A stretch of 32,000 nucleotides of DNA from Ktedonobacterales bacterium (GTDB lineage Bacteria > Chloroflexota > Ktedonobacteria > Ktedonobacterales > JADMIN01). The stretch spans positions 2,430,001-2,462,000 of the forward strand of contig CP126532.1 of NCBI GenBank assembly GCA_030167145.1. The letters run 5' to 3'. Both the position numbers and the translations under genes were made by a program. Positions 1-32,000 of the stretch are shown here, piece by piece; the first letter of the stretch is position 1, and the number at the start of each line of letters is the position of its first letter. Under the pieces are notes generated by a model. The model had not been told where the DNA came from, did not search any database, and was given only the letters and a program-made list of their open reading frames with translations.

Positions 1-1057
1 TGAAGGCGTTCATATCTTCGATATAGAAGCTGCCACCACGGCGGGTGATGCGCGCGTGGCGGCGCGAAACAGTCTGTGCGGGGTCCAGCGGCAGCAGATC
101 CACATCGGGATGCACCCCGCGCTGTGGGTCGCTGCGACCAATAATCATATCGGGCGCGCTCAGCGTAAACGACGCGCCACCACCCGCTGGCTGCAGCGTC
201 GCCAGCGGCTCCAGCGGGCGCGATACGCCCGTCTGGCGCACTGGCAGCCCGGCAAGCGCCTCAGTAAAGGCGAGCGGTGTCTGAAAGCGATCTTCGCGCG
301 ACTTGGCCAGTGCTTTCTGGAAGAAATCATCGAACTCCGGTGGCAACTCTGGGCGCAGGCTCCGGGCCGACGGGATCGGGCCATTCAGGTGTTGCATTAC
401 TACGTCCCAAGCATGCTCTCCGTCAAACGGCACCCGGCCCGTCAATAGCTCGAAGAAGACGCAGGCCAGCGAATACAGATCGGCGCGCACATCGGCGCGG
501 CGGCTGTTCTCCACCTGCTCCGGCGAGACGTAGTATGGCGTGCCGACAAAGAAGCCAGTAACGGTGATGTCGGCGGATTCATTGCTGCGGGCGAGGCCAA
601 AATCGGCGAGTTTGACCGTGCCATTCACGCTCAGCAGCAGATTCTGCGGCTTGATGTCGCGATGCACGATGCCGCGCTCAGCCGCCGCCGCGACCCCCGC
701 CGTCGCCTGCTCGGCCACGTCAATCGCGCGTGCGGGCAGGAACGCGCCGCCCGTGAGCACCGCATGCTTGAGATTGTGGCCGTCCACGTAATCCATGACG
801 ATGAAAAGCCCGCCACCTTTATCTTCGCCGAAGTCCACCGGACTGACGATATGTGGCCCAGAGAGGCGCGTGAGCAACTCGAACTCGCGCTTGAAGCGCT
901 CGACCAGCTCACTATCCGCAGACGCCTGTTTGCTCAGCACTTTGACAGCATACAGTCGGTTTGTTTCCAGATCACGACCGATGTAGACAGTGGCCATGCT
1001 GCCATTGCCGCGCTCATCAATGAGCTTGAAACGATTTTTTAGCACCCGCCCAAGCAT
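1..1057 (-). CDS. Ser/Thr protein kinase with C-terminal FHA domain (3' end runs off the window start)
   Basis: Own translation of the minus strand from ATG (rc) at 1055-1057: MLGRVLKNRFKLIDERGNGSMATVYIGRDL..YAVKVL (catalytic Lys), HRDIKPQN catalytic loop, DFG, GTPYYVSPEQ. Further on, IIGRS..VSRRHARI..FYIEDMN is an FHA signature. The ORF is missing from the supplied track because it is open at the window edge. Confidence 0.9.
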   Translation of the reverse strand, partial: MLGRVLKNRFKLIDERGNGSMATVYIGRDLETNRLYAVKVLSKQASADSELVERFKREFELLTRLSGPHIVSPVDFGEDKGGGLFIVMDYVDGHNLKHAVLTGGAFLPARAIDVAEQATAGVAAAAERGIVHRDIKPQNLLLSVNGTVKLADFGLARSNESADITVTGFFVGTPYYVSPEQVENSRRADVRADLYSLACVFFELLTGRVPFDGEHAWDVVMQHLNGPIPSARSLRPELPPEFDDFFQKALAKSREDRFQTPLAFTEALAGLPVRQTGVSRPLEPLATLQPAGGGASFTLSAPDMIIGRSDPQRGVHPDVDLLPLDPAQTVSRRHARITRRGGSFYIEDMNAF

Positions 1058-1280
1058 GCCTGCCCCCTACCCGGAGTCCTCCGAACCTGTGCTCTTGCGC
1101 GTCCAGATGCACGAAATCGAATCTACGCTTCTGCTACCACACGTCCCGACTGCCTCACGTCAACACGGCATGTCGCCAGAATATAGTCGCCAGGATATAC
1201 CAGAACACACCAGGGCGCGCGCCGACGAAATCTTCGCGGCCTTCTTGCAAAACGGTTCAGGACGTTTCGGGTTGCGCCCC

Positions 1281-1310
1281 ATTATAGCAACGCATGCCTA
1301 GCCGCCGCAA
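1281..1310 (-). promoter_or_regulatory. Candidate sigma-70 promoter for the kinase gene (TTGCGG-N18-TATAAT)
   Basis: Minus strand reads TTGCGG (1310-1305), an 18-nt spacer, then a perfect TATAAT (1286-1281). It would give a ~220-nt 5' UTR. By-eye match only. Confidence 0.3.
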
Positions 1311-1477
1311 CGGCATCCGCCCATCTTTCCCTTCTCGCGCGCGGAGGCTTTCGACGCGGCGCACTTCCGGCACACTTTATGCAAAGCTTCCGTTGACCGC
1401 GATGCACGGCCAGGATAGCGAGCAAAACAAGCGAGCAGGAGCAGCGCATCAGGCGCTGACAATCAGGAGGTACTCGA

Positions 1478-1723
1478 ATGGGAATGCTTCGAGTGATGTC
1501 GCGACGTGGTGACGACCGTGTCGCCTGGGACGTAAGCCGAGCGCAAGTAGGTGAGCTTGACGCGATTGCAGCGGTGAAGGAGGCCGAGCGCATTTTCGCC
1601 GAGGAGCGAGCAAAAGGCGCAACCGCATTCAAGGTAGAGCCGGGCCAGGCGCCCGTTCGCATTGATCAGTTTGACCAGACGGCCGAGCAGATCGTGCTGG
1701 TGCCGCGAGTCGTTGGGGGTTAG
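1478..1723 (+). CDS. Small hypothetical protein (81 aa)
   Basis: AGGAGG lies 7 nt upstream of the ATG. The ORF stops 5 nt before the next ATG, so it looks like an operon. I recognise no family. Confidence 0.6.
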   Translation: MGMLRVMSRRGDDRVAWDVSRAQVGELDAIAAVKEAERIFAEERAKGATAFKVEPGQAPVRIDQFDQTAEQIVLVPRVVGG

Positions 1724-1728
1724 CGGGG

Positions 1729-2184
1729 ATGCTCTGGGAAGGCTTCCTCGCGCTCCTCGGAATCTGGGCGCTGTTCCTGGTGCTGGCCCTGGTCTATCTG
1801 GCGCGCATCGCGGATGGGGGCTGGGGCAACTGGGGCCACGCGCTGAAGAGCCACATCACGGCGGAGCGACGCGCGCACACGCTCATGCGCGAGATGCTCT
1901 CGCCGGAGGAGTATCAGCACCTCACGCGGCATGGCTTCGTCGAGCTACACAGCCCATCGCTCCCTAACCGGACGTACCGGATTCCGGCGGGAGGCGGATT
2001 GGTACGGGTCTATGAACAGGGGCGCGCGGTAATGGATCTCTGCCTCCAACCCCTGGAGCCACTGCCCGATGGTGATGTGGTGGTTATGCACAAACTGATG
2101 ATCGAAGGCAATGAAGAGGAGTATCTCGCCAGGGCGAACCACTTCGCGCCGGGGATCATCACGCTCCGCAATGGGTATCTCTGA
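1729..2184 (+). CDS. Hypothetical N-terminally membrane-anchored protein (151 aa)
   Basis: Hydrophobic N-terminus WEGFLALLGIWALFLVLALVYL followed by a soluble domain. Tightly coupled to 1478..1723. Confidence 0.65.
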   Translation: MLWEGFLALLGIWALFLVLALVYLARIADGGWGNWGHALKSHITAERRAHTLMREMLSPEEYQHLTRHGFVELHSPSLPNRTYRIPAGGGLVRVYEQGRAVMDLCLQPLEPLPDGDVVVMHKLMIEGNEEEYLARANHFAPGIITLRNGYL

Positions 2185-2238
2185 CCCCATACGCGAGCGG
2201 CACAACATAGCGCAAACAATGCAAACGTGGGGCCGTGT

Positions 2239-2258
2239 CCACCGATTCCCCTCGGTGG
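2239..2258. terminator. Hairpin between convergent genes (possible bidirectional terminator)
   Basis: CCACCGA-TTCCCC-TCGGTGG forms a 7-bp perfect stem between the 2184 (+) and 2301 (-) gene ends. There is no adjacent U-tract; GTTTCTT lies ~10 nt away. Confidence 0.25.
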
Positions 2259-2300
2259 TCGGTCCCACGTTTCTTGCCGCCGCGCAGCGGTCCATACCCG

Positions 2301-3032
2301 CTACGCCAGAACGGCTGGCCCGCGCACGAAGACCGTCGGCCCGCCCTGCACCACGCAGTTGCCACTGGCGGGAATGCCCGTCAGCGCGTCGCTAGGCACC
2401 TTGAGCGTATTCGACCACACGCCGCTACTGGAGAACGACATACCGGTGAGGATATATCCGCAGGCGGGGTTGCCGTCGGTGCAGCCATAGTTGAACTCCA
2501 CCTGGCCAATCCCACGGCCCGCATAGATGCTCGTGGTGAAGGTGAGCGTCACATTGTCCCCCACGTGCATCGGGCAGGGGCTTAGCGACCACGAGACGCC
2601 GCTGTTGCCGCCGCTGCATGCGCCGCCACCGCCACCACCGCCGCCACCGCCGGGCGTGTCGGTCGGTACGGGCGTATCAGTCGCCGTGGGCGTGGGGTCA
2701 GGCCCCGCCGTCCCGGAGCTGGCAATGGTCGAGAGTGGCGCGGGGGGATTGGTCGCGGAGAAGGGGGTGGAGATCGGAAATTTCTCGTTGGCGGTGTGGG
2801 TGTTGGTGCCAGTGTTCGTGTTCGACGAACCCGTGCTGGTGGAGGCAGAGCCAAGACCCAGGCTGGCCAGCGTAGCATTGGCCGCTGTGGTCATCACGCC
2901 CATACAGGCGCACATCGAGAGAATCACCACCAGCCCCACCACCCCTGATACCGCCGCGCGGTACTGCGCGTTGGTCTCCCAGCGATGCTGGAAGCGATGG
3001 ACGATGCGGTCCAGCCACGTTGCGCGTAACAT
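2301..3032 (-). CDS. Membrane-anchored secreted protein: Thr/Pro/Gly-rich linker plus 4-Cys C-terminal domain (paralog of 5929..6624)
   Basis: Start moved to MLRATWLDRIVHRFQHRWET so it aligns with the paralog start MRPTSWLDQFVYRFQHRWET. Shared TM segment GVVGLVVILSMCACMGVMTT, low-complexity linker, and conserved AC.G...GV.W...PC....G.NVTLT...C....P.C pattern. Confidence 0.8.
   Translation of the reverse strand: MLRATWLDRIVHRFQHRWETNAQYRAAVSGVVGLVVILSMCACMGVMTTAANATLASLGLGSASTSTGSSNTNTGTNTHTANEKFPISTPFSATNPPAPLSTIASSGTAGPDPTPTATDTPVPTDTPGGGGGGGGGGACSGGNSGVSWSLSPCPMHVGDNVTLTFTTSIYAGRGIGQVEFNYGCTDGNPACGYILTGMSFSSSGVWSNTLKVPSDALTGIPASGNCVVQGGPTVFVRGPAVLA
2622..2651 (-). repeat. In-frame GGN x10 microsatellite (poly-Gly10) inside 2301..3032
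   Basis: The plus strand reads gccgccaccgccaccaccgccgccaccgcc, encoding GGGGGGGGGG. The paralog has only GGG at the equivalent site. Confidence 0.9.
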
Positions 3033-3273
3033 GCTACACGACCACCTTACACCTACTAAAGAAGAGAGCGACAACCGCCAGCGTCAGGCGCATACACGCC
3101 CTGTTGAGGTATGCGCGTCCCCATTGTAGCAGGGCGCTTTTCGCCCGCTAGAGGCGGCTGGTACTTCTTTCTTCCACGGCGCTCTCTTGTCTAACGCTGC
3201 GCCACTGCCGCTTCCTCGCATCCGCGTGTGATACAGTGGCGGTGAGGGGGTCTATCTGGCCATCAGACGAGAA

Positions 3274-3540
3274 ATGAGGCATACACCAATGGCAACATCC
3301 GCCCTGGACCGAGACGCCATCCTGCGGGCTATCCGCACGTGGTCGCCAAGTGAGCAGCTTGCGCTCGCGCAGGAAATCCTGGCGCACACGGTAGAGCAAC
3401 TGGCTTCCGCGCATCGCGAAGAGCTAGCGCAATCAACATGGCAAGCCTTGTATGGAATCGCTTCCAACGGGCAAGAGCCTCCAACAGATGAGCAAGTTGC
3501 TCAATGGCTGGACCAACACCGGATGGAAAAATATGGCTAA
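3274..3540 (+). CDS. Putative type II antitoxin (addiction-module component-like), partner of the truncated PIN gene
   Basis: Small acidic helical protein (WSPSEQLALAQEILAHTVEQ). Its last 8 nt overlap the ATG of a PIN-domain ORF. The start could instead be ATG 3289 (MATSALDRD..., GAGG 9 nt upstream). Confidence 0.6.
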   Translation: MRHTPMATSALDRDAILRAIRTWSPSEQLALAQEILAHTVEQLASAHREELAQSTWQALYGIASNGQEPPTDEQVAQWLDQHRMEKYG

Positions 3541-3652
3541 CACGCCGTCTTCCATCCCGTTGCGCGTCCTTGTGGATACAAACGTGGTCCTTGATCTGGT
3601 GCTGGCGCGTGAGCCAGTTCACTGCAATTGTGACGCAACATGTGCTGGTTAA
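3533..3652 (+). pseudogene. vapC: Truncated VapC/PIN-domain toxin (39-aa N-terminal stump)
   Basis: MANTPSSIPLRVLVDTNVVLDLVLAREP is a canonical PIN N-terminus that includes the first catalytic Asp. It then degenerates (VHCNCDATCAG) and stops. Roughly 100 aa of a normal PIN domain are missing. Confidence 0.7.
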
Positions 3653-3667
3653 CGGCGGGGCAATGGG

Positions 3668-3886
3668 TTAGGCGCTGGCAGGCACGTCATGCTGTTGCGG
3701 CTCAGGCACCGGCTGGCCATACTTGTGGGCAGTGTCAATCCACTCGCTGATAATAATCTGTGCGTTGGCGATGGCTTCGGCTGGCGTCACACCATCCGCG
3801 AAGCATCCGGGCAATTCAGGCACATCCACTACCCATAGCTGGTCAGGCTCACTCCAACTCAGATTCATGCGGTACTTGTACATCAT
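3668..3886 (-). CDS. hicB: HicB-family antitoxin (UPF0150 fold)
   Basis: SEPDQLWVVDVPELPGCFADGVTPAEAIANAQIIISEWIDTAHKYGQPVPEP matches the HicB/UPF0150 pattern (vPeLPGC.a.G.T.eEA). It starts 11 nt after the stop of the hicA 3' fragment. Confidence 0.85.
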   Translation of the reverse strand: MMYKYRMNLSWSEPDQLWVVDVPELPGCFADGVTPAEAIANAQIIISEWIDTAHKYGQPVPEPQQHDVPASA

Positions 3887-3897
3887 TCTGCTTTCTC

Positions 3898-3975
3898 CTA
3901 ATGTACCTGGGTTTGTCCGTACTTGGTGAGAATCTGCCGAACACGTTTCACCTGATAGTCTTTGGCCTTGCCGTC
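3898..3975 (-). pseudogene. hicA: hicA toxin, 3' fragment (25 codons plus stop), separated from its 5' part by the IS element
   Basis: Minus-strand translation DGKAKDYQVKRVRQILTKYGQTQVH*. Joined in frame to 5677..5826 it gives a 75-aa HicA-like protein. Confidence 0.8.
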
Positions 3976-4068
3976 TTTAGCCCACGCAATAATGCGGCTG
4001 AAGCCCCCGTCCCTTTAGGGCTGGGGATGAAAGCCGCGTCGCCCGCAGGCGACGAATAGTGGCAGTAG

Positions 4069-4098
4069 TTGACACCGCATTATCTATCACATTATACT
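4069..4098 (+). promoter_or_regulatory. IS-internal promoter for tnpA, TTGACA-N18-TATACT, predicted leaderless mRNA
   Basis: -35 TTGACA at 4069-4074 and -10 TATACT at 4093-4098. The A of ATG 4105 lies exactly 7 nt after the -10. The second element has identical geometry. Confidence 0.45.
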
Positions 4099-4104
4099 GG
4101 TTGC

Positions 4105-4500
4105 ATGAGAGATATGCGGAGCAACAACAATGTCGTCTACGTCTGCCGGTATCATGTGGTGTTCTGCCCTAAATACCGACGGAAGGTGTTGACGCCACCA
4201 ATAGATGAGCGCCTGAAGGTTATCCTTGCTGAGCAGATAGAGCGATGGGGGCAAGACCTCATCGAAATGGAGGTCATGCCGGACCACGTGCATCTGCTGA
4301 TGGGATGTGACCCGCAGTTTGGCATTCATCGGTTGGTGAAGCTCCTGAAGGGCTACAGTTCTCATGCACTGCGTGCGGAGTATCCCGCGTTGAAGCGCCG
4401 CCTCCCGTCCCTGTGGACGAATAGCTATTTTGTGGCAACGGTAGGCGGAGTGACGCTGGAAACCCTCAAGCGGTACGTGGAAAACCAGAAGGGCAAGTAG
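4105..4500 (+). CDS. tnpA: IS200/IS605 Y1 (HUH) transposase TnpA
   Basis: VVYVCRYHVVFCPKYRRKVL, HUH motif PDHVHLL, and catalytic Tyr context LWTNSYFVATVGG. The track ORF begins at TTG 4069, which is the -35 box, so I chose ATG 4105. Confidence 0.9.
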   Translation: MRDMRSNNNVVYVCRYHVVFCPKYRRKVLTPPIDERLKVILAEQIERWGQDLIEMEVMPDHVHLLMGCDPQFGIHRLVKLLKGYSSHALRAEYPALKRRLPSLWTNSYFVATVGGVTLETLKRYVENQKGK

Positions 4501-4503
4501 GGC

Positions 4504-5625
4504 ATGGGGCAGACAGTCCGCAAGACGTACAAGTACCAACTGAACCCAACACCTAAGCAAGAACACGTGTTGGCAAGCGCCTTGTGGCATTGTCGCATGC
4601 TCTACAATACCGCGTTGGAGCAGCGCAAGGCGTGGTGGCAGCGTGGGCAAGGCAAGAGTGCAACCTACTACCAGCAGAAAGCGGAGTTGCCCGACCTGAA
4701 AGCGTCCAGTCCCGAATATGCTGAGGTACATTCACAGGTCTTGCAGGACGTGCTCTTACGGCTTGAGCACACGTTTGCCGCCTTCTTCCAGCGTATCAAA
4801 GACGGGCAGACGCCGGGCTATCCCCGCTTTCAAGGGCAGAACCGCTATCACTCCTTCACCTATCCACAATACGGCAATGGGGCTATGCTGGATGGGGGCG
4901 TGTTAAGTCTGTCGAAGGTCGGGCGTATTCCCGTTCGGCTCCATCGCCCCCTACAAGGTACACCCAAGTCCGTCACGATTTCGCATGAGGCAGATGGCTG
5001 GTATGTCTGCTTCTCGTGCGCTGAGGTGCCCGTACAGCCCTTGCCACTGACTGGCGAAGAGACGGGTATTGATGTGGGGCTGAAGTCCTTCCTGGTGACG
5101 GCGGAGGGGACATTCGTCGAGAACCCACGGCACTATCGCCGCGACGAGAAACGGCTGAAGAAAGCGCAGCGCGTCGTATCGCGGAGGAAGAAAGGCAGTA
5201 ATCGCCGCAAGAAAGCGGTGAAATTACTCGCCAAGCGACACCAGAAGGTGCGGCGGCAACGGCAGGACTTTCACCACAAAACGGCGCTGGCGTTGGTCCG
5301 CCAATACGATGTGATCTATCTCGAAGACTTGCGGGTTCGCAATCTGGTACGCAACCGTCACCTCGCCAAGAGCATCAGCGATGCCGGGTGGACGCAGTTT
5401 CGTATCACACTTGAGTACAAGGCAGCATGCGCCGGTAAACAGGTGATTGCGGTTGAGCCTGCCTACACCTCCCAGGACTGTAGTGGCTGTGGCGCACGGA
5501 TACAAAAGACGCTCTCCGTGCGCACCCATGTCTGCACGTCCTGCGGACTGGTCATGGACCGCGACGAGAATGCGGCCAGAAATATTCTCAGGTTCGGGCA
5601 GAACCTTCGTGGAGCGGTGGCGTAG
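4504..5625 (+). CDS. tnpB: TnpB (IS605 OrfB) RNA-guided endonuclease, RuvC triad intact
   Basis: N-terminus KTYKYQLNPTPKQ. RuvC D in GIDVGLK, E in IYLEDL, zinc ribbon CSGCG..CTSCG, and D in MDRDENAARNI. Confidence 0.9.
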   Translation: MGQTVRKTYKYQLNPTPKQEHVLASALWHCRMLYNTALEQRKAWWQRGQGKSATYYQQKAELPDLKASSPEYAEVHSQVLQDVLLRLEHTFAAFFQRIKDGQTPGYPRFQGQNRYHSFTYPQYGNGAMLDGGVLSLSKVGRIPVRLHRPLQGTPKSVTISHEADGWYVCFSCAEVPVQPLPLTGEETGIDVGLKSFLVTAEGTFVENPRHYRRDEKRLKKAQRVVSRRKKGSNRRKKAVKLLAKRHQKVRRQRQDFHHKTALALVRQYDVIYLEDLRVRNLVRNRHLAKSISDAGWTQFRITLEYKAACAGKQVIAVEPAYTSQDCSGCGARIQKTLSVRTHVCTSCGLVMDRDENAARNILRFGQNLRGAVA

Positions 5626-5692
5626 GCTGCCGTGGTGAAGCGAGAAGCCCCGGCGTTTACGTCTGGGGAGCATGTCACCAGGCTGAAGGTTG
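5480..5692 (+). ncRNA. Predicted omega-RNA (reRNA) of TnpB: scaffold over the tnpB 3' end and right end, guide from flanking hicA DNA
   Basis: Placed by analogy with characterised TnpB systems, where the scaffold ends at the right-end boundary (5676) and the guide is the next ~16 nt (accaggctgaaggttg, 5677-5692). The 5' end is not determinable by eye. Confidence 0.4.
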
Positions 5693-5826
5693 ATGAATTC
5701 TGGCTGGCCAGGACGGACAAAGATGTGATGTGACCCTTCGATGCGATCAAGTTGATAGCCCAGCCGCTCGAGTAATCCGCACAAGCCCTCAAACGGGATG
5801 TTCGCGTCGGCTTTGCCACTGAGCAC
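5677..5826 (-). pseudogene. hicA: hicA toxin, 5' fragment (50 codons)
   Basis: (V/M)LSGKADANIPFEGLCGLLERLGYQLDRIEGSHHIFVRPGQPEFINLQPG contains the HicA GSHHIF motif. In the present sequence the frame then reads into the IS right end (DMLPRRKRRGF...). Confidence 0.8.
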
Positions 5827-5928
5827 CCGTGCTAACAGTTTATCCCATCGCGTCGCTGTTGCTCCGCCTCAATTCTCGTTGTTGAATCCGCACAAGTGGT
5901 GAGGAGGCTACCAGGCGCGTGAGCCTGC

Positions 5929-6624
5929 TTATTGCACGGGGTAGCCGACAATGACGCCGCCGGGGCCACCTTGAATGCTGTAATTGCCGTAGGTGGGGCC
6001 AGGTCCGTCTCCAACGGGAAGTTGCTTTGTGGCCGACCAGTTGCCATTCGCGTCGAGCGTCGTCGGAAAGAAATACCAGCGGCAGTTCGGGTCATCTCCG
6101 CTACAAGCGCCAAAGCGTATGTCCAGATAGAGCATGTTCCCGGCGAACCGAGGGGCGCTAATCGTCAGCGTCACATTCTGCCCCGCGACGGGCTGGCAAG
6201 GGGTAATGGTCCAGGTCACGCCTCTATGGCTGCCATTGCATGCGGGCTGTGAACCACCGCCGGGATCTGGCGTATCCGTTGGGGCTGCGGTCGGGCTGGG
6301 CAGCGGCGTCTTCGAGTTGGGGATGGTTGTAACTGGTGGCAGTCCATAGGTTGAGGTGTACGGCGTATTCACCGGAAACTTCTTAGTGGGATCGTTCTGA
6401 TGCGAGCCGGTGCGAGTGGAGACCGCGCCATTCGTGCCCGTGCCCAGGCCGATGGCCGCCAAGGCGCTATTCGCCGTCGTCGTCATCACGCCCATGCAGG
6501 CGCAGATCGTAAGCACCAACGCCAGCCCTACCACGCCCGTCACCACCGACCGATAGCGTGGGTCCGTCTCCCAGCGATGCTGAAAGCGGTAGACGAATTG
6601 ATCCAGCCATGATGTAGGTCTCAT
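5929..6624 (-). CDS. Membrane-anchored secreted protein with 4-Cys C-terminal domain (paralog of 2301..3032)
   Basis: Same N-terminal motif, TM segment, Pro/Thr linker and Cys pattern as 2301..3032. Confidence 0.85.
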   Translation of the reverse strand: MRPTSWLDQFVYRFQHRWETDPRYRSVVTGVVGLALVLTICACMGVMTTTANSALAAIGLGTGTNGAVSTRTGSHQNDPTKKFPVNTPYTSTYGLPPVTTIPNSKTPLPSPTAAPTDTPDPGGGSQPACNGSHRGVTWTITPCQPVAGQNVTLTISAPRFAGNMLYLDIRFGACSGDDPNCRWYFFPTTLDANGNWSATKQLPVGDGPGPTYGNYSIQGGPGGVIVGYPVQ

Positions 6625-6768
6625 GATCCGCGCCCCTCACCACAACTACGGCCCGGCTACTCTTCCTGTAGGTGTTCGTTCCGGCTCGCACGCGCCGCTG
6701 CGGCGCGTGCGCCTCCATTATAGCCATCTGCGGCTCTGCGCTGGCTGAATACGGCCCACCGGTACTAT

Positions 6769-7773
6769 CTACATGGGCGTCAACTCGCTGAGCGCCGCCA
6801 TGACCTCCGCCACTGTGATATCGCCTAGCGCCTGCGTCGTCGCACGCACCACATGCACGTGAGAGCCGAGCGGCGCCCACACCGCTGGTTCGGTCGGTCC
6901 GAAGAGCACAACGGTAGGCACGCCCAGTAACCCCGCCAGATGCGAGACTCCCGCATCGTTTCCAATGTACGCAGCGCAGCGCGCCAGCAGCGCCGCCAGC
7001 GCGCCCACATCCAGCCCGCGCGCGCCGGCAATCGCGCTAGCCGTGCCGCCCCCCTGTATTTCGAATTGCGCCCGCACCTCCGCCACAATGGCCGCGTCCT
7101 GTGGTCCCTCGATCAGCAGCGGCCTGCTGCCCACAGCCGCTAATGCGCCCGCCAGCGCCGCAAAGTTCGCCGGTGGCCAGCGTTTGGCTGCACCCCCGCT
7201 CCCTGGGTGCAGCGCCACCATCCGCCGCGCATCCATCGTCAGCCACAGCGCACGCCATATCGCCGCCGCTTCGCGCTCATCCTCCTGCGGTGGCGTCAGC
7301 GGCGGAAGCAGCGCCGCCAGCGCGTCCGGCGTCTCCGGCACAGCAATAGCCAACGGCGAAAGCGCGCCCGCCAGCGTCAGCGCCATATGCCTCCGCGCGT
7401 CCGGCCCCGGCTTCCCCGGCGCGATGGCCGCTCGCTCTGCGCCCAGCGCGGCGAGGTTGCGTACCAGCATACCATCTGCATCATCGCCAAGCCACGCCAC
7501 CACAGTGCTGCTTGCCAGAATGTCACGCGCGGGACCGCTCGTGGGTGGCTCCCCAACAAAGAGCGCGCCCCACATTGGCACGTCATACGGCCAGCCAGCA
7601 TCCGCCAGCCCCGACGCGACCGCCAGCGGAAGCACATCGCCCCGCGCGACGAGCGTGATATGCGCGGCAGGCCGCGCATGGCGCAGCAGCGCCAGCACCG
7701 GAAATGTCAGCAGCGCGTCGCCCAGCGCGCCAGGGCGGATCAGCACAAAGCGTTCGGCAGCCGGTGCGTGCAT
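6769..7773 (-). CDS. Glycosyltransferase family 9 (heptosyltransferase-like)
   Basis: VLIRPGALGDALLTFPVL near the N-terminus, HPGSGGAAKRWP, and YIGNDAGVSHLAGLLGVPTVVLFGPT are GT9 signatures. Confidence 0.8.
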   Translation of the reverse strand: MHAPAAERFVLIRPGALGDALLTFPVLALLRHARPAAHITLVARGDVLPLAVASGLADAGWPYDVPMWGALFVGEPPTSGPARDILASSTVVAWLGDDADGMLVRNLAALGAERAAIAPGKPGPDARRHMALTLAGALSPLAIAVPETPDALAALLPPLTPPQEDEREAAAIWRALWLTMDARRMVALHPGSGGAAKRWPPANFAALAGALAAVGSRPLLIEGPQDAAIVAEVRAQFEIQGGGTASAIAGARGLDVGALAALLARCAAYIGNDAGVSHLAGLLGVPTVVLFGPTEPAVWAPLGSHVHVVRATTQALGDITVAEVMAALSELTPM

Positions 7774-7849
7774 AGGCGGTGCCTTCTTCCCATATAATGC
7801 GATACGATGGCATCAGGCGATGCGAGGCAACAAAAAGGAGCAGAGACGT

Positions 7850-8851
7850 ATGAACAAACGTGAGCGTGTGGATGCGGCGCTGCGCGGCGCGGAGCTGGAT
7901 CGCGCGCCGATCAGCTTCTGGGGACACGACTACATCCGCGAATGGAGCGCCGACGGGCTGGCGGAGGCCATGCTCGCCAACGAGCGCGCCCATGACTGGG
8001 ATTATATGAAGGTCAACCCGCGCGCCAGCTACCACGTGGAAGACTGGGGCGCGGAATTGGCGCACTCCACCGACCCCAACAAAGGCCACACCTTCACGCG
8101 CGTTCCTGTGCGCGAGCCAGCCGACTGGCGGCGGTTGCGCCCGCTGGACCCGGAGCAGGGCGTGCTGGGCGAGCAACTCGCAGCCCTGCGTCTGATTCGC
8201 GATGGACTGCATGGCGAAGCGTACTTCATCCAGACGATTTTCTCGCCGCTCTCCGTCGCCAAATATCTCGTCGGCAACACGCCGGAGCCGGTGCGCCAGT
8301 CCATCGCCAGCGACCGCGATGCGCTGCGCGCCGCGCTGGAGGTCATCACCGAAACCTTCGCAACCTACGCCCGCGCCAGCCTGGACGCAGGCGCGAGCGG
8401 TATCTTCTTCGCCACCACCGGCTGGGCGGCGGCGGGCGCGCTCACCGAAGACGAGTACCGCGCGTTCGGCCAAGAGTACGACCTGCGCGTGCTCGCCGCC
8501 GTCGCGGACCGCGCGCCTTTCAATGTGCTGCACAACTGCGGCGAGGGCATCTACTTCGACCTGCTCAGCGACTATCCCGTGCAGGCGATCAGTTGGGCCG
8601 CGACGCTGGCCGGCAATCCGACGCTGGGCGAGGGCCAGCAGCGCACCACCAAAGCAGTGATGGGCGGCGTCAGCGAGAAAACGACGCTGGTGGATGGCAC
8701 GCCAGAGCAAGTGGCGGCGGAGGTCCGCGCCGCGCTGGACACGACCGGCGGGCGGCGCGTATTGCTTGCTCCTGGCTGCTCGATTCCCCCGCGCACGCCG
8801 CAGGCCAACCTGGAAGCCGCCGCCGAAGCCAATCGCGACTGGCGCAAATAG
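7850..8851 (+). CDS. Uroporphyrinogen decarboxylase (URO-D) family protein
   Basis: Start set at ATG 7850 (AAGGAG upstream). The N-terminus MNKRERVDAALRGAELDRAPISFWGH and overall length fit the URO-D/MtaA-like family. The 6965-7849 part of the track ORF is antisense to the GT9 gene. Confidence 0.75.
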   Translation: MNKRERVDAALRGAELDRAPISFWGHDYIREWSADGLAEAMLANERAHDWDYMKVNPRASYHVEDWGAELAHSTDPNKGHTFTRVPVREPADWRRLRPLDPEQGVLGEQLAALRLIRDGLHGEAYFIQTIFSPLSVAKYLVGNTPEPVRQSIASDRDALRAALEVITETFATYARASLDAGASGIFFATTGWAAAGALTEDEYRAFGQEYDLRVLAAVADRAPFNVLHNCGEGIYFDLLSDYPVQAISWAATLAGNPTLGEGQQRTTKAVMGGVSEKTTLVDGTPEQVAAEVRAALDTTGGRRVLLAPGCSIPPRTPQANLEAAAEANRDWRK

Positions 8852-8866
8852 CACACGAGCACGGCG

Positions 8867-10105
8867 CTAACACGGCACGGGCACATAGGCTTCGATGAGC
8901 GTGGCACCAGCGCCGCCCCGGCTGACGTTACTCGTGCCCACCGCGAACACATCACCCGCCGCATCAGCGCTCACGGCGTTCAAGCTATCCATGTACACGT
9001 TTGCCGGATCGGGCGTGTCGAGCGTGTTCCAGGCTGCGGTTGTGCCGCTCCACGCCTCCGCCAGCGTGCGCTGCATCTGGTCGCTGTCAGTCTGCACACC
9101 CACAGCGACCACGGCTCGCACTGCCGGATCAGACGTGATAGCGTACAGTGAGTTGCTCGTACCAGGAGCGAAACCTGGACTGGTTACCTCGTTCCACCGG
9201 GAGCCATCCCAATGCAGCAGCAGCGGATTGCCGTGATGGCCACCCGCCGCCCACACATCACGAGCCGAGACCGCTGTGACGGCATGCAAAGCGGCCTCAC
9301 CCATAGAATAGGCCATCACCGTCCACCGCGTGCCGTCCCAATGTTCGATCAACGTCGCGCCACTGGTATCCTTGCCGGTGTACATATAGCCCACCGCCCA
9401 GGCGTCGCCGTCCGCAGCGATGGTCACGCTGGATAAGTCGTCTTGCGCGTGGGTGTGGTCCACTATCGGGCCGTTTGGGCTGGGGACGATGCTCCACCGC
9501 GCGCCATCCCACCGTTCGATCAGCGTAGCCTGGGAGGGGATCTGTGGTGAGGATGACGCCTCCCCGTGCGTCGTTGATCCCACCGCCCATGCCGTGCCAC
9601 CCGCCACCGCAACCGCTTGCAAAGCATTATCCACGCCGGGCACATTGGGGCTGGGCACGACCGCCCAACTGGTCCCATCATAGTGCTCGATCAACGTCCG
9701 CCGGTATGCGCTATTGTACCAAATCGCGCTATAGGCGCCGACCGCCCAGATGTCTGTTGCTGAGGCAGCCGCCACGGCGCTCAGACCGCCATACACATTC
9801 GGCCCAGGCACGATGCTCCACGTTGTGCCGTCCCAATGCTCGAACAGCGGCTTGCCACTATACGAAGAGCCAACAGCCCAGGCATCGGTGCGCGAAATAA
9901 CCGCGACACCCTGAAGCGTGTTGTCCGCCGCCACAATGTTGGGGCTGGCTACGATGCGCCATGCGCCGCACTTCGAGGTGGAGGCCGCCAGCGGCGATGC
10001 GTTCCACGGCAGCCGACCATAGCGCGCTTCGCTCACCCCCACAGCAACCACGCCCATCACCACAACCAGCGCCACACACGCCACGATAATCCGGCGACGA
10101 CTCAC
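8867..10105 (-). CDS. Membrane-anchored beta-propeller-like repeat protein
   Basis: N-terminal TM segment IIVACVALVVVMGVVAVGV. Six to seven repeats of the form (F/I)EHWDG..W..VPSPN...L..V......WAVG. GTG start with GGAG 7 nt upstream. Confidence 0.75.
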   Translation of the reverse strand: MSRRRIIVACVALVVVMGVVAVGVSEARYGRLPWNASPLAASTSKCGAWRIVASPNIVAADNTLQGVAVISRTDAWAVGSSYSGKPLFEHWDGTTWSIVPGPNVYGGLSAVAAASATDIWAVGAYSAIWYNSAYRRTLIEHYDGTSWAVVPSPNVPGVDNALQAVAVAGGTAWAVGSTTHGEASSSPQIPSQATLIERWDGARWSIVPSPNGPIVDHTHAQDDLSSVTIAADGDAWAVGYMYTGKDTSGATLIEHWDGTRWTVMAYSMGEAALHAVTAVSARDVWAAGGHHGNPLLLHWDGSRWNEVTSPGFAPGTSNSLYAITSDPAVRAVVAVGVQTDSDQMQRTLAEAWSGTTAAWNTLDTPDPANVYMDSLNAVSADAAGDVFAVGTSNVSRGGAGATLIEAYVPVPC

Positions 10106-10215
10106 AGCACATCTCCGCTACGCACATCCACCCAGCTATATCCATCTCAAAAGCCGAAGAGCCACCACTCAGCAGAGCGCACGCTCCCTACCTATCTTAG
10201 ACGCCCCCGCGCTGT

Positions 10216-11421
10216 TCAATGTTCCGGCGTATGCAGCGCGCCTGCAAGCACGATTGGCCCAGTGGGGCTGGGGCTGCCGCCAGCGGGTTCGGGCGTCACC
10301 GCCAGCGTATCGAAGTCGAGCGGCGGCTCGGCGGCATGCACCACGCTCGCGCCGTGCCCATGCGCGTCCAGCGCGAAGAGCGTGTTCGGCTGCGGCTGTC
10401 CTTCGCGCAGCAGCCACACCTGATACGCGCGGTCCGGGGCAAGCCGCGCCAAACCTGCGCTCACCAGCACCCCATCATGCCGCGAGCGCGCGCTGATGAA
10501 CCGTGCATGCGCATCCCGCCCCTGCGCCGTTCCCGGCACATTGACGATCACGCAATCCGGCTCCGCCAGCAGATCGCGCAGCAATTCGCCCGTCACATCA
10601 CGCTCCGCGCGCCTGCCGAAGAGGCCGCGCAAGAAGCCGCCCACGGATGCGCGCGGCTCAGCCGTCTCGGCTTCCGCGTCTGCCATACGTGTCGCTTGCT
10701 CTCCCGGTGCGCTCGCCTCGCCAAGTTCGCCCGCCAGCACCACCGGCCCGGTCGGTCCCGCGCTGCCCGTGAGCGGCTCTGGCGTGACGGCCAGCGTATC
10801 GAAGTCGAGCAGCGGCTCGGATGTGCGTACAACGCTTGCGCCGTGGCCGTGCGGGTCAATCGCGAAAAGCGCGTTAGGTTGCGGCTCACCCCCGCGCAGG
10901 AACCACACCTGATACGCCTTATCCGCCGCCAGCGGCCCCAGCCCCGCCGTCAGCAGCACCCCCTCGCGCCGTGACCGCGCGCCAACGAACCGCGCGCTCG
11001 CGCCCGCCGCGTGCTCCGTTCCCGGCACGTTCACGATCACGCAATCCGGCTCTGCCAGCAGGTCGCGCAATAACTCGCCCGCCAGATCAGCCGCATCCTC
11101 ATCCGCCTCACCGCCCGGCACCGCGCGCACGACATCTCTGGCGGCGTCACCGGCGGCACGCGCGCTCGCCGCTTCCGCGCGGACACGCGCCAGCACGCGC
11201 ACCCGCAGCGCCGGCGGCGTGGCCACCTGGGGCGCGGCCAGCAGCAGCAGATCGGCGCTGGCGCGGGCCTGAGCCAGCAGCGCCCGGCAGCGGGCGCACC
11301 CTTCCACATGCAGATCCACCGCCGCCACCTCCTCCGGCTCCAGCGCGCCGAGGACGAAGGCGTCTATCAGGTCGTCTACGTGTGTCTCTGGTATCTCTGG
11401 TGTCTCTCGCATGTCCATCAT
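10216..11421 (-). CDS. zf-HC2 anti-sigma factor with two tandem RskA-C-like domains
   Basis: N-terminal H-x3-C-x2-C (HVEGCARC). ATGA start/stop overlap with the upstream ECF sigma gene. Two ~118-aa copies contain AYQVW(F/L)LR.G.PQPN.LFA.D.HGHGASVV...DFDTLAVTPEP. Confidence 0.85.
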   Translation of the reverse strand: MMDMRETPEIPETHVDDLIDAFVLGALEPEEVAAVDLHVEGCARCRALLAQARASADLLLLAAPQVATPPALRVRVLARVRAEAASARAAGDAARDVVRAVPGGEADEDAADLAGELLRDLLAEPDCVIVNVPGTEHAAGASARFVGARSRREGVLLTAGLGPLAADKAYQVWFLRGGEPQPNALFAIDPHGHGASVVRTSEPLLDFDTLAVTPEPLTGSAGPTGPVVLAGELGEASAPGEQATRMADAEAETAEPRASVGGFLRGLFGRRAERDVTGELLRDLLAEPDCVIVNVPGTAQGRDAHARFISARSRHDGVLVSAGLARLAPDRAYQVWLLREGQPQPNTLFALDAHGHGASVVHAAEPPLDFDTLAVTPEPAGGSPSPTGPIVLAGALHTPEH

Positions 11422-12023
11422 AGGTATCCGTCCACACCTGCCGCCAGCAATAGCTCGCGCAGGCGCTGCAATCCAACACGAATCCGGCTTTTCACTGTGC
11501 CCAGCGGATCACCCAGCGCGGCGGCGACCTCCGCCTGTGAGAGTCCGCCGAAGAAGGCCAGTTCAATCGCGGCCCGCTGCGCCTCTGGCAGCTTCGCCAG
11601 CGCCGCGCGCACAGCAACGGCGCGTTCACGCAACGCCGCGAGTTGTGCCGGATCGCTCTCGGCGCTCGTATCGGCCAGCGTGGCGCTCTCGGCCTCCCAA
11701 TCGGCGTCGGGCGCGGTGACGGGGCGGCTCTGGCGGCGGCGGATCTCGTTGAGCGCCAGATTGTGCGCGATGCGCAGTAGCCACGTGCTCAGCCGTCCGC
11801 GTTGCGCGTCAAAGCTGGCGGCGCTGCGCCAGAGCCGCACAAACACCTCTTGCGTCAGTTCTTCAGCCGTGGCGCTGTCACGTACAATGCGCAGGCACAG
11901 CGAATATACCGCCTGGCCGAAACGGTCGTAGAGCTGTCCGAGCGCCTCTTCGTCGCCACGCGCGACCCGTTGCGTCAGCAGCAGATCATCGTCTGGCGGC
12001 GAACCCGACTGAGCACTCTCCAC
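11418..12023 (-). CDS. ECF (sigma-70 family group IV) RNA polymerase sigma factor
   Basis: Region 2 (AEELTQEVFVRLWRSAASFD..STWLLRIAHNLALNEIRRR) and region 4 (LPEAQRAAIELAFFGGLSQAEVAAALGDPLGTVKSRI). GTG start with GGAG 6 nt upstream. Confidence 0.9.
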   Translation of the reverse strand: MESAQSGSPPDDDLLLTQRVARGDEEALGQLYDRFGQAVYSLCLRIVRDSATAEELTQEVFVRLWRSAASFDAQRGRLSTWLLRIAHNLALNEIRRRQSRPVTAPDADWEAESATLADTSAESDPAQLAALRERAVAVRAALAKLPEAQRAAIELAFFGGLSQAEVAAALGDPLGTVKSRIRVGLQRLRELLLAAGVDGYL

Positions 12024-12176
12024 GTCTCACTCCAGCTATCTCATATATATACACGTCGCTATGCTGAACAGGTGGACGAAGGCCACGCGCGACAAGCATA
12101 CCATGACGCGCCACCCCGCCCCGCGCACGCGCTATAGTGTTGAGCAGACGCGGGACCACGTTGAAAGGACTACCCC

Positions 12177-13142
12177 ATGCCGAAGAACGTACGCCAATTG
12201 CAAACACTGCGCCTCGCGCCAGATTGGCTACCCAATACGAATCACGCCGGATTCTACGCGGCGCACGCGCTCGGCTACTATGCCGACGTGGGCATCGCAC
12301 TGGAGATCCTGCCCTTCGATGGCGAGGCCATGCCGAATCGCAAGATCGTCAGCGGCGAGACGGATTTCGGCCTGATGCCGCAGCAGAGCATCCTCAGCAT
12401 GCGGGCGCGCGGCGTGGACGTGATATCCGTCGCCGCGCTGGCGCAACCGAACACCACGACACTGGCCGTGCTTCAGCGAAGCGGCATCACCCGCCCGGCA
12501 GAACTCGCGGGCAAACGTTATGCCAGCTTCGGCACGGAGTTCGAGGTGGCGATGGTGGCGGAGATGATCCGCCAGGATGGCGGCGCGGGTGGACCAGTGG
12601 TGGTCCCCGCCGAGAAACTCGACATCCTTCAGGCGCTGCTGGATGGCGAGATTGACGTGACGTGGGGCTTCTTCGCGTGGGAGGGCATGCAGGCCGAAAT
12701 CTCCGGTCATCCGCTGCATCACTTCTTCGTCGCCGAGCATGGCATCCCCGCCGAATACTTCCCGCTGCTCTTCACCACGCGCGAGTGGATAGAACGCGAC
12801 CCCGCGCTGGTGGGCGCGTTCGTGCAAGCGACCATGCGTGGCTACGCCTATGCCGCCGCCAATCCCGATCCAGCGGCGGACATCTTCCTACAGGCCGTCC
12901 CGGCGCGCCTGCTGCCACCATATGCGGAAGAGCTAGTGCGCCGCAGTCTGCGCTGGCTGGCCCCGCGCTTCAACGGCACGCTGGCGGGCACGCCCTGCGC
13001 CACGCCATGGGGCTGGCACGACCCCGCGCGATGGGCTGCGTTCACCAGCTTCATCCAGCGGCTAGCGCACGAGCATGGCGTATCTGCGCCCGCGCTGGAC
13101 GCGGAGACAACGGGCTATAGCAACGCCTTCGTCACCCCATAG
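12177..13142 (+). CDS. NMT1/THI5-like (ThiY/SsuA-type periplasmic-binding fold) protein, no signal peptide
   Basis: LAPDWLPNTNHAGFYAAHALGYYADVG matches the LDW.PN.NH.G.Y.A..GYY signature of the THI5/NMT1 family. Confidence 0.7.
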   Translation: MPKNVRQLQTLRLAPDWLPNTNHAGFYAAHALGYYADVGIALEILPFDGEAMPNRKIVSGETDFGLMPQQSILSMRARGVDVISVAALAQPNTTTLAVLQRSGITRPAELAGKRYASFGTEFEVAMVAEMIRQDGGAGGPVVVPAEKLDILQALLDGEIDVTWGFFAWEGMQAEISGHPLHHFFVAEHGIPAEYFPLLFTTREWIERDPALVGAFVQATMRGYAYAAANPDPAADIFLQAVPARLLPPYAEELVRRSLRWLAPRFNGTLAGTPCATPWGWHDPARWAAFTSFIQRLAHEHGVSAPALDAETTGYSNAFVTP

Positions 13143-13194
13143 GTATAGGCGTCAGATGTCAGCTCAACCCGATGGGCAGGTTTCGCTTCATCTC

Positions 13195-14061
13195 TCACTC
13201 CCCATCATCGCCAAAGAGTAGCGACTGCTCGGTTGATGAGGCGAGCCGCTTCTGCTCGTCGCGCCTGATCTGCTCAATGCTCTTGGTGGGTGTTGGCAAC
13301 TGCTCAGGGGGTGTGCCGCCCAGGTCTTCGATGGTCTCGCGTACACGCTTGCCCACATCGTAGTGGGTTTGGTTGGCGGCGTCTTTGCCCTGGATGCCCT
13401 CGCGGCGGATCTTCGCTTCGGTCTGCGTAATGCGGAAGAAATTCGCGGCCAACTCTTCGCTGCCCATCCAATCGAGCACTTTCTGCCCGCGCTTCAGCCC
13501 CTTGCGTGCCGCGATGTCCTGCGCCGTCTCGCCGTCGTAGAGGCCACGATAGCCGTGATTCTGAAACGTTGCGAAATCTTGCTGGGTAACGACGCCCGCC
13601 TCATACACGGCGGCAGCCAGATCCACATTGCGCGCGGCGGCTTGGTCGCGCAGCACGATGCGCCGCTGCGCTTCAGTGAGGCCTGTCAGTTCTCCGGCCA
13701 ACTCCGCCCGGCGCGTCTGGATGGCGAAATAGGTCTGACCAAGCGCGACGATGGGCTTCTCTGGGTCCGCGTTCTGCACCACAAGGTAGCAGGCATAGCG
13801 AGACAAATGCCAATCCTCTACTTCACGTATAGCTCCTGAGCCGAGCGTGACCATATTAACATCAGTGTTAAAATGGTCTGTGATGCGCTGGCCGCTGTTC
13901 TCGCATGCAGTCTGTGCGCGCGCAATGACGCCCATGAAGCGCTGCCAGCCACTGTAATCGAGCACCTTTGCCAGCTCACGTGCGCTCCAATACTCGCCGC
14001 CGCCTTCTGCCTCGTGGCGGATCTGCTCAAATGGCGATACACGCTGTGTGTTGTCGCTCAT
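13195..14061 (-). CDS. dinD: DNA-damage-inducible protein D (DinD family)
   Basis: Collinear with my recollection of E. coli DinD: PFEQIRHE..YWSARELAKVLDYS, SRYACYLVVQNADPEKP, GQTYFAIQTRRAEL, FQNHGYRGLY, GSEELAANFFRITQTE, LGGTPPEQLPTP. Start set at ATG 14061 (MSDNTQ, GGGGGAGAGG upstream) rather than the track start at 14130. Confidence 0.9.
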   Translation of the reverse strand: MSDNTQRVSPFEQIRHEAEGGGEYWSARELAKVLDYSGWQRFMGVIARAQTACENSGQRITDHFNTDVNMVTLGSGAIREVEDWHLSRYACYLVVQNADPEKPIVALGQTYFAIQTRRAELAGELTGLTEAQRRIVLRDQAAARNVDLAAAVYEAGVVTQQDFATFQNHGYRGLYDGETAQDIAARKGLKRGQKVLDWMGSEELAANFFRITQTEAKIRREGIQGKDAANQTHYDVGKRVRETIEDLGGTPPEQLPTPTKSIEQIRRDEQKRLASSTEQSLLFGDDGE

Positions 14062-14304
14062 GCCAAACCTCTCCCCCAAGCCCGCCACACGTGAGCGGCC
14101 AAACACAACGGCCACGCGCACCCATCCCATGTGAGAGACAGGTCCACGTGGCCGGAATATCCCAAAACCACTGTGCGAACGTCGTGTCCGTCTGATAGAC
14201 TAGACTCAGGCGTGCCCTGCCAACTTCAGGATGCGCTCAGCGGTCCGGGCAGTGTTACGAGCACTGCGCGGGCCGCGCCCATTTGTGCGGGCTTGTTATG
14301 TACC
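14062..14304 (-). promoter_or_regulatory. Conserved ~240-nt 5' leader of dinD (copy A of a repeated leader)
   Basis: Aligns with 21365-21615. It has a 66-nt 100%-identical core (14095-14160) and further identical blocks, e.g. tctgatagactagactcaggcgtg and caggatgcgctcagcggtccgg. See findings. Confidence 0.6.
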
Positions 14305-14333
14305 AGTATACCATAACGCGATGCGATTGTCAC
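14305..14333 (-). promoter_or_regulatory. Extended -10 promoter GTGACA-N17-(TGG)TATACT, copy A
   Basis: Minus strand reads gtgacaatcgcatcgcgttatggtatact. Near-identical copies lie at 21616-21644 and 22913-22941. Confidence 0.6.
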
Positions 14334-14417
14334 ACACAGAGAATCGTTCAGGGGATGTGCGTGCGTGCCTGCCTCAGTTGCTGGTTTTTTTAGGCAGCCT
14401 GGACATGTAGGGCGTGG

Positions 14418-15197
14418 CTACCTGAACAGCGGCCAGGGAATACCGAGATGTGCCGCCGCAATGTGTAGAATACCGCTGATGATTACCCCTGCCACGAGGA
14501 CGGCCAGGAGCATAGCGCAACCGAACCAGCCGCCCACATATCCGCCGGAAATAGCCGTGGCGTAGGCGAGCGTCGCGCCAACATACACCAGGAAACAACC
14601 GTCAAGCACAAGTGAGAGCACATTCGCCGCGATTGAAATGGCGGGCGCGAACGAGAGCGCGTGAGTTTGCTGAAGCAGCGCGGCGAGGCCGAGTGTGCAA
14701 AGCATAGTCAGCAGCAGCACGCAAACTAGGCCGACCTGTGCGAGCGCCCATGGACGCAATACGCGATAAACACGCGAACCGCTCAAGCGTGGATGCTGGC
14801 GCGGAACGAACAAAGCTGCTACCAGCGCCAGCACCGGCGCGATGAAGATGTAGGCGACCATGTTGCTGAGCGCGACAGTGTAGATATGGGCAGCGGTCGG
14901 GCGTAAAAGATATTCGCCATGATCGAGGGTGAGGCTTGACGTATACAATGTCCCAATACTATTGGCGATGCCCCAGATCGGCGCGCTCACCACAAACGAC
15001 GCAACAACCCACCACCAGCGCGTGATCTGCGCCCATGCGGCCATCGTTCGCGGTGTCGGATGCGTGCCCACATGCCACCAGGCACCCAGCAGCGTTCCGG
15101 TGGCAGGCGCAACTGGCTCGAAGCGGGGTAACGACTGGGATATAGATGCCGCATCACCTTGCGCCGCGCCAGGCCCGCCAGCAATGTTCTGCTCCAT
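14418..15197 (-). CDS. Polytopic integral membrane protein, unknown function
   Basis: Multiple hydrophobic segments. Start set at ATG 15197 (GGAGGTGGAG 5 nt upstream). Confidence 0.7.
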   Translation of the reverse strand: MEQNIAGGPGAAQGDAASISQSLPRFEPVAPATGTLLGAWWHVGTHPTPRTMAAWAQITRWWWVVASFVVSAPIWGIANSIGTLYTSSLTLDHGEYLLRPTAAHIYTVALSNMVAYIFIAPVLALVAALFVPRQHPRLSGSRVYRVLRPWALAQVGLVCVLLLTMLCTLGLAALLQQTHALSFAPAISIAANVLSLVLDGCFLVYVGATLAYATAISGGYVGGWFGCAMLLAVLVAGVIISGILHIAAAHLGIPWPLFR

Positions 15198-15268
15198 GCA
15201 CACTCCACCTCCACAGTAGCAACCTATCTGTTCCATCCCATTATCACCGCCGTGTCAACACCGCCCGC

Positions 15269-15574
15269 TCAGGGGGATTCCACCGCGATGGCGACACCGA
15301 AAATCGCATGTTTGCCAACCCAGCCGTTGATGCCACCACGATTGTTGCCGATGAGATAGCGGTCGCCCTGGATCGCTTTGATGAGATGCAAATACTCAGC
15401 GCCATGCATCCGCACCAGCACCACGTCGCCTACACGGAGCGTCACAGGATCGCAGGGCGCGACCGTCACGCGGTCCCCGGAGTTGATCTTGCCGCGCATC
15501 GAGTGGCCGCGCGGGCGTAGCTGAACCGTCTCGCCACGGCGCAACGCTTCGCAAGAATGCGTTGCCCACCCCAT
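15269..15574 (-). CDS. Stand-alone S24 (LexA/UmuD-like) peptidase-fold protein, 101 aa
   Basis: PRGHSMRGKINSGDRVTVAP....GDVVLVR..G.EYLHLIKAI..DRYLIGNN parallels G(D)SM.P.I..GD.V.V....GD.V......K of S24 domains. GGAGGAG lies 7 nt upstream of the ATG. No DNA-binding domain. Confidence 0.5.
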   Translation of the reverse strand: MGWATHSCEALRRGETVQLRPRGHSMRGKINSGDRVTVAPCDPVTLRVGDVVLVRMHGAEYLHLIKAIQGDRYLIGNNRGGINGWVGKHAIFGVAIAVESP

Positions 15575-15578
15575 GATG

Positions 15579-15875
15579 CTACTCCTCCATCGTTGCGGTA
15601 TCCATCACCACATCGGTGATCTCCACGTCCGGGCGCGACTCCTCGATGTAGCGCACCGCGTGATCGAGCACCTCCTGCGCGTGGCCGCGCTCGCCGCTAA
15701 CGTAGGCCAGCCCCAGCACGGCAATCTGCCACATATCCTGGCGATCTACCTCCGCCGCTGATACCGCGAACTCGTTGCGCAGCTTCGCCAGCAGCGAACG
15801 CACCACCTGCCGTTTGTCTTTGAGCGACGCGCTCAGCGGAATCCGCAGCGTCACCCGGCACATGCTCACATACAT
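15579..15875 (-). CDS. DUF503 (YlxP-like) protein
   Basis: MYVSMCRVTLRIPLSASLKDKRQVVRSLLAKLRNEFAVSAAEVDRQDMWQIAVLGLAYVS matches the DUF503 pattern. Start moved to Met8 of the track ORF. Confidence 0.8.
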   Translation of the reverse strand: MYVSMCRVTLRIPLSASLKDKRQVVRSLLAKLRNEFAVSAAEVDRQDMWQIAVLGLAYVSGERGHAQEVLDHAVRYIEESRPDVEITDVVMDTATMEE

Positions 15876-15920
15876 CGCATTCTCGCCGATGCCCACAGCG
15901 TTCCGGCGGCATCGTGCCGG

Positions 15921-16922
15921 TTATGGCGTCGCCTCGCCCAGTGTTTCAGCGGGCGCGGCGCGCGCCGAACGTATCACCAGCAGCAGGCTCAGCGCGATCA
16001 GCGCGCCACCTGCCACCGTCGCCCACGTCAGCGTATCATGCACGAGCCAGACCGCCAGCGCCGCGCCCAGTAGCGGCTGCACGAACAGCGTCGGCGCGGC
16101 TGCCGAGGCGTCCAGCACAGCGAGCGCGCGGAACCACAGCCAGTACGCCAGAGCCGTCGCGATGCCCGCCATATACAGCACCGCCAGCCACCCCGCCAGC
16201 GGCAGATGCGGCCAGCCGCTCTGCGACACCGCCATCGCACCAGCGGGCAGCCAGAAAGCCAGACTCACCGTGATCGTCACGCTGGTAAAGAGCAATGGCG
16301 ACACCGCGCCGAGCGCCGCTTTGCCGCGCACCGTGTAGCCCGCCTCCAGCAGCAGCGAGAGGACCACCAGCAGATCCCCCGCGATGCGCGCACCCTCCGC
16401 GCCGCTGCCCCCCAGGTGCGGCGCCAGCCCGCGCTCGACGACCAGGTACGCGCCCGCCAGCCCCAGCGCCAGCGCCGCGATGCCCATCCGCGTCACCCGC
16501 TCGCGCAGCAGCAGCCACGAGAGCATCGCCGTGAAGAGCGATTCGGTGGAGATCAGCAGCGCCACATCCGAGGCCGTCGAGAGCGCAAGGCCGAAATATT
16601 CGAAGAGCTTGTTCAGAATCCAGCCTAACAATACCGCGCTGCCCAGCGCCAGCAGCGTGCGCCGGTCGCGCGGGATGCGCCGCCAGCCGCGTAGCAACAC
16701 CGGCGAGAGCAGCAGCGCCGCCAGCGAAAGGCGCAGCGCATTCAACTGCACCGGCGAGAGGTAGACCAGCGCAATCTTCGCGGCGGAATACGTTCCCGCC
16801 CACAGCGCATTCGCCAAAATCAGTAGCAGGAACGCCCGGCGCTGTGTTCGCGCAGCGCCACGCGCCACTTTCGCCGCCGTCACGCCAGTGCTCGCCGCCA
16901 CGCGCATCGCTCCCCCATGCAC
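15921..16922 (-). CDS. DMT-superfamily (EamA) transporter
   Basis: About ten hydrophobic helices. EamA-like N-terminus LLILANALWAGTYSAAKIAL. Start uncertain (16922 or 16907). Confidence 0.8.
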   Translation of the reverse strand: MHGGAMRVAASTGVTAAKVARGAARTQRRAFLLLILANALWAGTYSAAKIALVYLSPVQLNALRLSLAALLLSPVLLRGWRRIPRDRRTLLALGSAVLLGWILNKLFEYFGLALSTASDVALLISTESLFTAMLSWLLLRERVTRMGIAALALGLAGAYLVVERGLAPHLGGSGAEGARIAGDLLVVLSLLLEAGYTVRGKAALGAVSPLLFTSVTITVSLAFWLPAGAMAVSQSGWPHLPLAGWLAVLYMAGIATALAYWLWFRALAVLDASAAAPTLFVQPLLGAALAVWLVHDTLTWATVAGGALIALSLLLVIRSARAAPAETLGEATP

Positions 16923-17046
16923 ATATCACAATCACGCCCGCGAACACCAACCGTTTGTCGCGGGCGCATGAGGATAGTGTACGCGATGGCGGCACGCACC
17001 GCCCACAGAGCGGGACTTCCCCGCCCCTGGCGCACATCACTTCTCG

Positions 17047-18954
17047 CTAGCCAGTGGGCGCATGCTCCGTCAGCGCCGCGCCGCAGACCGGGCAGAAGTG
17101 CGCGGACGGATCGCTGACCGGGTGCCCATTCGCGCAGACGCGCACCGCTGCGCCCACCAGTGGTGGCGGTGTGGGTGTACCTGACTGCGGTGGCCCGGAT
17201 GGCGGCGCAGGCGCAGGTGATACCGGTGGCTGTTGCGCCGCGCGATACTCCGGCGAAGGCGGCTGCGCGGGCGACGGATATGCGGGCGGCTGGCCCACTG
17301 GCTGCGACGGCTGTGGAATGTATGCGGGCGGCGCGGATGGCGGATATCCCTGCTGTGGCGGCGTGGCTGGTGGTGGCACGTAGGGCACGCCAGGTGGTGT
17401 CGCAGGCTGGCCATACGGACCGCCATACGGCTGCGAAGGTGGCGTGGGCTGCGCGTATTGCCCTGCTGCCTCCGGTGGCGTGGGTGCAGGCGTGGTAGGT
17501 GTTGGCGTCGGCATGACTTGCGCGCCATACGGGGGATACGGCGGCGCATTGCCCGGCAGCGTAATCGGGCCGCTGTACTGCTGCGCCCGTGGTTCCGATC
17601 CATAGCCGCCGAAACCGCCATAGCCCACCGGAGCCGTCGCTGGGGCCATCTTGCGGCGGTTCAAGAACAGGAATAGCCCCACACCCCCTGCCGCCAGCAG
17701 CAACAACAGCGCGCCGCCGCCGATCAGCAGCCCCGTGCCGAGTCCGCCAGCCGCCACCGGACACTCGCCCGGTGTCACTTTCGCCTTCGCCGCGCGCAGA
17801 TACTCGTTCACGCCTCCAAATGCCGGGTAGTTACTCTGAATGGTGGTCAGGTCTTTCGTGGCGTTGGTCCAGTGGCAGGCGCCGGTCGCGTGATACTCGG
17901 TGATCGCCTTCGTCCACAGCGGCATGAAGGCGCCCGCGGTCGGTTTCTCTACGCCAGCCTGGCGCGTATACTCGGCGGCGACACTGCTGGGAATCAGGAA
18001 GACTACCCGCTCCGTCGAAGTCCCCGCATCCACGAAGCCGATAATCTTGCCCGCACCGTCAATCACCGGGCCGCCGCTCGACCCATGCGAGCCGATGCCG
18101 TTGGTTTCGTAGACCTGCGTGCCGTCGCTCAAGGTCTTCTGCGACGTGACTGCGCCAGTATTCACCGAAACGCTCAGCAGGCTGTTGATCGTATTCACGT
18201 CGCTCTGGGTTGGATTGAAGAGGCTGGTGAAATCGCCCGTATCCGCATCGCCGGGGTAGGCGACAGCCGTCACGCTATCCTGCACATGCACCGCGCTCGC
18301 CGGAGCCAGTGTCAGGTACGGCATGTTGGTGGCTTCCACCTTCACGATGGCCGTATCCTGCTTATCCACCGGCGAGTTCGCGACGATGCGTGTCACCGCG
18401 TAGCCCGTCACCTGGGCGCTATTCTGAAGCTGGCCGGTGTAGGCGGTGGAGAGGAAGGCTTTCTGCCCTGTGACCTGGATGTTGAGTTGGATCTGGTTCG
18501 CGTGGTCCTGGATGAACGTCGTCGCGGTATCCTGCGAGACGTTGTATTGCTGCTCCAAATCCGTGACGACCTGTTGCAGAATGAACGTGGTGTCAACTGG
18601 GTTGTTCACCGTGTGATCCACCACGTGATCCGCCGTGAGGATGTAGCCGTCCGATGAGACGAACGCGCCCGACCCCGTCACCGCGTACTCGAAAGCTCCC
18701 TGCGCGGGTGAGACGATAGTCGAGCCGTCATTGCCGCAGTTCGGGCAGACAAACTGCGCCTGAATATCCGAGACAATGCGCACCACCGCCGGACTCGCCA
18801 GATCCACCGCCAGCGTATCCGTGGTATCCAGCGGACGCGCCTGGGCGGCGGGCGCACCGCTCAGCGCCGGGAACAGCGCCAGCCCCAGCAGCAGAACAAG
18901 CGCCAGCAGCGCAGAGGGCCGCGCTCGTGACCGCTGTATGTCGTTGCCAAACAT
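17047..18954 (-). CDS. Membrane-anchored trypsin-like (S1/Trypsin_2) serine protease with a cytoplasmic Pro/Tyr/Gln-rich tail and C-terminal zinc ribbon
   Basis: Signal peptide ALLALVLLLGLALFPALSGAPAAQA, His context ILTADHVV, Ser context GSHGSSGGPV, TM segment LLIGGGALLLLLAAGGVGLFLFL, a long PPY/PQ-rich region, then C-terminal CANGH..FCPVCG. Start at ATG 18954; the upstream 333 codons of the track ORF are antisense to purK. Confidence 0.85.
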   Translation of the reverse strand: MFGNDIQRSRARPSALLALVLLLGLALFPALSGAPAAQARPLDTTDTLAVDLASPAVVRIVSDIQAQFVCPNCGNDGSTIVSPAQGAFEYAVTGSGAFVSSDGYILTADHVVDHTVNNPVDTTFILQQVVTDLEQQYNVSQDTATTFIQDHANQIQLNIQVTGQKAFLSTAYTGQLQNSAQVTGYAVTRIVANSPVDKQDTAIVKVEATNMPYLTLAPASAVHVQDSVTAVAYPGDADTGDFTSLFNPTQSDVNTINSLLSVSVNTGAVTSQKTLSDGTQVYETNGIGSHGSSGGPVIDGAGKIIGFVDAGTSTERVVFLIPSSVAAEYTRQAGVEKPTAGAFMPLWTKAITEYHATGACHWTNATKDLTTIQSNYPAFGGVNEYLRAAKAKVTPGECPVAAGGLGTGLLIGGGALLLLLAAGGVGLFLFLNRRKMAPATAPVGYGGFGGYGSEPRAQQYSGPITLPGNAPPYPPYGAQVMPTPTPTTPAPTPPEAAGQYAQPTPPSQPYGGPYGQPATPPGVPYVPPPATPPQQGYPPSAPPAYIPQPSQPVGQPPAYPSPAQPPSPEYRAAQQPPVSPAPAPPSGPPQSGTPTPPPLVGAAVRVCANGHPVSDPSAHFCPVCGAALTEHAPTG

Positions 18955-19293
18955 GATGCCGTATCCTTCCCCGTAGCGGATGAGTCTACAAAGCATGCGT
19001 CCGCACTTCTGGCGGAGACCACCCCGGCGCTCTCCATGCTCGGATTCCAGGCATACGCTACACGATTCCAAACAAAGCGGTATGACGCGGCTGACAGCGC
19101 GCCCAACAGCGCGAAAGGAGGGCGCTCGCAGCATATATGCCACCGCCCGCGCGTACACACGGACGCGGCGTGGGCAATTATGCTGAGCGCGCGGAACCTG
19201 TGCTATGATGTCTCGCTGGGTATAGCGGAAGCATGATGAGAAGTGGAGTATCAGGTGAGCAGCCAGCGAACAGCAGCAGAACCAGCCGCACGC

Positions 19294-20439
19294 ATGAGTC
19301 TGCCCTATCCGGGACGCATTGGCATTCTCGGTGGTGGGCAACTCGCCCGTATGACCGCTGAGGCTGCCTCGCGCCTGGGCCTGGAAGTGGCGATTCTGGA
19401 GCGCGAGCCGGGCAGCCCCGCCGCGCGTATCGCCGCCCGCGAGGTCGTCGGCGCGTGGGATGACCGTGCGAAGCTGGCGGACCTGGCGGCGGATACGCTG
19501 GTCGTGACCCTCGAAAACGAGTTCGTAGACGCCCCCGCGCTGGCAGAACTGGCCGCGACGGGCGTTCCTGTCTTCCCCACGCCCCATACCCTGGCCACTG
19601 TGCAAGACAAACTGGAACAGAAGCGCTTCATGCGCGCGGCGGGCGTGCCAGTGCCAGAGTTCATCGAGGTCACGTCGCCCGACGATATCGCGCATGCGAC
19701 GGAAGAGTGGGGCTGGCCGCTCGTGCTGAAGGCGCGGCGCAACAGCTACGACGGCTACGGCAACGCGACACTGCATGCGGCGGACGAGGTCGCCCCCGCC
19801 TGCGAACGCCTGGGCTGGCCGCAGCGTCAGTTGTTCGCCGAGGCGTGGGTGCCCTTCACGCGCGAGCTGGCGGTGATGGTTGCGCGTGGGCGGAGCGGCG
19901 CAACGGCGGTCTATCCCGTCGTGGAGACCGTGCAGCGCAATCATATCTGCCACATCGTGCGCGCCCCCGCACCCATAGCTCCGGCGGTGGCTGCTCGCGC
20001 GGCGGAGATCGCGCGCATGGCGGTCGCGGCCATTGACGGCATCGGCGTTTTCGGGGTCGAGCTATTCGAGAGCGAAGATGGCCGCGTGCTCTACAACGAA
20101 ATCGCGCCGCGCCCGCACAATTCCGGCCACTACACCATCGAGGGCTGCGTCACGTCGCAGTTCGAGAACCATCTGCGCGCCGTGCTTAGCCTGCCGCTCG
20201 GCAGCACAGAGATGGTTGCGCCCGCCGCCGTCATGGTCAATCTGCTCGGCGCCCGTGAAGGCCCTGCCCACGCCGATGGCATCGCCGACGCGCTGGCAGT
20301 CCCTGGCGCGCACCTGCACATCTACGGCAAGCTCATCTCACGCTCTGGCCGCAAGATGGGCCACATCACCGCCCTTGCCACAACCCTCGCCGAAGCCGAA
20401 GCCCGCGCGCAGGCAGCAGCGGACGCGATCACGCTGTGA
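19294..20439 (+). CDS. purK: N5-carboxyaminoimidazole ribonucleotide synthase
   Basis: RIGILGGGQLARM N-terminus, ATP-grasp body, and NEIAPRPHNSGH motif. The start could instead be GTG 19255 or 19243. Confidence 0.9.
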   Translation: MSLPYPGRIGILGGGQLARMTAEAASRLGLEVAILEREPGSPAARIAAREVVGAWDDRAKLADLAADTLVVTLENEFVDAPALAELAATGVPVFPTPHTLATVQDKLEQKRFMRAAGVPVPEFIEVTSPDDIAHATEEWGWPLVLKARRNSYDGYGNATLHAADEVAPACERLGWPQRQLFAEAWVPFTRELAVMVARGRSGATAVYPVVETVQRNHICHIVRAPAPIAPAVAARAAEIARMAVAAIDGIGVFGVELFESEDGRVLYNEIAPRPHNSGHYTIEGCVTSQFENHLRAVLSLPLGSTEMVAPAAVMVNLLGAREGPAHADGIADALAVPGAHLHIYGKLISRSGRKMGHITALATTLAEAEARAQAAADAITL

Positions 20440-20452
20440 CCATTGCTATCCG

Positions 20453-21364
20453 CTAGTTGTCTGGTGTGCCAGTTGCGCTGCCCGGCTCAGCGGCAAAGAG
20501 TTGTGGTTGTTTCGCGCTGGCCGTCAGGCTCTTCGCATTCTCGCTGCTCACCACTGGGCGGCCTGTCTCGGCTTCGATCTGCTGGCGCGCCGAGCCAGCA
20601 ATCTCCCCAGCCTTCTGCGCGTCCCCCTGCAACTCGATGAATCCTTGGCTATCGTGCGCTTGATGCAACGCCGTCGCGGTCGCCTCAGAGAGCATCGTCA
20701 GCGCCAATTCCAGCGAGGTCATATTGTCGCGCAGATTCTCGCGCGGCTTCAACTGCTTGATCTGCTTATGCTCGTTCGTAGAAGCATCGAACGCGCCACG
20801 ATGCAAAATCTCGGAGAGGACGGCGAACTCGCGTCCCTCCTCAGCGCCCCGGTCGCGCCACTCGGTCGTCAGGTCGTCGCGCACCGTGATGCCCCGCAAG
20901 CGCAGTTCGATCCATTCCTCGTCGTAGCCGCGTTTGCGGTAGAGCAGCCGCAACGAGTCCGCCGCCACACGCGGATTGTCGAGCTCTTCCAGCCGTTGCA
21001 CGCCAACCCGCGCCAACCATTGCTTGAACGGCTCAGCCTTCGGCGACGGAATGCTCTGGATGATGCGCAGCAGCGTCTCCGTATCCGCCGCATCGGTCAG
21101 CCGCTGTTTGCCGTCAAGCGCTGCCATTTTCAACTGTTGGCATTTTGCCAACACTTCAACAAACCCTTCGTCTTGAATCCGCCGCTTCATATCGGCCCAA
21201 TACATCCGGGGCTTGGGCGTGTCGGTCAGCAGCCCCACGACATCAATCACACTGAAGAACCACCGCCCCTCGTGCCACACCCGCCGTACTTGCTGCTCCG
21301 CCTGCTCGTCGAGCAGATCCAACCCCATCGCGTCGTTCCGGTCATCATCGCTGTTGTTGGTCAC
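20453..21364 (-). CDS. Bro-N domain protein with DinD-like C-terminal module (DinD paralog)
   Basis: Bro-N: VRRVWHEGRWFFSVIDVVGLLTD...AEPFKQWLARVGVQRLEE. C-terminal: YRKRGYDEEWIELRLRGI..LRDNMTSLELALTMLSE, parallel to the DinD C-terminal region. GTG start at 21364 with GAGGAGGG 7 nt upstream. Confidence 0.8.
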   Translation of the reverse strand: MTNNSDDDRNDAMGLDLLDEQAEQQVRRVWHEGRWFFSVIDVVGLLTDTPKPRMYWADMKRRIQDEGFVEVLAKCQQLKMAALDGKQRLTDAADTETLLRIIQSIPSPKAEPFKQWLARVGVQRLEELDNPRVAADSLRLLYRKRGYDEEWIELRLRGITVRDDLTTEWRDRGAEEGREFAVLSEILHRGAFDASTNEHKQIKQLKPRENLRDNMTSLELALTMLSEATATALHQAHDSQGFIELQGDAQKAGEIAGSARQQIEAETGRPVVSSENAKSLTASAKQPQLFAAEPGSATGTPDN

Positions 21365-21615
21365 GCGAAGACCCTCCTCAAGCCCACCAGCCACAGGCGG
21401 CCAAACACAACGGCCACGCGCACCCATCCCATGTGAGAGACAGGTCCACGTGGCCGGAATATGCTCGATACCCCAAATACCTCTGTGCGAACGCCGCGTC
21501 TATCTGATAGACTAGACTCAGGCGTGTCCTGCTTCTTCCAGGATGCGCTCAGCGGTCCGGCAGTGCGTCCAACACTGGTCGGGCCGCGCCCATGTGTGTA
21601 AGCTTGTCGTAGGCC
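21365..21615 (-). promoter_or_regulatory. Conserved ~250-nt 5' leader (copy B of the repeated leader)
   Basis: Aligns with 14062-14304. The 66-nt identical core is at 21397-21462. Confidence 0.6.
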
Positions 21616-21644
21616 AGTATACCATAACACGATGCAATTGTCAC
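21616..21644 (-). promoter_or_regulatory. Extended -10 promoter GTGACA-N17-(TGG)TATACT, copy B
   Basis: Minus strand reads gtgacaattgcatcgtgttatggtatact. Confidence 0.6.
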
Positions 21645-21710
21645 TGGTTGAAAACTGGCCAGATAGCGTGAGAGCGAGCGATTTTCACCTGTTGGATTTC
21701 TACCAACAGT

Positions 21711-22565
21711 TCACCGCTGACGCCGCTGCTCAGCAGCCGCTATCCGCGCACGGAACCACGACGCCACCCGCAGCCACTCATTCTCCGCAATGTCACTGTA
21801 TTTGCCAACGTGAAACGCTTCGTTCAGCTCGCCATAGATCGTGGCGTAGGCGCTACCCGTCAGCTCGCTCAGCCGTCTCGCCGACGCCTTCACCGTCGCC
21901 TGATGCTCCGGCGTCAGCGTTTGTGGTCCTAGCCGGTCGAGAATCTCCGGCACCAACCGCGTAATCTCTTCGACGCTCTCCAACCGGCTTTCCACCGACC
22001 CACGCCACCGCTCGATATCCGCCTGCCAGTCTATGTATGCGAGCATCCCTTGATGGTATGCGCGCCAGGCTGAAAGCGGCGCGCCCTCGCCCGGCGCTTC
22101 CGGCTGGGTGATCGGGTCGGCGGGTACGAGATTCACGGGCGTAGGCAGTTCGGCCCGCGGCTGCGAAAAGTGACGATAGAGCACATCGGCGGCCTCGCGA
22201 CGGAATGCTCGAATCGCCGCACGCTTCTCTGCGGTAAGTTTACCCGTCCGCACACCAGTGAGCCAAAGCGGAATCCCCCATGCTGCCAGTACATCCATTG
22301 CCTGCGTCTCGCCGGTCAGGTTATCAGCCACAAGCGCGAACAGAAGGTGATCGGCAAGCACGTCGTCGGTACGGATACGCCGAGCCTGCGATGCGCGATC
22401 TAAGTCCAGTGCGGTACAGAGGTCAGTAAGTACCGCCGCGATGCTGCCATCAGGCAATCGTACCGCGCGTATGTCATGCCCGTAGAAGGTTACGACATCG
22501 CTTGCCAAAGGTTGAACCACCTGTCCGTTGCTCTGCCCTGGCTGCCCGTTTCCATTTTCATTCAC
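21711..22565 (-). CDS. Phage antirepressor-type protein (P22_AR_N-like N-terminus, ORF6C-like C-terminus)
   Basis: VVTFYGHDIRAVRLPDGSIAAVLTDLCTALDLDRASQARRI..IPLWLTGV..KRAAIRAFRREAADVLYRHF, then C-terminal YATIYGELNEAFHVGKYSDI. GTG start at 22565 with AGGAG 8 nt upstream. Confidence 0.75.
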   Translation of the reverse strand: MNENGNGQPGQSNGQVVQPLASDVVTFYGHDIRAVRLPDGSIAAVLTDLCTALDLDRASQARRIRTDDVLADHLLFALVADNLTGETQAMDVLAAWGIPLWLTGVRTGKLTAEKRAAIRAFRREAADVLYRHFSQPRAELPTPVNLVPADPITQPEAPGEGAPLSAWRAYHQGMLAYIDWQADIERWRGSVESRLESVEEITRLVPEILDRLGPQTLTPEHQATVKASARRLSELTGSAYATIYGELNEAFHVGKYSDIAENEWLRVASWFRARIAAAEQRRQR

Positions 22566-22912
22566 GGTTCTCGCTCCTATCCTCCACAACAATCAGACAG
22601 CAGTCATTTTGACTGCTGGTAGCTCGCTATACCATGCCAAGCCAGACAATACAAGGCTTTCCCCAAGGGTCTATCATGGGGAGTACATGTCTGCACGCCT
22701 CCTCCTGGGATATGGAGACGCTGAAGTGAGGAATCGGATCGGGGGAAAGCAGAGATGCCTGCGGCTTGGGCCTGCGATGTCAGATGAGTCTATGCTATTG
22801 CCCGTGCCGCATGCTATGCTGCTACAAGCCCTGTCCGCTGCTACCGTCAGCGCCGGGGTCAGAGCGCCGTTCGTGTTGTCAGCACGGACGGCGTTCGCAC
22901 ATTGATGTGGCA

Positions 22913-22941
22913 AGTATACCATAACGCGATGCGATTATCAG
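22913..22941 (-). promoter_or_regulatory. Third copy of the shared promoter (CTGATA-N17-(TGG)TATACT)
   Basis: Minus strand reads ctgataatcgcatcgcgttatggtatact. The spacer is identical to copy A. It overlaps the stop codon of the upstream FAD oxidoreductase gene. Confidence 0.5.
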
Positions 22942-24188
22942 CCGGAAAAACCAGCCTGTGGATGCGCAAGCGCGCTCACCTGCCGCATGGGGTCTGCCGC
23001 CGCGAGGAGAGGCGCAGCCTCGCCAGTATGGATGTAATCGGCCAGAAGTTTGCCCGCCATTGGCCCCTGCTCGAAACCCGATGAACTCAAGCCAGTGAGC
23101 ACATAGAGGCGCTCGAACCCTGAAATCTTGCCGATAATCGGCTCCAGCCTCGCGGTGAAGGGCATCCAGCCCGCCCAGGTGCGCTGGATGGGCAGGTCGC
23201 GCAGGAACGGAAAGAGTTCGCGGGCGTGTGCGTGATTCGCGGCGATGCCTTCCGGGTCGGGCGTCGCGTCGTCGCTGAGTTGCCGGTCGCCGCCGATGAT
23301 GATCGTGCCGTCGCGCAGTTGCTGACCGTAGAGGTGACGGGTGCGGCGCGCTCCCTCCCAGTGGGTCAGTTCGAGCGGTGTGGTCGCACTGCCTGCCGGA
23401 TCGGCATGCCAGTAGCGCGCGGATTCCACTGCGCCGATGCTATGGAACAGGCGGCGCGCCGTAGGCGCTGTCGCCCACATCTGGCCGCGCACCGCGAAGA
23501 CCGGAAGCTCCAGGCCGAGCAACGCGCCCACCTGCCGCGACCACGCCCCCGCCGCCAGCACCAGGGTGCGCGCGGAAAACACGCGCCCCTCCGTCGTGGT
23601 AACGGTATAGCCTGCGCCATCATCCCCGCACGCCAGCGCCGTAACGTCGTGCCCAGGCAGGATGCGCGCGCCGTGGCGCTGCGCCTCCGCCGCGAACGCG
23701 CGCGTGATGGCGGCGGGATCGGCGCTCGCCCCCAGCGGATAGGAGACGCAACCCAATACGTGATCGCTTAATGCGGGTTCGATGGTGCGCGCGTCCCTGG
23801 CATCGCATAGTTCCACGTGAAACCCTTGCGTCGTCAGCCGTCGCACGCTCTCGCTGGCAAACTGATATTCCGCTTCGGTCTGGATGACCTGCAAAGAACC
23901 ACCCTGTCGGAATCCAAGGTCATAGTCAAGCTCAAACTGAAACGTCTGGAACATCTCCAGGCTGCCCATCGAGAGCGTTGAGTCGAGGGTAGGCAATGTA
24001 CCCCAACCGACCGCCCAGATCGTGCCCGCGTTGAGACCAGAGGCCGCGCCCGCAATCTCACCGCGTTCCAGCAGCGTCACGTCATGCCCATATCGGGCCA
24101 AATAATAGGCGGTCGAAGTTCCAGCGATACCGCCGCCAAGCACAAGCACCTCGCTGCGGTCATCGTTCGCCATTGCGCCCGCTTTCAT
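22938..24188 (-). CDS. FAD-dependent oxidoreductase (DAO / glycine-sarcosine oxidase-like)
   Basis: VLVLGGGIAGTSTAYYLARYGHDVTLLE is a Rossmann GxGxxG dinucleotide fold. ATGA overlap with the upstream radical SAM gene. Confidence 0.85.
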   Translation of the reverse strand: MKAGAMANDDRSEVLVLGGGIAGTSTAYYLARYGHDVTLLERGEIAGAASGLNAGTIWAVGWGTLPTLDSTLSMGSLEMFQTFQFELDYDLGFRQGGSLQVIQTEAEYQFASESVRRLTTQGFHVELCDARDARTIEPALSDHVLGCVSYPLGASADPAAITRAFAAEAQRHGARILPGHDVTALACGDDGAGYTVTTTEGRVFSARTLVLAAGAWSRQVGALLGLELPVFAVRGQMWATAPTARRLFHSIGAVESARYWHADPAGSATTPLELTHWEGARRTRHLYGQQLRDGTIIIGGDRQLSDDATPDPEGIAANHAHARELFPFLRDLPIQRTWAGWMPFTARLEPIIGKISGFERLYVLTGLSSSGFEQGPMAGKLLADYIHTGEAAPLLAAADPMRQVSALAHPQAGFSG

Positions 24189-25171
24189 ACGGCGTCAGTC
24201 GTATCTAGCTCGGTCAGGTCTTCTTGCAGAAAGAGGTTCTCGAAGGGCAGGTCTTCCACGATGTCCAGCGCCTCGCGATACTCCACCCAGGTGAGGCGGC
24301 GGTTCAGGTCGGGGTCGTTGTGCGCCTTGTACGCTGGGAAGTATTGGTCCATCACGCTCAGCCCAATGTCCGAACCCAGGTTCTCCGCCATCCACGTCAG
24401 CACCTCGCGCGTGCCCGCGTGGCCGTTAGGCATCACCAGATGCCGCACGATCAGCCCGCGCACCGCGATCCCCTCATCATCTACCACCAGCCCACCGACC
24501 TGCCGATACATCTCTAGCAGCGCCGCACGGTTGTATTCGACGTAGTGGTGCATCTTCGAGGTGCGCACCGCCTCCACATTGCTCGCGTACTTCGCGTCGG
24601 GCAGGTAGATGTCCACCACCCCATCCAACAGCTTCAGCACATGCACATGCTCGTAGCCCGCGCAATTATAGACCAGTGGAATCCGCAGCCCCTTGTCTGC
24701 GGCGATCACCAGCGCCTTCAAGATCTGCGGCACGAAGTGGGTCGGCGTCACCAGATCAATGTTATGCACGCCCTTACGCTGGAGTGAGAGCATCATTTCC
24801 GCCAGCCGCTCGTAACCCACGCGGATGCCGTGCCCCATCTGGCTCAGCCAGAAGTTCTGGCAGTACGTGCAGCGCGCCTGACAGCCACCGAAGAAGATCG
24901 TCCCCGCGCCCCGTGTGCCGCTGATTGGCGGCTCCTCGCGCCGATGGACGTTCCACGAGCCAATGATGACCTCCGTGCCGGAGTGGCATGCGCCGGTGAG
25001 GCCGCGTGTGCGGTCACGCGGGCAATTCTGCGGGCAGACCGTGCAGCCGCGCAGCAGTTCCCACGCCGCATCGGCGCGGCGCGCCAGTTCGCCGGTCTCG
25101 TGCAGCGCCAGATAGCTCGGCAATGTCGCCGCCCGCTCCATCTCCCGCTCCATCTCCCGCTCCATCACCAT
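24185..25171 (-). CDS. Radical SAM protein, PflX-like (COG1313-type activase homolog)
   Basis: CTVCPQNCPRDR, then GTIFFGGCQARCTYCQNF (CxxxCxxC). The start is uncertain among several in-frame ATGs inside a 12-nt tandem repeat. Confidence 0.8.
   Translation of the reverse strand: MVMEREMEREMERAATLPSYLALHETGELARRADAAWELLRGCTVCPQNCPRDRTRGLTGACHSGTEVIIGSWNVHRREEPPISGTRGAGTIFFGGCQARCTYCQNFWLSQMGHGIRVGYERLAEMMLSLQRKGVHNIDLVTPTHFVPQILKALVIAADKGLRIPLVYNCAGYEHVHVLKLLDGVVDIYLPDAKYASNVEAVRTSKMHHYVEYNRAALLEMYRQVGGLVVDDEGIAVRGLIVRHLVMPNGHAGTREVLTWMAENLGSDIGLSVMDQYFPAYKAHNDPDLNRRLTWVEYREALDIVEDLPFENLFLQEDLTELDTTDAV
25131..25166 (-). repeat. 12-nt tandem repeat x3 at the 5' end of the radical SAM gene
   Basis: Plus strand reads cccgctccatct cccgctccatct cccgctccatca. 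Minus strand reads (ATGGAGCGGGAG)n, encoding MEREMEREMER. Confidence 0.9.
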
Positions 25172-25177
25172 GCTCAA

Positions 25178-25882
25178 CTACTCCTTCAGCATGTCCGCCA
25201 GCACTGGTGTATGCTCGCGCACATGCAGGATACTGCGCCGCAGCGCCTTCCGCAATGTCCAGCGTTCGCCGTCGTGCTCGACGATGCGCTCACGTTCCTC
25301 CGGCGTGGTCGCGCGGAAGCGTGCAATGCTGGCCTGCCGCACCTGCTGGAAACGCTGCTGAAGCGTGCCAGGCAACTGCCCGATTGGCGTCACCACTGGT
25401 TGAAGCTCGATGCGCGAAACCAACCAGAGCTGTGTCTGCAACATATGGGTGAGCACCCCGCGCCCCGACTCACCCACCGCACCCACGCGATCTAGCGCGG
25501 CATCATCCGCAGCTTCGATCAGCGCCAACAGGTCGGCGTAGGACCAATCCAGCAGCGAGAGATACCAGTCGAGATCTTCGCCGGTGATGATGCGCTGCCC
25601 CGGCTCGAAGATTGCGCCCACGTGGGCGCGATCAAACCCGCCCACGCCGCGCGTTTCGCGCACCACCACCTCAAAGATGCCATTGACGACCGGCATGTAC
25701 TCATCGTGCGCCGCCAGCCAGGCGTGATACGCTGGAATCGCCTCGGTCAGCAGCCGCACCGCATCCGCCTCGCTTGGCCCATACGCGAAGCAGCCCGGCA
25801 ACTCCGCAAGCTGCGCCAGCGCCCTGCCATCCGGCGCGACCTCGACATAGGCATCGTAGACGACCTTCTCATCGGTGTTCAT
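25178..25882 (-). CDS. HicB-like (UPF0150) N-terminal domain fused to a DinB/DinB_2-like helical-bundle domain
   Basis: The N-terminus YVEVAPDGRALAQLAELPGCFAYGPSEADAVRLLTEAIPAYHAWL is HicB-like. The C-terminus ...LTHMLQTQLW...ILHVREHTPVLADML is DinB-like. Start at ATG 25882; the track extension overlaps uvrB. Confidence 0.6.
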   Translation of the reverse strand: MNTDEKVVYDAYVEVAPDGRALAQLAELPGCFAYGPSEADAVRLLTEAIPAYHAWLAAHDEYMPVVNGIFEVVVRETRGVGGFDRAHVGAIFEPGQRIITGEDLDWYLSLLDWSYADLLALIEAADDAALDRVGAVGESGRGVLTHMLQTQLWLVSRIELQPVVTPIGQLPGTLQQRFQQVRQASIARFRATTPEERERIVEHDGERWTLRKALRRSILHVREHTPVLADMLKE

Positions 25883-25898
25883 AGGCGTCGCTTTTCCT

Positions 25899-27878
25899 CT
25901 ATTCCAGCACCGCGCGCCGCAACTCCACAATCTGGTCGCGCAGCGCCGCCGCCTTCTCGAACTCCAGCTCTTTCGCCGCTTTGCGCATCTGCGACTCCAG
26001 TTCTTTGATGAGCCGCATCGCCTCGTCTTTGGGCATCGTCGCAATCGAGACACCGCCGCCCGCCTCCTGAGTCTCCTCACTGACGCGGAAGCGGTCAGAG
26101 AGCGCGCGCACCTCTTTCTTGATGCTCACCGGCGTGATACCATGCTCCTCGTTGTAGCCCGTCTGGATGCGGCGGCGGCGGTTCGTCTCGTCAATCGCGC
26201 GGCGCATCGAAGCCGTCACGTTGTCCGCGTACATCACCACCGTGCCTTCGGTGTGGCGCGCCGCGCGCCCGATGGTCTGGATCAGCGAGCCTTCCGAGCG
26301 CAAGAAGCCCTCTTTGTCGGCGTCCAGAATCGCCACCAGCGACACCTCCGGCAGATCCAGTCCCTCACGCAGCAGATTGATCCCCACTACCACATCATAG
26401 ACGCCCAGCCGCAGGTCGCGCAGAATCTCGATGCGCTCCAGCGTATCAATCTCCGAGTGCAGATAGTGGACCTTTACGCCCATCTCTTGCAGATAGTCGG
26501 CCAGATCTTCGGACATCTTCTTGGTTAGCGTCGTCACCAGCGCCCGCTGGCCCTTATCGGTACGCTCGCGAATCTCAGCCAGCAGATCGTCTATCTGTCC
26601 CTCGGTCGGGCGCACGCTCACCTCTGGATCGAGAATGCCCGTCGGGCGGATGATCTGCTCGGCCACCACGACGCTATGCTCATATTCATATGGTCCGGGC
26701 GTCGCGGAAACGAAGACCGCCTGGGCGAAGTGTCGCTCGAATTCCGCGAAGGTCAGCGGACGGTTATCCAGCGCCGAGGGCAGGCGGAAGCCGTAATCCA
26801 CCAACACCTGCTTGCGCGCCCGGTCGCCGTTGAACATCCCCCGCACCTGCGGCAGCGCGATATGCGACTCATCCACCACCAGCAAGTAATCGTCGGGCAT
26901 GTAATCCAGCAACGTCCAGGGCTGGTCGCCAGGCTGGCGGCCCGCCAAATGGCGCGAATAGTTTTCGATGCCGGAACACAAACCCGTCTCGGTCAGCATC
27001 TCGATGTCAAAGTTGGTGCGCTGGCGCAGCCGCGCCGCTTCCAGCAGTTTGCCCTCGCGGTCCAGCTCTTGTAGCCGCACCGCCAGCTCGTCTTTGATGC
27101 CCGCGATAGCATGGTTCAGCCGTTCCTGCGTCGTCACCCAGTGCTTGGCGGGATAGATGTCCAGCCGGGCGCGCTGCCCCAGAATCTCGCCGGTCAGCGG
27201 ATCAATCTCCACCATCCGCTCGATCTCATCGCCGAAGAACTCGATGCGCACTGCCAGATCTTCATACGACGGATAGATCTCCAGCACATCGCCGCGCACG
27301 CGGAACTTGCCGCGCACAAAGTTCTGGTCGTTGCGCTCGTACTGGATGTCGGCCAGGTGCCGCAGCACGCGGTCGCGGCGGCGAGTCTCGCCGGCCTTCA
27401 ACGTCAGCACCACCTCGCCATACTCCTCCGGCGAGCCGAGGCCGTAGATGCACGACACCGACGCGACGATCAGCACGTCGCGCCGCTGGAAGAGACTGCG
27501 CGTGGTGGAGAGCCGCAGTTTCTCGATCTCTTCGTTGATCTGGCTCTCTTTTTCGACGTAGGTATCCGTGCGTGGGATGTACGCTTCCGGCTGATAGTAA
27601 TCGTAGTAACTGACGAAGTATTCGACGGCGTTCTCAGGGAAGAACTCTTTGTATTCGGCGTAGAGCTGCGCCGCCAGCGTCTTATTCGGCGCCAGCACCA
27701 GCGTCGGCTTCTGCACCTGCGCCACCACCTGCGCCACGGTGAATGTCTTGCCGCTGCCCGTCACGCCGAGCAGCGTCGAGCACTTGTTGCCACCGCGCAC
27801 GCTCTCGACGAGCGAACCGATGGCTTCGGGCTGATCGCCGGTCGGCGAAAACGGCGCCACGACCTCGAAATCAGGCAT
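25899..27878 (-). CDS. uvrB: Excinuclease ABC subunit B
   Basis: [20 protein letters not shown], Walker [11 protein letters not shown], helicase motifs, and the C-terminal UVR domain [14 protein letters not shown]. Start at Met16 of the track ORF. Confidence 0.95.
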
Positions 27879-28080
27879 AATCGCCTCTTTCGCCCGCGCT
27901 CTCTGGCCAGCGGGCAGGCACATACTGTGTTAGTGTAACGTATTGTCTCCACACGAAAAGCGTACCCGTACTATTCTGTACGACCGTGTCCGAAATGGAA
28001 AGCGCCTCATCATTGCGGCGCGCATGAGATACAGCATGAGACACGAAGTGCCCGCGCACCAGTGAGCGCGCGAGCACTTG

Positions 28081-28089
28081 AGTATATCA
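28081..28089 (-). promoter_or_regulatory. Candidate extended -10 element (TGATATACT) upstream of uvrB
   Basis: Same TATACT -10 hexamer with an upstream TG as the dinD-type promoters. No convincing -35. It would give a ~200-nt 5' UTR. Confidence 0.3.
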
Positions 28090-28111
28090 CGTCAAAAGCG
28101 TGGCGATATCG

Positions 28112-28792
28112 CTACTTCTTTGGTGTGGGTGTGGCGGCGGTCGGCGCGTCAATCTTCTGCTTGAGCGCCTTGAGATACGCCTCAGCCAGCGTCACATCGG
28201 CGACCGCATAGTTGCCAAGCTGGTCCTGCGTCACGTTGGCGCGCCACGTCGTGAACAGATCGTAGATATTATCCAGGACGCCGATATGCACATTGATGTG
28301 GCTCAGCGCGTCGCGGGCGCCAGAAACGCCGTTCGCCAGCACTTGCAGCAGGTCGCCGGTAATCGTCGAGGTAAGGTCAGCCAGCGGCTTGACGATATAC
28401 GTCACCCCGATGCGTGTCAGATCGGCCACCTCAATCGCGCCATCCAGCGCGAACCCTTCGAGGTTGCGCAGCTCATTGAGCACCGCCTGCCGACCCTGCT
28501 CCACCCCTGCCGAGAGAGCGTCGTCAAGCTGCTTTTGCGTGTAGAGGCCCGCCTCTTTGACGGCCACCGGCGCCAGCGCCGCCGCGCCAGCGCAAACACC
28601 CAGCCCCGCCACGCCGAGCAGCGCACGCCGTCGAAACTTGCGCTGGTCCTTCTCGCGCTCCACCTGCCGCACGGCCTCCGCAAGCTGCGCGGGCGAGATG
28701 CCCTGCGTTGGAGTCGCCGCGTTCAGCGCCCCTGGCTGCGTCTGGTCATACGGATACTGGCCTGGTTGCTGGCCACCTGTGGGCTGGGTCAT
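28112..28792 (-). CDS. Hypothetical membrane-anchored protein (RRR-adjacent TM helix)
   Basis: Start at ATG 28792 (AAGGGAG upstream). KFRRRALLGVAGLGVCAGAAALAP is followed by a helical soluble domain. I recognise no family. Confidence 0.65.
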   Translation of the reverse strand: MTQPTGGQQPGQYPYDQTQPGALNAATPTQGISPAQLAEAVRQVEREKDQRKFRRRALLGVAGLGVCAGAAALAPVAVKEAGLYTQKQLDDALSAGVEQGRQAVLNELRNLEGFALDGAIEVADLTRIGVTYIVKPLADLTSTITGDLLQVLANGVSGARDALSHINVHIGVLDNIYDLFTTWRANVTQDQLGNYAVADVTLAEAYLKALKQKIDAPTAATPTPKK

Positions 28793-29091
28793 ACACAATC
28801 GCTCCCTTCTCCGTTTGCCGTGTGACGCCGGGTATCCACCCAATCTGTTGTGCCAAAGCGCCACGTGTCGCCAGTATACTGAGCAGAGAGAGGAAGCGTC
28901 AACCTGCGCGGCTCGCCCGCGCGTGGGCAATTCCACGTAGCACGTCCACCGCCGCCCCGCGCCCTCAGCCTCGTTCTCGCTCTATCCCTTTACGAACTAT
29001 CGCCGAGCGCGTTGTAGTCCGCCAGCCACGCGATTTGCCGCGGCGCTTTAGGCCGAGAACTCACCCTACTACTCCGCTTGCCAGATCACAG

Positions 29092-29117
29092 AGGGGCGTC
29101 CGGTGGATGCCCCTCAC
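29092..29117. repeat. REP-like palindromic element, copy 1
   Basis: aGGGGCGTCCggtGGATGCCCCtcac forms a 9-bp stem with one G-T. It matches 31488-31512. Confidence 0.6.
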
Positions 29118-29141
29118 ATGCCCATATTGCCGTCCTTGCCG

Positions 29142-29507
29142 TTACAACGTAATTACGTGATCCGGTGGATTGCCCGCCAGCGCCGCGTAGAGATCCGGGA
29201 AGCAGCCAACTCGCACCCCCTCCACCGTATCCTGCGGCGTGCAGTCGCCTGGCTCGCCCGTCGCCAGCCCCCGCTCGATGGCGCACTGGTCGCAGAGCAT
29301 CAACAACATCCCCTGCTCACGCGCAATCTTGCCAATGCGCTCGCCAATGGGATCGCCCTTGCGCAACACGTATGTATTGTCATCAAACAACATCATCCCC
29401 ACCACCTCGACGCCGTGGCGTCCCTCTTCGAGTTGTGGCAGAATCATCTTGCCCAGCTTATAGCTCGCGGTGTGGCCGCTGGTGGCGAAAACGTATGCGA
29501 CTTTCAT
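29142..29507 (-). CDS. DsrE/DsrF-like family protein
   Basis: MKVAYVFATSGHTASYKLGK..., ~120 aa, with LMLCDQCAIERG typical of the DsrE-fold small proteins. Confidence 0.65.
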   Translation of the reverse strand: MKVAYVFATSGHTASYKLGKMILPQLEEGRHGVEVVGMMLFDDNTYVLRKGDPIGERIGKIAREQGMLLMLCDQCAIERGLATGEPGDCTPQDTVEGVRVGCFPDLYAALAGNPPDHVITL

Positions 29508-29726
29508 CTTTGTCTCCTATGCTTCATGCACTGTATCTGTAGTATCAGGCGACATGCGCCGCGCCAGACTGTAGCATATACCCTCGGCGCTGCGGCAAGT
29601 GCGACCAGATGGAAGCGGACATGTGTATCTGCCCACTCCGATGGCGCTGGACTTGCGAGCACTGTGGCCAGAGAAGCTATCGCACGACTGACATGCGATG
29701 TCGCAAAGCAGCGAGGAGGCGCAAGT

Positions 29727-30176
29727 ATGGCACGGATTCACGTTGAGGCAGAGCGCGTGATAGATGCATCGCCAAAGAACGTCTATGCGATTCTGGCGGA
29801 CTACCAGGGCAGGCATCAGCGCATCTTGCCGCCAGAAACCTTCAAGGATTTCCATGTCGAGGAGGGTGGCCAGGGCGAAGGCACTGTCATGCGCTTCCGT
29901 GTCGCGGCGGGCGGACGCGAGCGGCCATACCGCATGCGCGTCACCGAGCCAGATCGCGGGCGGAAGCTCGTCGAGGAGGATACCATGTCCTCGCTCGTCA
30001 CCACCTTCACCGTCGAGCCTGTCTCCGGCGGCCAGGCCAGCCGCGTGCGCATCGCCACGGATTGGCAGGGCGGTCGGGGCATCGGCGGCTTCTTCGAGCG
30101 CACCTTCGCCCCCGGCACGATGCGGCGCATCTACGAAGAAGAGCTAGACCGGCTGGTGGAAGAGACTCGCGACTGA
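29727..30176 (+). CDS. SRPBCC (START/polyketide-cyclase-like) family protein
   Basis: Start at ATG 29727 (GAGGAGG upstream). MARIHVEAERVIDASPKNVYAILADYQ...HQRILP is a typical SRPBCC N-terminus. The upstream part of the track ORF is antisense to the DsrE-like gene. Confidence 0.7.
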   Translation: MARIHVEAERVIDASPKNVYAILADYQGRHQRILPPETFKDFHVEEGGQGEGTVMRFRVAAGGRERPYRMRVTEPDRGRKLVEEDTMSSLVTTFTVEPVSGGQASRVRIATDWQGGRGIGGFFERTFAPGTMRRIYEEELDRLVEETRD

Positions 30177-30206
30177 CCCACCCCTACGGGCTGGCGCAAA
30201 CATCCC

Positions 30207-30420
30207 ACACGGGACATAATCACCGTGACTACTCTCCCGCATACATGCGGGAGCTTCTAGGAGCAAGCCCCAAGGTGTGTAGCCCCACACCTAAAATGTT
30301 CAGACTGGCGTTGAAATCACGGTCGAGAACCACCCTGCAGCAGGGGCAGGTATAGATGCGGTCTGCAAGGGAGAGCGGTTGCCGATGTCCACACTGCGAG
30401 CAATCTTGACTGGTATACGC
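30207..30420 (-). ncRNA. Predicted omega-RNA of the second TnpB (scaffold overlaps the tnpB 3' end; guide acggtgattatgtcccgtgt)
   Basis: By analogy with characterised systems. A perfect 8-bp hairpin at 30234-30253 lies inside the last tnpB codons. The guide is the 16-20 nt beyond the inferred right end (30226 downward). The 5' end was not determined. Confidence 0.35.
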
Positions 30421-31374
30421 GGGGTTCACTGCCACATACTTTCGACCGGCCCATGCTGCCTTGTACGAGAGGGTGGCGGCGAACTGACTCCACGCCGCGT
30501 CATGAATGCTCTTGGCGAGACAATGGTTGTGCATCATCCGGTTGACCGACAAATCTTCGACGGCGATGAGGTCGAAGCCATCAACGATACGGCGGCTGTG
30601 CTGGTGGGCGAAGTCGCTCCGTCGCCATCGAATCCGCTCATGCACCCGCGCTACCACCTTGCGCCGCGTGGCGCGCTCCGATGTGCCCTTTTCTTCCTTG
30701 CTGAGACGCCGCTGTACCTTCGCCAGAACCGTTTCTTCGGCACGGAAGAAACGCGGGTTAGCGATTTCCAGCCCAGTCGAGAGCGTGGCAAAGGTCTTCA
30801 AGCCCACATCAATCCCCACCTGCTGCCCGATCTCTGGCAGTGGGGGTGGCTCAGCACATTCACACGAGAAGCAGACATACCATTTGCCGGTACTGCTGCG
30901 GCTGATCGTCGCCGTCTTGGCTGTGCCTTCCCATTGGCGATGGAGTACGATCTTTACCAAGCCGACGCCATGCAACCGCAGACGCCGCGCATCCGCATCC
31001 AGCGTGCAGCCTACTGGCACCTGGGGATAGGTGAGGCTGGCGTAGCGCCCCTGGCCGCGAAAGCGCGGATAACCAGGTTCTCGCTCACCGGCCTTCATAC
31101 GGCGGAAGAACGCCTGAAACGCCAAGTCAATGCGGACCGCGACATTCTGCAACACCTGCGATTGGACACTAGCCAGTGTGGGTCGCTCAGCTTTGAGCAC
31201 AGGCAATGTCGCCTGCTGGTCGTAGAGGCGCAGCGATTCTTGCCGCTGCTCCCAGGCGTCGCGCCGGGCAGCCAGCAGTTCATTGTAGAGCCAGCGGCAC
31301 TCCTCAAGCTGCTGTGCGAGGAGGCGCTGCTGCTGCTTGGTCGGGTACAAGCGGTACTTAAACGTCTTACGCAT
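30229..31374 (-). CDS. tnpB: TnpB (IS605 OrfB) RNA-guided endonuclease, RuvC triad intact
   Basis: MRKTFKYRLYPTKQQ, GIDVGLK, IAVEDL, CSQCG..CPCC, LDRDFNASLNI. Confidence 0.9.
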   Translation of the reverse strand: MRKTFKYRLYPTKQQQRLLAQQLEECRWLYNELLAARRDAWEQRQESLRLYDQQATLPVLKAERPTLASVQSQVLQNVAVRIDLAFQAFFRRMKAGEREPGYPRFRGQGRYASLTYPQVPVGCTLDADARRLRLHGVGLVKIVLHRQWEGTAKTATISRSSTGKWYVCFSCECAEPPPLPEIGQQVGIDVGLKTFATLSTGLEIANPRFFRAEETVLAKVQRRLSKEEKGTSERATRRKVVARVHERIRWRRSDFAHQHSRRIVDGFDLIAVEDLSVNRMMHNHCLAKSIHDAAWSQFAATLSYKAAWAGRKYVAVNPAYTSQDCSQCGHRQPLSLADRIYTCPCCRVVLDRDFNASLNILGVGLHTLGLAPRSSRMYAGE

Positions 31375-31380
31375 ACTCGT

Positions 31381-31410
31381 ATGGTATTCTTAAAGCATAC
31401 GTGTTGTCAA
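31381..31410 (-). promoter_or_regulatory. IS-internal promoter TTGACA-N18-TACCAT, predicted leaderless tnpB mRNA
   Basis: -35 at 31410-31405 and -10 at 31386-31381. The A of ATG 31374 lies 7 nt after the -10. This geometry is identical to element 1. Confidence 0.4.
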
Positions 31411-31487
31411 GAGGGAGAAGGCCATTCATCCCCCGCTCAAAAGACGGGGGCTTTCTCGCCTGTTTTTGTAACTGTCATCCCATCCGT

Positions 31488-31512
31488 AGGGGCGTCCGGT
31501 GGACGCCCTCAC
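31488..31512. repeat. REP-like palindromic element, copy 2
   Basis: aGGGGCGTCCggtGGACGCCCtcac forms an 8-bp perfect stem. It lies ~10 nt outside the inferred left end of the second IS. Confidence 0.6.
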
Positions 31513-31667
31513 TTTCTACACCGCCGGACGCCTTCTCGCTCCGCCCGCACTGCCGGCGGGGCGAATACTGCTGTTTGCCCGCGCTCCGCTGCGCTGACAG
31601 ATAACTTGTCTGTCCTATCGCTGATGCCCGCCATATAAATTGATACGAATTGAAAGGAACGACCACC

Positions 31668-32000
31668 ATGCCCCGCTACCAACCCGCAGACTCCTTCCAA
31701 TCGCCACGCTTCACCGGCGTCCGCACCTTCGCGCGTCTGCCCCACACCACCGCCCTCGAAGACGTAGACGCCACGATTCTCGGCATCCCCTTCGATACCG
31801 GCGCCACCTTCCGCCCCGGCGCGCGTTTCGGCCCGATGGCGATCCGCGAGATGTCGGTGCTGCTGCGCCCTTACAACCCTGGCGCGGGTGTAGATGTCTT
31901 CAACACCCTCTCGGTGACGGACGGCGGCGACGTGCCCACGGTCCCCGGCTACATCGAAGACACCTACGAGCGCATCGAAGCCGCGCTGCGGCCCATCCAC
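31668..32000 (+). CDS. Agmatinase / ureohydrolase (arginase-family) protein, 5' part only
   Basis: Own translation: MPRYQPADSFQSPRFTGVRTFARLPH..DATILGIPFDTGATFRPGARFGPMAIRE. This is the typical SpeB/guanidino-acid hydrolase N-terminus. The ORF is open at the window end. Confidence 0.8.
   Translation, partial: MPRYQPADSFQSPRFTGVRTFARLPHTTALEDVDATILGIPFDTGATFRPGARFGPMAIREMSVLLRPYNPGAGVDVFNTLSVTDGGDVPTVPGYIEDTYERIEAALRPIH

Follow-up and report, generated by a model that had tools for sequence, protein, structure and literature searches.

In Escherichia coli, dinD is a LexA-regulated SOS gene whose product has been reported to modulate RecA filaments, and the antirepressor (ant) genes of phages are classically under the control of leader or antisense RNAs, such as c4 in P1 and sar in P22. 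Bacterial chromosomes very often encode DinD, Bro-N and Ant-like proteins; searches with DinD and with Bro-N each return at least about 8,000 homologues. To our knowledge, almost nothing is understood outside E. coli of what they do in the cell and how they are regulated, and members of the families are listed as phage-defence candidates; the status of PDC-S13 in PADLOC is that of a phage-defence candidate only. A search of the available literature library found neither a paper naming PDC-S13 nor anything relevant on DinD together with Bro-N or on antirepressors of Ktedonobacter.

The DNA considered here ("the window") is a stretch of 32,000 nt from the chromosome of a soil-type Ktedonobacterales bacterium. 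A first-pass annotation had pointed out three antirepressor-type genes with a common promoter in a prophage-free setting; this observation is confirmed, and the three genes are found to be preceded by a folded leader that is in no RNA database and that probably switches the antirepressor-like genes on and off together.

Genes and Genomic Setting

13195..14061, minus strand: gene 1, dinD homologue, 288 aa (NCBIfam NF008573, Pfam Bro-N, PADLOC)
20453..21364, minus strand: gene 2 (OJF49_002341), Bro-N with a DinD-like C-terminal part, 303 aa (Pfam, PADLOC, profile-profile comparison)
21711..22565, minus strand: gene 3 (OJF49_002342), P22_AR_N antirepressor-like protein, 284 aa (Pfam PF10547; phrog_524)

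The DinD equivalog profile NF008573 scores gene 1 with 374.8 bits (cut-off 242) and aligns with it near full-length, residues 5-275 corresponding to profile positions 7-279 of 288; Bro-N is found with 33.7 bits (E 5.6e-8; gathering cut-off of Pfam PF02498, 25.6), and the PADLOC PDC-S13 model PDLC04919 matches at 1e-107. The public annotation begins this gene at an upstream ATG at 14130 (311 aa); the 288-aa start fits the N-terminus of the DinD family and comes after the Shine-Dalgarno sequence GGGGGAGAGG. Gene 2 also contains Bro-N (34.4 bits, E 3.6e-8, PF02498 cut-off 25.6) and matches a different PDC-S13 model, PDLC04920, at 2e-107; its profile aligns with that of the DinD family over 251 columns (hhalign, E 4e-4) and, with only 17.1 bits from NF008573, it is a distant DinD relative and no member of the equivalog. 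Gene 3 encodes a P22_AR_N protein (52.5 bits, E 6.5e-14, cut-off 30.7) and matches phrog_524, "anti-repressor Ant", at 6e-11; it has no PADLOC match. The profile scores uphold the family names given to the three genes by the first-pass annotation, with the exception of ORF6C in gene 3 (PF10552), which stays below threshold at 14.7 bits (cut-off 22). The phage-associated families of the three genes are PHROG 8036, 15286 and 524. The proteins of genes 1 and 2 are barely alignable (BLASTP E 0.011), no profile similarity was found between the P22_AR_N family and the DinD and Bro-N families (E 0.4), and a sequence relative in the PDB was found for none of the three proteins.

As had been described, the three minus-strand genes stand alone amid housekeeping genes; annotation verifies purK, a trypsin-like protease, EamA, DUF503 and UvrB as neighbours, and a DAO oxidoreductase and a radical-SAM protein are also present. 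The statement that integrase, capsid and terminase are missing holds for the whole 32-kb window; no tRNA was found there either, and the remaining tested ORFs lack PHROG matches, so nothing that would mark a prophage or a degraded one (integrase, structural or lysis genes, att sites, a tRNA target nearby) came to light. The window genome has two further loci of this kind (see below), and beside none of the five was a repressor gene or an immunity region found. The loci are solitary between housekeeping genes, with gaps of 13-85 nt, and have a G+C content of 0.59-0.61, slightly lower than that of their flanks. Elements of the IS200/IS605 type are present in the genome.

Promoters and the Repeated Box

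14305..14333, minus strand: promoter P_A of gene 1; -35 GTGACA, 17-nt spacer, extended -10 TGgTATACT
21616..21644, minus strand: promoter P_A of gene 2; 24-mer with two mismatches
22913..22941, minus strand: promoter P_A of gene 3; -35 CTGATA, 24-mer the same as in gene 1
14172..14181, minus strand: CGTTCGCACA box of gene 1; predicted to be unpaired; it falls in the large internal loop that the type-A leader would form

That the three genes have one unusual promoter in common proved correct: the 24-nt AATCGCATCGCGTTATGGTATACT is located at 14305-14328, 21616-21639 and 22913-22936, always on the minus strand, with 0, 2 and 0 mismatches, respectively, and a chance expectation of none. A promoter scan reads these sites as gTGACA-17-TATACT with an extended -10 region. 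P_A has no further copy within 94.6 kb of the window genome, and the possibility that the promoter might be common to many unrelated genes was not borne out in the approximately 95 kb read, where other genes lack it. A 20-mer of the promoter has a single chance match (in a Planctomycete) in genome_contigs and none in metagenome_contigs and viral_contigs, collections which evidently do not include the window genome. The two extra loci of the same genome, a second DinD gene and a second P22_AR_N gene, have a promoter different from P_A; CGCCCGC..TGyGCTAyACT is common to the type-B promoters (defined below) over three genomes. Gene 3 has a second promoter-like sequence, TGGTATAGC, about 75 nt 5' of its start.

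The CGTTCGCACA box, which had been taken for the mark of a single regulator, does occur three times exactly, but does not form a common operator in a common position. Genes 1 and 2 have it at about +150 of the leader and gene 3 on the opposite strand at about +8 (+5 to +17), which shows that the sites are non-homologous; its count with one mismatch allowed is not above that in shuffles, and it is absent from the other four leaders described below. The 3' end of the structured domain of gene 2 carries CGGCGTTCGCACA (21484-21496), and the 5' end of the gene-3 domain, UGUGCGAACGCCG (22889-22901), exactly complements the gene-2 box; the 5' end of the gene-3 leader is perfectly complementary over 13 nt to the internal loop of the gene-2 leader and over 10 nt to gene 1. 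All three genes may conceivably answer to one regulator. An RDRM-like palindrome (GTTATG-N11-CATAAC) was judged to be due to chance because it is seen in gene 1 only. The LexA-type box GAAC-N4-GTTC is present at none of the three promoters and leaders, and its count in the window equals that in shuffles, although this consensus may not be the one used by the lineage; induction of the window genes by DNA damage or phage is conceivable by analogy with E. coli dinD only.

A Structured Domain at the 5' End of the Leaders

14172..14285, minus strand: structured domain of gene 1, type A (P1, P2, P3); R1 98.2 bits, covariation
21484..21596, minus strand: structured domain of gene 2, type A; R1 92.3 bits
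22791..22905, minus strand: structured domain of gene 3, type B; R1 105.3 bits

The dedicated leader RNA that had been suspected is real: a covarying structured element of about 115 nt, which begins right after the -10 box and consists of the hairpins P1, P2 and P3, exists in seven distinct copies in three genomes. Apart from those of the three window genes, one copy each is located 5' of the second DinD gene (L003) and of the second P22_AR_N gene (L013) of the same genome, and 5' of P22_AR_N orthologues in two other Ktedonobacterales (L018 and L022). All seven are on the gene strand, and the gene that follows is always of the DinD, Bro-N or P22_AR_N kind; the distance from the -10 box TAyACT to the domain is 11-25 nt. 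What had looked like a local three-gene module is instead a dispersed set, two of the copies lying about 70 kb and 450 kb away on the same 5.07-Mb contig. Over approximately 95 kb of the window genome, the element is found 5' of five of the six family genes and of none of 83 others (Fisher p 1.4e-7).

The paired cells of the seven-sequence alignment amount to 90.4%, versus 73% in shuffles (a value of 90.4% being reached by 0 of 500), 14 of the 29 pairs are changed on both sides, versus 1-5 with slid partners, and the covariation score is 0.43 versus at most 0.11 in controls; the seven sequences represent only about four lineages, and the independent compensatory events are therefore few. P2 is invariant over all copies, which places its local form outside the covariation test. 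A covariance model of the domain (R1) gives the copies 87-116 bits, with the next-best match in 190 kb (both strands) at 22 bits, and retention of the structure is seen in cross-genome copies that have diverged to about 60% column identity. Folded singly, the sequences are more stable than their shuffles (z -2.8 to -6.1; gene 3 only -1.7). The domain thus has what is expected of a riboswitch aptamer, namely a conserved structure with covariation.

The likeness of the leaders cuts across the gene families. Those of L003 (DinD) and L013 (P22_AR_N) are 91% identical over 115 nt, and the upstream regions of genes 1 and 2 have about 84% identity over 249 nt despite the near-unalignable proteins. 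The element as a coding sequence was considered and dismissed; indels break the reading frame, the small ORFs of type A being disrupted by one indel when gene 1 is compared with gene 2, and the peptides that type-B upstream ORFs would encode are not conserved (L003 versus L013, by hand count, about 38% amino-acid and about 78% nucleotide identity).

The known range of the leader is narrow, comprising three Ktedonobacterales genomes. The element is absent from DinD/Bro-N orthologues in other Ktedonobacterales (L004, L006, L012), from a Bro-N paralogue of the window genome (L010), and from a P22_AR_N orthologue beside HTH genes (L015). A degenerate core pattern that fits five of the seven copies has no match in metagenome_contigs and viral_contigs, a weak negative since L018 and L022 would escape it; type-A and type-B core patterns gave only chance coding matches in viral_contigs. 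None of the 4227 families of Rfam 15 has a match at gathering threshold in the window, and at E<=10, 5 or 1 the leader positions (window, L003, L013, L018, L022) give nothing but a chance-level antisense SymR. An antisense RNA was likewise rejected, the sub-threshold plus-strand matches to SymR (30 versus 61 bits) and to ctRNA not being repeated in the four other leaders, and a reverse-complement likeness between genes 3 and 1 is explained by forward homology and hairpins. RNAduplex on whole leaders was uninformative, yielding unrealistic full-length duplexes.

Alternative Pairings and Putative Expression Platforms

14099..14153, minus strand: gene 1, terminator-like long hairpin GGCCACGUGG...CGCGUGGCC with the U-rich tract GUUGUGUUUGG downstream of it (predicted fold)
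14077..14087, minus strand: gene 1, 3' strand of a closing helix, pairing with 14284..14295 (ACAAGCCCGCAC); directly 5' of the Shine-Dalgarno sequence
21401..21455, minus strand: gene 2, long hairpin and U-rich tract, identical to those of gene 1
22674..22723, minus strand: gene 3, region with the distal CAGCGUC (22717-22723), alternative partner of the P2 strand GGCGCUGA (22847-22854)
22588..22618, minus strand: gene 3, terminator-like hairpin CAGCAGUCAAAAUGACUGCUG with UCUGAUUGUU, 33 nt 5' of the GTG start

Type B comprises five leaders, that of gene 3 and the four outside the window. In all five, the P2 strand GGCGCUG has two conserved partners, one local (CAGCG) and one distal (CAGCGYC); the distal helix is 8-12 bp long and its eighth pair covaries (A-U, G-C, U-G). 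The distal site of gene 3 is followed by a hairpin sequestering the Shine-Dalgarno sequence GGAGGCG and then by a 4-codon upstream ORF (22674-22688). In L022, the simplest relative, the distal site is followed by the antirepressor gene's own Shine-Dalgarno sequence and AUG. The Shine-Dalgarno hairpin is absent in L018.

In the type-A leaders (genes 1 and 2), the U-rich tract of gene 1 can alternatively pair with CGGACACGAC upstream, and at all 4 positions where genes 1 and 2 differ in this upstream strand the pairing is preserved. The 3' strand of the hairpin, GGGUGCGC, is complementary to the P2 strand, with several alternative partners of 6-9 bp; the proposed type-A antiterminator pairing is drawn from two leaders, which do not differ from each other in the segments concerned. 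In the closing helix, a G-C pair of one gene is replaced by A-U in the other, which is a compensatory change, and two more differences between genes 1 and 2 are half-compensatory.

Proposed Mechanism and Alternative Explanations

On balance, we favour a new cis-regulatory leader RNA, an attenuator or riboswitch-like element, that co-controls the genes. The copies, where they lie, their covariation and the conserved alternative pairing are shown; that the element works as RNA and in cis, which way it switches and what it responds to are inferred. A strong promoter of the sigma-70 type would give each gene a long 5' leader (about 230-340 nt), and the three-hairpin domain that makes up its first ~115 nt would serve as an RNA switch in cis. 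P2 would engage with its 5' strand in one of two mutually exclusive pairings, local (GGCGCUG/CAGCG) or distal in the expression platform. In type B the distal partner CAGCGYC would adjoin, or join, the hairpin hiding a Shine-Dalgarno sequence; in type A the platform would be the long hairpin, whose U-rich tail, some 40-100 nt 5' of the start codon, suggests transcription attenuation. A signal stabilising one fold, be it a small molecule, a protein or another RNA, may set the dispersed DinD, Bro-N and P22_AR_N genes jointly, and the identical promoter of the window genes may add a second, DNA-level layer of joint control. A more far-reaching version, possible but rather doubtful, makes the domain the sensor of an undescribed riboswitch-like class that conveys one signal (possibly phage infection or DNA damage) to a set of DNA-binding, antirepressor-like proteins that are otherwise unrelated (DinD, Bro-N/DinD-like and P22_AR_N), through a translational platform at some loci and a transcriptional one at others; in it, neighbouring leaders would also communicate by an RNA-RNA contact of 13 nt, which the gene-3 leader would make through its 5' end with the internal loops of genes 1 and 2.

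It is unlikely that control is purely at the DNA level, by one transcription factor (a repressor) acting at the promoter spacer and the TGTGCGAACG box, with a functionless leader fold. The 17-nt spacer is identical or nearly so in the three window genes, whereas sigma-70 spacers usually drift, the type-B promoters have their own motif in common in three genomes, and the gene-3 box at +5 to +17 has the classic position of a repressor roadblock; conservation of DNA sites, however, does not predict helices that are kept by compensatory changes as the sequence shifts, and in L018 and L022 P1 is wholly different with its pairing retained. Moreover, four of the seven leaders lack the box, which in genes 1 and 2 comes some 150 nt after the start of the transcript, and the spacer is no palindrome but just contains the short direct repeat ATCGC-ATCGC; DNA and RNA layers are also not mutually exclusive and can coexist. 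The 5' domain might instead be a separate, trans-acting small RNA that ends at the terminator-like hairpin, the gene being expressed by read-through or from its own promoter. U-tailed hairpins do part the domain from the gene at all three window loci, gene 3 has the promoter-like sequence TGGTATAGC, and the complementarity of the gene-3 leader to that of gene 2 over 13 nt, and to that of gene 1 over 10 nt, might reflect an RNA-RNA contact in trans. This seems improbable in view of L022, where the distal P2 partner adjoins the ribosome-binding site of the gene itself and no terminator lies between, of the constant position of the element immediately upstream of, and in the same direction as, the family genes, and of the type-A closing helix, which ties the extreme 5' end to the sequence before the Shine-Dalgarno sequence and whose compensatory change argues that the full-length leader folds as one unit.

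The common sequences could be devoid of regulatory meaning, a relic of gene conversion or duplication in the recent past or of a small mobile element that carries a promoter; leaders that depart from the gene phylogeny require recombination between loci, the genome has IS200/IS605 elements, and P_A was found in three neighbouring genes only. Recombination accounts for the spread of leaders but not for the conservation of a structure that is still intact at about 60% column identity across genomes; orientation and position with respect to the family gene are constant among the seven copies, none was found elsewhere, and the R1 model sees no likeness to the IS605 copies of the window, which makes a mere relic very unlikely. 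That the genes are remains of a degraded prophage and their common signals promoters of a phage immunity region is scarcely credible. All three families are known in phages, as the PHROG matches attest, and leader or antisense RNAs are the classical mode of ant control; against this, no further phage-family gene was found in the 32-kb window or the 20-kb surroundings of the genome's two other loci, the window has no tRNA, and every gene is solitary, with the short gaps and nearly unchanged G+C content given above.

If the favoured cis-acting leader is correct, its presence over three families offers a concrete handle on them, as the factor that flips the RNA would be the signal to which the genes answer. 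One sensor domain appears recombined with differing promoters, expression platforms and coding regions, and the movement of such leader cassettes may be a compact example of how a regulon is assembled; should a ligand exist, a phylum that has been little studied would have yielded a new class of riboswitch.

Comparison with Known Systems

Gene 1 resembles E. coli dinD in passing the DinD equivalog threshold over its full length; it differs in lacking a LexA-type box and in being controlled, apparently, through a long structured leader that is common to families other than DinD. Genes 1 and 2 agree with PADLOC PDC-S13 in matching two different models of it, but they lie outside any recognisable defence island, and gene 3 is unmatched.

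Like the leaders of riboswitches and attenuators, those described here have a covarying multi-hairpin domain right after the predicted transcription start, one strand of which has two conserved alternative partners, and downstream of it a hairpin that hides the Shine-Dalgarno sequence (type B) or resembles a terminator (type A); a single putative sensor domain is joined to what would be two kinds of platform. In contrast to them, this leader is matched by no family among the 4227 of Rfam 15, even with the E limit relaxed to 1-10, and has a narrow known range of three Ktedonobacterales genomes; the gene context offers no ligand candidate, because the genes are neither metabolic nor of transport. 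The arrangement recalls the immI region of P1 and P7 (c4 RNA - icd - ant) and sar/ant of P22, where, too, a long leader precedes an antirepressor-type gene and is proposed to govern its translation or termination through RNA structure or complementarity, and the short perfect complementarity between leaders (here 13 nt, gene 3 with gene 2) has its counterpart there. In contrast to the phage systems, the leader has no sequence or structure match with c4 (RF01695, which was in the library searched), an antisense promoter is unsupported, and the genes are chromosomal, solitary and located outside an immunity operon.

Three antirepressor-type genes and their setting

The window belongs to a 5.07-Mb contig of a Ktedonobacterales MAG (JGI 3300045419 Ga0494333_323; NCBI locus tags OJF49_). 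The positions that the first-pass annotation assigned to its three antirepressor-type genes are correct, and all three are on the minus strand; they are listed here with two IS200/IS605-family elements and a HicB-like gene:

13195..14061, minus strand: gene 1, full-length DinD (NCBIfam NF008573, Pfam Bro-N, PADLOC PDC-S13)
20453..21364, minus strand: gene 2, Bro-N domain protein (a second, different PDC-S13 model, 2e-107)
21711..22565, minus strand: gene 3, P22_AR_N protein (P22_AR_N 6.5e-14; match to PHROG 'anti-repressor Ant')
~4087-5625 and 30229-31374: IS200/IS605-family elements (one Y1 TnpA plus TnpB; one second TnpB)
~3668-3886: HicB-like antitoxin gene

The naming of gene 1 as dinD is borne out by a full-length score of 374.8 bits against NF008573 (cut-off 242). 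Gene 2 is, judged from its sequence, merely a distant DinD relative; BLASTP aligns 77 aa at 29% identity (E 0.011), and profile-profile comparison relates it to the DinD family over 251 columns (E 4e-4). The same kind of comparison found no similarity between the gene-3 family and the other two (E 0.4); for gene 3, described before as P22_AR_N/ORF6C, the P22_AR_N part stands while the ORF6C match is sub-threshold. Some P22_AR_N homologues (P0247, P0309) carry a fused GIY-YIG nuclease domain, and the N-terminal 275 residues of PDLC03083, a PADLOC Type I restriction 'specificity subunit' model, match the DinD-like region; these relationships may point to a function as DNA-targeting module.

The three genes lie among housekeeping genes, namely purK and those for a trypsin-like protease, EamA, DUF503, an NMT1/THI5-like protein, a DAO oxidoreductase, a radical-SAM protein, a DinB_2-like protein and UvrB; an ECF sigma/anti-sigma pair is also present. 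Neither a tRNA nor a phage-family protein beyond the three genes was found in the window, and thus the earlier statement that there is no prophage holds for this stretch. On the strand of gene 1, and immediately before it, come a stand-alone S24-like peptidase domain of ~100 aa (15269-15574, minus strand; GHSM...K motif; Pfam 1e-5) and, after it, an unannotated multi-pass membrane protein (14418-15236, minus strand).

A structured leader at dispersed loci

The upstream regions of genes 1 and 2 are ~84% identical over 249 nt (type A), and the proteins barely align. The leader of gene 3 (type B) is unlike the type-A leader of genes 1 and 2; the two types nevertheless give a significant forward-orientation alignment over their first ~110 nt. 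In the same genome, type-B copies precede a second DinD paralogue ~450 kb away (locus L003) and a second P22_AR_N paralogue ~70 kb away (locus L013), the two leaders being 91% identical over 115 nt, and two more copies are found in other Ktedonobacterales upstream of P22_AR_N orthologues (L022 in GCA_036376595.1; L018-L021 in JGI metagenomes). A local three-gene module with its own leader had been proposed; the leader is upheld by its covarying fold, but the copies at ~70 kb and ~450 kb show that it is not local. In all seven distinct copies a -10 box, TAyACT, precedes the conserved start AYGKGCG by 11-25 nt. Of the six genes from these families in ~95 kb of the window genome, five have the element in front of them, against none of ~83 other genes; the Fisher's p of 1.4e-7 applies to these examined regions, sampled around paralogues. 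One Bro-N paralogue of the window genome (L010) lacks it, as do DinD, Bro-N and P22_AR_N orthologues on four other contigs (L004, L006, L012, L015). At L015 (4248-8227), from another organism, the closest P22_AR_N orthologue has small HTH_3 genes ahead of it and a TIR_2 protein nearby, and lacks the leader; the setting is thus another one and may be a prophage or defence region.

The fold predicted by RNAalifold for the seven sequences together has three hairpins (P1, P2 in two parts, and P3) and a short enclosing helix, with compensatory changes in 14/29 pairs. In this alignment 90.4% of cells are paired, as against 73.0% in column shuffles, none of 500 reaching the observed value; the covariation score is 0.43 and drops to at most 0.11 when partners are slid by 1-3 columns, the seven sequences representing only about four lineages. 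In L018 and L022 the P1 stem has a wholly different sequence with pairing kept. P2 is invariant, and covariation is thus silent on its local form. The covariance model built on the fold, R1, scores the seven copies at 87-116 bits and its next best match at 22 bits (190 kb, both strands); the IS200/IS605 elements and the HicB-like gene show no similarity to it, and at the leader positions Rfam 15 gives no match, whether gathering thresholds or E<=1-10 are applied. The suggestion of a dedicated leader RNA is thereby substantiated as far as a structured element is concerned. The element was also considered as protein-coding and this was rejected, every reading frame being broken by indels between copies. 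Upstream ORFs that follow it encode peptides much less similar than their DNA (hand count).

Promoters and the common box

Each of genes 1-3 is preceded by one copy of a 24-mer, AATCGCATCGCGTTATGGTATACT, which reads gTGACA-17-TATACT with an extended -10. The three copies carry 0/2/0 mismatches, where chance would give none, and no other copy occurs in 94.6 kb of the window genome, in agreement with the promoter proposed as common to the three genes. The resemblance of AATCGCATCGCGTTATGGTATACT to the promoter of the ECF sigma operon is limited to the extended -10 part; since the promoter region of this ECF sigma/zf-HC2 anti-sigma pair (10216-12107, minus strand) has a similar extended -10, GTCATGGTATGCT, TGGTATnCT would seem to be no more than the -10 style of this locality. 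In three genomes the type-B promoters have CGCCCGC..TG(T)GCTAyACT in common (L018 2630-2663, L022 2750-2781, L003 9595-9624, L013 9325-9354); the spacer is therefore conserved in this group too, with a sequence different from that of the spacer in the promoter of the window genes.

The box CGTTCGCACA, noted before as common to the three genes, does occur three times in exact form. In genes 1 and 2 it is ~150 nt from the start of the leader, and in gene 3 it is inverted, at the extreme leader 5′ end, so that it is not a shared operator at one common position. In the predicted type-A fold it is unpaired, within a large internal loop. In that loop of the gene-2 leader an extended form of the box, CGGCGUUCGCACA (21484-21496, minus strand), is a perfect 13-nt complement of the gene-3 leader 5′ end, UGUGCGAACGCCG (22889-22901, minus strand), whose complementarity to the gene-1 leader is 10 nt; the remaining four leaders lack the match. 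It could reflect an RNA-RNA contact, or a DNA site working in either orientation.

Putative expression platforms

For the P2 5′ strand, GGCGCUGN, two pairing partners are conserved in 5/5 type-B leaders, a local one (CAGCG, 5-6 bp) and a distal one (N'CAGCGYC, 8-12 bp) ~100-130 nt downstream; the eighth pair of the distal helix covaries (A-U, G-C, U-G). The distal element of gene 3, L003 and L013 continues straight into a predicted hairpin, GCGYCUCC/GGAGRCGU, hiding a Shine-Dalgarno sequence, with an AUG 8-9 nt after it; in L022 the Shine-Dalgarno sequence and AUG there belong to the antirepressor gene itself. As modeled, this arrangement corresponds to that of a translational RNA switch. A terminator-like hairpin was called by a scanner 33 nt before the start of gene 3, with its U-tract at 22588-22597. 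At L003 the type-B domain is followed by a 57-codon upstream ORF (9829-10003); its stop UGA and the GUG with which the second dinD starts overlap (GUGA), so that translation of the two could be coupled. The counterpart of this ORF is 39 codons long in L013 and 4 codons long in gene 3. Between the L013 leader and the second P22_AR_N start lie 2.2 tandem copies of a 70-nt unit (9849-10002), each containing a hairpin (GGCTAGAAAT..CTAGCC and GGGG..CCCC).

Downstream of the type-A domain comes a 19-bp hairpin whose tail is rich in U (U-tracts at 14099-14109 for gene 1 and 21401-21411 for gene 2). In a closing helix the extreme 5′ end pairs with the segment immediately ahead of the Shine-Dalgarno sequence; genes 1 and 2 differ there by one compensatory change and two half-compensatory ones, and in a second helix, formed by the U-tract and an upstream segment, 4/4 substitutions preserve pairing. 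Over 8 bp the P2 strand is complementary to the long hairpin's 3′ strand; we infer a possible antiterminator, and go no further because there are other candidate partners of about this length. Within the loop of the long hairpin an AUG (14130; gene 2 21432-21362, minus strand), with no Shine-Dalgarno sequence before it, opens an ORF which in gene 1 runs in frame into dinD, hence the public 311-aa annotation, and in gene 2 ends with a UGA that overlaps the start codon GUG (GUGA).

A hairpin repeat of ~24 nt, CCGCGAArCCCGCCTrCGCGGGyT, is dispersed elsewhere in the genome (L003 4751-4774 and 20847-20870; L013 16811-16834), with sub-threshold CRISPR-DR28 matches and no copy within the window.

Interpretation

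The best-supported reading is that the leader would be a new cis-regulatory RNA co-controlling a dispersed set of antirepressor-like genes, genes 1-3 having in addition a promoter in common. An operator acting as DNA only, or a small RNA independent of the genes behind it, is less consistent with the data, as neither fits so well the covariation, the fixed placement and the L022 arrangement. The same three observations are met less well by a relic of recombination or by a degraded prophage. Leader similarity does not track gene similarity, so that leaders, or the ORFs behind them, have been exchanged between loci; the compared sequences indicate that the fold is kept by selection. No LexA-type box is present at the promoters or leaders of the three genes, and the induction by DNA damage or phage that had been envisaged for them would follow only by analogy with E. 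coli dinD.

Follow-up and report, generated by a model that had tools for sequence, protein, structure and literature searches.

A candidate antisense-RNA control cassette with convergent promoters in the leaders of DinD-family and antirepressor-like genes of a Ktedonobacterales genome

Control of a gene by an RNA transcribed against its leader is familiar from several systems. In P22, the sar RNA overlaps the ribosome-binding site of ant. In countertranscript systems, specificity generally resides in the loops, and in Escherichia coli, dinD is a damage-inducible gene. In the same species, the cis-antisense sRNA SymR lies opposite the 5' end of symE, a tightly silenced gene of the DNA damage regulon (PMC1891008). 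Here, we analyze a module of ~270 bp that recurs upstream of two highly dissimilar genes of the DinD family, A and B, in a Ktedonobacterales genome. With moderate confidence, we interpret the module from its sequence as a cassette with convergent promoters, by which an antisense RNA would control DinD-family and antirepressor-like genes; the kind of RNA control is familiar, while the family is new, unnamed, and seen so far in one genome only.

The cassette most likely consists of a gene promoter, an antisense-RNA gene firing back toward this promoter, and a very stable leader hairpin. On the gene strand, a near-consensus extended −10 promoter would start a leader of ~237 nt. Approximately 100 nt downstream, an extended −10 element on the opposite strand, TGATAGACT, would start a two-hairpin antisense sRNA of ~70 to 95 nt that would pair without mismatch with the leader's first ~90 nt. 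The rest of the leader appears to be sense specific: it would fold into a 46-nt hairpin with UUGUGUUU directly after it, and a long-range helix would connect the 5' end of the whole leader with the nucleotides that directly precede the Shine-Dalgarno sequence. We infer that both promoters fire and that the antisense RNA silences the downstream gene by base-pairing with the leader as it is transcribed. This pairing may favor termination at the hairpin and U tract, or it may open the closing helix, the 3' strand of which has the same sequence as the antisense tail; duplex cleavage or promoter interference are other possible routes. The divergent loops of the A and B copies would make the two pairs mutually orthogonal.

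The locus resembles P22 sar/ant in that the downstream genes have antirepressor-type domains (Bro-N and P22_AR_N); however, the predicted overlap here covers the first ~90 nt of the 237-nt leader, at least 130 nt from the ribosome-binding site, and there is no sequence similarity, prophage context, or Arc/Mnt genes. Similarity to SymR/symE lies in the damage inducibility of dinD in E. coli and in a weak match of the cassette of a third gene, C (22827-22899, plus strand), to SymR (RF01809; 30 bits, E 0.003), which is not a member at a gathering score of 61; a weak ctRNA_pGA1 match (20 bits) also begins at the predicted antisense start at 22827. Unlike in SymR/symE, the proteins encoded downstream bear no relation to SymE, no LexA box of the GAAC-N4-GTTC type was recognized, and copy A has no SymR match. 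The predicted combination of an antisense RNA with a hairpin and U tract is reminiscent of countertranscript attenuation in pT181 and pIP501, but the genes here are chromosomal defense or SOS-type genes rather than rep genes, the terminator is putative, and a search for a mutually exclusive preemptor pairing was negative. As in hok/sok, a predicted cis-antisense RNA against the leader is combined with a 5'-3' long-range helix (P1) near the translation start; the products, by contrast, are DinD-family proteins of 288 to 303 aa and not small hydrophobic peptides. A type I toxin-antitoxin system, with its toxic peptide of <60 aa, was rejected as a class, the targets having 288, 303, and 293 aa. 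In agreement with the original prediction, in which the element could not be matched to a named RNA family, Rfam 15 gave no match in the window (the 32-kb stretch of DNA analyzed) at gathering thresholds and no match to copy A (14030-14360, both strands) at E ≤ 10.

Gene A matches the NCBIfam DinD model with 374.8 bits, above the cutoff of 242 bits, while gene B scores 17 bits, below this cutoff; judged by these scores, A only is DinD proper, and B is a distant family relative (Table 1). The product of gene B is 100% identical to P0121. The database start of gene A (ATG 14130, 311 aa) falls in the loop of the 46-nt hairpin; based on the ribosome-binding site and homologs, we favor ATG 14061. 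Genes A and B and the module promoter are all on the minus strand, and three of the cassette-bearing genes lie within 9 kb. A literature search on PDC-S13, the candidate defense family of both proteins, found nothing useful.

Using MAFFT and a repeat finder (families D4-D6), we found that 14074-14335 and 21376-21646 align over their full length on the same strand, as had been predicted, with an identity of 81 to 89% that varies with the ends chosen. The 66-nt block of perfect identity (14095-14160 and 21397-21462), the other perfect sub-blocks, and the two hairpins of the original prediction were all recovered at their positions. The single 8-nt indel was not; rather, there is one of 10 nt (21463-21472 in copy B) and two of 1 nt. 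A perfect run of 66 was obtained in none of 100,000 random placements of the 54 differing columns (P < 1e-5), and the 46-nt core of the block occurs in only two places, A and B. The similarity is bounded by the −35 box and the Shine-Dalgarno sequence, the flanks are unrelated, and proteins A and B share 29% identity over 77 aa, bearing out the claim that the coding regions are only distantly related. The module is noncoding, as proposed: the 89-codon open frame of copy B has three stops in A, frames differ between the copies, and the A/B frame comparison found no conserved small ORF. A candidate ORF of 14 to 18 codons at AUGGGCGCGGCC was rejected by eye because it lacks a Shine-Dalgarno sequence and carries a frameshift in B, and a protein search with the 89-aa frame, aimed at miscalled ORFs in other copies, gave no match. 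Consistent with the predicted structure, substitutions spare paired positions or leave the pairing intact. Outside the perfect block, 17 substitutions fall in pairs predicted from one copy alone compared with 25.7 expected (P = 0.001), broken pairs are fewer than expected, and the consensus fold of the whole leader in the sense orientation reaches −100.1 compared with −68.1 ± 5.0 for shuffles.

Table 1. Positions of the genes and of the observed and predicted elements of the cassettes
Feature	Position	Strand	Basis or remark
Gene A, DinD, 288 aa	13195-14061	−	NCBIfam NF008573, 2.7e-112; Pfam Bro-N; PADLOC PDC-S13 model PDLC04919, 1e-107
Gene B, Bro-N/DinD family, 303 aa, GTG start, ribosome-binding site AGGAGGG	20453-21364	−	Pfam Bro-N; PADLOC PDC-S13 PDLC04920, 2e-107
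Gene C, P22_AR_N protein, 293 aa	22592→21711	−	Domain match P22_AR_N
Predicted sense promoter, gene A: GTGACA, 17-nt spacer, extended −10 TGgTATACT	14305-14333	−	Promoter scan, 10/12 matches with TG; extended −10 scan
Predicted sense promoter, gene B: GTGACA, 17-nt spacer, TGgTATACT	21616-21644	−	Promoter and extended −10 scans
Candidate antisense extended −10, copy A, TGATAGACT (the TAGAC TAGAC block)	14193-14201	+	Regex scan; motif match
Candidate antisense extended −10, copy B, identical to A	21505-21513	+	Regex scan
Predicted cis-antisense sRNA A: hairpin 1 (14209-14237), CA linker, hairpin 2 (14240-14276), tail	14208-14300	+	Plus-strand fold
Predicted antisense sRNA B: hairpin 1 (21521-21549), hairpin 2 (21552-21587)	21520-21611	+	Fold
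46-nt hairpin, copy A: 10 bp + 9 bp, G/G internal loop, 6-nt loop	14109-14154	−	Inside the 66-nt perfect block
U-rich tract UUGUGUUUGG, copy A, directly 3' of the hairpin, ~40 nt before the start codon	14099-14108	−	Sequence
Hairpin (21411-21456) and U tract (21410-21401), copy B	21401-21456	−	Identity with A; fold
P1 closing helix, 5' strand CAAGCCCGC	14287-14295	−	Pairs with 14085-14077
P1 closing helix, 3' strand GCGGGCUUG	14077-14085	−	Adjoins Shine-Dalgarno GGGGAGAGG (14076-14068); ATG 14061-14059
Gene C cassette: predicted sense promoter (22941→22913), candidate antisense −10 TGCTATGCT (22812-22820, +)	22812-22941	.	Scans
Predicted antisense sRNA, gene C; hairpin 2 at 22862-22896	22827-~22905	+	Fold

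On the gene strand, transcription of gene A is predicted to start at ~14298. The 32-nt promoter block has a third copy at 22909-22940, upstream of gene C. On the opposite strand, the candidate −10 elements place the predicted antisense starts at A14208 in copy A and A21520 in copy B, while TGCTATGCT in C and TGATATGCT in L001, which represents a second leader type, are the equivalents of TGATAGACT. All four long leaders carry TGNTANNNT on the antisense strand, 92 to 104 nt from the sense −10, and in the four copies, the distance from the antisense −10 to an invariant A-G is exactly 6 nt; these are motif matches, and the −35 boxes are poor. The motif is rare, with a background of 5.8e-4 per nt per strand; ~0.5 such motifs are expected in the leaders and three to four are observed, an enrichment that is modest alone, A and B not being independent. 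Motifs of this class also mark the probable promoters of uvrB and of a gene for an ECF sigma factor.

The strand on which the two 5' hairpins are more stable points in the same direction. In copy A, hairpin 1 folds with −11.1 kcal/mol on the plus strand and −8.9 on the minus strand, and hairpin 2, the tip of which is the CAGTG...CACTG hairpin described originally, with −31.5 and −22.2 kcal/mol, respectively; the corresponding values in copy B are −16.3 and −11.3 kcal/mol for hairpin 1 and −24.0 and −18.8 kcal/mol for hairpin 2. Thus, each of these hairpins is 2 to 9 kcal/mol more stable on the plus strand, and hairpin 2 of gene C behaves similarly (−27.9 on plus and −18.1 kcal/mol on minus). 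For the two-hairpin region as a whole, all four copies reach −40 to −43 kcal/mol in the antisense and −30 to −31 kcal/mol in the sense orientation, an antisense advantage of 10 to 13 kcal/mol, and the four-copy consensus fold amounts to −25.4 (z −7.2) in the antisense and −14.0 in the sense orientation. In the four-copy alignment, 94% of cells are paired, compared with 85 ± 3% in shuffles (1/500) and 34 to 51% in slid controls, and five pairs have changed on both sides among these paralogous copies of one genome. Two G·U pairs, at columns 2/33 and 6/29, do not vary among the copies and can form on the antisense strand only, the sense strand having A·C mismatches. Divergence between A and B is concentrated in the loops, where 10 of 14 bases have changed; in stems and linker, the figure is only 4 of 55 (Fisher P = 2e-6). 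Secondary structure specific to the antisense strand is thus conserved, one of several features by which cis-encoded antisense sRNAs are classed. Because no convincing terminator follows the hairpins, the 3' end of the antisense sRNA is undefined.

The original prediction of a selected cis-regulatory leader therefore holds only in part. A regulatory cassette does appear to lie between the promoter and the ribosome-binding site; however, its 5' ~100 nt, with both hairpins and the TAGAC TAGAC repeat, is better explained as a convergent antisense sRNA gene with an extended −10 of its own, because the hairpins are more stable on the plus strand and are homologous to the antisense-oriented hairpins of the second leader type. 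The sense-specific parts are the 66-nt block and the closing helix only. The 46-nt hairpin, which includes four G·U pairs and is identical in copy B, folds with −35.8 kcal/mol (z −7.4) on the minus strand compared with −20.3 on the plus strand. Directly after it, UUGUGUUU has six U in 8 nt, and hairpin and U tract lie 40 to 50 nt upstream of the start codon; in the leader of gene C, a hairpin and U tract likewise directly precede the Shine-Dalgarno sequence. By sequence, this arrangement is terminator-like and possibly attenuating. A terminator scanner did not list the hairpin, probably due to the internal loop in its stem. RNAduplex found no preemptor or antiterminator pairing, the strongest upstream partner of the 5' arm reaching approximately −21 compared with −36 kcal/mol for the hairpin, which is also present in every fold of truncated RNA. 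With no credible competitor upstream of this hairpin, attenuation by classical refolding is unsupported. In an alternative RNAalifold structure, the U tract pairs with CGGACACGAC (14190-14181), and all four B substitutions keep this pairing. As for the ends of the module, the absence of terminal inverted repeats was confirmed at the level of a DNA repeat, but CAAGCCCGC and GCGGGCUUG are complementary and can form the RNA helix P1. In copy B, this helix (CAAGCUUAC/GUGGGCUUG) has one compensatory change from G-C to A-U and two changes from C-G to U-G; because B pairs only with G·U, we regard P1 as an RNA helix rather than as a terminal inverted repeat of the DNA. In the minimum-free-energy folds, neither the ribosome-binding site nor the translation start takes part in a pair.

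Further homologs, which the original prediction had called for, were found within the same genome, and none in orthologs of related MAGs or in collection scans. Four copies were identified: A, B, C (in front of an antirepressor-like gene in the window), and one before a DinD paralog at another site of the genome; the C and paralog copies are diverged. The gene C cassette is homologous to L001, and leaders of this second type have little conserved structure overall apart from their antisense cassette (z −1.9 and −1.5). Searches of the fetched loci and the window with blastn, nhmmer, and covariance models returned the known copies only. The cassette is absent before four B orthologs (76 to 79% identity), two distant B-family homologs, and five A homologs from other MAGs. 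The B orthologs have a homologous −10 region and leaders of only 60 to 95 nt, arguing that ~150 to 190 nt of the B leader are lineage specific. Exact and degenerate DNA pattern scans of viral contigs, genome representatives, and JGI metagenomes, collections from which the source genome is absent, were empty, as was blastn against phages and plasmids. Cross-species covariation is consequently unavailable, and the covariation described above is that among four paralogous copies from one MAG.

Several other explanations deserve consideration. The module might be a purely sense-strand cis-regulatory 5' UTR (riboswitch-like, protein-binding, thermosensing, or a factor-dependent attenuator) without antisense transcript, in which case the plus-strand −10 match would be due to chance or would be a motif of the sense RNA or of an operator. 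The idea agrees with the sense fold of the whole leader, which has a 25-kcal/mol advantage over the antisense fold, and with the minimum-free-energy folds (z −2.8 and −3.7). It also agrees with the covariation and wobble pairs of P1 and with the 46-nt hairpin, which are sense specific, and with the U tract after this hairpin. However, it leaves unexplained that both 5'-half hairpins are weaker in the sense orientation in 4/4 copies and that invariant G·U pairs become A·C. Moreover, copy A has no Rfam match even at E ≤ 10, and while riboswitch-type elements are recognized in front of orthologs across species with covariation, this module is absent from the orthologs of related MAGs and shows one compensatory pair between A and B. 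We therefore consider a purely sense-strand element possible but doubtful.

Alternatively, conservation might reflect DNA rather than RNA, i.e., a promoter region with operators for protein binding (such as CAGTG-N7-CACTG and CACGTG) that was copied by duplication or gene conversion, a mosaic produced by patchy conversion, and a functionless RNA. Perfect blocks could indeed result from patchy gene conversion without selection, and three genes within 9 kb favor conversion; conservation of the promoter spacer at three genes suggests an operator, palindromes with variable spacers suit dimeric binding sites, and TGTGCGAACGnCG is present in both orientations. But the helices rely on G·U and are thus imperfect DNA palindromes (15/19 for the 46-nt hairpin), a strand asymmetry of 10 to 15 kcal/mol is meaningless for double-stranded DNA, conversion cannot yield compensatory changes between two leader types, and ~240 bp of operators past the transcription start would be unusual. 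No LexA box of the Cheo type described for Gram-positive bacteria and Chloroflexi (GAAC-N4-GTTC) was found in the modules; matches with one mismatch number eight in the window, a count expected by chance, and zero in the modules, and a literature search on Ktedonobacter LexA found nothing useful. These arguments make a DNA-level origin improbable.

A slightly less probable explanation, which we regard as a poor fit, is an independent sense small RNA gene with promoter, ~200-nt RNA, and terminator hairpin, the downstream gene being fed by read-through only as in type III toxin-antitoxin systems. A strong promoter followed by a very stable hairpin and U tract 40 to 50 nt before the start codon would suit such a gene, as would the membership of both downstream proteins in PDC-S13. 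Against it, the only tandem repeat is GTCTA ×2, with none of the ToxI kind; P1, with its compensatory change, needs sequence beyond the putative terminator; and an RNA that is 85% identical in front of almost unrelated proteins gives no sign of RNA-protein coevolution. Finally, a miniature mobile element or dispersed repeat inserted between promoter and gene can be dismissed as very improbable: although ~150 to 190 nt are lineage specific relative to B orthologs with a homologous −10 region and the ends are complementary over 9 nt, this complementarity requires G·U in B, there are no target-site duplications, the full A/B-type module has only two copies in the 32-kb window and 100 kb of loci, and phages, plasmids, viral contigs, and genome and metagenome collections contain no match.

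Returning to the antisense-RNA control cassette, we speculate, while considering it rather unlikely, that the DinD-family, Bro-N, and antirepressor-like proteins of PDC-S13 are harmful effectors silenced by an undescribed family of cis-antisense sRNAs together with a leader attenuator. This would be a type I toxin-antitoxin-like or abortive-infection-like module for full-size proteins, in which loop divergence insulates paralogous pairs and the cassette has recombined between unrelated effector genes. Should the antisense-RNA prediction itself prove correct, the cassette would provide the first regulatory handle on DinD-family/Bro-N genes beyond the LexA paradigm of E. coli, and few sRNA regulators, if any, would have been proposed earlier for Ktedonobacteria (Chloroflexota). 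Widespread and poorly understood candidate phage defense proteins would then seem to need RNA silencing of toxin or antirepressor grade, and a unit of promoter, antisense RNA, and leader would be movable between unrelated genes of one genome. For a predicted element known from one MAG, the practical value is limited.

The module upstream of genes A and B was confirmed as a same-strand repeat, in which 14074-14335 (copy A) aligns with 21376-21646 (copy B). Its mosaic identity also stood, with a 66-nt perfect block and further perfect blocks separated by diverged patches; the indel, originally given as 8 nt, is 10 nt. A perfect run of 66 nt arose in 0/100,000 trials in which the 54 differing columns were placed at random. 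Because the similarity starts at the −35 hexamer and stops at the Shine-Dalgarno sequence, we read the module as running from promoter to start codon on the gene strand, in the order GTGACA, 17-nt spacer, TGgTATACT, leader of ~237 nt, ribosome-binding site, and start codon. The 32-nt promoter block, including the spacer, is also present upstream of gene C. As originally predicted, the module is non-coding, its sole long open frame (89 codons, copy B) being broken by three stops in copy A. The database N-terminal extension of gene A and the equivalent ORF in copy B are not in the same frame. The database protein (311 aa) starts at ATG 14130, within the loop of the conserved hairpin; based on the homologs, this frame difference, and the ribosome-binding site GGGGAGAGG, the true start is probably ATG 14061 (288 aa), which would make the database annotation 23 residues too long.

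Each leader on its own folds more stably than its shuffles (z -2.8 and -3.7), and the two-copy consensus fold reaches -100.1 kcal/mol compared with -68.1±5.0 for column shuffles and -74.6 for the opposite strand. Inside the perfect block, a 46-nt hairpin with four G·U pairs has a stability of -35.8 kcal/mol (z -7.4) and of -20.3 on the other strand. Because it is directly followed by UUGUGUUUGG, ~40 nt ahead of the start codon, this hairpin looks like an intrinsic terminator. The terminator scanner did not list it, and we infer that the internal loop in the stem is probably the cause. In addition, leader positions ~+4 to +12 pair with the nine bases immediately before the Shine-Dalgarno sequence to form a closing helix, which copy B retains with a double change from G-C to A-U and two changes from C-G to U-G. 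With the perfect block excluded, 17 substitutions fall at positions paired in the other copy's own predicted structure, compared with 25.7 expected (P=0.001), and the number of pairs broken by substitutions between the copies is lower than expected (P=0.003-0.018). No alternative pairing was found that could rival the hairpin, so a classical refolding attenuator is unsupported.

We scanned four long leaders, i.e., those of genes A, B, and C and of L001, the locus of a second DinD paralog in the same genome, for extended −10 elements (TGNTANNNT). Each leader has the sense promoter and, on the opposite strand, a single element located 92-104 nt from the sense −10; in A and B, the latter is the perfect block with TAGAC TAGAC. 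In 4/4 leaders, exactly six bases separate the antisense −10 hexamer from an invariant A-G downstream of it. The background of the motif in the window is 5.8e-4 per nt per strand, and uvrB and the ECF sigma gene also have it at their probable promoters. Upstream of uvrB (27924-28111, minus), the extended −10 is TGATATACT (28089->28081), after which the transcript 5' end has a 12-bp hairpin and several GTAC repeats. Strong promoters in this genome seem to favor a −10 of the TATACT type. The motif TGTGCGAACGnCG occurs three times, compared with 0.44 by chance; in A and B, the predicted antisense promoter has it across its −35 region, and in C, it lies in reversed orientation right after the sense −10. 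This motif may be a protein-binding site that the three leaders share, or it may be left over from common descent.

Positions of genes, predicted antisense promoter elements, and further features (window coordinates, except L001)
Feature	Sequence or assignment	Position	Strand	Basis
Gene A	DinD proper: NCBIfam NF008573, 2.7e-112; Pfam Bro-N domain	14061->13195	minus	
Gene B	Bro-N protein; barely touches DinD model	21364->20453	minus	
Gene C	P22 antirepressor N-terminal domain	22592->21711		
Antisense extended −10, leader A	TGATAGACT	14193-14201	+	motif scan
Antisense extended −10, leader B	TGATAGACT	21505-21513	+	motif scan
Antisense extended −10, leader C	TGCTATGCT	22812-22820	+	motif scan
Antisense extended −10, leader L001	TGATATGCT	2724->2716	-	motif scan
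Shared motif, A	TGTGCGAACGnCG	14172-14184	+	
Shared motif, B	TGTGCGAACGnCG	21484-21496	+	
Shared motif, C	TGTGCGAACGnCG	22889-22901	-	
TnpB gene	OrfB_IS605 / Cas12f-like TNB	4504-5625	+	
TnpB gene	OrfB_IS605 / Cas12f-like TNB	30229-31374	-	

The predicted antisense RNAs are alike in architecture: hairpin 1, of ~30 nt, is joined by a short linker, located in a conserved UCAG, to hairpin 2, of ~35 nt, from which a tail extends to the sense promoter. Each hairpin folds more stably in the antisense orientation, and the two together reach -40 to -43 kcal/mol compared with -30 to -31 on the sense strand (4/4 copies). The four-copy alignment has 72% column identity; BLAST saw nothing between the two leader types. 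Pairing is found in 94% of the cells of this alignment, compared with 85±3% in shuffles (1/500) and 34-51% with partners slid; five pairs have changes on both sides, and two antisense-only G·U pairs are invariant across the four copies. The weak Rfam matches of gene C to SymR (30 bits) and ctRNA_pGA1 (20 bits) both start at 22827, the predicted antisense start. In antisense systems, the loops are the usual specificity determinants. The original prediction of variable loops on kept stems was borne out, with A and B differing at 10/14 loop bases and 4/55 stem and linker bases (P=2e-6). This divergence fits insulation of two paralogous pairs or, equally, unconstrained loops.

The second type of long leader, found upstream of gene C (22593-22941, minus; P22_AR_N) and the DinD paralog (L001 2616-3000), at least 0.4 Mb apart, carries the same convergent antisense cassette. 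The L001 leader differs from the module and is homologous to that of gene C (63% identity, 153 nt); between these two, hairpin 2 has at least five compensatory pairs and is favored by ~10 kcal/mol on the antisense strand. Gene C also has a 9-bp hairpin and U tract (22618->22589) just ahead of the Shine-Dalgarno sequence. Read by eye, the L001 leader contains an upstream ORF of roughly 50-60 codons (~2849-3003), whose TGA overlaps the GTG start (GTGA), suggesting translational coupling; also by eye, this ORF is not conserved in the gene C leader.

We suggest that the module is a convergent-promoter cassette consisting of a sense promoter, a predicted cis-antisense sRNA, and a sense-specific 3' domain. 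We regard this reading as about as likely as not, given that the copies found come from one genome only and that no clear terminator could be placed after the antisense hairpins. The sRNA would cover the first ~90 nt of the leader, and the 3' domain would comprise the terminator-like hairpin and the closing helix next to the ribosome-binding site. The predicted antisense tail is identical in sequence to the 3' strand of the closing helix and would therefore be a competitor for the helix's 5' strand. For repression, the candidates are that transcription terminates at the hairpin, that the closing helix is opened, that the duplex is cleaved, or that the promoters interfere. The original prediction of a selected sense cis-regulatory leader stands in that the module is regulatory and structured; however, antisense-strand stability and covariation argue that half of it probably functions on the opposite strand, and we regard a purely sense leader as possible but doubtful. 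DNA operators combined with gene conversion are unlikely given the strand asymmetries and the covariation, and an independent sense sRNA with read-through is slightly less likely still. The same asymmetries and covariation make a mobile repeat highly improbable.

Among known systems, the nearest are P22 sar/ant, SymR/symE, and the countertranscript attenuators of pT181 and pIP501 (PMC5415839, PMC1891008). The proposed cassette would work like these systems but is a member of none; it is under the SymR threshold. It differs from the known systems in that the predicted antisense overlap excludes the ribosome-binding site, there is no small toxin, and the genes are not rep genes.

In line with the original prediction that the module matches no named RNA family, no Rfam family was hit at gathering thresholds, and for copy A the search was also empty at E<=10. 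Exact and degenerate pattern scans of viral, genome-representative, and metagenome collections, which do not include the window's own genome, found no copy, and blastn against phages and plasmids found no module copy. Among homolog upstream regions fetched via the protein route, the module is absent from those of five A homologs (65-69% identity), four B orthologs (76-79%, other Ktedonobacterales MAGs), and two more distant B homologs. The B orthologs retain a related −10 region (GTTATATACTGG...) and have leaders of just 60-95 nt; therefore, most of the leader is specific to this lineage. Upstream of the B orthologs in four Ktedonobacterales MAGs (L009 2930-2975, L010 1590-1640, L011, L012), TATACTG(G/T)N(3)TACAGCATGCGGGCAC is shared directly at and after the −10; it is similar to TATACTGG...ACAAGCCCGCAC of the window and could be a conserved operator or 5' hairpin. 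The second Bro-N paralog in the same genome (L008) is without a long leader. In another MAG (L004 1-160), the 28-nt direct repeat GGTAGTGACACACGCAGGTAGGCGACAC occurs twice ahead of a DinD homolog, which is a different, unexplained upstream architecture for the DinD family.

Proteins A and B match the PADLOC candidate-defence family PDC-S13 via different models (~1e-107 each) and share 29% identity over 77 residues only. Each of the two has a database entry from the source genome at 100% identity. The source genome is a Ktedonobacterales (Chloroflexota) MAG with a 5.07-Mb contig, and the region around the genes is ordinary chromosome rather than prophage, with uvrB, an ECF sigma/anti-sigma pair, oxidoreductases, and two IS605-type TnpB genes. 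The TnpB genes (IS200/IS605-type) flank the region in inverted orientation, ~25 kb apart, with matching inverted repeats at 4999-5090 and 30791-30882. The anti-sigma RskA-like gene has an internal direct repeat of 300 nt with 77% identity (10286-11074), and ORF 8867-10105 has a five-fold, ~52-nt periodic repeat (9174-9849) with a spacing of 129-171 nt, probably reflecting repeated protein domains.

Follow-up and report, generated by a model that had tools for sequence, protein, structure and literature searches.

A repeated leader hairpin with terminator-like features upstream of DinD and BRO-N family genes in an uncultured Ktedonobacterales bacterium

Genes and repeated leaders at the locus

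The DNA considered here (the window, 32,000 nt) is part of a 5.07-Mb contig from an uncultured Ktedonobacterales bacterium (Chloroflexota). A gap of 356 nt separates a membrane-protein ORF (14418-15236) from dinD. Within it, on the minus strand, lies a 66-nt core that occurs twice in identical form (copy A, 14095-14160; copy B, 21397-21462), on the same strand and 7.3 kb apart, with no such match in shuffled sequences. The product of dinD matches a protein recorded for this genome at 100% and qualifies as a true DinD equivalog, scoring 374 bits on NCBIfam NF008573 (cut-off 242). The gene behind copy B had been taken for a paralog of dinD, but its product is not DinD and belongs to the BRO-N family; the two proteins have only the Bro-N domain in common, with no meaningful similarity beyond it (E = 0.01). 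A third copy, D, lies to the right of the window, within the next 10 kb (L085 7489-7727, about 33.6-33.9 kb in window coordinates), ahead of another BRO-N gene that also lies outside the window (L085 7728-8654). The Bro-N/DinD genes sit among housekeeping genes, with no recognisable prophage around them.

Public versions of DinD begin 23 codons further upstream, at an ATG within the core (one such protein, P0001, has 311 aa), and this upstream start is probably a miscall, the real start being the ATG at 14061. A coding role for the core was considered and rejected, as the in-frame upstream ATGs do not share a frame between copies A and B, and a strong Shine-Dalgarno sequence precedes the real start. 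The longest ORFs likewise open at ATGs within the hairpins described below (14109-14130 and 21411-21427, minus strand), in frames that differ between the copies. For the BRO-N gene of copy B, the JGI call begins upstream of the GTG at 21364 but downstream of the hairpin and is probably a miscall as well.

The similarity of copies A and B extends well beyond the core, to a unit of about 290 nt that runs from a promoter-like GTGACA-17-TATACT to the start codon; upstream of the -35 element the similarity is at the random level. Outside the core, the A and B leaders agree at 72% of positions, or 74% when only the 5' part is counted. The promoter 20-mer GCATCG(C/T)GTTATGGTATACT is present at three places in the window but never in shuffled sequences. 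Copy D carries a promoter identical to that of copy A, a leader 73% identical to both A and B, and a core that is 89% identical. We refer to this promoter-leader unit, as represented by A, B and D, as the T1 cassette.

A second variant, T2, combines the same promoter and a homologous 5' leader with a different 3' part and precedes a P22-antirepressor-like (P22_AR_N) gene; a profile of the T1 promoter and leader matches it at E = 5e-10. About 470 kb away, a second DinD paralogue is preceded by a leader that is homologous to T2 but lacks that promoter (L001 2590-3000). The ten-base stretch CGUUCGCACA of T1 (14171-14180 and 21483-21492, minus strand) complements UGUGCGAACG at about 22888-22897 (minus strand) in T2, and an interaction in trans is conceivable. 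The coordinates of these features are collected in Table 1.

Table 1. Positions of the cassette features and associated genes in window coordinates
Feature	Position	Strand	Remarks
Copy A promoter	14305-14333	-	GTGACA, 17 nt, TATACT; TG before the -10; predicted start near 14297-14299
Copy A closing helix P0, 5' strand CAAGCCCGC	14287-14295	-	Pairs with 14077-14085
Copy A Pa and hairpin H1	14240-14276	-	GCGG..CCG..GCAGUG [loop] CACUGC..CGG..CCGC
Copy A hairpin H2	14210-14236	-	GCG..UCCUG [7-nt loop] CAGGG..CGC; stem kept, loop variable
Copy A hairpin H3	14190-14209	-	Variable; different sequence in copy D, yet still a hairpin
Copy A terminator-like hairpin	14109-14154	-	19 bp, 4 G.U, one G.G mismatch, loop UCACAU
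Copy A U-rich tail UUGUGUUUGG	14099-14108	-	Ten bases, directly 3' of the hairpin
GGCCGC, 3' arm of the originally predicted P2	14095-14100	-	Candidate partner in P2
Copy A closing helix P0, 3' strand GCGGGCUUG	14077-14085	-	Abuts the Shine-Dalgarno sequence
Copy A Shine-Dalgarno GGGGGAGAGG	14068-14077	-	ATG 14061-14059, six bases on; dinD CDS to 13195
Copy B promoter	21616-21644	-	GTGACA, 17 nt, TATACT
Copy B leader	21365-21611	-	P0 21598-21606 with 21379-21387; H1 21552-21587; H2 21522-21548
Copy B leader, 3' part	21365-21611	-	Hairpin 21411-21456; U-rich tail 21401-21410; Shine-Dalgarno 21372-21379
BRO-N family gene of copy B	20453-21364	-	Protein 67% identical to that of the gene of copy D
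T2 cassette	22566-22941	-	Same promoter (22913-22941), homologous 5' leader, different 3' part; before the P22_AR_N gene
T2 terminator-like hairpin	22598-22618	-	Tail UCUGAUUGUU, just ahead of the ribosome-binding site
P22_AR_N gene (P22-antirepressor-like)	21711-22565	-	Preceded by the T2 cassette

The core hairpin and the fold of the leader

Read as RNA from the minus strand, the core of copies A and B folds into one long hairpin, in which a lower stem of 10 bp (CGGCCACGUG with CGCGUGGCCG) is followed by a 1x1 G.G mismatch and an upper stem of 9 bp (ACCUGUCUC/GGGAUGGGU) around the loop UCACAU. Its energy, -35.8 to -37.3 kcal/mol, makes it the most stable of all 50-nt hairpins in the 32 kb, both strands considered; the mean is -13.7 (sd 4.9). 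Because of its four G.U pairs the reverse complement folds to only -20.3 kcal/mol, and this strand asymmetry points to an RNA transcribed from the minus strand and not to a DNA palindrome. A DNA-level palindrome, CCACGTGG, had been a candidate in its own right; copy D does not preserve it, and the G.U pairs favour an RNA reading.

Comparison with copy D bears this out. The core had been described as invariant, which holds between A and B, but copy D differs at 7 of the 66 positions: two changes fall in the 5' flank, one in the loop and one, G to A, in the tail, where it leaves the U count unchanged; in the lower stem a C to U turns a C-G pair into U.G; at the mismatch a G to U turns G.G into U.G, giving a stem of 20 uninterrupted pairs; and a C to U falls within GGCCGC. 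The 3' arm of the hairpin is unchanged. Thus both stem substitutions keep or add pairing by way of G.U, and with the 3' arm constant they benefit the sense RNA only; the reverse complement of copy D drops to -8.8 kcal/mol. Function "at nucleotide resolution", which had been read into the core, is overstated, as seven changes are tolerated in copy D and those in the stem are pair-keeping or pair-making.

The core nonetheless evolves more slowly than the rest of the leader in each of the three pairwise comparisons, with identities of 100, 89 and 89% against 72, 67 and 67% for the remaining leader (p = 1e-8 to 2e-4; Fisher for A/B). Since the flanks are only 72% identical, the identity of 66 nt between A and B is far above expectation (p about 1e-8), and since the core is also the part best conserved towards copy D (p = 2e-4), this identity is not merely a recent conversion tract. 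We conclude that the core is a genuine RNA feature, specific to one strand and under selection.

Directly 3' of the hairpin lies a U-rich tract, so that a stable GC-rich sense-strand stem-loop and an immediately following U-rich tract, two sequence features of an intrinsic terminator, are both present. The tract, UUGUGUUU, has U in six of eight positions and is interrupted by two G. On a decaying tail score after the TransTermHP method, implemented for this analysis, it reaches -3.82, within the top 0.3% of the 15-mers of the window and close to the -3.9 to -4.2 of the reference tails of a hairpin near 2223-2272. That hairpin is strong, separates convergent ORFs, has a U-rich tail on each strand, and is likely a bidirectional terminator. 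A terminator scan reports copy D as terminator-like (20 bp, a loop of 6, tail TTGTATTTGG) and misses copies A and B, apparently because of the single 1x1 G.G mismatch. Terminator-like sites across the window as a whole are no more frequent than in shuffled sequences, and a stem of 19-20 bp is longer than is usual for a terminator. The hairpin and tail follow the sigma-70-like promoter at a distance of about 200 nt, and about 40 nt separate them from the ribosome-binding site, so that a predicted terminator lies between promoter and coding sequence, in the same order in A, B and D. A promoter is predicted upstream in all copies, and the interval from tail to start codon is too short to hold one. 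Such a combination, the strongest hairpin joined to a U-rich tail, characterises intrinsic terminators and suggests that transcription would end here.

The three T1 leaders share a consensus fold, a closed multi-branched domain in which helix P0 encloses Pa/H1, H2, H3 and the terminator-like hairpin. The 5' strand of P0, CAAGCCCGC, begins two to four bases from the predicted 5' end and its partner is GYGGGCUUG; one of its pairs appears as G-C, A-U and G.U across the three copies, and two others change from C-G to U.G. One pair of Pa changes from G-C to C-G in copy D, the loop of H1 varies between copies, and a comparable hairpin is found in the T2 leaders. The consensus has 73 pairs with 95% of cells paired, 6 pairs show double changes (a number reached by 21 of 500 shuffles), and its covariation score is 0.183 against 0.133 (12 of 500). 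With three copies, all from one genome, this covariation is thin, and we regard it as suggestive and not as proof. Since P0 spans the terminator-like hairpin, the read-through RNA appears to be under selection. A further helix of a two-copy model, P3 (CGGACACGAC with GUUGUGUUUG), was discarded because it is lost in copy D. No LexA/Cheo box was seen in the promoter or leader when the sequence was read by eye.

All five leaders contain a conserved AUG (AUGGGCGCG or AUGUGCG) that opens a uORF of 7-18 codons (14280-14282, 21591-21593 and about 22897-22899, all on the minus strand, and L001 at about 2636). The peptides are not conserved, that of copy B is frame-shifted, and the uORFs have no Shine-Dalgarno sequence; in copies A and D the uORF stop codon and the 5' arm of H2 overlap.

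Distribution and reuse of the cassette

Roughly 80 kb of the genome was read. In it, the five cassettes all have the same orientation, promoter first and ribosome-binding site last, ahead of Bro-N/antirepressor-type genes, T1 before a DinD gene and two BRO-N genes, and T2 before the P22-antirepressor-like gene and the second DinD. Identity is 93-100% in the promoter and 73-79% in the leader, whereas the DinD and BRO-N proteins encoded downstream are unrelated beyond the Bro-N domain.

Searches elsewhere gave no second genome. An exact 24-mer of the core had no match in viral contigs and an exact 20-mer none in metagenome contigs; the promoter 20-mer gave one chance match, inside a Singulisphaera coding region, in a set of genome contigs without this genome. 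The leader had no blastn match among phages and plasmids, T1 and T2 had none by nhmmer and blastn among 80 metagenomic DinD loci, and a six-frame chimeric protein query for spurious ORFs called over the leader also found none. The cassette is absent from orthologues of the BRO-N gene of copy B in other Ktedonobacterales (76-79% protein identity) and from a 73% relative; the orthologues have instead a leader of about 70 nt behind a related -10 region, without the T1 element. It is absent, too, from the closest same-genome paralogue of the gene of copy D (76% protein identity). Absence from both orthologues and paralogue indicates that the module was gained or lost independently of the gene tree. 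T1 represents a new sequence family, though a familiar kind of element, and so far comes from a single genome. The idea that dinD genes generally carry terminators in their leaders was considered and dropped, as upstream hairpins elsewhere could not be distinguished from the terminators of upstream genes.

Highly similar segments of promoter and 5' UTR before non-homologous genes of one genome were described by Nijveen, Matus-Garcia and van Passel in 2012, and regulatory RNA motifs may travel with such putative mobile promoters (PMC3575422). The promoter-leader cassette described here fits this phenomenon of reused or mobile promoters, with the differences that the unit spans about 290 bp from the -35 to the start codon, that it serves one functional gene class, and that it comes in two variants, T1 and T2, which share promoter and 5' domain. 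A MITE- or REP-like repeat is unlikely, given the uniform orientation before one gene class within the roughly 80 kb covered and the lack of likeness to IS200/IS605 ends. A relation to the end hairpins of IS200/IS605 elements was considered separately and rejected, as there is no resemblance. A complete IS200/IS605 element (Y1 transposase and TnpB) lies at 4069-5625 on the plus strand and a solo TnpB gene at 30229-31374 on the minus strand; further TnpB genes occur elsewhere in the genome (L088).

Proposed attenuation and its alternatives

The anatomy of the sequence, its sense-strand specificity, its conservation pattern and the reuse of the cassette before non-homologous genes are directly observed, and they lead us to propose that the leader is an attenuator with termination at the tail by default and conditional read-through, a reading to which we give about an even chance. 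For this reading we infer three things, namely termination, control of read-through and an antiterminator. A sigma-70-type promoter would start the RNA a few bases before the 9-bp strand CAAGCCCGC, the nascent RNA would fold hairpins H1, H2 and H3, and the 19-20-bp G.U-containing hairpin with UUGUGUUUGG next to it would present an intrinsic-terminator-like signal. By default RNA polymerase would halt at the tail and an RNA of about 200 nt would be released. Under some condition, the input being perhaps a protein, a ligand or a translating ribosome, polymerase would read through, possibly aided by an upstream strand that seizes the 5' arm of the terminator. In the read-through RNA the 5' end would then pair with GYGGGCUUG before the Shine-Dalgarno sequence and close the leader, with the ribosome-binding site at its foot. 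With one cassette before DinD, BRO-N and P22-antirepressor-like genes, these genes would be co-regulated.

The best candidate for such an upstream strand is the 3' strand of H2, CAGGGCACG, whose consensus CAGGRCACR could pair with YGUGKACCUG of the terminator 5' arm (5+4 bp). The substitutions of this arm in copy D are matched in the candidate antiterminator (C-G becomes U-A, and G.G or G.A becomes U-A), which is what a two-state element would be expected to show; the helix has one G-C to A-U double change, but with three sequences only, the statistics have no power (197 of 500 shuffles). A second upstream strand, AUGGGCGCG, can pair nearly as well with the same arm, and in folds of truncated transcripts the choice of partner differs among the copies. 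In the search for a sensor, no Rfam family matched, whether at gathering scores across the entire window or at E <= 10 in the three leader regions searched. Riboswitches usually show their lowest conservation in the terminator. Here the hairpin is the most conserved part of the leader, and a protein-recognised or sequence-specific element therefore fits better than a simple platform.

There are several known systems of comparable layout. Rho-independent leader attenuators, for instance riboswitches, T-boxes, RAT/antiterminator-protein leaders and leader-peptide systems, have the same order of promoter, structured leader, GC-rich hairpin with U-tail and ribosome-binding site, and share an upstream strand able to compete for the 5' arm of the terminator; T1 differs from them in matching no known sensor in Rfam, in its 19-20-bp stem, and in having the terminator as its most conserved part. 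The c4 RNA of phages P1 and P7 (immI operon; C4, RF01695) and the sar/ant system of P22 resemble T1 as structured RNAs directly upstream of, and co-transcribed with, antirepressor-type genes (Bro-N, P22_AR_N). The c4 RNA is closed by a helix joining both ends, as in T1, and in phage P1 it acts in trans on the ant operon. Unlike C4, T1 gives no covariance-model match at gathering scores or at E <= 10, and unlike the c4/sar systems it has no loop complementary to the ribosome-binding sites in all copies and sits in a housekeeping-gene setting. SymR (RF01809), the antisense RNA of the SOS-induced symE, shares the setting of a damage-inducible gene, and its model aligns end to end with the antisense of the first T2 hairpins (22827-22899, plus strand) at 30 bits, against a gathering score of 61; unlike SymR, this match has no terminator tail, and it lies outside T1. 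It is probably a similarity of shape only.

The general idea of the original prediction, a functional RNA element in the leader read from the minus strand, survives, and "attenuator" is probably the right word for it; its regulatory character was seen correctly but the element was mis-assembled. The helices proposed there, P1 (14154-14147 with 14116-14109) and P2 (14115-14110 with 14100-14095), are both correctly located and can be drawn, P2 indeed in all three copies, where the C to U change in GGCCGC leaves a G.U pair. They were to alternate, with a freed CCUGUCUCUC masking the Shine-Dalgarno sequence as a translational switch, and this we consider very improbable. P1 is merely the lower 10 bp of the 19-bp hairpin; P2 is worth -9.3 kcal/mol and has a pair probability of about 1e-6, and the fold that contains it lies 8.5 kcal/mol above the minimum (-28.8 against -37.3), with P1 transcribed first. 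Among shuffled flanks, 23% yield a helix that equals or betters P2, and across the three copies five of its pairs are invariant and one is changed on one side only. The supposed P2 loop is better read as the U-rich tail UUGUGUUUGG of the terminator-like hairpin, and the supposed P1 loop, CCUGUCUCUC, is in the 19-bp fold a base-paired strand of the upper stem, which stays closed even when P2 is imposed as a constraint. As to masking, the best partner of the ribosome-binding region is the 5' arm of the hairpin in copy B (-20.7 kcal/mol) but lies elsewhere in copies A and D, and the predicted accessibility of the Shine-Dalgarno sequence varied with the amount of coding sequence included in the fold and was set aside.

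A stand-alone sRNA would have the identical anatomy, a promoter, then structure, then a terminator-like hairpin, and the roughly 200-nt RNA might act in trans, for example on sibling leaders, with Bro-N expressed by leak-through. The core is conserved in sequence beyond structure alone, as this would predict, and the conserved, unpaired CGUUCGCACA of T1 could pair over all its 10 nt, without a mismatch, with the 5' end of the T2 leader. Set against this are a chance expectation of about 0.08 for such a complementarity, the failure of the Rfam C4 model to match even at E <= 10, and P0, which ties the 5' end to sequence past the terminator with the best covariation of the set, so that read-through looks selected; we judge an sRNA unlikely. 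Similarly improbable is a constitutive stability or processing element, in which an RNase III-type site or a protective hairpin would, together with P0, set mRNA half-life or translation. Going by RNase III substrates, a 19-20-bp duplex is about the length needed by double-strand-specific RNases; the 5' end is hidden within P0, and neither is the U tract perfect nor is there a clear enrichment of intrinsic terminators across the window. But such an element leaves unexplained why a conserved U-rich tail in the top 0.3% follows the strongest hairpin in all three copies, and why T2 has a terminator-like hairpin too. It is decidedly doubtful that the core is without function, a repeated or mobile DNA segment whose 66-nt identity marks a recent gene-conversion tract. 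The spacing of A and B on one strand, the inverted ends of the cassette (CAAGCCCGC and GCGGGCTTG), its absence from the nearest relatives' orthologues and the closest paralogue, and the IS200/IS605 elements within the window would all suit such an origin; yet the core is also the best conserved part towards the more distant copy D, the stem changes are pair-preserving and strand-specific, the five cassettes all point the same way, promoter to ribosome-binding site, towards genes of a single functional class, and there is neither similarity to IS ends nor a visible target-site duplication.

Returning to the attenuator, a bolder version of it, to which we assign a small probability, is that T1 and T2 form an undescribed class of conditional-terminator leaders, in which H1/H2 and the CUGAGC/CUGACC junction would sense a stress-related protein or metabolite, with a small DinD/BRO-N/antirepressor-like regulon in Ktedonobacteria and a spread among unrelated genes as a self-contained promoter-sensor-terminator cassette. 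DinD and BRO-N family proteins are very common and poorly understood, and to our knowledge almost no RNA-based regulation has been described in Chloroflexota. If the hairpin does terminate conditionally, it would offer a first handle on the control of DinD and BRO-N in this phylum and would be a clean example of a complete promoter-sensor-terminator module copied before non-homologous genes, even if the practical value of an element from a single uncultured genome is limited for now.

Other features of the window deserve mention. A few kb from the Bro-N/DinD genes, at 25178-27923 on the minus strand, lie uvrB and a weak DinB_2-like ORF; the region upstream of uvrB contains TATACT and lacks the shared promoter/operator sequence. 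At 10216-12023 on the minus strand an ECF sigma factor gene adjoins that of an RskA-type anti-sigma factor, and internal direct repeats of two families (D1 and D2) are present in the anti-sigma gene and its neighbour at 8867-10105.

Follow-up and report, generated by a model that had tools for sequence, protein, structure and literature searches.

A predicted antisense RNA gene opposite a repeated promoter of Bro-N, DinD-like and P22-antirepressor-type genes in a Ktedonobacterales chromosome

An inverted repeat and an adjoining 10-mer box at a promoter in a Ktedonobacterales chromosome are probably parts of a + strand gene for a small RNA. This gene would be antisense to the leader of a P22-antirepressor-type gene (gene C) and would regulate it by convergent promoters. 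It is very likely that a structured + strand RNA is encoded at 22827-22907, as indicated by compensatory base changes, strand-specific folding and a conserved antisense -10 element. Regulation of the downstream gene in cis by this antisense RNA is favoured with reasonable confidence.

The window, the whole 32-kb stretch of DNA that was analysed, comes from a Ktedonobacterales (Chloroflexota) metagenome-assembled genome with a 5.07-Mb contig (JGI 3300045419, locus tags OJF49_). The surroundings are those of an ordinary chromosome and include genes for UvrB, a radical-SAM protein, an FAD oxidoreductase, an EamA transporter and an anti-sigma factor, and two IS605 TnpB genes. The repeated promoter was found ahead of three - strand genes in the window, termed A, B and C. 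A fourth copy (D) was located just past the window end, at L003 270-299, and the gene behind it is Bro-N. Downstream of all four promoter modules there are Bro-N/DinD-like or P22_AR_N genes. Gene A scored 374.8 bits against the DinD equivalog model (cut-off 242), and both gene A and gene B matched the PADLOC candidate PDC-S13. The description of gene C as P22-antirepressor type in the earlier note was borne out by a P22_AR_N domain match (E 6.9e-14). An identical 284-aa gene call for gene C is already on record. Gene A is predicted to start at ATG 14061 and gene B probably starts at GTG 21364, each with a Shine-Dalgarno sequence in front, and not at the upstream ATG of the open reading frame (ORF) list. 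These starts were chosen because the DNA similarity between A and B ends there. The leaders are therefore about 240 nt long in A and B, and about 340 nt in C. The FAD oxidoreductase gene upstream (ORF 22938-24188) has its stop codon within the -35 of promoter C. The features are listed in Table 1.

Table 1. Positions of genes, predicted promoters, predicted RNAs and related elements in the window.
Feature	Position	Strand	Details
Gene A	13195-14061	-	DinD (DNA damage-inducible protein D) equivalog, Bro-N domain
Leader A terminator-like hairpin	14101-14155	-	20 bp + UUGUGUUU, upstream of Shine-Dalgarno and ATG 14061
Box in leader A	14172-14181	-	+ strand reading TGTGCGAACG spans antisense -35 GTGCGA (14173-14178), 17-nt spacer; placed from sequence
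Antisense extended -10 of A	14193-14201	+	TGATAGACT
R1-family RNA opposite promoter A	14208-14287	+	38.1 bits, E 2e-7; predicted
Terminator-like hairpin ending antisense RNA A	14273-14290	+	U-rich tail GCTTGTTATG
Sense promoter A	14305-14333	-	GTGACA-17-TATACT, TG present (consensus scan)
Gene B	20453-21364	-	Bro-N protein
Box in leader B	21484-21493	-	Has the 13-mer CGGCGTTCGCACA in common with the C + strand
Antisense extended -10 of B	21505-21513	+	TGATAGACT
R1-family RNA opposite promoter B	21520-21598	+	36.5 bits, E 5e-7; predicted
Sense promoter B	21616-21644	-	Two transitions in spacer
Gene C	21711-22565	-	P22_AR_N (antirepressor N-terminal) domain protein, 284 aa, GTG 22565 start
Leader C terminator-like hairpin	22588-22618	-	CAGCAGTCA-aaa-TGACTGCTG + TCTGATTGTT; hairpin proper at 22618-22598; directly before Shine-Dalgarno GGAGG; z -3.6
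Predicted antisense promoter C	22812-22820	+	Extended -10 TGCTATGCT, predicted start A 22827
Predicted cis-antisense RNA (model R1)	22827-22907	+	About 80 nt, complementary to the initial 80 nt or so of the promoter C transcript
Hairpin 1	22828-22859	+	GCCCUG..CGCUG-loop-CAGCG.CGGGGU
Hairpin 2	22862-22896	+	16-bp perfect stem (22862-22877 with 22881-22896), 3 G.U pairs
Box in leader C	22892-22901	+	Last 5 nt of hairpin 2 3' arm + single-stranded tail GCACA
Sense promoter C	22913-22941	-	-35 CTGATA (22941-22936), 17-nt spacer ATCGCATCGCGTTATGG, TG, -10 TATACT (22918-22913)

Promoter C was predicted by consensus scan to be of the sigma-70 extended -10 type (CTGATA-17-TATACT), with 9 of 12 consensus positions matched and a TG upstream. 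Its transcription start is predicted at about 22906. The module AATCGCATCGCGTTATGGTATACT is present on the - strand at 14305-14328 and 22913-22936 with 0 mismatches and at 21616-21639 with 2 mismatches. By chance none would be expected, as none was seen in 100 shuffles. Promoter C had been reported to share its -10 and spacer with copy A, and 24/24 bases indeed match. The identity to copy D is also 24/24 and that to B is 22/24, and C diverges from A and D outside the 24-nt module. TGGTATNCT-type elements are the common -10 in the window (10 sites vs 1.8 expected).

Among the genomes and homologous loci compared, the promoter module was seen in the source genome only. Three relatives of gene B (a 78%-identical ortholog, L161; a homolog at 73%, L163; and a paralog, L162) have other promoters in place of the module, and the A-type leader is absent from relatives of gene B. 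In the C-type relatives described below the extended -10 promoters are ordinary and lack the ATCGCATCGCG spacer. A promoter scan of 185,579 species genomes and JGI metagenomes, in neither of which the source genome was detected, gave unrelated chance matches only. The pattern suggests that the clustered paralogs exchanged the module recently, or that the spacer is under selection. These observations on the module, from its restriction to one genome to the exact identity of A, C and D, would also suit a neutral account. Here recent duplication or gene conversion would have carried a promoter cassette from one clustered paralog to another, and the shared 10-13-mer would be a chance match or a conversion remnant. 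The post hoc nature of the p value for that match (given below) points the same way. The C-type leader is nevertheless conserved in at least three genomes, including both -10 elements and the hairpins, with compensatory changes that neutral sequence would not be expected to show, and the neutral account is considered highly improbable.

The 11-bp dyad CGCCGTTCGTG-N7-CACGGACGGCG is present at 22865-22893 as first described, with one G-T on the + strand. It is the core of hairpin 2, the 16-bp stem of which is perfect on the + strand only. On the - strand the G.U pairs turn into C.A mismatches. Hairpin 2 was also considered as a terminator of the upstream oxidoreductase gene and was rejected, since on the strand of that gene it lacks a U-tract and is interrupted by C.A mismatches.

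Homologs of protein C were gathered and their contigs were examined. Three loci had a leader clearly homologous to leader C: a same-genome paralog 70-90 kb off (L016), a locus in another Ktedonobacterales MAG (L021) and a metagenome locus (L151). Gene C homologs with phage-like surroundings (L018, L144, L155 and L168) lacked a C-type leader. The four C-type leaders have the same order on the gene strand. An extended -10 (TGNTAYACT) is followed by 11-12 nt, GTGCG and a hairpin of 14-16 bp, and then by CTGACCCC(C)GGCGCTG-N7-CAGCG..AGGGCT, 6-9 nt and AG(C/G)ATANCA. The hairpin was kept at the dyad position in L016, L021 and L151, with a different sequence at each locus, and the stem of the same-genome paralog is completely different. 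In the four-sequence alignment (A6) 96.2% of the cells were paired and 10 of the 16 hairpin 2 pairs change on both sides. None of 500 shuffles did as well, and slid partners paired in just 35-48%. With seven sequences, two-sided changes were found in 12 of the 16 pairs. Hairpin 1 is mostly invariant among the C-type copies and gained 4 pairs with two-sided changes once A, B and D were added. The dyad had been taken as an inverted repeat for a protein. The pairing is conserved while the stem sequence, and with it the half-site, changes, which is the signature of an RNA helix and not of an operator.

A covariance model (R1) was built from the four C-type + strand sequences only and scored 93.2 bits at 22827-22907. 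This region folds on the + strand with -43.2 kcal/mol (z -4.18, 0/200 shuffles as good) vs -30.9 kcal/mol on the - strand (z -1.22, 24/200 shuffles as good). Across the four C-type loci the minimum free energy (MFE) was -43 to -57 kcal/mol on the + strand vs -34.5 to -49 on the - strand, with a + strand advantage of 8-12 kcal/mol at all four. The wobble pairs of the C-type helices were also counted by strand, giving 16 G.U on the + strand vs 1 on the gene strand.

A candidate antisense -10 was found at every copy. In the four C-type loci it reads TGCTATGCT, TGATATGCT, TGTTATCCT and TGCTATCCT on the + strand (TGNTAT(G/C)CT) and ends 6-7 nt ahead of the A that opens the structure (4/4); it is an extended -10 of the common type of the window. 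In A, B and D it reads TGATAGACT or TGATAGCAT and lies 7 nt before the R1 match on the + strand. All seven copies (7/7) thus have TGNTATNCT or TGATAGNNT 6-7 nt before the structure begins. The antisense -35 elements are poor (ATGCTA in C, GTGCGA in A), and the antisense promoters were not called by the consensus promoter scan. No U-tract follows hairpin 2 in the C-type copies. From the sequence we infer the end point of the antisense RNA and the transcription of either RNA. Given the strand-specific structure and the conserved antisense -10, the simplest reading is a + strand RNA gene convergent with promoter C.

R1 gave three matches only in the 32-kb window, all on the + strand and full length. 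Copy D scored 28.9 bits with filters off, and the E values for A, B and D range from 2e-7 to 5e-5. In 860 kb of GC-rich viral-contig control DNA holding the 15-mer core of the RNA, R1 found nothing at E<=0.01. The predicted antisense RNA of A folds with z -3.85 on the + strand vs -1.38 on the - strand, and that of B with z -2.89 vs -1.88. In the seven-sequence model alignment (A8) 95.2% of cells were paired and 16 of 27 pairs had two-sided changes; this alignment was fitted to R1 and is so biased toward the model. The seven R1 copies are from three genomes, with five in one genome. Each copy of the promoter module is thereby predicted to face one member of a single RNA family. The statement in the earlier note that the rest of leader C is unrelated to leaders A and B does not stand, since a model made from C-type sequences alone matches the + strand opposite A, B and D.

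Strand-specific RNA signals were found on both strands at different places, the antisense (+) signal near the promoter and a terminator (-) downstream. The terminator-like hairpin of leader C has a counterpart at the equivalent place in L016, L021 and L151. The hairpin of leader A folds on the - strand with -37.3 kcal/mol and z -5.49, compared to z -1.72 on the + strand. It is identical in B, and in D the pairing is kept through G.U-compatible changes. When the antisense target was masked in silico the leader terminator was in the MFE fold either way, and an antiterminator search found none. Gene C possibly has a weak proximal promoter of its own (TTGTAT-17-TATAGC, 22654-22626). The homologous leaders do not keep the small ORFs of leader C (MCERRPC and a 30-aa ORF that follows GGAGGAGG).

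These terminators bear on a second explanation, in which there is no antisense RNA and the hairpins work within the sense transcript, as a 5' domain that resembles a riboswitch or binds a protein, to control its leader terminator. In its favour are the strength and repetition of the sense promoter and the length of the leaders (240-340 nt), which have sense-strand-specific terminator-like hairpins at their ends. In imperfect form, the hairpins of the proposed 5' domain can also fold on the sense strand. In leaders A, B and D the 5' end (AAGCCCGC) can be paired over a long distance with GYGGGCUU ahead of the Shine-Dalgarno sequence, and this helix has two-sided changes. Against this, the wobble positions favour the + strand (16 G.U vs 1) and the sense fold of the overlap is no better than shuffles (z -1.2 to -1.9). 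The conserved antisense -10 at a fixed distance is left unaccounted for, and no Rfam riboswitch or leader family matches. A sense-leader domain of this kind is regarded as improbable, and the + strand RNA gene is preferred.

The 10-mer box CGTTCGCACA occurs exactly in all three leaders, as had been noted. The extended form ACGGAC-N4/N2-CGTTCGCACA in A and C was likewise confirmed. There are exactly three occurrences of CGTTCGCACA and none elsewhere in the 168 loci collected; the box of copy D reads CGTTTGCACA. Leaders A and B are duplicates with about 85% identity across about 320 nt. Because these leaders are duplicates by descent, the box has two independent occurrences and not three. The inverted similarity of A and B to C gave local alignment scores of 28 and 26 vs 18.3 +/- 2.4 in 1000 dinucleotide shuffles (p~0.01). 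A 13-mer, CGGCGTTCGCACA, is common to the box region of B and the + strand of C, and the similarity of A to C covers about 25 nt with two gaps. The match was found by eye and the inverted similarity is only moderately beyond chance, making it suggestive but not compelling. The 13-nt inverted identity between B and C is left unaccounted for by the antisense-RNA model.

The box does not hold equivalent positions in the two leader types. In leader C it corresponds on the - strand to about +6 to +15 of the sense transcript and lies at the 3' end of the predicted RNA. In A, B and D it is upstream of the antisense RNA, on the opposite strand and over the -35 of the antisense promoter. In the A/B/D alignment the box and the antisense -10 are among the conserved islands in a poorly conserved stretch. 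The box had been proposed as a conserved element whose independence of orientation would mark a DNA site. The C-type relatives keep only GTGCG of the 10-mer (CGCAC on the + strand being the sole invariant part in the four C-type leaders), and the positions in C and in A/B/D are non-homologous, so that a single operator placed in either orientation is not what the leaders most naturally suggest. In leader C the box is most likely the 3' end of a hairpin and the tail of the putative antisense RNA.

LexA/SOS boxes of the Gram-positive and Dehalococcoides type read CGAAC-N4-GTTCG. No LexA/SOS box of the form GAAC-N4-GTTC was found at the promoters; 4 nt after the GAAC of the box the sequence is TCCG in C, TGTC in A and CGTC in B. 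The promoter spacer contained no dyad in the same check of leaders A, B and C.

An operator model was weighed against these results. It holds that CGTTCGCACA, with or without the dyad, is bound by a protein that co-regulates the promoter copies, the candidates being a LexA-like or XRE repressor or the Bro-N/KilA-N-type proteins themselves. The model has in its favour the three exact boxes within 9 kb and their absence elsewhere in the 168 loci, the inverted similarity (13 nt with B, about 25 nt gapped with A, p~0.01), the conserved island CGTTYGCACAG amid differing flanks in the A/B/D leaders, and the invariance of GTGCG beside a variable stem in all four C-type leaders. Promoter elements are overlapped by the box in both leader types. 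Other findings count against the operator. Two independent occurrences remain once A and B are counted as duplicates, just 5/10 box bases are kept in the C-type relatives, and the same-genome paralog of C has CGTGCGCGAG and another stem. The dyad covaries rather than being conserved, the box positions are non-equivalent relative to the shared RNA or promoters, and the ACGGAC spacing differs (N4 vs N2). No GAAC-N4-GTTC type LexA box was found in the leaders and no HTH regulator gene in the approximately 40 kb examined. The operator is judged unlikely, and none of the present results calls for a protein site at the box. It could coexist with the antisense RNA, and a protein at the antisense -35 of A, B and D and at +6 to +15 of C could balance the convergent pair.

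For the antisense RNA the following mechanism is proposed. Two extended -10 promoters would face each other about 95-105 bp apart. Promoter C (-) would start the leader of about 340 nt at about 22906, and TGCTATGCT (+, 22812-22820) would start an RNA of about 80 nt at 22827, consisting of two hairpins and then a GCACA tail. The antisense RNA would pair with the first 80 nt or so of the leader, of which it is the perfect complement. Together with convergent transcription it would hold the downstream gene off. Candidate routes are promoter interference, pairing with the leader while it is being made, and more frequent termination at the terminator-like hairpin before the ribosome-binding site, and leader termination would be the read-out of silencing. 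Silencing is proposed on the basis of the anatomy (convergent promoters, an antisense RNA over the beginning of the leader, and a terminator before the ribosome-binding site), as in pCF10 and the plasmid countertranscripts. Attenuation specifically as the silencing route is put forward only tentatively, because no antiterminator was found.

It is very doubtful that the inverted match of 13-25 nt has a function and joins the four loci in a single switch, in either of two versions. In an RNA-RNA version the 5' end of the C sense transcript (UGUGCGAACGCCGUCCGU) would pair in trans with the box segment of A, B and D (ACGGAC..CGUUCGCACA), just upstream of the terminators. In a protein version a Bro-N/KilA-N-type product would bind TGTGCGAACG at the antisense -35 of A, B and D and at +6 of promoter C, and the direction of each pair of convergent promoters would depend on this binding. 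If true, either of the two would give a coordinated and possibly bistable on-switch for DinD/PDC-S13-like candidate defence genes in Chloroflexota.

At Rfam gathering thresholds no family matched anywhere in the window. The best similarities, on the + strand from 22827, were sub-threshold: SymR (RF01809) at 30 bits vs 61 and ctRNA_pGA1 (RF00236) at 19.9 vs 45. A blastn search of the leader against phage records gave no match. In viral contigs the 15-mer core had more than 120 chance matches, none of which fitted R1, and a stricter 20-base pattern had 0 matches; a protein-based search of viral contigs gave 2 distant loci. A literature search on Ktedonobacter antisense RNA, Bro-N-associated RNA and PDC-S13 found nothing relevant. 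The predicted antisense RNA lies outside every Rfam family. It would represent a new family among the cis-antisense regulators, a well-known kind of RNA, in an unusual phylum.

With this reading a speculative operator is replaced by a testable RNA gene, and R1 can be used to find further copies. A conserved two-hairpin antisense RNA is predicted in a phylum for which no small regulatory RNAs were encountered in the literature search. It is associated with genes for DinD equivalents, Bro-N (PDC-S13) proteins and P22_AR_N proteins, which are little understood outside Enterobacteria. If the RNA is real, the DinD/Bro-N/P22_AR_N genes would be tightly regulated through facing promoters, antisense RNA and termination in the leader. 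Tight regulation of that sort is typical of toxic or conditionally needed genes.

The best Rfam similarity was to SymR of the SymR/SymE type I toxin-antitoxin system (RF01809), on the right strand and with a two-hairpin layout. SymR is antisense to the 5' end of a damage-inducible gene, and gene A is a DinD equivalent. Unlike in SymR/SymE, no SymE homolog was found and the predicted RNA is not over the start codon, and the score of 30 bits is below the gathering threshold of 61. Plasmid countertranscripts (pT181 RNAI/II, pIP501 RNAIII) are short cis-antisense RNAs rich in stem-loops that target a 5' leader, and an attenuator immediately precedes the ribosome-binding site of the gene they control. 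The arrangement predicted here is similar, being cis-antisense to a leader with a terminator ahead of the ribosome-binding site. It differs in having no replication genes and no plasmid context, and ctRNA_pGA1 reached 19.9 bits vs a gathering threshold of 45.

Sar overlaps the ribosome-binding site of ant. The RNA predicted at 22827-22907 is instead more than 260 nt upstream of the start codon at 22565 and has no such overlap. There is also no arc/mnt context and no similarity to phage records. The likeness to Sar is that of an antisense RNA (here predicted) against an antirepressor-type gene, gene C having the P22_AR_N domain; in phage P22 this small antisense RNA silences the antirepressor gene ant (Liao 1987 and Wu 1987, as referenced in PMC2629481).

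The prgQ/prgX locus of pCF10 with Anti-Q in Enterococcus faecalis has convergent promoters with overlapping 5' ends and a small RNA complementary to the opposite leader (PMC3181467). A factor-independent terminator is located in the leader before the regulated genes, and interference and antisense-enhanced termination act jointly (PMC3181467). Unlike pCF10, with its overlap of 223 nt, the overlap here is about 80-90 nt. The antisense transcript here carries no PrgX-type repressor gene or peptide signal, there is no sequence similarity, and no antiterminator/terminator switch was seen in the folding analysis. The locus is chromosomal and belongs to a member of the Chloroflexota. Like pCF10 it has facing promoters, a small RNA complementary to the leader of the other strand and a leader terminator, all predicted here from the sequence.

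A fourth copy of the promoter module, copy D, was found on the same contig about 1.6-1.9 kb past the right end of the window (locus L003, 270-545). Its leader is of the A type and the gene downstream is a fourth Bro-N gene (L003 542-1468). The box, the 10-mer present in leaders A, B, and C, reads CGTTTGCACA in copy D. A predicted RNA of the R1 family, named for the covariance model of the predicted antisense RNA, faces promoter copy D on the opposite strand (L003 318-397, 28.9 bits).

The sense leaders of A, B, and D contain a small hairpin. It reads GUCUaGUCU-auc-AGACGGAC in A and GGCGUCAUG-cuauc-AUGAuuCGCC in D, and changes were present on both sides of the hairpin when A/B and D were compared. 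In all three leaders the predicted antisense -10 element sits within the hairpin loop.

Coordinates of features in the window and in the neighboring locus L003
Feature	Coordinates	Strand	Description
IS605-family TnpB gene	4504-5625	+	OrfB_IS605 and Cas12f1-like TNB; inverted relative to the second TnpB gene
IS605-family TnpB gene	30229-31374	-	OrfB_IS605 and Cas12f1-like TNB; inverted relative to the first TnpB gene
Small hairpin, sense leaders	14191-14210 (A), 21503-21522 (B), L003 405-430 (D)	- (A, B)	
Candidate second, weaker gene C promoter	22626-22654	-	TTGTAT-17-TATAGC with TG
Short hydrophobic ORF	14128-14130 (A), 21361-21432 (B), L003 ~477-551 (D)	-	

The loop of the terminator hairpin in the leader holds the start of a short hydrophobic ORF, whose peptide begins MGWVRVAVVFGR. 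The ORF encodes 23 amino acids in B and 24 in D, while in A it is fused in frame to gene A. A GTG>GTA change in D is synonymous and leaves the peptide unchanged, but the start codon in D is TTG. No Shine-Dalgarno sequence precedes the ORF. The ORF may be incidental to conservation of the hairpin, or else it may encode a leader or toxin-like peptide.

The candidate second promoter of gene C has the region of the predicted antisense RNA on one side and the leader terminator on the other. Should this second promoter be active, the main product of promoter C might be a separate sense RNA.

The two TnpB genes bracket approximately 25 kb containing genes A, B, and C. They share one run of 20 identical nt and a 49-nt segment of 71% identity (4999-5090 vs 30791-30882). 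Five repeats of about 52 nt, spaced 129-171 nt apart, were found at 9174-9849 inside ORF 8867-10105, which had a weak beta-propeller (Rax2) match. The anti-sigma factor gene at 10216-11421 contains an internal 300-nt duplication with 77% identity (10286-11074), and the RskA_C domain was matched twice in this gene. Both sets are protein repeats and not non-coding elements.

In MAG GCA_036376595.1, ACGTGGCGATAGCC was found upstream of the promoter of the gene B ortholog (L161 2850-2870). A similar sequence, ACGTGCGATAGGC, lies at the 5' end of the C-type leader in the same MAG (L021 3785-3800). This resemblance may mirror the box relationship in the window, or may be due to chance.

Upstream of a gene C paralog in the same genome as the window, two tandem units of about 60 nt were present (L016 9840-10000), and a third begins and runs into the ATG. 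Each unit comprises the palindrome GGCTAGA-N5-TCTAGCC followed by TTACACAAAGGGG and a terminator-like hairpin. Nothing inside the window resembles a protein operator as closely as this palindrome does.
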